53,458 nt of DNA, taken from contig NC_068981.1 of NCBI RefSeq assembly GCF_001194135.2, positions 191,534,196-191,587,653 of the forward strand, read 5' to 3'. The DNA comes from Octopus bimaculoides (taxonomy: Eukaryota). The notes beneath the pieces are model-generated. The model was given only the letters and a program-made list of their open reading frames with translations. It had not been told where the DNA came from and ran no database searches. Numbering within the stretch: the stretch's first letter is position 1; each line of letters starts with the position of its first letter. Below, piece after piece: positions 1 to 53,458 of the stretch. A program made the position numbers and the translations under genes.

Positions 1-462
1 ATATATATATATATATAATGAAAGTGATTGAGACCTTAGCAATAGCAAATAGTATTTTATTGTTAAATTCAGAAGTTTGCATACCAACAAGGTAATAATT
101 GTCATTGATAATACAGATTTATACATGTCTGTGTGTGTATGCATATGAATTCATGTATACACCCACATACATATATCTATGGTATTTGTGCATAAATTTC
201 ATAAACACATTCGTTTTTAGCCATTGATAAAATAGAAAAGATTATAGTAATGACAAGTAAACAATTTTATTTTATATAAAATATTCAAATACAAATTTGA
301 TAGTGATAGATCTCCAGCCAGTAAAAATAGTTCAGATTAATCTTTAGTGAATTAGGAGTCCTGCAGCTAATAATGTTGCTGTATATGTATGCTTTAATAG
401 TCCTGTAATTAACAGAAATTTTTTGAGTCAGTTTTTATCATGTAATTTTCTGTAATTTTCAG

Positions 463-514
463 TGGTTCCCGTTGTCCATGTGGGGAATACTGCAACAACA
501 AAAGATTCACTCGA
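463..514 (+). CDS. SETD2: SETD2 exon (first in window): end of the AWS/pre-SET Zn cluster, (C)GSRCPCGEYCNNKRFTR
   Basis: ttttcAG|T...CGA|GTAAGT; phase 2 in, phase 0 out. The translation matches the AWS end (human CSSRCPNGDYCSNRRFQR, recalled). Upstream exons lie outside the window. Confidence 0.9.
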
Positions 515-716
515 GTAAGTTAATGAGTTCAATTCTGTGTCTAGTTTTAGATAACTTATCTATTAAAAAAAAATAATCGAAAAAAACTTCAAACATTAAC
601 TGCATTCATTTATTCTCTCTCTCACACACACACACACATACACACTGAATATTAGATTGTTTTTACAATCTTCAGTTAATGATACAAATATCTCTGCGGT
701 GTCTCATGCAAATGAC

Positions 717-892
717 ATGTAAAAGCACCCATTACACTCTTGGAGTGGTTGACGTTAGGAAGGGCAGCCAGCCGTAGAAAACCATGCCAAATCAAACTGG
801 AGTTTGGTGCAGCTCGTCATCTTGTCAGCTCTGATCAAACCATCCAACCCATGCTAGCATGAACAATGGACATTAAATGATGATGATGATGA
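717..892 (+). mobile_element. RTE-clade LINE 3' end (5'-truncated) with (GAT)n tail
   Basis: Shared core AAAAGCACCC..ACTC..GAGTGGTTGGC.TTAGGAAGGGCATCCAGC...CCATCCAACCCATGCTAGCATG...TTAAATGATGATG, repeated more than 20 times in the window. Confidence 0.75.
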
Positions 893-1384
893 ATTTTATA
901 CAAAAATGTTATTGTGTGTCTGGTAAAGCAACAAAGATAATTATTATCATGATGATGATTGTGGCAGCTGTGTTGCAGCACTCCATATTTGTTATGGCTG
1001 TAGTTAATGATGCAGAGGCTGATATCACCTTTTACTACTACGAATGTGGCCATCACAAGCACAATTATTACTGCTATCACTACTAACATGACGGCAACCT
1101 CTGACATACTCATTGCTAATTTGATACTCTTGATATGATGCAATATTAAGGCTATTTTGGGTGTGGTGGTAATAACGATGCTGACTATGACAAATATGTT
1201 TACCATCATACTCCTCCTTGGCAAGGCATTTTAAACATGTTTATCAATTGGTGGAAATTTTTCATTAAAAAATTTTCTTCTACTACACAACAGACAATGT
1301 GATTGGCTATAAAACTAATTGACTAGTTTAACTTTTGTGAAGCTAGCTTGGCTAGTAAACTTTGTTTAGAATTTTACTTTACTC

Positions 1385-2028
1385 TGGAGATATGCTTTGA
1401 CTGAGAAGACCCAGCAAATAAAGTGAGATCACAGCTGTAGCCTACGCCAGTGTCACATAACCAGCCCACTCAAAAAGTACCTTTGGATCGTAGGTCGACA
1501 TGCCGTGCTTGAGGAGATCTATTGAGTCAAGTACATCAAAATCAAAATGAAATCAAACCACAATCAAATGGAAATTGTAGTTGTGGCTGATGCCAGCACC
1601 GCCTGTCTGGCTCCTTGTGCTGATGGCACGTAAAATGCATCATCCAAATGTGGCTCCCGTGCTGGTGGCATGTAAAAAGCACCATCTGAACGTGGCTGAT
1701 GCCAGTGCCGCCTTGACTGGCTCCTGTGCCAGTGGCACGTAAAAGCACCATCCAAACGTTGATGCCAGCCCCCTCTGGCTCCCGTGTCAGTGGCATGTAA
1801 AAAGCACCATCCAAACGTGGTCGATGCCAGTCCCCTCTCACCCCTGTGCCGGTGACACATAAAAAGCACCCACTACACTCATAGTGGTTGGCATTAGGAA
1901 GGGCATCCAGCTGTAGAAACACTGCCAGATCAGATTGGAGCCTAGTGCAGCCTCCTGGCTTCCCAGACCCCAGTTGAACCGTCCAACTCATACCAACATG
2001 GAAAACGGACGTTAAACGATGATGATGA
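1385..2028 (+). mobile_element. Long RTE LINE 3' end with an internal ~60-bp tandem array
   Basis: Same 3' core and (GAT)n tail. The 5' part resembles the RT C-terminal ..MLxLRR/AVLEK region. 4-5 TGGCAYGTAAAAAGCACC units at ~1585-1870. Confidence 0.75.
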
Positions 2029-2509
2029 ACTACAAGATCCTGGATTCAATCCCACTATACAGCAACTTGAGAAAGTGCTTTCCTTTATAGTCTCAGAGCA
2101 GCAGTTTTGGATGTGAGATTTGGTAGAAAGAAACTGTGGAAATCTCTAGGAAGATTCATTCCTGTTTTTAGGTGGTAGATTTAATCTGTCCCATGAGTAC
2201 TTTTCACAGAGTTTACTGTGTTGCTAGTGTCTGGATAAGGTCACTGGTATGAAGATATCTTCCTCTCTCCTGTCGATCTTAGAGACTCTAGAAAAGGTTA
2301 TAGATACTGCTGTTTATCATTTGACTGAATCATAAGAAAAATATGGGCTAGATTAATGCACACTATGCTCTACTTACCTCAAATAACTTAAGATGTTTTC
2401 TTTAGTCATTAAAATTGTTGATCTTATATGAAATATCTTTTGATTGTATTTGTCCTTGTTTATCATTGTTGAAATTTTAGGAAATGTAAGGGGTGTGTAT
2501 GTATAGATC

Positions 2510-2840
2510 ATCACCATCATCATCATCATTTAATGTCTGCTTTCCATGCTGGCATGGTTAGTACGGTTTGACATGGGGCTGGCTAGCAAAGCTGTCCAGA
2601 CTCTGACTGTCTGTTGTAGCATGGCTTCTTTGGCTGGATGCCCTTCCTAACATGAACCACTTAATAGTGTACTGGGTGCTTATTATATAACACCCACAGA
2701 GGTGCTTTTTAAGTGGCACCTGCACCTTAAAAGACAAGCCTGTATGTGTAGAAGATGGTGATTTTACTTAGCTTGACACATCTATCAAGTACAGCAAATT
2801 ACCACATCCCCTGGTCTCTTGTCATTTCCTCAGTGAGGCC
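2510..2840 (-). mobile_element. RTE LINE 3' end (antisense, diverged)
   Basis: (CAT)n-TTTAATGTCTGCTTTCCATGCTGGCATGG...GGATGCCCTTCCTAA is the reverse complement of the family core. Confidence 0.7.
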
Positions 2841-3302
2841 CAATGTACATGTGTGTGTATGTGTCTGTCTGTCTCTCTCTCTCTCTATATATATATATAT
2901 AATGATGCAAGACTTTGAACCTCGTGAAGGAACAATAAGGGACGAGGATGGAATAACTGGCAAATGTTATGCTTCAGAAGACCTGCCCATCTCATGGCAT
3001 GGGTTAAACAGTTTGACAAGATCTTATGAATTCAATGTCTGTATTAATATGGTTTCTGTACAACCGTGTGCCCTTCCTAACATCGATCACTTCAAAGTGA
3101 TGTGTGTTTTTTTAGTGCACCAGCTCTGGTGAAGATTGTCTTACATCTTACAAGACTAAGGGCCCAAGATGGCGCCTAAGTGACTCCTGCTATGAAAATA
3201 TAACATTTGAAACAAATGTATAAATTCTAGTAACACTTTTAGATTACAACTGATACTCAGGAATTAAATGTAATAATAAAAACACTATTTTGTACTTTTT
3301 AG

Positions 3303-3379
3303 CATCAATATGTAAATGTCACAACATTCCAGACAGAAAACAAAGGACTTGGATTAATGACTCTTGAAGATGTCCTGCC
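3303..3379 (+). CDS. SETD2: SETD2 exon: start of the SET domain, HQYVNVTTFQTENKGLGLMTLEDVLP
   Basis: ctttttAG|CAT...CC|GTAAGT; phase 0 in, phase 2 out. Contains the SET N-terminal KGxGL motif. Confidence 0.92.
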
Positions 3380-3552
3380 GTAAGTAGTCTTACTTAGAAA
3401 CTATTGTTTTTAACCATCATCATCATTGTTTTAAGTCTACTTTTCCATGCTTCTATGGGTTGGATGGTCATTATTGCACTTGTAGATAGATAGGAGGAGC
3501 AATCTCACAGTTTTCATTTTTGGTTTGATTTCTGTGGTTGGATGCTCTTCCT

Positions 3553-3770
3553 ATCATCATCATCATCATCGTTTAACGTCCGCTTTCCATGCTAGCATGG
3601 GTTGGACGACTTGACTGAGGACTGGTGAAACCGGATGGCAACACCAGGCTCCAATCTAAATTTGGCAGAGTTTCTACAGCTGGATGCCCTTCCTAACGCC
3701 AACCACTCAGAGAGTGTAGTAGGTGCTTTTACGTGTCACCTGCACGAAGGCCAGTCAGGCGCAACATCTT
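3553..3770 (-). mobile_element. RTE LINE 3' end (antisense, young)
   Basis: CATCATCGTTTAACGTCCGCTTTCCATGCTAGCATGGGTTGGACG..., with CpGs retained. Near-identical to the copy at 43636. Confidence 0.8.
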
Positions 3771-4569
3771 TATACAGTGCACTGAATGCATTATGGCACC
3801 GGTACCAGAAGAAATTAGGGATAAGAGCATGACAGATAGCAAGCAATGGATAAATGGTAAGGATAAATAAATGTTGATACTAAATTGCAAGGTGGGGAAT
3901 ATAGCTAGAGTCCTTACCTGGGGTGATCCCCTTAACTATTTTGATACCAACATGCTTGAGACTACTCCTGATTCTGTGATACAAACTTCTTGTTTTAAAA
4001 TATTTAAAACTTCCCATCGAAAGCACTTGTTTCAAGGTGAGTGAGAGGTCAAGGACAATAAAAAGCAATGTGAACAAATGAAATCTGTTGCCATTCTTAC
4101 TCACACAGGCAACATAATACAGTGAGATTGAGAAAAGGAGAAGGTAATTGAGTAGCCTTAATGGTATGCACATATACATGCATGTGTGTGTGTGTGTATC
4201 TACTGGTATTTCCCTTCAAACCACTTCTCCATTCTTGTTCTTCACCCTCTATATTCACCTCTACTCCTATCTCTAACTATCTGCTATTCTTTCCTCTCAC
4301 TTTTATAAACCACCCACTCCTGATCCACTGTCCATAACTACCATCTTAACTTTCTCTCAGATACTGCCATTTACTCTGATATAAATGTTGGGTAGCTATG
4401 TATCTTATCTGTAGCAAGACGCTTGTCCCTGACGTAAAAATATCACCTCTCCCTCATCTCAAATACCATCATCACCTCTACTTAGTTGAAGGGCCTTTCC
4501 CTTTCTGCTACTATTTGCCGTCCCCTTTTTTTGTCTTTTCCTCACTTGCAAGATACTTGGCAACCCTAG

Positions 4570-4756
4570 TAGTGCTGGTGGCATGAAAAAAAAAAAAAAA
4601 ACAGCTCTCAGGACACATTGTAAAATGGTTGGCATTAGAAGGGCATCCAGCTTTAGACACCATGCCAAAGCTGACATGGAACACAATGCAGCTCTGTTTC
4701 ACTGATCATGTCAAACTGTCCAAAATGGATGTTAAATGATGATGATGATGATGATT
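4570..4756 (+). mobile_element. RTE LINE 3' end
   Basis: TGGTTGGCATTAGAAGGGCATCCAGC...GGATGTTAAATGATGATG. Confidence 0.7.
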
Positions 4757-4913
4757 ACATACATACACACACCTAACGATACATGCCTATATAAATACTT
4801 AAGTATACATTTAATAAATATAATTTTGAAGATTAAAAAAAAAAAAATTATTCCTTTAAACAGTTTTTTAGTTCTATCAAAGCAATTAATCTTTTGTTTA
4901 CTTTCTTTTGTAG

Positions 4914-5115
4914 GCATACATTTGTCATGGAGTATGTTGGAGAAGTTCTTGACTATAAGCAGTTCAAGAATCGGACAAAGCAGTATGCTAAAAATGGCCA
5001 GGAGCATTATTATTTCATGTCCCTGAACGCTGATGAAGTGATTGATGCCACATACAGAGGAAATAAATCTCGTTTTATTAATCATAGCTGTGATCCAAAT
5101 TGTGAAACTCAAAAG
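4914..5115 (+). CDS. SETD2: SETD2 exon: SET core, HTFVMEYVGEV...DATYRGNKSRFINHSCDPNCETQK
   Basis: ttttgtAG|G...AAG|GTGAGT. EYVGEV and RFINHSCxPN are diagnostic SET motifs (ORF track 4894..5127). Confidence 0.97.
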
Positions 5116-5680
5116 GTGAGTTTGTGAGAAGGAACTGTTTTTTCCTATAATTCCTCTATGCTAGCATAGGTCTTATAATTTTTCAGAATTGATCATATGC
5201 ATACGATTATAACAGTTTGTTTTTACTGCCATATGTTGTTCCTTATGCAAACTGCTTGCTGTTAAATCGGGGTGCAGCCTCTTGTAAACCAAGTAAACTG
5301 GAGCAAACGATTTTATGTGCCTTGTTCACAATCATTACACATTGGCTACTGTGAGGTTTGACTCGTGGCAGATAAGTTGATTTCATTTTCATTTGATAGG
5401 TGCTGGCATGGCTGTGTGGTTGAGAAGTTTACTTCCCTACCACATGGTTTATGGTTCAGTCCCACTGCATAGTACCTTCAGCAGGTGTTGTTTTGGAAGT
5501 TGATTTGGTAGAGAGAAACACCTCAGATCTTTTGTAATCATAGAGAAATTCAAACTAACATTTAGTTAAATCAGTTTGACTTTGTTTCACCGTACATTCA
5601 TTATAAATAGAAATTTTCATATATTATCTGCAGAATCAATTGTCACACTCAGCTTATTTATTTACTTATTTTTTCTTTAG

Positions 5681-5772
5681 TGGACAGTAAATGGAATGCT
5701 GCGAATTGGATTTTTCACCAAAAAGTATATTAGTGCTGGGCAGGAGATGACATTTGATTATCAGTTTGAAAG
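5681..5772 (+). CDS. SETD2: SETD2 exon: SET C-terminus, WTVNGMLRIGFFTKKYISAGQEMTFDYQFE(x)
   Basis: tttcttTAG|TGG...GAAAG|GTAAAT. ExTFDY motif. An in-frame TAA at 5774-5776 forces use of this donor. Confidence 0.95.
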
Positions 5773-6065
5773 GTAAATCTGATATCTAGGTGTATTATTT
5801 CATTCCTTTGTTACACTACTTAACAAGAGAGTTAACCTGACATATGATGGAGCTAAAGCTTTGATATTAAGCTAGTACTTTTTATCCATTAAAGTCAACT
5901 GTGTGATTCAGTTTTATTATTTAATCAAATATTTTACAGTATTATTAAATAACAATATCTTTTGACATAAGATCCGGCTAATGATGCCCTATTCCGTTGT
6001 ATTTAATATTCTTTATTAAATTTAAAAAAATACTTTTTTAAAGTTCATGAATAATAGAACAAGTA

Positions 6066-6240
6066 GAAAGATATATTTTTCAACACATAAATACTGAACA
6101 GTATAGTGTTAAATACTGAACAGTATATATATAAATACTGTATAAATACTGAATAAATAAACAGTATAAATACTGAACAGTATATAAAGGATAAAATCCT
6201 TTATATACTGTTCAGTATTTACTTGTTGAAAAAATCTTTC
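6066..6240. repeat. Foldback inverted repeat with internal 18-bp tandem units and a perfect 25-bp hairpin
   Basis: 6167-6191 TAAATACTGAACAGTATATAAAGGA is the exact reverse complement of 6197-6221, with a TAAAA loop. Outer arms GAAAGAT..TTTTTCAAC / GTTGAAAAAATCTTTC. Confidence 0.9.
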
Positions 6241-6381
6241 AACTTTCTTTGTTGTAATCATGGTTCACATAAATGACCACATCTTGTTAGTTTAACATTG
6301 ACTTAGATCTTTTCTTTTTAAATTCCAAATATATGAATAGTTAGAAAAGTTTTTCAGTGGCATTTTGTATTATTTGTGTAG

Positions 6382-6517
6382 CAAACAAGCACAAAAATGT
6401 CACTGTGGCTCAAGTTGTTGTCGAGGAACAATAGGTGGTAAGAAAAAGTCTACAGTGAAATCCAAGAAGAAAAGTGTTTCCTCAGAAAAGAAAAAGAAAG
6501 AGTTTGAAGATGAATCT
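6382..6517 (+). CDS. SETD2: SETD2 exon: post-SET, KQAQKCHCGSSCCRGTIGGKKK...EFEDES
   Basis: tttgtgTAG|C AAA...TCT|GTGAGT. CxCxxxxC post-SET motif followed by a basic tract. An in-frame alternative acceptor lies at 6358. Confidence 0.9.
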
Positions 6518-9224
6518 GTGAGTTTACTAATTCAAAATATGCTATATTCCACTTAAAAAAATTGTTCTGTTGGGTAATTATGGCCAAGATGATTTCAGAA
6601 ATAAAAGCTTTTGGTCAAATTACTTAATCTTTTTGTAAAATACCACTTCTATGATTTATTTCTAATTTGTTACTGGGATATGGGTAGTCTGGTTTTTTAT
6701 TTTCCTTTTCTTTTATCATAACATTTTTGCTTATAAATAACCAAATAAGTGGTATAACTTAAAGATTAGGAATACATTTGACATTTTTTAAAAATTAAAA
6801 TGAAATAATGAATTATTTTATACTAATTTGTTCTCATTTTAATTGGCTAGCCATTTAGTTACAGAGCTTGGTTTGTTGCCTAAAAGCTGCCCTTGCAATC
6901 TCGGCTTATCTATATAGATTGGTTAATGCTTTATAATGTGATTCAAGCAATTCTATCAGAGCCATTAACTCAATTAATTTTATTTGGATTTTTGGTACTA
7001 ATCATGCTTCTAAGTTAAAATATTAATGCTGCTGTGGATATTTAAAAACTCTTAAAATTAATTCATTATTTTTTTTTTTTTGGTTTACATTGTTCTAAAA
7101 GCTTGTTTGTAAGCTTTTGTTTAGGTCCCAAGTTCTATTCTACTTTATTATTAGACACAAATATATATGTTATAGATTACAAGGAAGAATAGTATTTTTT
7201 TATTATTATTTTGGTTTTTATCAAAAGCAAAATTTTTTATTTTCTAATTTTACCAATGATTTTGATCTGGCCATCCACCAATTGCACAGGTCTTTAATAA
7301 TTAAAAATCAACATCACAGATTCTGTCACTGATCAAATATGTTAATTAGCAAGTACAAAAATATAGGTTGGAGAGATAAAATTCTGACTTAAAAGTTCTA
7401 AGTTTCCTTTTGGATACCCTTTTTGTTTGCTTTTCTTTGTTTTTGAAAATTCTAATTTCTGTTTACATTTTCATTCCATTTTTCCTCTTTTTTTTTTTGC
7501 AATTGAAATTTTCAAATTATTTTTATCATGTCTGGCAAAATTTATTATCTGTTAATTCTTTTTGTAAATTGAATTTTTAAAACCTTTTCTAAAACAAAAG
7601 GTTTTCTAATTTTGTAACTTGAAAAAAAAAAAAAGTATTTTATTTTCTTCAAGTTCTGAATTCTAGAACTTTATTTTATTTTACGATGTTCTGTAACCAT
7701 GGCTTTCTTCAAATCTAACACTGACAGTGTAGCATCTTATGAAATTTATTTAGAATGTAATTGATATATTGATTATTGGAATAATATATTTAAGTGACAA
7801 CTTAACTGAAATTCATTTTGATGGCTAGTGAAAATAATATTTGTCCAATAAAAGGACTTCTATTGCTTTTTCTTAGCCAAAGTTTGGTCAAAACTATATT
7901 ATTTCATAAAGGCTTAATTAGCTTTGTAGTTGTTATAAAGAAATTATACATGTTTTACGACTAAGTTTAAAATGAGAAAAGAATTAGAATAAGAGAATAG
8001 TGTTGAGGATATACGTATTTTATATCTCTTGTCTTTGAACTAAAAATACTTAACTCGAATTCTTGCTTTTTTGAGTTGTATAACCAAATTCCTCTAAATA
8101 TCTTGAAGTCAGCTGTTCCATCATATGCCTGAAATCAGTTGTTGGAATTCTGTAGAAAGCCTGTGATACTGGAATGGAATTTTCAAAACCTTTTCCCCTG
8201 ACCCTATTTCCAGAATATCCTAAAGCTCAATAAGCAATGGAACAACATGTCGCAGAGTGATGATGATGGTGATGACGGTGACGACAATGGTGGTGACAAC
8301 GGTGATGAGGAGGACGACGGCGATGACGAACAAGGCGCCGTTAAGAAGCAACCAGATGGCCAGATAAAACTACTCATGGTAAAATTAGAAACTAACCTCC
8401 TGCTAGTATTGAGACTAGGCAACAAACTACAGCAGCAGATGTGTCATGTGTCACTAACCATCTGTAGGCTATGATACCTAAATTTCAGGGGTTCGTTCTC
8501 CACCCTTAACCCCCATATAATGTTCAGTCCCTTCCCCAGCTTTCATTTACTGTTTGTATAAAGTGAAAAACTATCAGCTTCTTTGCATTTCTATTTTCAC
8601 TTTCTCTCTCTCTCTGTCTCTCTCTTTCACTCTATCTTTCTCTCTCACACACATACATATACATTACTCACACATCTAAAAATCTGACTTTAATTATACT
8701 AAGTCTTTAAATAATCATGCATGTTGACAGCATTTATACATATTTTCAGTATATGTATTTATGTGTGTATGTGTGTTTATAGACACACAAACACACCCAG
8801 ATACTTATTGATGTCTATTTGTATGTATTAATTGTTGGATGTTTTCTGTTTTATTAATTTACGTTTCACATTATCTACTGTCATTTCTACTTTCAGTGTT
8901 TTAATTAGTATCCAATTTATTAGAGCACTTTATTAAATTGGTTGGTTGATAATTTTTATAACTTGATTTTGAGATTCATCATAAATTACTAATAGTTAAC
9001 ATTTTCAAAATCAAAGAAAATGAAGACATTTTAGTAAGATGTTTTTTTTCATTTAAGCTATCATAACTGATTCAATTAATCTATTATCCAATTATTCAGT
9101 TTTATTTATAGCTCAAGATTGAATTTTGTTGAGGTTGGTTAATTATTGTCTTAAAGTTGCATTATTGTAGCTTTAATATATTATAATTATGGAGGCAGAT
9201 ATGTTGCATTACCATAAATAAATC

Positions 9225-9640
9225 TCATCATTTAACATGTTTTCCATGCTGGCATGAGGCAGATAGTTCAGTAGGATCCAACAATCTGGAGGACTGTGCC
9301 AACCTCTACTGTCTGCTTTGGGATGGTTTCTACAGTTAAATGCCTTTCCTAATGCCAACCACTTTAAAGTATACTGGATGCTATTTATGTAACGCCAGCA
9401 TAAGTGAGGTTACCATGTAATAACTCACAAAACTAAGATTTCCCTTGACTAGTATCATAGAGTAGGAAGGAGGTGGCTTTGTGCTAGGTGTTCAGAAATT
9501 AAAGTATGGTAAGGCAAGAACAAGTTTTTTGTTGTAGAGGAGATACATAGCTATATGAGGGTGATTGCAGGTAATTGGGGTGGAGCTGGAAAGAAAGATA
9601 AAGATGATGAGTTGTTAGAGCGTACCCTCAAAGTACAAGA
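9225..9640 (-). mobile_element. RTE-related LINE 3' fragment (antisense)
   Basis: CATCATTTAACATGTTTTCCATGCTGGCATG...ATGCCTTTCCTAATGCCAACCACTT, followed by a purine-rich segment also seen at 19600-19800, 42800-43300 and 47780-48480. Confidence 0.6.
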
Positions 9641-10704
9641 AGGTGACTAGAAGGGAGAGTGGGGATAGAAGATTAGATGGTGGGGATGAATCTCTGCCTC
9701 ACAATTCTGAATCCCAACTCTTGGGCCAAACTTCCTTCTTTATTTTACAGACCATGCCAGAGTGCAAAATAACTGCTGGTAAGATAATGGTTGGCATCGG
9801 AACAGGCTTTCTTCTTTCTTCCTTCTTAGAATATAGTCCTGTATGTAATCAAAAGAGATAATTATCATGTGTGAAGTGGTTTGTGTTTTGGTGAACTGAG
9901 CCTGTTTCCTCTACCATATATCTTTCAATTTCTTTACTTCTCTCCTACCTTAACTAATATAAGGTTTAATAACTCTCCAAGAAACCATTGCTATTGTTAG
10001 AGATATTGTGGTGAGGTTGTCAAGCTTTTGGAAAATGAATTTCTCTACCTGAGGCATTTCATATATTTTGCAAGAACATTGCCAATTTCTTTGTACTTTT
10101 GTTTGCTGAATTAAGAAAAAATTTTCTCTGCTACATTTGTAAAGTAATTTGTCAATATTCTGTTTTAAACTATCCACTCAGTTTAAAAAACAAAAATTTT
10201 TTTGTCTCTTGTTTTTGTCTCTGTTACAAAAGTGAATAAATGCTGTCTGATGCTAATGTGTTAATTTATTTTAAAAATAGTTTTCTTGCATTGTGGTGAT
10301 ATTCAGTTTCCCTAGGAAAATTTTCTTTTGTTTTATATAACTTTATATCTATTTTCATATACATATATATAATATATACAAACACACATATACATAAAAA
10401 CTAAATTTCTATGAATTTTCCACTTTTTTTAATGATTAAAATTTTTTTTTTAGATCACGTTTAGTGTGATAACTATATTACCTTACCTAATTTCGTTAAT
10501 TTAACTCTCTTTCTGCCATCAGGCTTATTGATTTGATTGCAAATCCACAAAATGCCTTTCTGTGTTGCCTTAATATCTTGCCTTAAGGCAAACTATCTGA
10601 GTTTCATTTTGTTTTTCCATTTATAATACTATAGAAAATCTACATTTTAAATTCCTTTTTCTTTTTCATTTTTCCTTTTCTCTGTATCCTGATTTTGTTT
10701 TTAG

Positions 10705-10836
10705 TTGGAAGAAGAAATGGAACGAATGTCCCAGTTAGAAGGATTAAAGAATAAAGAACATGTACTTAACCTGTGCAGGTTAATGGTTAGAGCAGAAAGT
10801 AATGACCATCGATTGTCCATATTGCGCATATTGCAG
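10705..10836 (+). CDS. SETD2: SETD2 exon: LEEEMERMSQLEGLKNKEHVLNLCRLMVRAESNDHRLSILRILQ
   Basis: gtttttAG|TTG...CAG|GTAGGT; 132 nt, phase 0/0. Matches human GLSDKNQVLSLSRLMVR (recalled). Confidence 0.92.
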
Positions 10837-11802
10837 GTAGGTGAATCAGACTTTAAACCTTGTCACAAAAACCAGTCTCACTAAACCCATCACTTTGTTT
10901 CCACTAAAAATGGATGTATTTTATATATTGTACAACACTCCATCACCATCTTCATTTAATGTCCACTTTTCCATGCTTGCATGGATTTGATGAAACTCAT
11001 TGAAGCAAATTTTCTACTGTTGGATGTTCTTGTCATGAAACTTCACCTGTTCCTAGCAAGGTAATATTTTCCCTAGTCCTTTGAACATGAACAATAGCAA
11101 GTCATGTTTCATGGAATATTGCAGACAAATAACACCATTTTTCCAAGGTGTAGATGGTTCTATGACCAGTAGTTTTGTTTATAGTGTACAAATATCAAGA
11201 CCCTGGGACACAAATGCAGACATAGACAAGCATGCATGCATTCGCACACACACACACACACACACACCTAGCTTTTTGGTTTCCATTTTACATACTCTCT
11301 CATAAGGCATTGGTCAACTCCTGGCTATAGTAGAAGACAGTTACCCTAGCTGCAATACAGTGGTATTGAACACAGAGCCATGTGGCTGTAAAGCAAGCCT
11401 CTTGGCCACACAGCCTTCCCTTATGTCAGTTGTTGCTGCTACAAAATAATTATGAAGTAAAATTGATTCTATTGGGTTGTCTGGAAAGTTTGTACCGATT
11501 TTTAAAGGAAAGAAAAAGGTCAATAAATACTTGCCATTACATTTTTAATCAACCAAATATGAACCATTTTGTTGCACAATGTGTCTCCATCTTTCCTTTA
11601 ACTTGAAAATACCCTCTTCCCAGAATTGAGGTGGTTTCATGGCAAATAAGTCGAAAGGTAAGCTACTATAAATCGGCATGAACTTTCCAGACAACCCAAT
11701 ACCATGATACCATGTTTTCTGAATTTTAATCTATAAATAATCTGTCTGTCTTTCATTTTGATCTGTTTCATTCTGCTTTTTTTTTTCCTTTTTCATTCTT
11801 AG

Positions 11803-11913
11803 GGCACAAATGAGCAGGCTTGTTTGCGTCTATTCTTGGACTATCATGGCCTACCTTTACTGTGGAGCTGGATGGCTGATATTGGTGATGGGGCTCCCTA
11901 TTTAAAATTACAG
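11803..11913 (+). CDS. SETD2: SETD2 exon: GTNEQACLRLFLDYHGLPLLWSWMADIGDGAPYLKLQ
   Basis: Long pyrimidine tract, then AG|GGC...CAG|GTATTA; 111 nt. HGLxLLWxWM motif of the Set2 helical autoinhibitory region. Confidence 0.95.
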
Positions 11914-12015
11914 GTATTATTTGCTGTTTATAGCTATAAATATATTTTTATATTACATGTAATGGGTTCTAATAAGCATTGCAATAATATGAAACTCTTT
12001 TTATTTCTTTTGTAG

Positions 12016-12732
12016 ATCTTGGACACTTTGAAGATGCTTCCCATAACTAACAAGACAATTCTGCAAGAAAGTAAAATTTTACCTATGGTTATAAAATGGG
12101 CTACTGAACTTAAATTGACGGCAGATCCCGAAATTGAAACAGAACAAAGCAATGATAATTCGTCACAAGCTGGTACTCCTTCATCAGTGGCAAGTCGAGA
12201 TGAACGACCACCGAAGAAGAAGGTTAAATTTGCTGACGAAACTAGTTCGGACAGTGAAATGTCAGAGTGTAGCCGGTTGAGCGGCATGATATATGTCAAT
12301 GAACCTACAACTAAAAATGGACTGAATGAAGTTGCCGACAGCTCTGATATGACATATACAGATTATTCTACCCCAGGAGGAAATTTGTACATAGACGATT
12401 TAGATGAAACCAGATCTTCTAAATCTCCTTCTAGTGGAGTGCCTAAAAGTGGAATTCTTATTAAACCAGAACTGCAAAAAGAGTTATCAAGTGAATCTTC
12501 CTCTTCACCTGTAGTTGACGACAAAATCCAGTCTAATGAAGCTGAATCTTCCTCTCCAGATATACTTGAGAAATCAACGAAAGAAAAGTCAGAAGACGAT
12601 ACTTTAACAAAAGACGATGACAGCAGCAATGAGGTCAAGGTAGCAGCGGACGAGAAGAACTTTGATTCAAGCAAGTTGTCATCAGTGGTTTCTCTCGCCA
12701 CTGACCTACTCAAGCACTGGAGTGATTTGAAG
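12016..12732 (+). CDS. SETD2: SETD2 exon: ILDTLKMLPITNKTILQESKILPMVIKWA...ATDLLKHWSDLK
   Basis: ttttgTAG|ATC...AAG|GTAACA; 717 nt, phase 0/0 (ORF track 12019..12756). Conserved ends flank a Ser/acidic linker. Confidence 0.95.
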
Positions 12733-14290
12733 GTAACACTTTTAGTAAACATTTAAAATAACTTGTTTTAATGTTACATCACAGATATGTTTGTATGGAG
12801 AAATAGGCATGGCTGTATGGTTAAAAAGTTTGCTTCCTGACTATATGGTTTTGGTTTCAGTCCAGCAGCAGAGTACATTGGGCAAGTGTCTTCTACCACA
12901 ACCTTGGGCCAATCAAAGCTTTGTCTGAAACTGAAAGAAGCCTATTGTGTATAGTTGTGTGTGTGCAAGTGCACACACATGCACCTGTATATGTGTGTGT
13001 TGACAATTGCACTCTATAAAAGTTGCAGACTGTGAGCAATTTTGTTGTTAGGTCTTTCAACAAATTGTCCACTCACTTCATTCCCATGAAGATGTATGAA
13101 ACAGGAGATCCTTTATTTGAAAAACAGATAAAGGTTGGCAACAGGAAGATAGTCAGCCAAAAGGATATTGATTTAACCCATGAAATGGGTAAAATAGAGA
13201 TAGAAACAAACGAAGTGCAGTGGCTAAAATGTACTAAGTAAACAGATTATTCTTATGAAAAAAACTCAAGGTGATGAGCTGGAGGAATTGTTAGCATATT
13301 AAACAAACTGTTTGGCAGCCTTTCTTCTTCCTCTTTGTATTCTATGTTCAGATGCTGCCATGGTCAACTTTGCTTTTCATCCCCTTGAGATCGATAAAAG
13401 AAGTACTAGTTCAGCAGTGGGGTTGGTGTAATTGACTACCCTTCCTCTGAAATTTCAGGCCTTATGCCTATAGTAGAAAGAATTATTAATAATAAATGTA
13501 TTGTGTGTGTGTGTGTGAATATCTGTAATCTATAAATGAACTTGTATGTATAGGAAATCCATCCTGTAACATTCTGAACGAAGTTCATGAATTCAACTAT
13601 ACTCCGTTACTTGTGCTATTAACTTCTACATCAAGCTAACAAAAGAGCATCTTTAGGTGCTTAATTTGCTAAAGAATAGCAGCTGAGTTCCCTTGAAACC
13701 ACACCTTGCAAGTTTAAAATAGAAAGGACACATTAAATAATGTAGCCCTAGATACATTGAATTGAAAATAAAATGGGGCTAATCATTGCAGGGTTACTTT
13801 GATCAGGGCCAACCTTGACCAAACAGACTTCTGTATCATCACTTCACAATTTATGCCCCATGCTGATAAAACAACTTATGCATTTTCTTTATATGTGCAT
13901 AATGTTTGGAACTGAATGCAACTTGTTTTTGAAAAGCAACAATTATTTTTACTAATTAGGTGTAGGAGAGTAGTTTGCTTATTTAGTCACTGGACTTAGG
14001 TTAGTAAGTCAAATGTGTTTGTACACATATACATAGTTGTGTGTGTGTTGAATTATTTTTGAAGCTGAAAATATTTATTCAGGGGTTTGAGTTTTGTATT
14101 TAACACTTTATAGCATTTGAAATGTGGTGCACACAAGGCTCAAGGCTTTGAGTCACACCTGCAGTGTTCCCAGTTTCAAAAAGAATAAAAGCATTGAAAC
14201 TCTATGTGTTTTGAACTATTTTTTCTGTTGTAAACCCATACACACCCACACAAAAATACTTAATGTATTTCTTTTTTTTGTTTTTAACAG

Positions 14291-14354
14291 GAAGTTTTCA
14301 AAATTCCAAAGAAAGAAAAGGTTGAAGAGCGGAAAAGAACAGAAAGAGAATTAG
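14291..14354 (+). CDS. SETD2: SETD2 exon: EVFKIPKKEKVEERKRTERELE (GC donor)
   Basis: tttaacAG|GAA...TTAG|GCAAGT. Matches human LKEVYRIPKK (recalled). Phase 1 out fits the next exon. Confidence 0.88.
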
Positions 14355-14611
14355 GCAAGTTTATAACTTTTAATTGTAATTAAACTGATTGCTTCTCAAC
14401 AAATATTCAGCTTCTTTATTTTCTATTTTAAATACACATATCTTTTGTATTCAAAACTGTAATTGTTTTTCCTTCCTTCAAACAAGTAAATTGTTATTAT
14501 ATATATATATATATATATACATATAGAAGCTATATTTCCTAAGTTATGTTTAAGATTGAGTGTGGAGTTAGTTTTTGCATTGCTTTATCATATTTTTATA
14601 TTTTTTTACAG

Positions 14612-14729
14612 AAAGAGATCGTAAGCGTAGATATGAGGCATCACCTGATAAAAATCATAATCGTTTTAGAACACGCTCAGATCGAAGGCGGGATGATGTT
14701 CAAGAATTGCTCAATCCCAATAGGCCTAG
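14612..14729 (+). CDS. SETD2: SETD2 exon: RDRKRRYEASPDKNHNRFRTRSDRRRDDVQELLNPNRPR
   Basis: ttttacAG|AA...CCTAG|GTATTT; phase 1 in, phase 2 out; Arg/Asp-rich. Confidence 0.8.
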
Positions 14730-14834
14730 GTATTTTGTTTTATTTCATGTATTCAATTTAATGTCATTTGTAGAGTGAGCCTTTAAATCTGGGATGGGTG
14801 TCAAATTGTGAAATTTAATTCACAGGGAATTTAT

Positions 14835-15060
14835 TTCAGTAATAATCATCTAATTTTGGCTCAAGGCCAGCAATTTTGTGGGGAGCTACAGATCTATTAC
14901 ATTGACTGCAGTACTTTACTGATACTTTATTTTATCAGCCCCAAAAACATAAATGCTAAGTTTATCTTCATGGATTTTGAACTCAAAATGTTGACAGCCA
15001 GAAGAAATGCTGCTAGGCATTTTGTCCAATGCATTACTGATTCTGCCAGCTCACCACTTT
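14835..15060 (-). mobile_element. tRNA-derived SINE family 2 (antisense); further copies at ~13270-13480(+), 19270-19370(+), 36510-36910, 37685-37875, 38340-38930, 41750-41940, 48985-49070(+), 51125-51315
   Basis: GAATTTGAACTC (reverse-complement B box) and GCTAA..ATTCTGCCAGCTC (reverse-complement A-box region), with shared ATCGACCCCAGT...CTGGTACTT...ACCCCGAAAGGATGAAAGGCAAAGT body. Confidence 0.7.
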
Positions 15061-16303
15061 ATATAATAGTAATAATAATAATAATACTTTCCACTATAGG
15101 CATAAGGCCTGAAATTTGGGTAAGTGGGACTAGCTTATTATATTGACTCCCAACACCTAACAATGATAACAAATGATGTGCATGGTACATGGGATAAAAC
15201 ACAAGCCAGAAAAGTGAATCGTAAAAGAGCCATAAAGATGAAAGAATGCCTAAGGCAAATTATAGATTAAATAATCACAGAACTTGGAATAAAACCATCA
15301 GCTATTGCAAAGAAATAATGAATTATATTTTCAGGAACAAAAAAATATTAATAATAAGAAAAAACATCAAACATGCCTATAGGAAATACCAGTTTGTTTT
15401 GAAATACTTCAAATCAAAATATGATGTGAGGCAAAGAATTATTGTGTATATTGCAAACAACTCTTATAATTAATTTTAGTTGAAATATTAAATCTCAATA
15501 CTATTGCAATATAGTTTTTAAAATATTTTGTTTTTGTGAAGTAATTATATCTGTTTATTGGCAATAATCTATAGATGAAATTAATGAATCTGGGAAATAC
15601 GAATTTTATCTTCTATTGCTGAGTATAAGCTTAAGTGTGGCTGTGCCGTTAACAAGCTTCCCACCCATGTGGTTTCAGGTTCAGTCCCAGTCTATAGCAA
15701 TTGTCTTCTACTATAGCACCACAGTGGGTGTAGTGCTAGTCAATTTATTTGTTATCTCCTGCTTCATGTTTAAGTCACTTTAGCCATTGGCTTACCTATC
15801 CTTGAACTGACACTAGTTCAGTTCCAACCCCTTAAATGGATATTGTAGAGGTAAAAGTAGTTCATTGCTACTAGCAGCAAAGACAAAGCAGACATAATGT
15901 TTTGTTAATGTTTAACCCTTATTTCCAATGCACCCATAGCCAGAAAAAAAGGCAATGGGAAATCTATTCAATGTGTTTCTACCTATAGAATCTTCACATC
16001 TAGATAGTTCTTCAATGGATCACCGAATAATTCATTGAGTTACAATGTTAATGTCTTTCTTTAATATAGTTAGATGTTGAAGCTACATATTAAAGAACAC
16101 ATACACATGTGCTTGATTAATTCTAATACTATTATAATATTGTTAATATCAATATGAATAGTTATGATGTCTTTCTAGTATTATTTATCTCAAATGTATG
16201 TATTGTTTGTTTTTATGTTTTATATATGCCTTGTTTCTTTCATGCAATTCATTTAAGTGTTATATTTTGCATTTTACATATATAGAATTTATGGTTTCAA
16301 CAG

Positions 16304-17079
16304 GCGTGTTCTGCTACCTACACCGCCCAAGCTGAGCAAAGAAGAACGGCGCCAACAGTTTGAGGCCCAAGTAAGAGCAGAAGATGAACGTGCAGAATTT
16401 CAAAAGCAACAAGAAGCAGCTTACATTCAACAACAACAAGAATATATGCAACAATACAATATTTCCGGTGAAGGCAATGGCTATGATTACTATGCACAGC
16501 ATGACCCAAATATTGCTTACCAACAAGATCCAAACATGGTTTACCAGCATGATCCGAATGTAGCATATACACAAGATCCTTCAGCAGTGGTAGCTTACCA
16601 AGCAGACCCAGTGACTGGAATGTTTCCAACTCCTGCTACATACCAACAAGATCCAAATGCTCAGTATCAAGACCCCAACAGTGTTTACCATCTATCCAAT
16701 TATCTCATACCACCCCCTACAGATCCAGCTGCCTATGCAGTGTCAACAGCTGATCCAGCTGTATACCCAGTACCACCCCCAACAGATCCTAATGCTTATC
16801 AAATACACCCAACTGACCCAACTGCTTATCAAATACAACCACCTGATGCAAATGCTTATACTGTAACCCCTACGGACCCAAATGCATACCAGGTCCCTGC
16901 ACCTGAACAAACGACTTTCCAAACCACCACAGAACAGACTAGTTATCAGACTGAAAGTAGCAACTATCAGATATCTGTTCCACCACCTGTTACACCTGTA
17001 CCTACTGAGCCTAGTTATCCAAAACCAAGTGTAGCAGTAACAGCTGCTACTTCACCAGCAGTTACTCAACAACCAGCAG
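16304..17079 (+). CDS. SETD2: SETD2 exon: KLSKEERRQQFEAQV coiled segment followed by Y/Q/DPN repeats
   Basis: caacAG|G CGT...GCAG|GTAAGA (ORF track 16257..17243). KLSxEERRxxFE is conserved in SETD2. An alternative in-frame acceptor lies at 16286. Confidence 0.9.
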
Positions 17080-17146
17080 GTAAGAAAATATGTACACTTG
17101 CAAATACTCACACAAACACACACACACATGCATATTCACATATGTA

Positions 17147-18072
17147 CACAGATATGACAGAAGTAAATAGACACCCTTATAATCAAAATTTATTTAAATC
17201 TGAAATTATACATTTAAATTATTTATTAATTCTTATAATGTGAATACTTAGTATTCACATTATAATGCCCTTTGCATTTTTCAATGCAAGGACCCTATTA
17301 GGCATGCTACTGATCAGATGATGAATATTCTCTTGTGGAATTTCTTGCCAAGTTGCTTTCTTGTTCTTTTTATGAAGTGTCCTGTCCATTATGTCCCAGA
17401 GGTGTTCAATAGTGTTCATATCTGGTGACTGGCTTGGCCATGGAAGCTTNNNNNNNNNNGGTGTTCAATAGTGTTCATATCTGGTGACTGGCTTGGCCAT
17501 GGAAGCTTTTTAACGCCATTCTCATCCAACAAATCTTGGGTCATTTTAGCCGTGAGGCAAGGAGCCCCCTCTTCCATAAATGACGTGTCTTTAATCATTT
17601 CACCTCTGGAGAAGATTGGAAGGAGTCCTTTCTGCAATATGGACACATATTTATCTGAGTTTGTTTCCCTCACTCTCCACCAGTTCTGATCAATCATTGA
17701 TCCCCAGACCATCACAGAGTAGCTGCTGTGTTGCATTGTTGGCTGCAATCTTTTCACACCAAATTCTTGATCACAGAGTCTTCAGACCCACAATCGACCA
17801 CTGTTAGGAAATACAGCAAATCTGGACTTATTAGAGACTATGACAGTGTCCAAAAATGCTAGTGGCCTCTCCACCATCTCACTGGCCCAATCTTTTCTGG
17901 GACTGACATCAACTTGTTCTGCTTCTTTTGTACATGGCAAGATTAAACAGTCACATATAGAACCTGAAACATAAAAATGTCCATTAATAAAAAATATAGA
18001 CCTTTACATGTTAGAATAAACATAAAATAACGATGTTTTATAGGGTGTCTATTTATTTCTGCCACGTCTGTG
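17147..18072 (-). mobile_element. Internally deleted Tc1/mariner (DD34E-type) DNA transposon remnant
   Basis: ~31-bp TIRs: CACAGATATGACAGAAGTAAATAGACACCCT versus reverse complement CACAGACGTGGCAGAAATAAATAGACACCCT. TA on both flanks. Minus ORF 17416..17757 has VMVWG, FMEEGAPC and WPSQSPDMNTIEH. Confidence 0.9.
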
Positions 18073-19829
18073 TACATATTCTTCAGCCAATTCTCAAAAT
18101 GTCACATTGCATTTATGTTCGTATCTAATGCTGTTGATTTCTTTTCCTCATTAAAACACTTTGTGTCTGTCACTGGACATATTAGAAAATGAAAACTTAC
18201 ATGATATGACAAACACACGCTCAAGTATCACAATATCATAAAGGTGTATGTATTTAGTAGTTTCACCTTTTACATAAAACATCACTGTAAAAAGAACAGC
18301 AACTGTAATTTTATATTATAATCTAATATATTGGGGTAGCCATGTAACTCTTCTACAGCAAGACACCTGTTTTTCTGCTACAAAGCCACTTTCCCCTATA
18401 CTACCCTACCCTCCCATAAGATGTGGAGGGGATTTTGTCTTTGGTGCTCACTAATGCCAGTCCCATGTAGAAAACATCCAGTACATTCTGAAAAATGATT
18501 AGCATTAGGAAGGGCTTCTAGCCATAGAAATCATGCCAAAGTGGACAGTGGAGTTTGGCACAGTCTTTGCTCATGGACTCCAGCATGGAAAAATGGTCAT
18601 TGAATGGTGATGATGGTAAGAGCAGTCGTGTCTTCTTAAAATCACACACAACTGTCTTAAAGAAGGGAAGACACATTTAGAAAGATACAAAAAAAAAAAG
18701 GAGAGAGAAAATGACAGAGAAAAGTGATCACAATTGAAATGCTTTGGTCTTATGTCTGCTGGATCAAAGTTAAACTGGGGTTAAAAGGTGACAATATGTA
18801 ACTAGGCCTCACTGAAAGAAAATGATCTATATTGTAGATGTGTTGCAGTGGAGATTACCAATTATCACAGCATATTATCAATCTGTAAAGCTACTATGCA
18901 ATTACTTTTCTCCATTTTAACTTCCTTGCATCCAACAATGAAACATCTGACCTGGCCTGATTACAACTAGTTTTTAACTGGTTTAACTAAATTTAAAAGA
19001 AACAAAAATCCATCTTTAAAAGCCATATCAGCAGTGAGTTGACCAAATCATTAGACAATCTATATGCCAACATAGAAAGCGGACATTAAATGATGACAGT
19101 GGAGATTATTATTATTATTATTATTATTGCTACTGCTGTTGTTGAAATATTGTAAAGGATGCACCAGAGCATCTGTTTCAATTCTTTGTGTCTTAAGTTC
19201 AAATTCCACCAGATATAACTTTTTTAATCCATTTTTTTGGAGTTAATAAAAATAAAATCAGTCTAAGGTAGTGAATATAGTAATAAGAATGTCAGACGAG
19301 ATGGCTTGCAGTATTTTCTTCCAGGCCTTTGCATTCTGAGTTCAAATCCTGTCATGGCCTACTTGGGTGGTAGACTACACCTGTCACCCAGTTTCACTCC
19401 ACTATCTGACACCTTTAGTGTCTTTACTGGAATTCTTTCTGTCACAAGCATCCAGACTGGGTTTCAATTTTGAAGATAGCTTCTTCCTTCCCTCCCACTG
19501 GCGTCAAAGGCCCTGCATAAAGTCATGGTCACTGCCCTTCTGCCACCATCATCAGAGGACTGTTTTGTGCTCCGCTATCTACTTTGGTTGGATTTCTATG
19601 GCAGGATGCCCTTCTTAATGCCAACCACTTTAGAGAGTGTGTTGGGTAGACTTTTTCTCTTTTTTGTGGCACCAGCACTTGTGAGGTTGCCAATTCAGCT
19701 TGCAAGACAAGACTCTTCAGCTGAGTCTTGGTGTAGTGTTGAGAGTGGTGGCTTTGTGCCAGGTGTTGAGATACTAAATTATGATGGTTACCCTCTGCAC
19801 ATGGAGAAGATTAAAAGTGTGTGTGTGTC

Positions 19830-20110
19830 ATCATCATCATCATCATCATTTAATGTTCATTTCCCATGCTGGCATGGGTTGGACAGTTTGATAGGAGCTG
19901 TCCAGACTCCATTTGTCTGCTTTGGCATGGTTTCTACAGCTTGATGCCCTTCCTAATGCCAACCACTTCACAGAGTGTGCTGGATGCTTTTTATGTGCCA
20001 TCAGCACAGATGCACTTATGCAGCAATGGCACAAGTGCATTTTATGTGGCACTTGCACCTGCAAAACAGAGACCTCTCAGCTGGGAGAGGGAGTGGCAGC
20101 ATGGCTATCA
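19830..20110 (-). mobile_element. RTE LINE 3' end (antisense)
   Basis: (CAT)n-TTTAATGTTCATTTCCCATGCTGGCATGGGTTGGAC...GATGCCCTTCCTAATGCCAACCAC. Confidence 0.75.
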
Positions 20111-20354
20111 AGGACATGCCTGTGTGTGTATATATATTATAAACACTTTTTCTTTCTAGAATTTAAATACTGAATCCTTTGTTGAACTTTTGTTTTTTAA
20201 TTTAATTGTATTAAGATAGTATATAGTGTCTACATTATTTTACAGTATAAGCTACACTCTATAAATGAAATAAACGGATAACTTTGATGTTAAATACACA
20301 TATATTTATAATTTTTAAATAAAATATTGAAATATTGTTAAATTTCAATTGCAG

Positions 20355-20524
20355 AAGCTCTTTCAGAACATTGCTTTATGCCAGCACCAAGTGTACCAGT
20401 TGTACTTGAAACAGGCACCTCTCAGACAACACCTAATCATAGTGTTTTACCAACAATGACACCAACATATATAGAACCTGGGAGCTCTGTACCTACTTTG
20501 TATTCTAATACACCTGCTTTTTCT
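20355..20524 (+). CDS. SETD2: SETD2 exon: Pro/Thr/Ser-rich linker, (E)ALSEHCFMPAPSVPVV...TPAFS
   Basis: ttgcAG|AA...TCT|GTAAGT. Phases 1/0 bridge the neighbouring exons. Low complexity, so support comes mostly from splice signals and phase. Confidence 0.75.
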
Positions 20525-21370
20525 GTAAGTTTATATCCTAAATTTCCTGTTCTTATTATTTATAGTTTTTATTCTTTTAGTACTATGCTGATAAATGTTT
20601 ACTTCTTCACAATTAATAAATTGTCTTTTTCTTCTACGTTGCAACAATACAAATGTTATATAAGCAAACAGAATTTATTGAATGAAAGTATTATGCTGGA
20701 AAGACTTCATGTTAAGTATCATGTCTGGTTTCCATGTCTAAAGTAATGTAATTGGGCTTTTAACAAAGAAAATTATGATATCCATTTATGCTTTACTTAA
20801 TTAATTCCAGAGAAACTTGCGTTGTTTTATAGTAAACTTTCCAGATTAAAGGAAATTTGGGTTTTGCAGTTTTGTTGTTGCGAATTTTCTGTAGAATTGA
20901 AGTTGGGTTTACTGTAAATATGAAACATGTATTCTATAATGAGTAGAGCTGCAGGCTGGCTCTATAATTAAGAAGTTTGTTTCCCAACCACATTGGTTCA
21001 GTTTCTATGTCACTCCATGGCACCTTCGGCAAGTGTCTTTTAATACAGTCTAGAGCTAATCAAAACCTTGTGAGAGGATTTTGTTGATGGAAACTGAAAG
21101 AAGCCTGTTGTGCATGTGTTTGTGTCCTTTCTGGTAATTGTAAATTAGTATCCCTGTTAGAGTGTCCTTCATTTCCAATCTTCTATGAAAGCATGTCTGT
21201 TTATGGGGAAATATTACCACCTTGGTTGGCAACAGAAAGGGCATCAGGCTGTAGAAAATCTGCCTCAATAAACACCAGCTGCCCCATGCCAGCATGAGAA
21301 AGTGGATGTTAAAATGACATTGATAACATTGATGATAATACATTGTTGAATTATTTCCATTAGCATAAAC

Positions 21371-22166
21371 CAGTGGTTCTCAACTGGGGTATATATGATC
21401 TCTGGATCTCCATGTGACCTGGGTGTCCACTTAAGAAAAATAGCAAATTGGGTCCACATCATCATCATCATCGTTTAATGTATGTTTTCCATGCTGGACA
21501 GTTTTCTGTGTTGGATGGTTTGACTGAGGTCTGGAGAGCCAGTGGCTGTACCAGGCTTCAATCTGATTTGGCAATGTTTCTACAGCTGTATGCCCTTCTT
21601 AACACCAACCACTCCGAGAGTGTAGTGGGTGCTTTTTACATGCCACTGGCACAAGAACCAGTCAGTGGGTACTGGCATCAGCCACGATTGGTTAGTGCTT
21701 TTTACGTGCCACCAGCACAGGAGCTGGTTGGGTGGACGTGGTATCAACCACATTCAAATGGTGCTTTTTACATGCCATCGGCCACGTTTGGTTGGTGCTT
21801 TTTTATGTGCCACCTTCACGGGGGCCAGTCAGGTGGACCTGGCATCGACCACATTCGGATGGTGCTTTTTATGTGCCACCGGCACGGGAACCAGTCGGGT
21901 CACTGGCCACTGCTAGGATATTGGTTTTACTTGACAGGGTCAATGATTTTAAGGGCTATAGATGTATTTATTGTAAGAAACATTAAGTTTCTTTCTCTAA
22001 CGTTTTACGGCGTCCAAACTGTGCAAGTGAATATGTAAATAGCAAAATAGGAATTTTGGAAGAAGTGTCTATAAAATTGTTTTTACACATCAAATGCCTA
22101 TGGGGTCCACCAGAATAAAATAGTAATCAAAGGGATCCATAGATAAAAAATAGTTAAGAACTGTTG
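21371..22166. mobile_element. hAT/Charlie-type MITE, copy 1, interrupted by an antisense RTE 3' end (~21457-21908)
   Basis: Left TIR CAGTGGTTCTCAAC; degenerate right TIR TAGTTAAGAACTGTTG; 8-bp flanks GCATAAAC/GTCTAAAC. The body matches 39945-40295. Confidence 0.75.
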
Positions 22167-22262
22167 GTCTAAACACAGCTACCCATCATAATTAGATCAT
22201 GATTATCTGATTGTCTTTCTACTAAAACAAATACCTAATATACATCTTTTCTTTCTCTTCAG

Positions 22263-22631
22263 GTTCAATCGAAGTACATGACTACACCTCAAGCAAGTCA
22301 AACGACATCCTACCCACAGACAACACCTCCTCAATCCAGCACACTACCTCAGCTACCCCCTCAGCCTCCGCAGCTGCCTGCAACTTCTCTTGTTAATGTC
22401 CCTCCTCCGACTCCATCATCAACTCCGCAGACACCATTATTTGTACAAGGCCAACAAGGCCAGCCTCAACAACAGCCACCAGCAGCACCTCCTCAGGTTT
22501 TCTATCCTCCAACACCACAAGCACTGGTTGTACCTCCTCCACAACATTTCTCTCAGCCCCAGGCCTCAACTCCAGCCGTTGCTAGCTCACAAGTTGTACA
22601 AATTAACCAAGGATTATTTGCTTGTCAACAG
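22263..22631 (+). CDS. SETD2: SETD2 exon: Gln/Pro-rich linker, VQSKYMTTPQASQ...GLFACQQ
   Basis: ctttctcttcAG|GTT...CAG|GTAAAT; 369 nt, phase 0/0 (ORF track 22278..22661). Confidence 0.85.
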
Positions 22632-23059
22632 GTAAATTGCTTTAGATTACATTGTGGTTAGGAAGACAATATTGTAATTACCTATTAGTTTTTTTTTTTA
22701 TTTATCTGAACAGCTGCAAACATGGTTGTGTGGTTTGTGCAAAGTTCACTTTGCAACCATGCAGTTTCAGGTTCAGTCCCACTGCATAGCTCCTTGGGTG
22801 TGTGTCTTCTACTGTGGCCCTTGGCCAATTGGTGCTTTTTGAGTGGAGGCTCAGCATATGTATATTTCAGTTTGTTTGCATCCCTGTGACTTAATGGCTC
22901 TGCAAATAGAGACCAGTTAAATAAGTATCAGACTTAAAGATAGGCATGGGGGTTGATTTGATCAGGTAAAACCCATCAAGGTTGTGTGCCCTAGTATGGT
23001 CTTAGTTCAATGACTGAAACAAATGTTCAAAATTTTGCTAATGCTATACCTTTGCTGGC

Positions 23060-23240
23060 GCCACATAAAAAACACCCAGTACACTCTAAAGTGACTGACA
23101 TTAAGAAGGGCATCCATCTGTAGGGTCTATGTCAAAACAGACAATTGGAGCCTGATGCAACCCTTCATCTGGCCAGCTCCTGTCAAACCATCCAACCCAT
23201 GCCAGCATGGAAAAGGACTTGAAATAATAATGATGATGAT
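23060..23240 (+). mobile_element. RTE LINE 3' end
   Basis: AAGAAGGGCATCCATCTGTAG...CCATCCAACCCATGCCAGCATGGAAA...GATGATGATG. Confidence 0.7.
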
Positions 23241-23349
23241 GCTTTCATTTAGTCAACAGATTGTAAACAGTGACATTTTGATATTTTAAACGTGAATTTC
23301 TAAATTCTCACCACTTTGTTTAACATCAATTCGAACTGTCCGCTTCCAG

Positions 23350-23540
23350 GTTGACCAATTACAGCAGTTACAAATGCAAAACATTGTTTTACCGTCAACA
23401 ACTTCAACTAATGCAGCAACCGACGATGAACCTCCTCCACCACCCTCACCTCCAAAGCCAAAAGTTACCAAGCTTCCAGCCAATTGGAAGATAGCTAAAG
23501 ATGCAGAAGGAAAACAGTATTATTATCATACTCTAACAAG
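23350..23540 (+). CDS. SETD2: SETD2 exon: N-part of the WW domain, ...PPPPSPPKPKVTKLPANWKIAKDAEGKQYYYHTLTR
   Basis: cttccAG|GTT...AAG|GTGAAT. LPxNW...G+xYYYH is the WW signature. Confidence 0.95.
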
Positions 23541-23744
23541 GTGAATTGATTTAAAATTGCTCTTTTTAACATGTTTGCCTTTCCTCTTTCTAAATTATTC
23601 AGTTTTAGTGGTAACATATGTTGCAAAATGTCAGCAAATTACCATATATATTTCCTCATTAACTAAACTGATGTAAATAATGTTGACACAGCTTATTTTG
23701 GTGGTAATTCTAGAATAATGTTGTCCTATGTGTCTTGGTCTTTG

Positions 23745-23947
23745 ATTTTAAACGGCCATATCTGGACTAAATATTCCACCCACTTAATGTTCAAACTGGC
23801 CCACTCTGACCCCTCACACCTACTGTACAATGTCATTCTAAAAATAAACAATCATATCTTCAGAATCTTGAAGCTACAAGATAATGCATGATTAATTCAA
23901 AACAATGTGAATAAGTAAGCATTACTCTAACAGAATAATCTGAGTTA
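23745..23947. mobile_element. Non-autonomous DNA element; second copy ~46122-46562, interrupted by an RTE 3' end at ~46233-46497
   Basis: Shared TCAAACTGGC...CTCACA...CTAAAAATAAACA...AAGATAATGCATGAT|TAATTCAAAAC...GAATAAATAAG.ATTAC. The second copy ends AAAAGGGTTGA (piggyBac-like end). Confidence 0.6.
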
Positions 23948-24311
23948 ATATGGTTTCAAGGAGAATTGGCTGCTATTTCTAGCAGCTCTACATTGTGGAG
24001 ACTAATGGAAACAGGTGGTGTAAAAACAGAAATCCAAATTTAACCTTGTTTGTTCAATTTTTTTAATATATTTTTGTTTATATTTCCATATCCCTCAATA
24101 GAAAATTTATTCAGTTTTAATAAAGAAACCAAAAATGAAAGAAAAAAATTTAGAGCAGTAATCCTAGTTTTATGATTTAGTTTCTGTGGCCATAAATATA
24201 TATACTATATTAACAAACTGTATTTTATTACCATGTAATGGGCTTGTTTAGTTACTGTCATCATTATCTTTTCACTGACAGACATGTTCCTTGCTTGGCA
24301 TAAGGTTAGAT

Positions 24312-24933
24312 CAGTGGTTCTCAGCCAGGGTCCACATAAAATTCTGTGCAATAAATTGGTTATACTTCTAAAAATATTTAAATTTTCGTTTGCAATTCCT
24401 AATATTTAATTATAAAAATACAGTAAGATTTTTTTTATATAGGCACAGGAGTGACTGTGTGGTAAGAAGCTTGCATCCCAACCACATGGTTCTGGGCTCA
24501 CTTCCGCTGCATGGCCCCTTGGACAAGTGTCTTCTTATTATAGCCTTAGGCCAACCAAAGCCTTTTGAGTGGATCTGGTAGACGGAAACTGAAAACAGCC
24601 CGGTGTGTGTATGTATGTATATATATATATATGTGTGTGTGTCTGTGCTTGTTGCCCCACCATCGCTTGAGAACCGATGTTGAAGTGTTTACGTCCCCGT
24701 AACATAGCGGTTCGGCAAAAAAAATAAAACAATAGAATAAGTACTAGGCTTACAACGAATGAGACCTGGGGTTGATTTGTTTGACTAAAGGTGGTGCTCC
24801 AGCATGGCCACAGTCAAATGACTGAAACAAGTAAAAAAAAAATAATAGAATATACATCAAATGGTTATGGAGGTCCAGCAGGTTAAATAGGGATAAAAGG
24901 GGTCCAGTGGTAAAAAATGGTTGAGAACCACTG
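24312..24933. mobile_element. hAT/Charlie-type MITE, copy 2, with a nested SINE
   Basis: TIRs CAGTGGTTCTCA.C / GTTGAGAACCACTG; 8-bp TSD GGTTAGAT/GGTTAGAG. Confidence 0.85.
24441..24850 (+). mobile_element. Near full-length tRNA-derived SINE family 1; truncated heads at ~5400, 12805, 15635, 20950, 22720
   Basis: A-box-like GTGACTGTGTGG and B-box-like GG.TCA.TTCC (GGTTCAGTCCC in other copies), central (TA/TG)n, and an A-rich tail after ACTGAAACAAGT. Confidence 0.8.
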
Positions 24934-25013
24934 GGTTAGAGACTGTTGTAATACAATAATTATTGAAGCATATTTCTGACTGGGATTTTTTTAAATAACT
25001 TTTTCTTTCTCAG

Positions 25014-25104
25014 GCAAACACAGTGGGATCTCCCAAAATGGGACCAAAGTGATCAAGATGATATGGATCTGGGAACTCCAACTCACGATGAACCACAAAA
25101 CAAG
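25014..25104 (+). CDS. SETD2: SETD2 exon: end of the WW domain, QTQWDLPKWDQSDQDDMDLGTPTHDEPQNK
   Basis: tttctcAG|G CAA...AAG|GTATAT. TQWxxP completes the WW domain. Confidence 0.93.
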
Positions 25105-25208
25105 GTATATAAATAAACTTCATTCAATTCAGTTCTATATTTGAGAGATGAGGAATTATGTACATTATTTACATTTGACGGATATTTGTCCTCATCTTGT
25201 TTGTTGTT

Positions 25209-25255
25209 AACACAACATTTCTGCTGATGTACTCTCCAGCCTTCATCAGGTGTCC
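25209..25255 (-). ncRNA. Minimal type I hammerhead ribozyme-like motif (antisense arm)
   Basis: Minus strand GGACAC-CUGAUGA-A-GGCUG-gagaguacau-CAGCA-GAA-AUGU-U-GUGUU: core boxes, stem II, a near-palindromic mini stem III, and stem I GACAC/GUGUU. Confidence 0.7.
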
Positions 25256-25425
25256 TGGGGGAATTTCAAACCTGGGTTCTCATTCCTAAGGTATTTTTCC
25301 GATGTTGTTGTTGTTGTTATTATTATTATTCAGGTCACTGGCTGGAATCGAACTTGGAATTTTGTGGTTAGTAGCCTGTGCTTTTAGCCACAAGATTCTG
25401 AGTTCAATTCCAGGCAGTGACCTGA

Positions 25426-25464
<39 letters not shown>

Positions 25465-25512
25465 TCAGGGAAAATACCTTAGGAATGAGAACCCAGGTTT
25501 GAAATTCCCCCA

Positions 25513-25556
25513 AGACACCTGATGAAGGCTGGAGGGTATATCAGCCGAAACGTGTT
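25513..25556 (+). ncRNA. Minimal type I hammerhead ribozyme-like motif (sense arm, cleavage site apparently damaged)
   Basis: AGACAC-CUGAUGA-A-GGCUG-gaggguauau-CAGCC-GAA-ACGU-GUU. It is 3 nt shorter than the antisense arm after ACGU, putting G at position 17. Confidence 0.65.
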
Positions 25557-26234
25557 AACAACAAACAAGATGAGGACAAATATCCATCAAATGTAAATAA
25601 TGGTCATTCAATTTCTCTCTCTCTGCCTATGACTTGTTACAGGGTCTCTAAAACTGGTAGGAGGTGGGAGGAAGTATCCTCATATCTACTCTGGCTTGGT
25701 TTGGTTCTATGGTTTGATGTCATTCCTAATGCCAACCATTTTACAGTGTGTACTGGGTGTTTGGTTTTTTTTTTCATAGCACCAATACTATTGAGGGAGT
25801 GTGAATGAAGAATGGTGGGAGGGACAACTGGTTCTTGTAGAGGAGCTGCAAAGAAATAAATAGGTGAGGTATGGTGGGGGTGTCCAAGTGGCCCCAACTG
25901 AAGGTGAGAGGTGAGTAGAAATGGGAGTTTGTATGGGGAGCAGGGGGTGAGAAGCCAAAAGTNNNNNNNNNNTGCTATTTACATTTTTGTTCTTTGATTA
26001 ATTCTGGACTTAAATGTGAAAGTAACAGCTGTAAATATTGGATGGGATTGAAGGGTGGTGGTTGGAGTGGTTGATGGCTGATGAGTTGGCAAAGGTAGAG
26101 GATGCAGAAAAGAATGGGTTGGGGGAGATGATATGTGGTTGGGAAGGAGGGTAGTGAATGATGAGATAATTTAGTTAGTGAGAATTAATCAATGTAATTA
26201 GTGGGTGGAAAGAACAATATTAGAATGACTGACA

Positions 26235-26590
26235 AGTAAAATGGTACAAAAGATGAGTGAGGTTTAGCATTTTGAGGTCAGTCTTCACCACTTTATCCCA
26301 TGTCTTGTGCTCCCTTGTCCACAAGTTCAGTTGGCACTTCTGTATACTGCTGTCCTCATTCATAGATCCCATCCATATATATATATATATATCATCATCA
26401 TTGTTTCCATGCTGGCATGGGTTGGATGGTTTGACTGATGTCTGGAAAACCAGCAACTGTATCAGGCTCCAACCTGATCTGGCAAGGTTTTTACAGCTGG
26501 ATGCCCTTCCTAATGCCAACCACTCCAAAAGTATAGTAGGTGCTTTTTACGTGCCACTTGCACGGGAGCCAGTCAGGGGGCACAGGCATT
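26235..26590 (-). mobile_element. RTE LINE fragments (RT C-terminal piece plus 3' end)
   Basis: The minus frame reads ...KTWDKVVKTDLKMLNLT (ORF track 26220..26528), followed by the family 3' core. Confidence 0.7.
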
Positions 26591-27473
26591 GAATATATAT
26601 GAGAGAGAAAAAGAGAGATCTCACCTCTCCTTTGTTGTATCTTCTGTTATCTAACAATGCTATTTACATTTTTGTTCTTTGATTAATTCTGGACTTAAAT
26701 GTGAAATTGATGTTATTATTCTAAAGCAAGTTTAAGAATAACAGAACATTTACTGATGGTGGGTGTTGACTCAAAACTGAGAATAGAATCAAATTCATGT
26801 TGACTAGGACTTGCTCTCTCAAACCTGAGCCCTTGTATCTAACTACCCTCCACCTAGGGTCTTGAGCAAAAAATAAATAAATAGTTGCATACACAGCTCA
26901 AGAGTAACGATTGCAGGCAAACTAATAGGCAAGATTTAAAAAAAATTCAAGGGAACAACAATAATAAGCCTATCTCTCAACTACCATGTTTGTTCAACTG
27001 AATTGCTACTTTCCTCATCACTTTCACCAGTTTGATTGTCCAAAACACTCTCATTGCTGGTATAAGTGTAAACTCTTTGTCCAAAGAATAAATAATTTCC
27101 TCAACTCCAAACAGTCTAGGCTTTGCTTGTTTACAAGACAAAGCCCCGGGTTTATCATATGGTCATTTCATCACATTTTTTTTCCTTTTTTACAATTAAA
27201 AACAAAAGTAAACAACAGCTTTGGGGTACATTATTAGCCGTGAGTCCTAAACACTTGATTACAAAGCTGCAATGTGGTCAGGTGTCCAATTTTAATATTT
27301 TATCTTTCTATGTGTGTCATTCATTACCACTTTACCAAGAATCCAATAGAGATGACATTAAGACTATGACAGGGTTAAATTTCACTTGAGTTTATTCAAC
27401 TAGTTGACTCTGTATTTTCTGTTCTGTCAATACATTTTAATGTAGTGGATAGACTTCTGATTTATTTTTTCAG

Positions 27474-27557
27474 TCTAAAAGAAAAGCCACGACTACAGCA
27501 GCAGCTGATACTTCCAGTGAACTTGCCAAAAGAAGCAAGGAAGCATTCCGCAATAAG
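27474..27557 (+). CDS. SETD2: SETD2 exon: SKRKATTTAAADTSSELAKRSKEAFRNK (start of SRI)
   Basis: ttttttcAG|TCT...AAG|GTAAGT. ADTSSELAK is highly conserved. Confidence 0.95.
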
Positions 27558-27697
27558 GTAAGTTGCATCTCTATTTGAATTCTGCTATTATCTGTCCTGA
27601 TTTAGAAACTGAAGATGAATTTATTTTTTAAATATGTGGAAATTTTAATTGTCTTTTTCACATATTTTTTGATTTTTCTCTTTTTTTCTAATCACAG

Positions 27698-27799
27698 ATG
27701 TCCCAATGGATTGTTGCCTGCTTGAATCCCTATCGGAAACCAGATTGTAGACTCGGTCGAATATCTAGCACAGATGACTTCAAGCATTTGGCAAGAAAG
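27698..27799 (+). CDS. SETD2: SETD2 exon: SRI domain, MSQWIVACLNPYRKPDCRLGRISSTDDFKHLARK
   Basis: atcacAG|ATG...AAG|GTATAC; 102 nt. LNPYRKPDC and DFKHLARK are SRI motifs. Confidence 0.96.
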
Positions 27800-28021
27800 G
27801 TATACATTGTTATTATCTCTAAACCCCCCCCCCNNNNNNNNNNNNNNNNNNNNNNNNNNNNNNNNNNNNNNNNNNNNNNNNNNNNNNNNNNNNNNNNNNN
27901 NNNNNNNNNNNNNNNNNNNNNNNNNNNNNNNNNNNNNNNNNNNNNNNNNNNNNNNNNNNNNNNNNNNNNNNNNNNNNNNNNNNNNNNNNNNNNNNNNNNN
28001 NNNNNNNNNNNNNNNNNNNNN

Positions 28022-28060
<39 letters not shown>

Positions 28061-28701
28061 TACACACAATAATGTTAATGGTAAATGAGAGTTCATACGG
28101 CAGTTGCAAAACTGTAAGATACACAGTTACTTTTCCTACAACACCGGTCCAATTTGAAGTTGTCCTTTCAACCTGCAGAAATCATTGGAGAGCCATTCCT
28201 GTAGATTCCTCCATTGAAACACCACATGGGCTTTCTTTTGTCTCTTAACAACCAAATTGAATTATTGAAATAAGCAACATTGTGTGTGTTGGTGTTTGGT
28301 GGAGTGACTAAACAGTTTCTCTTTGCACAAACTATTACTACCACCCCATAACTGTATGCTTGACCACAGTATCACAAAAGTACTAGTTGAGCACTGGGGC
28401 CAATGTAATCAACTTAACCCCTCACCTGAAATTGCTGGCCATATACCAAAATTTGAAACTAATATTACAAAACGGAACATTCTTTTGGATACAAATTGAG
28501 TTTAGTAACAGTGAACCAGCACTAGTACAGGCATAGTATAAAGTAATGGTTTGGTAATGGTCACTATTGCCATGAAAATGTGGCTATCATAATCCATCCA
28601 TTTATGTATCCTAAAGTTTATGAATTAATACAATCACCATTTGAAATATTTGCTTTGTGTAAATAATCTACAATTATATATTTTTCTGTTTCTTTTGTCA
28701 G

Positions 28702-28866
28702 TTAACTCACCATGTGATGGCCAAGGAGTTGAAACATTGTAAACATCCTGAAGATTTAGAAGTCAATGAAAATGTAAAAGCAAAGGCAAAAGACTATATT
28801 AAAAAATACATGTGTAAGTTTGGAGCCAATTATAAAAAAGCCCAATCACCTACACCAGATGATTGA
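28702..28866 (+). CDS. SETD2: SETD2 last coding exon: LTHHVMAKELKHCKHPEDLEVNENVKAKAKDYIKKYMCKFGANYKKAQSPTPDD*
   Basis: ttttgtcAG|TTA...GAT TGA. SRI C-terminal LTHxVMxKE and NENVKxKxKxYIKKYM motifs. Confidence 0.96.
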   Translation, partial: LTHHVMAKELKHCKHPEDLEVNENVKAKAKDYIKKYMCKFGANYKKAQSPTPDD

Positions 28867-30348
28867 AGACATTTTGTTGGTTAGCATCTACATTTCACAT
28901 GGGAATTTTTATCATTGTCACTTATGATATATACTAACAACTTGGTGCTGTTCGCTTAGCTTTGTTCGAAAGCTTTGAACACTACATGAATGTAAACACC
29001 TGACAAGAGGAAGAGTTTTAATTTATCATCTGGTTTGTTAAGTTACCTCCTCCAATTAGGAAAACGCACAAATCTATCTTTCCTCTTTCCGTCCTATGGA
29101 CGTAACTGACGTGACAATAGGGCTAGTTGTGAAAAGAAACGAATTTTCATGAAACTCCCTGCAAAGAAAATCCAATGAAATCATTGTAAATTGATTTTCA
29201 TTAACGATCTCAAGTGCATTTCATAACAGTATACACACACATATATATGCATTTAGAGGTTAAGTCTCCACTGTTTGTTGGCGTTTCTGTTTTTTTTTAA
29301 TGTTTTATTTTCCTTGATGTCCTGGCTGTCGTTCTGTGTAAACAGCATTGAGACACTGTACATAGAAAGTGAATGGGACCATGGGAAATCTTCCCTTCTA
29401 ACAAGCCAAATAGCAGTTCCCTGAAACTGAGGAAAAGCAGGCAGGCAGGGATGGGGAGGCTATCTTCTGACTCAGTTCTCATTCAACTTCCATTCCATCA
29501 ACCGTAATTCTTTCACCTTTCCTTTCTCATTTTTTTACTTTTTTTAATTTACATGCCATAAATAGTTGAATGAAGTTGGATTACACTTGTTCCTTGTTTT
29601 TAAATATGCATACACTTCTAAGTTATTCAATTATCAAATTACCTATTTGGTACCCATAATTTTACCTGCTTAATGTTTACGAACAGTGTATGCTGATCTC
29701 ACTTTACCTAAAGGGACACACTCATCCTTAACAAGCAGTGAATCAATAGCTTCACTGGTCAAGAATCCCTTCTGCTGACAATAAAATGCTATCATTTCAA
29801 AAATTGGTCATATTAAAAATGTCTTTATCTCTGAAAGAGTTTAAGATTTAAAACATTTTTATTCAATGTTTTACCACTATGTGGCTACTATTTATGTTCA
29901 AAATTTGCTATCTAAGTATTTTATCAATGAAATTTTTAAATTGTAAATTTTCTTTATTACAAGAATTCATTGTAAAATAAGCCTAATCATGTTTTAATGA
30001 AATCATTTTTTTTTTTAATTAATTAATTAATTTCAAACACAAAAGCGGGGGTTAGAATATTTGTAAATCCTGCCATCATTCTTTTTAGCATTGTTTTTTT
30101 TTAAATACATCATGGAAATTAAATTAATTTTTTTTTTTTTTTTTTTTAAACAAAACCATTTTAAAAACTGTGAATGTGGAGATAATACTGATATTATTGG
30201 GTGCTCTGAATTCTTTAAAATATATTAGATAATCAATTTGCATTCAGAACTTTCAACAACAAATCACTGAATTTTACCTCCAACTAAGATCATTAGGAGT
30301 ATTTAGTTTAATGCATCTGATGGGTTAATATATGAAGAAAAAAAAAGG

Positions 30349-30379
<31 letters not shown>

Positions 30380-30930
30380 NNNNNNNNNNNNNNNNNNNNN
30401 NNNNNNNNNNNNNNNNNNNNNNNNNNNNNNNNNNNNNNNNNNNNNNNNNNNNNNNNNNNNNNNNNNNNNNNNNNNNNNNNNNNNNNNNNNNNNNNNNNNN
30501 NNNNNNNNNNNNNNNNNNNNNNNNNNNNNNNNNNNNNNNNNNNNNNNNNNNNNNNNNNNNNNNNNNNNNNNNNNNNNNNNNNNNNNNNNNNNNNNNNNNN
30601 NNNNNNNNNNNNNNNNNNNNNNNNNNNNNNNNNNNNNNNNNNNNNNNNNNNNNNNNNNNNNNNNNNNNNNNNNNNNNNNNNNNNNNNNNNNNNNNNNNNN
30701 NNNNNNNNNNNNNNNNNNNNNNNNNNNNNNNNNNNNNNNNNNNNNNNNNNNNNNNNNNNNNNNNNNNNNNNNNNNNNNNNNNNNNNNNNNNNNNNNNNNN
30801 NNNNNNNNNNNNNNNNNNNNNNNNNNNNNNNNNNNNNAAAAGAGATGAACCAATTGTGTAATTTATCCCATTTTTTTAATCTTTATTTTTAGATTATTTT
30901 TTTTTGTTATTGTGTTTTGGTTGAAATAAA
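28867..30930 (+). other. SETD2: Probable SETD2 3' UTR, with candidate polyA signal AATAAA at 30925-30930
   Basis: TE-poor, U-rich stretch after the stop codon. The 3' end is inferred only, and an N gap (30380-30837) interrupts it. Confidence 0.45.
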
Positions 30931-31927
30931 TAGTTAACAGATAACATTGTCATTTATTTATCTATTAATTACTACAAGTAAAAGACACAATGTTTTCGAT
31001 ATGTGCCATCTCATCAAATGTTTTATTGAACATCCCTACTACTAACACGTAACTTTAATGCATGCATACCAGTGAGAAATGCATTTAGATGAAAAATGCT
31101 TTATTTTTAGTTTTAAACCTATTTATGGACATAGCTACTTGTTTCTGATTATGTAAATACATGAATAAAGCATACCGAAGAACTAGTCGGATCTGTGTTG
31201 ATTTTACATTGAAAATATCTTCTAATAATTTGCAAATGTATCAATGTAATTCAAGAGAACCATTCCACTATGAAATCTTGTAAATTAAAAGAAATAACAT
31301 TTTATTTTATTTAATTTTTTTTTGTTTTTTTTATCTTCCTCTCTCATTATTGTAATTTCATATTTAATAAGAGTTCACATATGTTTACCACTTGTTTTAT
31401 AGTCTTATTTCCTCCTGCTCTCCACGGAGCCCTGGGCGACTCATTTCTCTTGTAATTTGAGTTCTGAAGGCAAGGTTACTAGCCTCAAACTCAATTACTC
31501 TTTCTTTCTCACCATAAACCTGGGATGTTTGAAGTCGAGGAGAAGGAATTCATAATTCTACCTAGGGGTCCCATTATACATACTCTCTGCCAGGACCAGC
31601 AGAGTGTGGAACATATGTAAAGTAGGGTCGTCATGTCTTTTAGATAATTGTCACTACCCACACTATTTACTGTGACATTACTTACAAATTTTACAACTCA
31701 AAGAGATGTTTAGTTTGATATATTAAATATAGTTATATTAAATATAGTTGGCTTACACTGAACAACTGTAGTTTTCAATATTCTTTAAACATCGTATTTG
31801 AAATAATATTTCTGATATTTTTATCATAACAGTGATGGAGAGGGGGGAAAAATGAAGGCAGTGTTTGATACAGCAGTAAATAAAAACATAGTTAGACACT
31901 CATTAGCCACCCTTTAACTGTCTTTAA

Positions 31928-32128
31928 CCCTCGTTATAACATTTCTGTTGAAGTACACTTTGTTTCAGTTAATAATGGAAATAAAGTAACTTAGTGATTA
32001 TTAAGCTGGTATTTGAAGCATAAATTAACATGACATCCTTATGCAAGGTTTTAATTAACAGCACTTTTAAATAAGAAGTATGTATTGTAGAACCAGGGAT
32101 GATTTCAAATGGGTTGTTATGAAAAGGG
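31928..32128. mobile_element. piggyBac-type MITE (~200 bp)
   Basis: TTAA|CCCTCGTTATAAC...GTTATGAAAAGGG|TTAA: CCC/GGG termini and a TTAA duplication. Confidence 0.8.
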
Positions 32129-32844
32129 TTAAAATGCATCAATGGCCAGAAAGAAAAAAAGACAAGATCTGCATATCATCACTACACCTGAAAATATCTT
32201 AATGAAATAGTTGAAATTTGATAAAAAATTTATACATGCATAAAACTACAGCTGTAACTCAAGGGTATATTGACTTGGTAGCACACATCATACTTTTGAT
32301 AATGATTTTAGATGACTAGGAGACAAACGTAGACTGCCTCTCAACCCTACCAGCTGACCAGTTGGAGGGAGAGAGGTCCGCACCAGTACTTGGCTGGTAT
32401 TAATTTACTAATTTTCTTCTGAGTTAATTGAAGCAATGTGAAAAGAAGTGCCTTGTTCAAAGAGATATACTGAAGGATAGCCATTGAATTGCTCACAGTA
32501 GCATTTCACTATTGCTACTTAGAAAGAAAAAAAAACTTGGCCATCACTTGCAAGCAAGCATAACCAAGTAGCTTGTACCACACTTTCACTAATTGTTCTA
32601 GGTATCTGTGTAGTCGCAAGTTAACATAGACCTCCTCTTGACCCAGTACAATACTGATGATGTGATAAGTGAAGGGAGAAAGAGACTTCGTTCACAGCTG
32701 AGTAAATTGGGGCAGCATGAGACAATCTGCCTTGCTCAAAGACACCTGCCCAATCTAAAAATCAAACCCACTACCTTAGGATCACAAGTCCAACAGTCAA
32801 ACAACTAGGCCACATGCACTCATACAGCTGTCCTTTGCCTATGC

Positions 32845-32961
32845 CAGGGGTCCCCAAACTTTTTAAACCATCGACCCCCTTCATGAAATCCTTGACCCCC
32901 AGGCATGTACAAGAAAATAAATAAGTAGATGTGCATTTATCGACCACTTTGGAGACCCCTG
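32845..32961. mobile_element. Short hAT-type MITE (117 bp)
   Basis: TIRs CAGGGGTCCCCAAA / TTTGGAGACCCCTG; 8-bp TSD GCCTATGC/GCCTATAC. Confidence 0.85.
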
Positions 32962-34540
32962 GCCTATACTGTTATCATTGAGGGCTTCATGTAGCTTTAT
33001 TTAGCTGTTTGATTAAATCTTCATATCTGGACTCTGTCAATGTGACAATATTCCCTCTCATGCTACAATTCAAGTTCATGACTTCCTTCTCTCTCTCTCT
33101 CTCTCTCTCTCTCTACTCATTGGGTAAAGCTCAGCAGCTCCAGGAAATATTTTTACCAAACTTTCATACATTCTTAGTTTTTGGACCTGTAACAACTAAT
33201 TCTTCCCATTGATTACTGTTAAATACTGTTTCCAATAATCAGTCAGTTTCCCGTGAATCAACGAGGGAGCCTCTAAGTGGCTGCACGACCTGCTAGAAAT
33301 AGCAGCCAAATAGACCATAAATTAGACCCTGTCTTTTAAAAAATCTCTCTTAACATTTATATTGGATAACATAGGAATAATGATGCGTGATACATGGAAG
33401 AATAAGCTTTCAAGGTTGGGGCTGCTTTTTGATCAGAGGTTTGATCCATCAGGGCTGACCCAGGATTAAACAACAATTGTTATCTTTCGGAAAAATAACA
33501 TTACCTTGTAAATAATAAATTTGTTCAAAATCTACCTCTGTGTGCTTGTCAGTTTTTCTATATGTAATGATGAATACTAAATGTTGAAATTAGTTCCATA
33601 ACCTAAAAAGCTAAATGTTGCAACAGTGACAGACTATTTGACATTCTCTCAATTGTAGCTTAATCACTAAGGGAGATAACTCTGAAGTATTTTTACATCA
33701 ATTATGCAACCATTGATTACAATCTATTCGACCTCCAGCGAAGTGATATGGGTATGATTGTATAATTTCAAAGATTTGCCGTAATTACTTTAGCTCTCTC
33801 ATTTGTTTGAAGAAGCAATATTCTGTCACACTGAGACATGTATGGTACTCTCTTAGATTAGAAAGACTGAAATTTAAAACATCCTTTTTTTTTTCTTTTT
33901 TTTTCCAAATCAACAGATATACCTGTTTACATGAAAACATTAAATTCATTATTGTTGGATCTGAAATGAGAAAGTTGAAGTTAAATGTTTTCTATGGTGG
34001 GTGAGCAACGTGGGTATAGACTTGTTATGGTAGACTGTATTCCTACGAAAATTGCCAAAGTTTCTTATCTTGTTTTTATAATAAACCCAACAGTGTAAAA
34101 ACAAATATTTCTAGTTTCTCTTGAATTCTTACTGTAATATGTAAAAATTAGCAAAGTTTATGCGAAACACTTATCAGCAAATGTGATTCAAAGACTTCCC
34201 TTTTGATGTCTGCTATATAAATATAAAGGATATCATTTTTCAAAGGTATCTAAAGTCTAATATTACCTGCTCTCAGGATAACAATGCCACACACAAACAT
34301 GAAGCTGATGAAAATAGTGTATTATGTAACTAATACAGAATAGAATCAGGACTGATAAGTTAAAACTTCATCTTCAGTTTATCTTCTGATGATGTAAATA
34401 ACAAAACTATGGTGGTATTAGTGGCAATTGATGGAAGTGAATTAAAATGCTTATGTTTGCTGATAGGAAAGAAAAACAAAAATGTCTTCATAGCTTTTCA
34501 TGCTATGAAGACAAGCAGAATCTCTAAATCATTAGCAGAT

Positions 34541-34850
34541 TCTCCAAGAGGAGAGGCTGCATGTATAGATATTTTGCAAGATCTCTTAACAGAAAGCAGC
34601 AACATCTATAAGCCCATTTTTTCTGATCTCCAAGAGGAGTGGCAGCATCTAAAAGCTATTTGCAAGGTCTCTAAGAGGAGGGGGAAGTAAATATAATTCA
34701 TTTTCAGGTGTTTCAAGAAAAGGGCAAAAACCTATAAATCCCCTGCAGTATCTCCAAGTGGAATCCCAGTATTTTAAAATCATTTGCAGGATCTCTGAGA
34801 GAAGGGGCAATATCTATATACAGTTTGTAGTATCACCAAGAGGAACAATA
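34541..34850. repeat. Degenerate ~41-bp minisatellite (7-8 units)
   Basis: TCTC(C/T)AAGAGG-like starts at 34541, 34582, 34627, 34668, 34709, 34751, 34792 and 34833; each unit ends ...TTTGCAGGA-like. Confidence 0.7.
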
Positions 34851-35689
34851 TGACTCAGTGACTAAGAGGTTTGCTTTGTAATCATGAGATCTTGGTTTCA
34901 GTTCCACCATGTAGTATTTTGGGCAGAGGATATTTTTTTTGCTATAACTTTTAAGGGATTCAAAGCTTTGTGTGTGAAATTGGTTAGATGGAAACTAGAT
35001 GCCAATTGGATGTATTATACATGTAATTCTATGATCCAGTCTATTTTCACAAGACAAGGTACAGAAAATTGTTAGTGGTGGTGGGTGTTGTGCTGCTGCT
35101 GTGCCTGGTGGTGTTGGTGGTAATGGTACTGCTGGTGTTGGTTGTATTGGTACAATTGAACACACCATTCCTCAGGATTACATTTAAACTGTCTGATCAA
35201 TGAATTTCACTATGACCTGGTAAATATAGCGTGACACAACTTATAATGCCTGAGATTGAATAGGTTTTGAATGAAAAACCATTCACTGGTAAGATAATTT
35301 TAAATAATGATGTGGTAGGGATTTCTCTGCATAACGAATATATAGGTAAGTGGGAGCTGATATATTAAACATAGAGAACAAAAAAACTTGTTTGGAGCAA
35401 TTGAAGTTACATCTGTAATGGAAAAAATCATTAGCATTGATAATAATTCTTGTGAAGACAATTAAGGCAGATAACTCTGAAAGCCAAATTAATTTGAGTT
35501 AAAGTTTAAATGGAAGTAAGCAGTAGGGGATTAATCTTTCTATGGTAAGTATGGTGACAAACCCCTGAGAAGAATGGGGTTGAAATGGTTATCTTAGGTT
35601 TGAAAACAAAAGGCTTCTCAGATATGTTCTGAAAATACTGAGCCCACAGAAATTCACGAAATGTATGTAGTATGTAATGTAGATCTAGT

Positions 35690-36150
35690 CAACCCACACA
35701 AATGTAGAAGGATAAATAGTTGTTGTTACAATAATGATTATGATACCTTCAATGCCAAAGTGAAGGAAACTAAGAATTGTGACAATGGCAACACCCACCA
35801 CCGGATGAAGACAAGGATGATGATGATGACAATTATGATAATACTGACAATGACTATCATGTAGATGATGATGATAATGGCAATGATTATGATGAAGATG
35901 ATAATGAGGAGGAGGAGAGTTCAGGAAATTGTTTGCAGTGACAGCAGCAACGGTGGTAGTGGTGATGGTGATGCTGCTACAGCTGGTGGTGGTGGTGGTG
36001 GCACTAATGCTTGTACTCATGCTGTTGGTACTGGTGCTGGTTGTGTTTGTGGTGGTGGAGACAGTAGTGATGGTAGTGGTGCTGGTGCAAATGCTGGTAG
36101 TGTTAGTGCTGTTGTTGGGTGAGGTGGAGGTGGTGGTGCAGGTGATTACA
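35690..36150. repeat. Compound trinucleotide low-complexity tract (GAT/GGT/GCT)
   Basis: Degenerate (GAT)n, (GGT)n and (GCT)n runs. These explain the spurious ORFs at 35661-36165. Confidence 0.85.
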
Positions 36151-36961
36151 CCATCTGTGAAATAAGTACAAATACTGCTTGCTATTGTCCGACTCTAAAT
36201 ACATGGACTGTTTTTAACTGTTCGCTACTAAGTGTGACTACAGATATTACAACAATCTTTAGACATAAGCTTTATTGTATTACAAGTTTCATATCTTTAA
36301 TCTATTAAAAGCTTTTCAGACAAATTGATTTGTGATATTTGATGTTAAGAAAATAATAATATAATGATAAAATAAATAAATAAATTAATAAAAAAGCCTC
36401 AATCATTGTCTCCTTTTTAATGTGGGTGCTTTCCAGGAGGCAAAGCTAGAATTTAAGCAGACTACTTTAAACCTTTGAAAATATAATGATAATAATAATA
36501 ATAATAATGGCTTCAAGTCTTGGCACAAGACCAGCAAATTAAGGTGTGTGGGTAAGTCAATTACATCGACCCCAAAGGAATGAAAGGCAAAGTTGATCTT
36601 GGCAGAACTCAGAATGCAAAGAGCCAGCAGTTATGCCACTAGGCATTTTTGTCTGGTGCACTAATGATTCTGCCAGCTTACCATTTTAATATTGATAATA
36701 ATAGTCATAATAATTCTTTCTAATTTTGGCACAAAACCAGCAATTTTAAGGGGAGGGGCAAGTTGATTACATCCACACCAGAACTTGCCTGAAACTATAT
36801 TTTATTGTCCCCAAGAAGATGAAAGGCGATGTTGACCCGACAGAATTTGAATTCAAAATGCGAACAACCAGATGAAATGCTATTAAATATTTCTGTTCAG
36901 TGTGCTAACAATTCTGCTTGTTCATCACTTTGATAATAATGATAATAATAATAATAATAAT

Positions 36962-37300
36962 AACAAGAGCACTCAGAGAGCACAAACCTCTGCCAAAGCA
37001 ACACCAACGTCCTCTCAACGATTAGCCAGAGATGATTTTTAAAATGAGAATATCTGAAGTAAACTCGACTTCTCTCACAAACAAGAATACTAAAACTTAA
37101 CTTGACCACTCTCAAAAATTAAATAAAAAAACAGGAAAAATAATCTAGAATCTTTATACCAGATTGATCCCAAAATCTGAAGCCAAACATCCCTGAAAGT
37201 TTCATTCGAATCCATCCAGCAGTTCTTGAAATGTCTTGTTCACAGTCAAACAAACAAACATGACTGAAAACAATAGCTCTGCCTTCGTTAAGGTGGAGGT
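36962..37300. mobile_element. Helentron-associated (HINE/DINE-1-like) non-autonomous element
   Basis: Subterminal ACCTCTGCCA near the left end, (CAAA)n microsatellite, terminal hairpin CTCTGCCTT-cgtt-AAGGTGGAG (37277-37298), inserted in an AAT run with no TSD. Confidence 0.55.
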
Positions 37301-37929
37301 AATAATGATAACGATGGACTCTACACAAATGATTTGTTTATAGTGATCAAATGTAAGTGATGTACATTAGCTCACTCTCTCTCCATCAAATCGATGTTGC
37401 CTGAAGAGATACATAGTGTGACATAAATCAGGCTTTAAAGTGACTGCACAGCAATGTGAGATGAAGTGCCTTGCTCAAGAACACAATGCACCACCCGGTC
37501 TAGAAACTGAAACCATGATCTTGCGATCGTGAGTGCAACACCCTAATTACTAAACCATGCATCCTCACAATAATAATCATCATCATCGTTTAACATCCGC
37601 TTTCCATGCTAGGATGAGTTGGACGATTTGACTGAGGACTGGCAAACCAGATGGCTGCACCAGGCAATCCTTTCTAATTAATGCACAAGACCTGGAATTT
37701 GAGGGGAGGGGGATAGTCAATCACATCAACCCCAGTGCTTGACTGGTACTTAATTTACTGACCCCGAAAGGGTGAAAGGCAAAGTCAACCTCAGCAGAAT
37801 TTGAACTCAAAACATTAAGATGAATGAAATACTGCTGAGCATTTTGCCTGGCATGCTAATGATTCTGCCAGCTCAAATAATAATGGTTGTGAACAGCTGA
37901 CTCTTTTTCATTGTTCCCAGCAAAATAAC

Positions 37930-38275
37930 ATCTGCTTTCCATGCTAGCATGGGTTGGACGATTCGACTGGGGACTGGCTAACCGGATGGCTGCATCAGGC
38001 TCCAATCTGATCTGGCAGAGTTTCTACAGCTGGATGCCCTTCCTAAAGCCAACCACTCCAAGAGTGTAGTGGGTGCTCTTACGTGTCACCGGCACGAGGG
38101 CCAGTCATGCGGTACTGGCAATGGCCATGCTCAAAATGGTGTATTTTACATGCCACCTGCACAGGAACCAGTCCAGCAGCACTGGCAACGACCTCGCTCG
38201 AATGTTTTCTAATGTGCCACCGGCACAAGTGCCAATAAGACAATGCTGGTAATGATCACGCTCAAATGGTGCTAT
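37930..38275 (-). mobile_element. RTE LINE 3' end, second tandem-array subfamily
   Basis: Family core plus CTGGCAACG..C.CGCTC.AAATG units, also seen at 43795-43964. Confidence 0.75.
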
Positions 38276-38919
38276 TTATTAATAATAATAATGATGATAA
38301 TAATAATAATAATAATAATAACAATAATAATAATCCTTTCTACAGGAGGCACAAGGCCTCAAATTTGTGGGGAGGGGACTAGTCAGTTATATCGACCCCA
38401 GTGTTTCACTGGTATTTAATTTATTGACCCCAAAACGATGAAAGGCAAAACAATAATAATTCTTTCAAATTTTGGCACAATGCCAGCAATTATGAGGGGA
38501 GGGGCTAATCAATTACATCAATAACTGGTGCTATATTTTATTGTCCCCCAAGGGAAGGAATGGCAAAGCTGACCTGGCAGAATTTGATCTCAGAATATAA
38601 AGAGCCAAAGGAAATGCCACTGAGCAGCTTCATCCAATGTGCTAACAATTCTACGAGTTTACCACCTTTAAGAATCTAAGCAGAATATTTAAAATTCTTT
38701 GCGGAAAAATATCCTAATAATCCTACCTACTTAGGTACAGGGCTTGAAATTTTGGAGGGGGCTTGCTGATTATAATGACCCCAGTGCTCAACTGGTGCTT
38801 GTTTTATTAACCCCAAAAGGTTGAAAGGCAATTTCTGCAGGATTTGATCTCAAAATATAAAGCTGGAAGAAATGTGACGCATTTTGTCTGGCATGCTAAC
38901 AATTCTGTCAGCTCATTGC

Positions 38920-38968
38920 CTTAATAATAATAACAACAACAATAATAATAATAAAAATAATAATAATA

Positions 38969-39037
<69 letters not shown>
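38920..39037. repeat. (AAT)n(GAT)n microsatellite
   Basis: Direct observation. Confidence 0.95.
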
Positions 39038-39040
<3 letters not shown>

Positions 39041-39944
39041 TTTGTGAATTCAGTACTTAGGTACACTATAACTTGTCAGAAAGTTAAAGGAGGGGACAGA
39101 AAGTAGACATATAAAGAAAGAACAGCAATGAAGTCTAGAAGTACATGCACAGAACACAGAATAAGAAGTTAAATAGCTGATCAGATAAATATTCCAATGA
39201 AATTCGGAAAGATTCATAATTTATACATTAAGAAAACAAAAAACAAACAAAAACACTTGATTTTGTTTTGTCTTCTATCAAAGAAATGATTTTCTTTCTA
39301 AATAAATATGGAAGGAAAACAGGATGCTGAAAGCATCTGAGATGATAAGGCAGCTGGAATAGACTGGTTAAATAGAAAGAAGTGTTACAGTCAAGACAAA
39401 TACCATTATTTTCTTCATTCTAGTTATGAGAGAAAGAAAACTTGGCAAGGTTTTCCAGGCCTGATAAAGATCTATTTTATACTCAATGGAAATGAAAAAT
39501 GTTCATACATATTTGTGTATTACGAACTGTTTGTGGAGGAAAGTAAGCTCATATAATTGTCGAGTAAATCACAGTCAACTTTCTGTCTATTGCTACCCAA
39601 ACTAATGTAACATAATCAGTTGTTCCCGTCCAAATTCTAACTGGAATAATCTTTGCTATTCAAATTGTTTGGTAAAAATTCATGCAAAACTTGTACTTGA
39701 GTTTAGTCCCAAGATACACTTCACAGTTGTTCTGGGATGCATCATCAATGAGGTTCGTGGGGATTTTGAATCATTCAATATCAGACTCCCTCACCCAGCT
39801 GACCCAGACAGGATTAATCAAGTCCCAGCTTGCATCCCAGTGGCAGCAAACCACTGGTCTGTTTTCTTTATCCATAGTCACCTTGTGGCCTTCTCTGTAA
39901 TGGAATTTATAACCCTTTCTTTACTGCAACCAGTAACTCTAAAC

Positions 39945-40295
39945 CAATGGTTCTCAACCAGATTCCATATAGCTCCTGAAGGTCCATATAAAACTTTTAA
40001 GGGTCTACTCAACAAAATAGTAAATCGAGCATCTACAATAATATTTCAAGGGTCACTGAAAAAATTTTGTTTCAGATAAATGTATTGGTATGTATTGCAA
40101 AATTGCTAGGTTCCTTTCACTCACATTTTACAAAGTTCAACCAACACAAATTAATGCATGAAAAGTTAAAATAGGAATTTTGAAAGAAGTATGTATAAAA
40201 CTAGTTTTTAAACATTAAATGGCTAGGGGTGGGGGAACCAGAATAAAATAGTAATCAAAAGGGATCCATAGATAAAAAATGGTTGAGAACCCCTG
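39945..40295. mobile_element. hAT/Charlie-type MITE, copy 3 (uninterrupted, 351 bp)
   Basis: TIRs CAATGGTTCTCAACC / GGTTGAGAACCCCTG; 8-bp TSD CTCTAAAC/CTCTAAAT. Confidence 0.88.
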
Positions 40296-40732
40296 CTCTA
40301 AATCCAGGCAGAACTTTGCAGAATGAATGTCCCACAAAATTTTAGCAGCCAGCTTCAATTGACTCCCAACATGTCTGCCAGCTCTACATCACAGTTTGGC
40401 AAACTTTCTCACATGAGTCTGTAGTTATGATGATCTCCCCACTAGCAGAAATTATATTACATTTAAATACAACTAGACAATTATATTTTTCATTTCCCAA
40501 CGAACTAAATTACATTTAGTATTATGGAGGTGATTTGAAACTGTATCTTTGAATATGCTGTCAGACATCATAAGCAAATCACCATAGTTCATGTGATTGG
40601 TTTATTAACTGACCAATCATCATGAAGCAATGGTGTGGACAGGTTTTCTCAAACATTCTAGGATTTGAAACCATTTGGTGTGCATTTTTATTGGCCAGAC
40701 AACCTGCATTCTGTAGATCTTAAATGTATTAA

Positions 40733-41676
40733 CCCTCTTCATACCAACCCACCTGCCCTTGGTTCTATGATACAAATTTCTTTTCTTAAAGTGATCTAAA
40801 TTAAAACATTCCATCAAAATTTCATGTTGATTTGTATTTCAAATACCAGCTTAATAATGACAGTCATTTTAAGTTCTTCACTATTTTCATAATTGATTGA
40901 AATACTATAGTTTGCAGCATAGAAGATGCTGCATAGTGGAAGACATCCTGATTTTGGAATTCTAGTCAAAAAGGATTTTAAAACTTACTTTAGCTGGTAT
41001 GAATTTGGTTACATGTGCTTCAACAACAGAAACAAAATGGCATGACAGCTCCCTGGAAATTCTCACCTCACTCTGAAAATTCTTACCTCACTGGCAAAAA
41101 CAGGAAAACTTCTTTTATTTAATAAAGATAAAACGAGGTTCATAGGGGCACTTGATTTTTTGGTTTGTCTATCATACAATGTGATTGGATACAAAACTGC
41201 ATCCTGTGTAAAACTAGACCAATCCAAGAAATGGACTCAGTTAGGTATTACACCATCACACGACCAGTTTATGTGACCAATTGTTAGGGACATACAGGGT
41301 GAGCTGTTTTCCGACTATTTAAGCCTAAATGATGCAACAATTTATAACAACAGTCTCACCACATCACTAAAGCCTTGTTCACATGATGAAGTAGAACCCA
41401 GCAGGCATACACTAAATGCCTGTTATCAAACAAAAATGGCAGACAAACCAGCCAAGTGCTCCTGCCTGTCGTTAAGTGAAATCCTCAAACAATGGCTACC
41501 TAACTGGTGCTTTGCTGCTCTTCACTGTAACTATCCTGCAATTCTCAGCATCGGAGAAGATGTATGGTAATTTTCAAGGCTATTTTTTCAAGGTATTTCA
41601 AAGTATTTGGCATCTTCTATACCAAAACATTATGGTAAATGTAATGTATTTCAACAAAAATGTGGTAAGAAAAGGG
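40733..41676. mobile_element. piggyBac-type MITE ends (same family as 31928, reverse orientation) enclosing ~730 bp of other sequence
   Basis: TTAA|CCCTCTTCATACCA...TGGTAAGAAAAGGG|TTAA. 40733-40906 and ~41640-41676 align consecutively to the reverse complement of 31928-32128. Confidence 0.65.
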
Positions 41677-42971
41677 TTAAGTTTCTGTTTTCCTCTTTTC
41701 TCACTATTTCCATGTATATACATTACAAATATTGATTTCAAATTTTGGTACAAGGCCAACAATTTCAGAAGAGGGGATAAGTCAATTACATCAACCCCAG
41801 TACATAGCTGGTACTTATTTCATTGACCCTGAAAGGATGAAAGGTAAATCTGACCTCAACAGAATTTGAACTTAGAACATAAAGACGGACAAAACGGCAC
41901 TGAGCTTTTTACCCAGTGTGCTAAAAATTCTGCCAGCTTGTAACCTTATCACAAATAGTAATTCACACTTTTGAGTGGTAACAACCATTTAGCACAGTTC
42001 TAGAAAAGCAGAACTTTGCACCAAGTTTTTCAGACAAGAAAAACTCTTTTCTAAACAAATTCAGATAAAGGAAATAAAATTATTCAGTCAAGTGTTAGAG
42101 GAAAACAACTTTGGAAGGAAATATTTTCAAAATGATAAATCCAATTTTTTTATTTTTAAAATATAATTTAATTTACACTTTTTAATTTAGTGCAACAACA
42201 GAAATAGAAAGTTTATTTCAGAAGCTCAGCAAAAGTAGTCAGTTAGAAAAAGTAAATGTTTACATGTCATTTTGAATTTATTCTTTGTATTTGCTTTATT
42301 CTTTGTATTTGCTTTATTCTTTCAACTTTGCAAAATGTATGTAATGTATGCATGCATTTCTGTTTATTTCCATTTTCTTTTTGATGTTCGATACATATAA
42401 TTCTTAAACAGGAACATTATTGACAGTGACTTTGAAGTTTCAGCCAGCTAAGCCATTTTCGGACTGTTTAAGAATAATAAATTTGTACTCTACAAAAGTA
42501 GAGAGTAACCAATCAGGTTAATGTAAAATTGTTTTTATTATAACTGAACATAAAAATAAATATTAATATATCATCATCATTGTCATCATCATCATCATAA
42601 CCATCATCATCATAACCATCATCATCATTTAGCATCCTCCTTCCATGCTGGCGTGGGTCGTGTATTTTGACAGGTTCTGACAATCAGAAGACTACGCCAA
42701 GCTCTGCTGTCTGCTTTGGCATGGTTTCTATGACTTGATATCCTTCCTAATGCCAACCATTTTACAGAGTATATTGGGTGCTTTCACATAGCAACAGCAG
42801 CAGCAGTGAGGTCAACAAGTAATTTGCAAGACCAGAATCGACAACTGAGGATGGGGGAGTAGCAGTGAGGGAGGTAGCTTTTGTACCTGGAGGTGAGAGG
42901 TGAGAGTATGAGTTGAGGGACAGAAGTAGTTGTCCTGCAGTGGAGGAGATACATGGCAACCTGAGCAGGAG

Positions 42972-42977
<6 letters not shown>

Positions 42978-43025
<48 letters not shown>

Positions 43026-43026
43026 A

Positions 43027-43077
<51 letters not shown>

Positions 43078-43078
43078 T
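42978..43078. repeat. (AG)n microsatellite inside a LINE-derived fragment
   Basis: Direct observation. Confidence 0.95.
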
Positions 43079-43635
43079 AAAATGGTGACGATGTGATAGG
43101 GTGTATACCCAAGTTACAAGGAGGTGTAAATAGTTGAGTTGACCAAAGATTGCATAGAATTCATGAGGTTGCAAAAGGAGAGTGGAAGCTGGAGGGGAGG
43201 GAGGGAATGTAGTGAATGGCCACAAGCAGAGGGAGGAAGTGTTAGGAGGATATGTTGTCAGCGACATAGTGTGTGCAGGTAGGTTTGTGAGAGATATGTA
43301 GTCTTAAAAAGCACCGAAGTGTGTCAATAGCAGATGTAAAGTGTCCAGCAACAGTGATGGAATTGCTAAATCTGGATTTCAACATCATTGCATATCATCA
43401 GTAGCAAATATCCATCAGCAGCCACAAGCTTAGATAAATTTTGCTTCTACTGACATACAGAAAAACAGTGATAACTGGTGTCAGAAATAGTTGATGGTCT
43501 AGGTAAAAATTTATTATTAGCAACAAAAGCAATATTAGTTCACAATAACATTCTATATATCTTACTTAATGTGGATATACTGTTGAAAGCCACAACACTA
43601 TGGTATTCCTTTTGAGAACACATCCTGGATAGATA

Positions 43636-43964
43636 TCATCATCATCGTTTAACGTCCGCTTTCTATGCTAGCATGGGTTGGACGATTTGACTGAGGACTG
43701 GTGAAACCGGATGGCAACACCAGGCTCCAGTCTGATTTGGCAGAGTTTCTACAGCTGGATGCCCTTCCTAACGCCAACCACTCAGAGAGTGTAGTGGGTG
43801 CTTTTACGTGTCACCCGCACGAAAACGGCCACGCTCGAAATGGTGTCTTTTATGTGCCACCCGCACAAGCCAGTCCAGCGGCACTGGCAACGATCTCGCT
43901 CGAAAATCCTACGGGAGCCAGTCAGGCGGTACTGGCAACGGCCACGCTCAAAATGGTGCATCTC
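43636..43964 (-). mobile_element. Young RTE LINE 3' end running into an N gap
   Basis: Near identity to 3560-3760; CpG-rich; the tandem array is truncated by the gap at 43965-44809. Confidence 0.85.
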
Positions 43965-44810
43965 NNNNNNNNNNNNNNNNNNNNNNNNNNNNNNNNNNNN
44001 NNNNNNNNNNNNNNNNNNNNNNNNNNNNNNNNNNNNNNNNNNNNNNNNNNNNNNNNNNNNNNNNNNNNNNNNNNNNNNNNNNNNNNNNNNNNNNNNNNNN
44101 NNNNNNNNNNNNNNNNNNNNNNNNNNNNNNNNNNNNNNNNNNNNNNNNNNNNNNNNNNNNNNNNNNNNNNNNNNNNNNNNNNNNNNNNNNNNNNNNNNNN
44201 NNNNNNNNNNNNNNNNNNNNNNNNNNNNNNNNNNNNNNNNNNNNNNNNNNNNNNNNNNNNNNNNNNNNNNNNNNNNNNNNNNNNNNNNNNNNNNNNNNNN
44301 NNNNNNNNNNNNNNNNNNNNNNNNNNNNNNNNNNNNNNNNNNNNNNNNNNNNNNNNNNNNNNNNNNNNNNNNNNNNNNNNNNNNNNNNNNNNNNNNNNNN
44401 NNNNNNNNNNNNNNNNNNNNNNNNNNNNNNNNNNNNNNNNNNNNNNNNNNNNNNNNNNNNNNNNNNNNNNNNNNNNNNNNNNNNNNNNNNNNNNNNNNNN
44501 NNNNNNNNNNNNNNNNNNNNNNNNNNNNNNNNNNNNNNNNNNNNNNNNNNNNNNNNNNNNNNNNNNNNNNNNNNNNNNNNNNNNNNNNNNNNNNNNNNNN
44601 NNNNNNNNNNNNNNNNNNNNNNNNNNNNNNNNNNNNNNNNNNNNNNNNNNNNNNNNNNNNNNNNNNNNNNNNNNNNNNNNNNNNNNNNNNNNNNNNNNNN
44701 NNNNNNNNNNNNNNNNNNNNNNNNNNNNNNNNNNNNNNNNNNNNNNNNNNNNNNNNNNNNNNNNNNNNNNNNNNNNNNNNNNNNNNNNNNNNNNNNNNNN
44801 NNNNNNNNNG

Positions 44811-45100
44811 TTTTTCACCCTGGAATGAGATAGAAGTTGTTTCCTGTTTGTTTACAGTCTTTATTGCACCTGAACATCTGCCACAAACAAAAACTAACTT
44901 GCTAGTTAACCTGCCTTTGATGTTGCTGCACCTCTTATGTGTCCATAGCTTGCACCGGGTACATCTTATAGAGTTACTACCTACTCCTTTTCTACATACT
45001 GAGCAGGGCCATCTACCTGAAGGGGTTTGTGTTTTATCTACCTTCCTACTTATTAGGATTTTGGTTTTAGCTCCTACTTATTAGGATTTTGGTTTTAGCA
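44811..45100 (-). mobile_element. RTE-like LINE ORF fragment with a C4HC3 (PHD-like) zinc finger
   Basis: Minus frame KTKILISRKVDKTQTPSGRWPCSVCRKGVGSNSIRCTRCKLWTHKRCSNIKGRLTSKLVFVCGRC. It is probably continuous, through the gap, with the 3' end at 43636. Confidence 0.8.
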
Positions 45101-45367
45101 TATAGTGCTAAAAATCACAGAAATGTATGAGTGTATATAATACCACTCTGTATATTATACAGATGCCCATACTATCAAAGGTGTGAAGTATCAATGTGGA
45201 AAAAGCAGCAGTTTGACCTGGAGAAACTCTCTGATCAATAAGCTATGCACACTGTTGAGTAACAATACTCCAGAGATCCTTTGGGGAAGTCCCATTTCAA
45301 CTGCTTGTATTCATGACCTATTTTAGCTAGAAATGATTGAGATGAGGGATTGGAAGAGTCAAAACAA

Positions 45368-45825
45368 ATCATCATCATCATCGTCATTTAATGTCTGTTG
45401 TCCATGCTGGCATGGGTCGGACGGTTTGACCAGACTGATATGCTGGAAGACTGCACCAGACTCCAGTCTGATTTGGCATGGTTTTCTACAGCTGGATGCC
45501 CTTCCTAATGCCAACCACTCCGCGAGTGTAATGGGTGCTTTTACGTGCCACCGGCACAGGTGCCGATTAACGTGACACTGGTGTTTGCCACGACTGCGCT
45601 AGTGCCATGTAAGAAGTTCCCATGCTGGTGCTGCATAAAAAGCACTCAGTGCATTCCACTCTGTAAAGTGGTTGGCATTAGGAAGGGCACCCAGTTGAAG
45701 AAACCATGCTAAAACAGACAACTGGAGCCTGGTGTAGCTCTCTGGCTTGCTATCTCCTGTCAAACCGTCCAACTCATGCCAGCATGGAAAATGAACATTA
45801 AATGATGATGATGATGATGATGATG
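45368..45825. mobile_element. Head-to-head pair of RTE 3' ends (antisense ~45368-45600, sense ~45620-45825)
   Basis: (CAT)n at the left and (GAT)n at the right, with reverse-complementary family cores. Confidence 0.8.
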
Positions 45826-46429
45826 AACAACTAGCTTAATTTAGTAATCCATTAGTAAGTGTTAATTGCTTTATTTCCTGCGATAGTACCACATCACTGC
45901 TTCCTCCTTCAAACCCTGCAAGTACACAGAATTTTAAATTTGTCATCTCCAAAGTTACTCATTTCATCCTTTAGCATTGAAGCTAAAGGAGGGAAGGAGG
46001 GAGCAGTAACCATGGCTACTATGCTATTCTTGACTGGTCAAGTTGATGTCCTAAACATCCCTCTTGAATCTTTGAAAGTATACATCTTGGGATGTTGTAC
46101 TATCGCAGGAAATAAAGCAACATCTGACAATATTCTATCTGTTTTATGTTGAAACTGGCTGGATCCAGTCTCTCACATCTAAAAATAAACAGCCACATAA
46201 TCAAAATCTTGAAGGTGCAAGATAATGCATGATACCGGTGTCATGCAAACGGCACCTGTGCCAGTGGCACAGAAAAGCACCCATTACACTCTCAGAGTGG
46301 TTGGCATTAGGAAGGGCATCCAGCCATAAAATACCATGCCAAATCAGACTGGAGTCTGCTGCAACCTTCCAGCTTACCAGGCCTGGTCAAACCATCCAAC
46401 CCATGCCAGCATGGACAATAAATGTTAAG

Positions 46430-46480
<51 letters not shown>

Positions 46481-47089
46481 CGATGAGGATGACGATGAAA
46501 TTCAAAACTTTGAATAAATAAGTATTACATTTGACAGAGTAATGTGAATGCAAAAGGGTTGAAAACTCTTGCAATTTCATCAAAATATTTGGAATTCCAC
46601 CATTAGAAATATCTTCAGACTCTTACCTTATTCCATCACATTAACCAAACTATTGTGAAAGAACTTACAAAATAAAATTGAAAATGAAATTCAGACTGAA
46701 TTTTAACTAAGATACTTGAATTTTATAAATTCTTAGTTTTGTAGGAAATTTAAGTAATTATCTTTGCTAACACATTGCATTGATCTCATGAATTCTTTTA
46801 ATTTCATATTTTGTTAATAATTATAATTAAAACTATGATTATTACTGCTGTCACTCTTGTTATTTTTCTTCCCAGTGCAACTTGTTTCTTTAAATAACAT
46901 TAAGCAGATGATCAAGCCTTTGAAATGGTTGTTCGGCAGATGGTGCCCAAGCTTAAAACATTCTTTTATTTTCATTATTTAAAAAAAAAGATTTGTCTTA
47001 AAATTCTTTTTGTTTTGTCTTGATTAAAATTAAATAATATAGGAGTAATTGCGTAATGAAATGTCTTCAAAACAATCATTTTCAAAAAT

Positions 47090-47315
47090 TAATTTGTGTG
47101 TAAATGTGTATGTGTGTGTGTGTGTGTGCATGTGTTTGTGCATGTATTAGTATGTGTATGTTTATGTATATGTGTATGTTTATGTATATGTGTATGTGTG
47201 TATTCAGGCATGTGTGTGTGTGTGTGTGCACGTGTGCATGTGTGTGTATGTGTGTATGTGTGTATGTGTGTGAGTGTGTGTGCGTGTGTGTGTGCATGTG
47301 TGTGCATACATATAT
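47090..47315. repeat. Compound (TG/TA)n microsatellite
   Basis: Direct observation; produces the spurious HT/CV ORFs. Confidence 0.95.
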
Positions 47316-48524
47316 GTGTTGTTAGGTGCATTGATGAGCTGATTAAAGTACTGTTTCAGGAAATAATGCAAATAATAATTATTGATTGATTGCTAAATTA
47401 AGCTAGTTCAGAATGCTATATCCAAATTTTAAAATGATACCTAGGAATATTTATTTGACTCTCCCCACTCCTCAACTAATCTTATCCAATTAAACTGGAT
47501 AATAATTTCAATTAGATAAGCTAGAACAGCATCATCATCATCATCATCTTCCATGCTTCCATACTGGCATGAGTGGGATGGTTTGATAGCAGCTGGCCAA
47601 GCAGAAGCCTGCACCAGACTTCTGTGACTGTTTTGACAGGGTTTTTACAGCTGGATGCCCTTCCTAACGCCAACCACCCAGCAGAATGCACTTAATGTGG
47701 CACAAACACAGGCGAGGTCAGTTTTGGCAAGGTTTTACTGTTGGATGCCTTTGCAAATGCCAACCACGTTACAGTGTGGATTGGATGCTTTTTACATGGC
47801 ACCTGCACTGATAAGGTCACCAAGTACTTGCAAGACAAAGAAAAGACTTTCAAGATGGGAGGGGGCATTGGAGGAGGTGATCTTGTGTCAGATGATGAAA
47901 GGGTATATTTGGACAGAGGGACAAAAGCAGTTGTCTTGCTGTAGAGGAGTTACAAGGTTACTCAGCCAGAGAAAGAGAGAGATCAGGAATGAAAACAGAA
48001 ACCGGTGTGCTTCCGCAAAGGAAATACATGGTTACCCAATTTGAGGGAAGTGCAGGAGAAGGAGAGAGAGAGTGGGAGACAGCAGGATAGAAATGGTGGC
48101 AAAGTGCTGGGCATAATCACAAAGGATAGGAATCAGAATATAAATGGAATGGCCGAGTAAAGGCAGAGAAAGGTATAGATGGTGGCAAGTGCCGGGGCAT
48201 ACCCCTGAGGTTTGAAAGCCATAATATAAGTGGCAGGATATTGTCAAACATGCATGATTAGGGAGTGCAGAGGGGAAGTGAGTGGTAAAGACCTGGGTAT
48301 ATATAGAGTGGTGGGGTCTACTAGATAAGAGTGATACAGTGAGACAGGGCCAAGAGGACGGGATTGGGGAGTGGGAGGTAAGCATAGTGCATGAAGTGGA
48401 AATGTGAGGAAGAGAAGAGACGTAGTTTGGTTTGTTGTGGCAGGGTGTGTGAGAAATATTTCTTGTTAAGTGAGAGTGGGACACACAGTGCTTCTAGAAC
48501 TCAGTTCCACTGATATGGGCAGGT

Positions 48525-48835
48525 CTTCCCAAGAACTTCATATCACCAGACATCTTGGTCCATTGTCATTTCTTCCGTGAGGCCCAACTTCTTGAGATTG
48601 GTCCTTACCACTTCATTCCATGTCTTCCTGGGTCTCCTTCTTCTATGGGTACCATCCACTTTCAGTGAGTGTCATTACTTTATACAAATGTCTTCATTCA
48701 TACGCATCACATGTCCAAACCAATGTAGTCTCCTCTCTTGCATGCTACATTTGATTCCTCTTATGCCCAACTTTTCTCTCAACACATTTGCATTTTGTTG
48801 CACATCCAACAGAGCATACAATCTTCATTCCTCTC
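48525..48835 (-). pseudogene. Degenerate RTE reverse-transcriptase C-terminal fragment (similar piece at ~52255-52420)
   Basis: Minus frame ...LREKLGIRGIKCSMQERRLHWFGHVMRM...RPRKTWNEVVRTNLKKLGLT..., with stops. RLxWFGHVxRM is typical of RTE-clade RT ends. Confidence 0.8.
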
Positions 48836-49574
48836 TAGTTTACAAATGTCTTCTGCATTCAGAGCCCACATCTCACTACCATGGAGTATAGGTAGTGAGA
48901 TATAGTGGGTTGATAGATAAATGGGTAGATGATAAAATGAGTGAGAGTATCAAAAATATGTTGTGGTATCTTATTAGGTCCCATTATGTTCTAAGTTCAA
49001 ATCTTGCTGAGATCAAATTTATCTTTTATCCTTCCAGAGACAATAAGGTAAGTACCATTCAAATTACTTGAATATTTCAGTAGAATAGGCAGATAACTGG
49101 CTCAAAATTAACTTCTTTTCATTTACAGTATAGTCAGTTCGTTAGCTCAATCCATTATAAATGATAATCAAATACAACCATTAGAATTTTAATGAGGAAG
49201 AGATACTCTATGGAACTGATTTGCTTGACCTGCTAGAAATAACAACCAAATTTCCCTCAAATCACAATCAATCTTTTATAAAATAGAAATGACTCACTGG
49301 TTATAGTCATACTAGATATACTGTATCTGAACAAAAAGATAGGAGAATTGGTTTGTGTTTGAATGCTATTGCTCATAGACTTACTCAGCCAGGTTGACTT
49401 AAGACTAAGCAACAACAATAACAACTATAATTCTAAGAAGGTGCTCTATAAAAAGAAACAAATGTTCAGGTATATATTATTTCATTCTCTCTCTTTCTCT
49501 CTGTTAATGTATTGGTTAGTCTTTCTCTGTTTCTTTGTCTGTCAGTCAGACTGTCTATCTATCTGTCAATCTGA

Positions 49575-49605
<31 letters not shown>

Positions 49606-51529
49606 ATCTGTCTACATCTCTTTTATACATAAGTGCACACTGTTTTTACACACACACACACACATTCACATGCAATCTGGTATAATCCAATCTCAGTATA
49701 ATGTAGTCTCTATCAACATACAGCATGTCTTTGTGTGTATGTATGCACTGTTTTCTCTTTTCAACAATTTCCCCAGCATATTTCATTTAAACTGTATTCC
49801 ATGTCTTAATAATAAGTCACCTTCACTCTGGTTAGCACTTTTATAACCTCTAAATTTATATAACAACAACAATACTAACAAAATAACACGAATATACTGT
49901 ATACTACAACAATATGCAATCTTTGTGTTTTAATGTTAAAAAATAATCAAGAATTATGAGAGGCTCAGCAAAATATCTTCAACCAAATTTCAACTTAATA
50001 AAAGACATGTTTACCAATTGAAATCTAATATCTTTCATGTAATAATGAAATTTTTGCCTGAAATTTGAAATTAAATTTCTGTGCTTTATTAGAAGTGGCT
50101 TTCAGCAACTTGATGTACAAAGTGTTATTTCTTTACCTTTTTCTTTCTTTATTTATTTAATAAATTTTAGTGTCCATGTAAAGCTGATAAACCATGATTG
50201 ATTATGGAAAATATATAATAAACCTTATGTAAAAGAATAAACTAAACAAAAATAAAAAGGATATAAATTAAAATGAAGAAAGAAAGAAGAGGAAGAAATA
50301 TAGATAGAGAACAGTTAAATGTTTCTGTTTAAATCTTTTTTTTATGCCCTCATGTTAGAAGATCTTGCTTACGGCTGAAGGATCCTTGATTAAAAATGAC
50401 ACCTCCAGCCTTGGTAGTCTTTTTTAAATCATTTTCAAAAACACCCTCCCTACCTCTCTCTCTGAACACTAATTTTTATATTAGAACAAATATTGCCAGA
50501 AAGTTTCTCAATAGTTTGCCACAAGAGTACAATGGTGATTCTATATGACTTGTCCATTAAAAAATATAATTAAAAGAAACATAGCCATCTCAAAGCCAAC
50601 AAAGTCTCTTCTTAAAGTACAAATACGATATTATCTTCATCATTGACTCTCAAAAGAGGAAACACAATGACGACACAACTGGGTTTGAAGTAGGATTTTT
50701 ATATTCATCATCATCATCATCACCATCATTTTACATCAGCTTCCCATGCTGGTATCAGCTGAATGTGTTGTCATAGTCCCAATTGCCTCCCTTTAGGAGC
50801 TACACCTCCCAAAGAAATGGTGCTCATATATATCACTTAGTTTGTGCTCTATAGCTGGATGCCCTCCCTAATGCCAACCACTTTAAAAAATGTGTTGGGT
50901 ACATTTTGAGGCATCAACACCAGAAAAATTGAATACTTCTTGGTGAGACAGGATCAGAGAAACCTTATAACCTTACACTTTCTCTGCTTCTTCAGTTAAC
51001 CATTTTACAGTGTGAACTGTAGGTATGAAGGTATCTTGAAATACCACCAAGGTTTCTGAACAGTCTCCACAAGAGCATAATGGTGATTCAATACAACCTG
51101 TTCATGATAAAATATTCTTTTCTACTCTAAGCACAAGGCCTGAAATTTTGGGGGAGGGTGCCAGCCAATTAGATCGACCCCAGTATGCAACTGGTACTTA
51201 ATTTATCAACCCCGAAAGGATGAAAGACAAAGTTGAACTCAGAACATAAAGACAGATGAAATACCGTTAAGCATTTCGTCTGGCATACTAATGTTTCTGC
51301 CAGCTCACTGCCTTAGTTCATGATAAAATATTGGTCATAGAAATATGACCAATTCAAAGTCACAAAGTCTGTGTTGAAACTATACAATTACAATATTATC
51401 ACCATCATCCACCCAACAGGAATAAAAGGCAAATATGACAGAGCAAAATTCCAACTCACTTCTTTATATTCTGATTTTAAATTCTAGATTGCAGTTAACA
51501 TTGCCCTTAATCCTATTGGGATTGAAAGT

Positions 51530-51810
51530 GAAGGCATGTGGCTAAGTGGGTAGGGCATTTAGTTCAAGATCATAAGGCTGTAAGTTCGATTCCCTGTGGC
51601 ATGTTTTGTCCTTGAGCAAGACACTTTATTTTTCATGTTGCTCCAGTCCACTCAGTTAGCAAAAATGAGTTGTCTTGTATTTCAATCAACCAGCCTTGTC
51701 ACATACTGTGTTATGTTGAATATCCCTGAGAACTACGTTAAGGGCATGCATATCTGTGGAGAACTCATCCACTTGGACATTAATTTCACAAGCAGGCTGT
51801 TCTGTTGTCT
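51530..51810 (+). mobile_element. tRNA-derived SINE with a MetaSINE-like central domain; antisense fragments at ~5290-5370, 32700-32820, 37450-37560, 52780-52880
   Basis: A box TGGCTAAGTGG, B box AAGTTCGATTCC, then TGTCCTTGAGCAAGACACTT...TGCTCCAGTCCACTCAG. The domain assignment is from recall, not a search. Confidence 0.65.
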
Positions 51811-53094
51811 GAATATACTGGAACCCTCATCATCATAACCAATGGAGTGCCAGTTAATTGGGTTTCATAAAATAAAGTATCACTTGATTGTGCCTAACCA
51901 GCAAATGTGTGACCTTGCTCATCATCTTCATCAACATCATCATCATTTAATGTCCGTTTTCCTTGCTGGCATGGGCTGTATGGTTTGACAGGAGCTGACC
52001 AGCTGAAGAGCTGCCTGGGCTCCATGTCTGTTTTGGCATGGTTTCTCTGGCTGGATACCCTGCCTAATGCAAACCACTTTACAGAGTGCACTGGGCGCTT
52101 TTACACAGCACTGGCATGGGTGCTTTTATATGGCACCTGTATGGGTGTTTTTTATGTGGCACCAGCACCCATGAGCCCACATAATTAGGAACACTCAGCT
52201 GTAGAGGGATGCAGAGGACATACCTGTATGCAAAGAAAACCACAATTTTACTTAGCTTAACATGTCTTCTCAAGCACTGCAAATTGCCAGGAGTCTTGAT
52301 CCACTGTCATCTCTGTGAGGCCCAACATCTGATGATCCTTTCTCACCACTTCATCTCACATCTTCCTGGGTCAAACCTTTCCACATGTTCCCTCCACATT
52401 TGGCGCCTCTTGATGCCTAAGTCAATATTATCTTTAATCCTTGATCTAATATTCTGATTTAGCTGTTTTTACAGGCATGTTATCTCCAGTTCAATCTTCA
52501 TCAAACAGATCTATGATTAAAGCTGTGTCAGGCATGACTAACTTGTCTTTCTCTTAGCAACACTTCAACCAGTCATCATATTAAACTATAACCATTACAA
52601 ATGAGTACGACCTGGTAGTATGACAATTTCGCTAATGGTTTTTTGGTATCTACGTGGTTGCGAGTTCTCTTGGCCCTTTCCCCCTTGAACCAGTGGAACA
52701 TCAAGGAGGTGAAAACTGGAAAGAAAGAGTACAGTACCAACAATGGGCAGGCACTAATTTACAGTATGGTAGACTAAAGCAATGTGAAATGAAGTGCTTT
52801 GCTCAAGAATACTATGCACCACCCAGTTATGGAATTGAAACCACAAATATATGATTGTGGGGGCCAACAGCCAACCACTCAGCCACATGGTTTACATGTG
52901 TACCCCACCCTCTCCCACCCCTTTATTGAGCACCCTTTGAAAATGTTATGACAGCAGTATTTAGTTGGTTTTCTTTTTTTGTTTTTCATTTTTGTTATTG
53001 GGTTTAAATGCTTATCTATATTGTCTGAACAGCCAAATACATACATTGACAGAAAATAGATATGAGGGACAAATTGATAAATAGATAAATAGGT

Positions 53095-53412
53095 AGGTAA
53101 ATAAATAGTAGATAAACAGACAAGCAGGCAGACGGACAGATAGGCAGACGGACAAACAGGCAGACGGACAGACAAACAGACAGACAGATGTACAGACAAA
53201 CAGACTTGCAGGCAGGCAGGCAGGCAGGCAGACAGACAGACAGATAGACGGACAGACAATCAGACAGACAGACAGATAGACGGAAAGACAAACAGACAGA
53301 TGTACAGACAGACAGACAGGCAGGCATGCAGGCAGACAGGCAGACAGACAGATAGACAGACATACAGACAGACAGACAGACAGACAGATAGATAGATAGA
53401 TAGATAGATAGG
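53095..53412. repeat. (GACA/GGCA/GATA)n tetranucleotide tract
   Basis: Direct observation; produces the spurious SVCL ORFs. Confidence 0.95.
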
Positions 53413-53458
53413 TTTCTTTATTAGCCACACAGGGCTCAACACAGAGGGGACAAAATAC

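What the first reader, a model, noticed from the sequence alone, without database searches (positions are those of the whole stretch)
5761..6400. The conserved post-SET loop R-Y-G is missing from the spliceable SETD2 sequence
Seen: the exon ends ...GAT TAT CAG TTT GAA AG|gtaaat with an in-frame TAA right after. The next exon starts |C AAA CAA GCA CAA AAA TGT, giving FDYQFE-S-KQAQKC. I found no AG-NTAYGG-GT microexon in the 609-nt intron. The only in-frame alternative acceptor (6358) gives FE-SGILYYLCS-KQAQ. Established (recalled): Set2 orthologues have FDYxxxRYG-x-x-AQKC (human FDYQFQRYGKEAQKC), and this loop, including R1670, gates the H3K36 channel. The preceding exons sum exactly to my recalled human lengths (52+77=129; 202=124+78), whereas this exon is 92 versus 98. 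Inference: a real 2-residue shortening that alters autoinhibition or product specificity, an unconventional 6-nt microexon, or an assembly defect.
Basis: partly seen in the sequence, partly recalled or inferred. Interest (0 to 1): 0.7.

Follow-up and report, generated by a model that had tools for sequence, protein, structure and literature searches.

The report
Cephalopod SETD2 lacks two gate-loop residues
This cephalopod's SETD2 histone methyltransferase gene really is six bases short at the end of one exon, which removes a conserved Tyr-Gly pair from the loop that gates the active site; a cuttlefish has the same shortened loop, so it looks like an inherited lineage trait and not an assembly error, and its effect on the enzyme is untested.

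Summary
The exon at 5681-5772 (92 nt) ends GAA AG|GTAAAT and the next exon starts at 6382 (C AAA CAA...). The spliced product is FDYQFE-S-KQAQKC, two residues shorter than human FDYQFQ-RYG-KEAQKC. The 609-nt intron has no TAYGG or TTYGG and no credible in-frame microexon.

The gene is an intact SETD2 orthologue: SET, WW and SRI domains all score above Pfam cut-offs.

The closest relative found, cuttlefish (Acanthosepion pharaonis) SETD2, is 89-90% identical here. It has the same FDYQFE-S-KQAQKC with different neighbouring residues, which argues against an artefact of this assembly.

In limpet and mussel genomic DNA the homologous exon is 98 nt, ending GAA ACT TAT GG|GTAWGT, with the intron at the same place and phase. 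One 6-bp deletion, GAAA[CTTATG]GGTA, turns Thr-Tyr-Gly into Ser and keeps the donor.

Among 382 homologues, 340 have an 11-residue spacer. Nine residues occur only in the cuttlefish protein and one divergent short protein.

The missing residues correspond to human Y1671 and G1672, part of the wall of the H3 G33-G34 tunnel; Ser replaces the R1670 plug. All other catalytic residues are kept, and AlphaFold models the short loop confidently.

The functional consequence is inference only. No transcript spanning the junction could be retrieved.

The parts
463..514 (+). SETD2 exon, end of the AWS region (..GSRCPCGEYCNNKRFTR), 52 nt
   Evidence: tblastn with human and cuttlefish SETD2. Splice sites read.
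3303..3379 (+). SETD2 exon, start of the SET domain (HQYVNVTTFQTENKGLGLMTLEDVLP), 77 nt
   Evidence: AG/GT flanks.
4914..5115 (+). SETD2 exon, SET core including the NHSC motif, 202 nt
   Evidence: It is 97% identical to cuttlefish.
5681..5772 (+). SETD2 exon encoding WTVNG...FDYQFE plus AG. It is 92 nt, 6 nt shorter than the 98-nt homologous exon of Lottia and Mytilus. The inferred 6-bp deletion lies at about 5771/5772.
5773..6381 (+). Intron of 609 nt in phase 2, with donor GTAAAT. It holds no microexon able to restore aromatic-Gly. It contains an AT-rich inverted-repeat (MITE-like) element at about 6076-6233.
6358..6381 (+). 24 nt that would be added by the alternative in-frame acceptor (tttttcag|). 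This would insert GILYYLCS into the loop. Its use is unknown.
   Evidence: The cuttlefish model uses the short form.
6382..6517 (+). [quoted passage not shown] 136 nt.
10705..28866 (+). Remaining SETD2 exons through the WW domain (23455-23541, 25012-25107) and the SRI domain (27695-27805 approx., 28702-28863) to the stop codon
   Evidence: tblastn. Pfam WW and SRI are above cut-off.

Best explanation
The window carries the 3' two-thirds of a functional cephalopod SETD2 (Set2) gene. In the cephalopod lineage a single 6-bp genomic deletion removed CTTATG from the last eight bases of the exon that ends the SET domain: ancestral GAA ACT TAT GG|GT became GAA AG|GT. The splice donor and the reading frame were kept. 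Thr-Tyr-Gly collapsed to one Ser, whose codon AG|C spans the intron.

The mature protein therefore has a SET-to-post-SET linker (the LIN, or autoinhibitory, loop) two residues shorter than in nearly all other Set2/NSD/ASH1 enzymes. It lacks the equivalents of human Y1671 and G1672, and has Ser where human has the R1670 plug.

Inferred, not shown: the enzyme is still an H3K36 methyltransferase, because every other catalytic, cofactor and zinc-binding residue is conserved. It would have a tauter loop and a G33-G34 tunnel missing one aromatic wall. That would most likely weaken loop-mediated autoinhibition and somewhat relax or retune substrate gripping, not abolish activity.
For: Shown:
- The exon and intron anatomy and the open frame.
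- Domains: SET, WW and SRI are above Pfam cut-offs. Exon-by-exon similarity to cuttlefish SETD2 runs to the stop codon.
- Cuttlefish: P0121 (SETD2, Acanthosepion pharaonis) has FDYQFESKQAQKCYCGAECC against FDYQFESKQAQKCHCGSSCC here. The loop is the same and the neighbours differ.
- Outgroups: Lottia and Mytilus genomic loci have the same acceptor (cag|TGG ACA GT), a 98-nt exon ending GAA ACT TAT GG|GTAWGT, the same intron phase and similar intron sizes of 562 and 639 nt. One deletion reproduces the window sequence, including the GTAA start of the intron.
- Rarity: the spacer is 11 residues in 340 of 382 homologues, and 9 only in the cuttlefish plus one divergent protein.
- Conserved sites: the equivalents of human Y1579, F1589, Y1604, F1606, M1607, NHSC, E1636/T1637, F1664, Y1666, F1668 and the CxCx4C motif are all conserved. 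I mapped these by counting along the alignment to human SETD2 PDB chains.
- Structure: the AlphaFold2 model has mean pLDDT 90, with 92-94 across the loop blocks. It superposes on human SETD2 structures at TM 0.80 and rmsd 2.1 A.

From the literature (PMC4973290): R1670 plugs the K36 pocket in the closed state. Y1671, F1668, Y1604 and the main chain of Q1669-G1672 line the G33-G34 tunnel. Y1671A keeps 30-60% activity. ASH1L has Ser and NSD1 has Cys at the plug position.
Against: No transcript or read spanning the 5772|6382 junction could be retrieved. The cuttlefish RNA-seq contigs L001-L010 all begin downstream of it, so the splice pattern rests on gene structure and one gene model.

Only one other cephalopod could be examined, and only as a predicted protein. 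Its genomic DNA was not on record.

An in-frame alternative acceptor exists at 6358.

All functional statements are inference from human structures. The AlphaFold confidence says only that the fold tolerates the short loop, nothing about activity.
Confidence: 0.8

Rival explanations
1. The mature mRNA does contain the missing aromatic-Gly codons. They would be supplied by an unannotated microexon or an unconventional splice that gene models in both species miss.
For: Six-nucleotide microexons are routinely missed by gene predictors. No junction-spanning transcript was available here.
Against: The 609-nt intron has no TAYGG or TTYGG at all. The only two AG-6nt-GY candidates encode S-Q-L and S-I-V. 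None of the 17 in-frame AG-(3n)-GY candidates gives aromatic-Gly. Shifting the donor downstream runs straight into TAA. The single-deletion model already explains the sequence.
Confidence: 0.04
2. Assembly or sequencing error: the true genome has the 98-nt exon and 6 bases were lost in this draft assembly.
For: The window comes from a gapped draft assembly, with five N runs.
Against: The cuttlefish orthologue from an independent assembly encodes the identical shortened loop. The nearest N gap is more than 11 kb away. The local sequence is not a homopolymer or simple repeat. The loss is exactly in frame and preserves the donor.
Confidence: 0.03
3. The main isoform uses the upstream in-frame acceptor at 6358. 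The loop would then be longer (FE-SGILYYLCS-KQAQKC), not shorter, or both isoforms would coexist as a regulated switch.
For: tttttcag| at 6350-6357 is a canonical acceptor 24 nt upstream and is in frame without stops.
Against: The cuttlefish model uses the short form. The inserted peptide resembles nothing in 382 homologues; loops longer than 11 residues are rare, and most apparent 13-residue cases are motif mis-registration. The pyrimidine run before 6358 is only 6 nt, preceded by a purine-rich stretch. The 24 nt themselves are T-rich, as expected of the polypyrimidine tract of the 6382 acceptor.
Confidence: 0.08
4. The locus is a decaying or catalytically dead SETD2 copy, and the loop loss is one symptom of that.
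For: The deletion removes residues that contact substrate in human SETD2 (PMC4973290).
Against: All exons from AWS to the stop are open, with canonical splice sites. The SET region is 89-97% identical to cuttlefish. Catalytic and zinc residues are intact. SET, WW and SRI score above cut-off. The cuttlefish orthologue is transcribed in at least 10 RNA-seq runs.
Confidence: 0.03

Closest known systems
Human SETD2 / yeast Set2 (KMT3A), H3K36 trimethyltransferase
   Same: The architecture is the same: AWS-SET-post-SET, then WW and SRI domains. The catalytic domain is 61% identical in the Foldseek structural alignments. The fold is the same (TM 0.80). Catalytic and zinc-binding residues are conserved.
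   Different: The LIN loop is 9 residues between FDY and CxC, not 11. The equivalents of Y1671 and G1672 are absent, and Ser replaces the R1670 plug.
SETD2 of other molluscs (Lottia gigantea, Mytilus galloprovincialis; Elysia chlorotica and related transcripts)
   Same: The exon start, intron position and phase are the same, and so is the FE prefix of the loop. There is already no Arg at the plug position (T or H).
   Different: These species keep Tyr-Gly. Lottia and Mytilus have the 98-nt exon. Elysia-type sequences are one residue short, but downstream of Tyr-Gly (FEHYG-EAQKC).
ASH1L and NSD1/2/3 autoinhibitory loops
   Same: A small residue sits at the plug position: Ser2259 in ASH1L and a Cys in NSD1 (PMC4973290). 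The cephalopod Ser resembles ASH1L in that single respect.
   Different: ASH1L and NSD enzymes keep the full-length loop with a hydrophobic residue plus Gly after the plug (x-L-G in the homologues). They are paralogues without the SRI domain.

Membership tests
SETD2/Set2 (KMT3A) orthologue | SET domain of the Set2/NSD/ASH1 type, preceded by AWS | tested here: met
   Pfam SET scores 86.8 bits against a cut-off of 22.4. The best PDB sequence hits are human SETD2 at E=2.6e-69. Only the last 17 residues of AWS lie inside the window. The cuttlefish orthologue carries PF17907 AWS.
SETD2/Set2 (KMT3A) orthologue | Post-SET zinc motif CxCx4C plus the NHSC cysteine | tested here: met
   NHSC and C147-H-C149-GSSC-C154 align to the corresponding cysteines of human SETD2 in PDB chains. 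Human residue numbers C1631/C1678/C1680/C1685 are from PMC9814698.
SETD2/Set2 (KMT3A) orthologue | C-terminal WW and SRI (Set2-Rpb1 interacting) domains | tested here: met
   Pfam WW scores 44.9 bits and SRI scores 100.3 bits on translated window exons.
SETD2/Set2 (KMT3A) orthologue | Conserved (not strictly defining) 11-residue LIN loop with aromatic-Gly after the plug residue | tested here: not met
   The spacer is 9 residues and there is no Tyr/Phe-Gly. In 340 of 382 homologues the spacer is 11 residues, and 313 of those 340 have YG or FG.
SETD2/Set2 (KMT3A) orthologue | H3K36 (tri)methyltransferase activity | not testable with these tools
   This needs an enzyme assay or an H3K36me3 measurement. 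The one cephalopod epigenetics paper found did not blot H3K36me3 (PMC9476566).
Microexon-containing gene (6-nt microexon) | An AG-flanked and GT-flanked in-frame 6-nt segment in the intron that encodes the missing residues | tested here: not met
   no RTAYGG, TAYGG or TTYGG was found, and the two 6-nt candidates encode unrelated residues.

The most novel reading that the evidence does not exclude
The shortened LIN loop is an adaptive, cephalopod-wide re-engineering of the SETD2 gate. By losing the Y1671-equivalent tunnel wall and the Arg/Thr plug, the enzyme would have constitutively relieved autoinhibition and a wider substrate tunnel, for example tolerance of residues other than Gly at H3 position 34, or a broader range of non-histone substrates. 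The loop might be tuned further after transcription, by use of the 6358 acceptor or by A-to-I editing of the junction codon AGC (Ser) to GGC (Gly) at A5771. None of this is excluded by the data. The one indirect test run, RNA folding around the site, gave no support (z = -0.15).
Probability: 0.12. Interest if true: 0.55.

Novelty: new variant of a known kind. Interest (0 to 1): 0.33.

Why it matters
The LIN loop of SETD2 does two jobs in the human enzyme. It plugs the lysine channel when no substrate is bound, and it forms one wall of the glycine-only tunnel. That tunnel explains why H3 G34 oncohistone mutations block H3K36 methylation in cis.

A natural orthologue shared by two distant cephalopods that deletes Tyr-Gly from this wall is a ready-made experiment on how much of the loop is needed. 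It shows whether loop length matters for activity, product state and G34 sensitivity.

It is also a clean example of an out-of-codon-phase 6-bp deletion at an exon end that preserves the splice donor.

It is a modest, lineage-specific sequence variant, not a new system. Its value depends on biochemical follow-up.

Tried and rejected
1. Transcript evidence. Three homologous-protein searches were run with queries of 186, 1426 and 561 aa. That tool appears to list only proteins of about 0.56-1.75 times the query length, so the three were chosen to cover roughly 104-2495 aa. The only cephalopod entries were the cuttlefish gene model P0121 and the C-terminal transcript product P0268. The ten P0268 RNA-seq contigs all start at the exon junction FEDES|LEEEMERM, 135 nt downstream of the site.

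2. Independent genomic copies. Look-ups of window ORFs (66, 240 and 245 aa) and of P0121 found nothing on record.

3. Metagenome scans. Degenerate DNA patterns for the spliced junction and for the genomic exon end gave 0 hits in metagenome contigs.

4. Microexon scans of the intron gave nothing plausible.

5. Donor-slide origin. I considered an upstream cryptic donor being activated, with the old 6 nt now intronic. I rejected it. The intron starts GTAAAT, which matches the Mytilus donor GTAAGT, not NTAYGG. No second donor follows at +6.

6. An RNA structure that could support editing at the junction codon: not significant, z = -0.15.

7. Literature on cephalopod SETD2 or H3K36me3: nothing specific was found.

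8. I did not determine the species of the window. It is a cephalopod 89-90% identical to Acanthosepion pharaonis in the SET region, and an octopod origin was not verified.

Full report
**What is in the sequence**

The + strand of the window carries a multi-exon gene. tblastn with a recalled human SETD2 sequence, and later with the cuttlefish orthologue, lays out exons from the end of the AWS region (463-514) to a stop codon near 28866. These run through the SET domain (3303-3379, 4914-5115, 5681-5772), the post-SET motif (6382-6517), a WW domain (about 23455-25107) and an SRI domain (27695-28863). Translated pieces score above Pfam's curated cut-offs for SET (86.8 bits), WW (44.9) and SRI (100.3). 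Eight consecutive exons splice with canonical AG/GT boundaries into one open frame.

The finding's coordinates are exact:
- The 92-nt exon at 5681-5772 ends ...TTT GAT TAT CAG TTT GAA AG.
- It is followed by GTAAAT, with an in-frame TAA on read-through.
- The next exon starts at 6382, so the intron is 609 nt.
- An in-frame alternative acceptor lies at 6358.

**Is the Arg-Tyr-Gly really missing?**

Yes. The spliced product is FDYQFE-S-KQAQKCHCG. phmmer against PDB chains aligns it to human SETD2 with a two-residue gap: fe..skqaqkc against fqrygkeaqkc.

The intron contains no RTAYGG, TAYGG or TTYGG. The only two AG-6nt-GY segments would encode S-Q-L and S-I-V. None of the 17 in-frame AG-(3n)-GY segments restores an aromatic-Gly pair or has convincing splice signals. 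Moving the donor downstream hits the TAA at once.

**How unusual is it?**

- The FDY-to-CxC spacer is 11 residues in 340 of them.
- Most apparent 13-residue cases are motif mis-registrations of the same 11.
- The spacer is 10 residues in 11 proteins.
- It is 9 residues in only two: the cuttlefish SETD2 and one divergent 253-aa protein.
- Within the 11-residue loops, position 4 is Arg in 297 and positions 5-6 are YG in 295 or FG in 18.

**Artefact or inherited?**

The exhaustive representative search returned one close relative, P0121. It is 89% identical over the 186-aa query. The word-indexed search names it SETD2 of Acanthosepion pharaonis, a cuttlefish gene model on a 1.68-Mb contig.

Its sequence at the site is FDYQFESKQAQKCYCGAECCRGTIGG, against FDYQFESKQAQKCHCGSSCCRGTIGG here. 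The shortened loop is identical while neighbouring residues differ. Two independent assemblies of different species therefore agree.

The window does contain five N gaps, but the nearest is at 17450, more than 11 kb away. The local sequence is not repetitive.

**Origin of the change**

Many genomic-ORF hits from arthropods and other animals end ...FDYQFQRYG and then run into intron sequence. This shows that the intron after the second base of the Gly codon is ancient.

I fetched genomic loci for Lottia gigantea (L011) and Mytilus galloprovincialis (L012). In both, the homologous exon begins at the same acceptor (cag|TGG ACA GT) and is 98 nt long. It ends GAA ACT TAT GG|GTATGT in Lottia and GAA ACT TAT GG|GTAAGT in Mytilus. 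The next exon begins A CAA AAG... or T AAA GAG..., and the introns are 562 and 639 nt. The window has GAA AG|GTAAAT ... |C AAA CAA with a 609-nt intron.

Deleting the six bases CTTATG from GAAA[CTTATG]GGTAA reproduces the cephalopod sequence. It keeps the donor, and it fuses the first base of the Thr codon to the second base of the Gly codon to make the Ser codon AG|C.

A donor-slide alternative fits worse. The present intron start resembles the old donor, not the old exon end.

Other lophotrochozoans already lack Arg at the plug position:
- T in Lottia and Mytilus.
- H or F in Elysia-like sequences.
- Q in Capitella.
- V in one transcript.

All of them keep Tyr-Gly. Elysia-type gastropods are one residue short further downstream, so this loop's length is somewhat labile in molluscs.

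**What the missing residues do in the human enzyme (from the literature)**

Yang et al. 2016 (PMC4973290) call the SET-to-post-SET linker the LIN loop. Their main points are:
- In the closed state it inserts R1670 into the K36 pocket.
- On peptide binding it extends and pairs with the H3 main chain.
- The G33-G34 tunnel wall is made by Y1604, F1668 and Y1671, plus the main chain of Q1669-G1672.
- Y1671 also joins the hydrophobic cluster around V35.
- The F1668A and Y1671A mutants keep 30-60% activity.
- ASH1L S2259 and an NSD1 Cys superpose on R1670.

PMC9814698 restates the plug role of R1670.

Counting along the alignment, the window's protein conserves the equivalents of Y1579, F1589, Y1604, F1606, M1607, NHSC, E1636/T1637, F1664, Y1666, F1668 and the CxCx4C zinc motif. 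Only the R1670-Y1671-G1672 triplet is changed, to a single Ser.

**Structure prediction**

I ran AlphaFold2 on the 186-aa window protein with an 81-sequence alignment. Mean pLDDT is 90. The 10-residue blocks spanning the loop and post-SET score 92, 92 and 94.

Foldseek places the model on human SETD2 crystal structures at TM 0.80, rmsd about 2.1 A and 61% identity. This shows only that the fold accommodates the short loop. No coordinates were available to examine the tunnel geometry.

**Most likely mechanism**

- Shown: a real, in-frame 6-bp deletion shared by two cephalopods, in an otherwise intact and conserved SETD2. The cuttlefish gene is transcribed; ten RNA-seq runs carry its 3' contig.
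- Inferred: the enzyme stays active. Its LIN loop is tauter and lacks one aromatic tunnel wall and any bulky plug. Autoinhibition by the loop is therefore probably weaker and the grip on H3 G33-V35 altered.
- Not shown: any change in product specificity.

**Limits**

No cDNA or read spanning the junction could be retrieved. The cuttlefish contigs begin 135 nt downstream of it. Look-ups of window ORFs and of P0121 found nothing. Metagenome pattern scans were empty.

Use of the 6358 acceptor, and possible A-to-I recoding of the AGC codon, remain open. RNA folding around the site is unremarkable (z = -0.15). No paper on this feature in cephalopods was found.

**Verdict**

A microexon, an assembly defect and a dead gene are each unlikely. 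This is a new variant of a known enzyme, of moderate interest to SETD2 structural biologists and of limited general surprise.

Noticed in passing
window 6076-6233 (arms 6076-6105 / 6204-6233; inner hairpin 6167-6192 / 6196-6221): The intron holds an AT-rich element with nested inverted repeats (a 30-nt arm pair at 93% complementarity, and a 26-nt perfect hairpin). It also has four copies of TAAATACTGAACAGTATATA, and looks like a MITE or foldback insertion.
   Followed up: partly
L001-L010 position 1 (corresponds to window exon junction 6517|10705): All ten cuttlefish RNA-seq contigs encoding the SETD2 C-terminus start at exactly the same base, the exon boundary FEDES|LEEEMERM. This suggests either a graph break in the A-rich Lys-coding stretch or alternative splicing at this junction.
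   Followed up: no
window 1542-1991 (-), 21448-22038 (+), 43701-43960 (+): Three ORFs share a peptide motif (..CTRLQSDLA.FLQL.ALPN.NH.ES..GAFYMP..). This indicates copies of one interspersed repeat family in SETD2 introns and downstream of the gene.
   Followed up: no
window 17450-17459, 25963-25972, 27834-28021, 30380-30837, 43965-44809: Five runs of N (10 to 845 nt) show this is a gapped draft scaffold. One gap (27834-28021) lies in the intron between the two SRI-domain exons.
   Followed up: partly
window 6400-6423 (CHCGSSCCRG): Both cephalopods have a double Cys (SSCC / AECC) where human SETD2 has ANC and other molluscs have NC or KC before the RG of the post-SET zinc motif. One unrelated homologue with a normal RYG loop also has CC, so a link to the loop deletion is doubtful.
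   Followed up: partly
P0125, P0270, P0271, P0272 (Elysia chlorotica and similar transcripts): These mollusc SETD2 sequences have a 10-residue loop (FE[HF]YG-E[AP]QKC), one residue short downstream of Tyr-Gly. LIN-loop length has therefore changed more than once within molluscs.
   Followed up: partly
window 6350-6381: An in-frame alternative acceptor lies 24 nt upstream of the annotated-type acceptor. It would insert GILYYLCS into the gate loop, and its use is unknown.
   Followed up: partly
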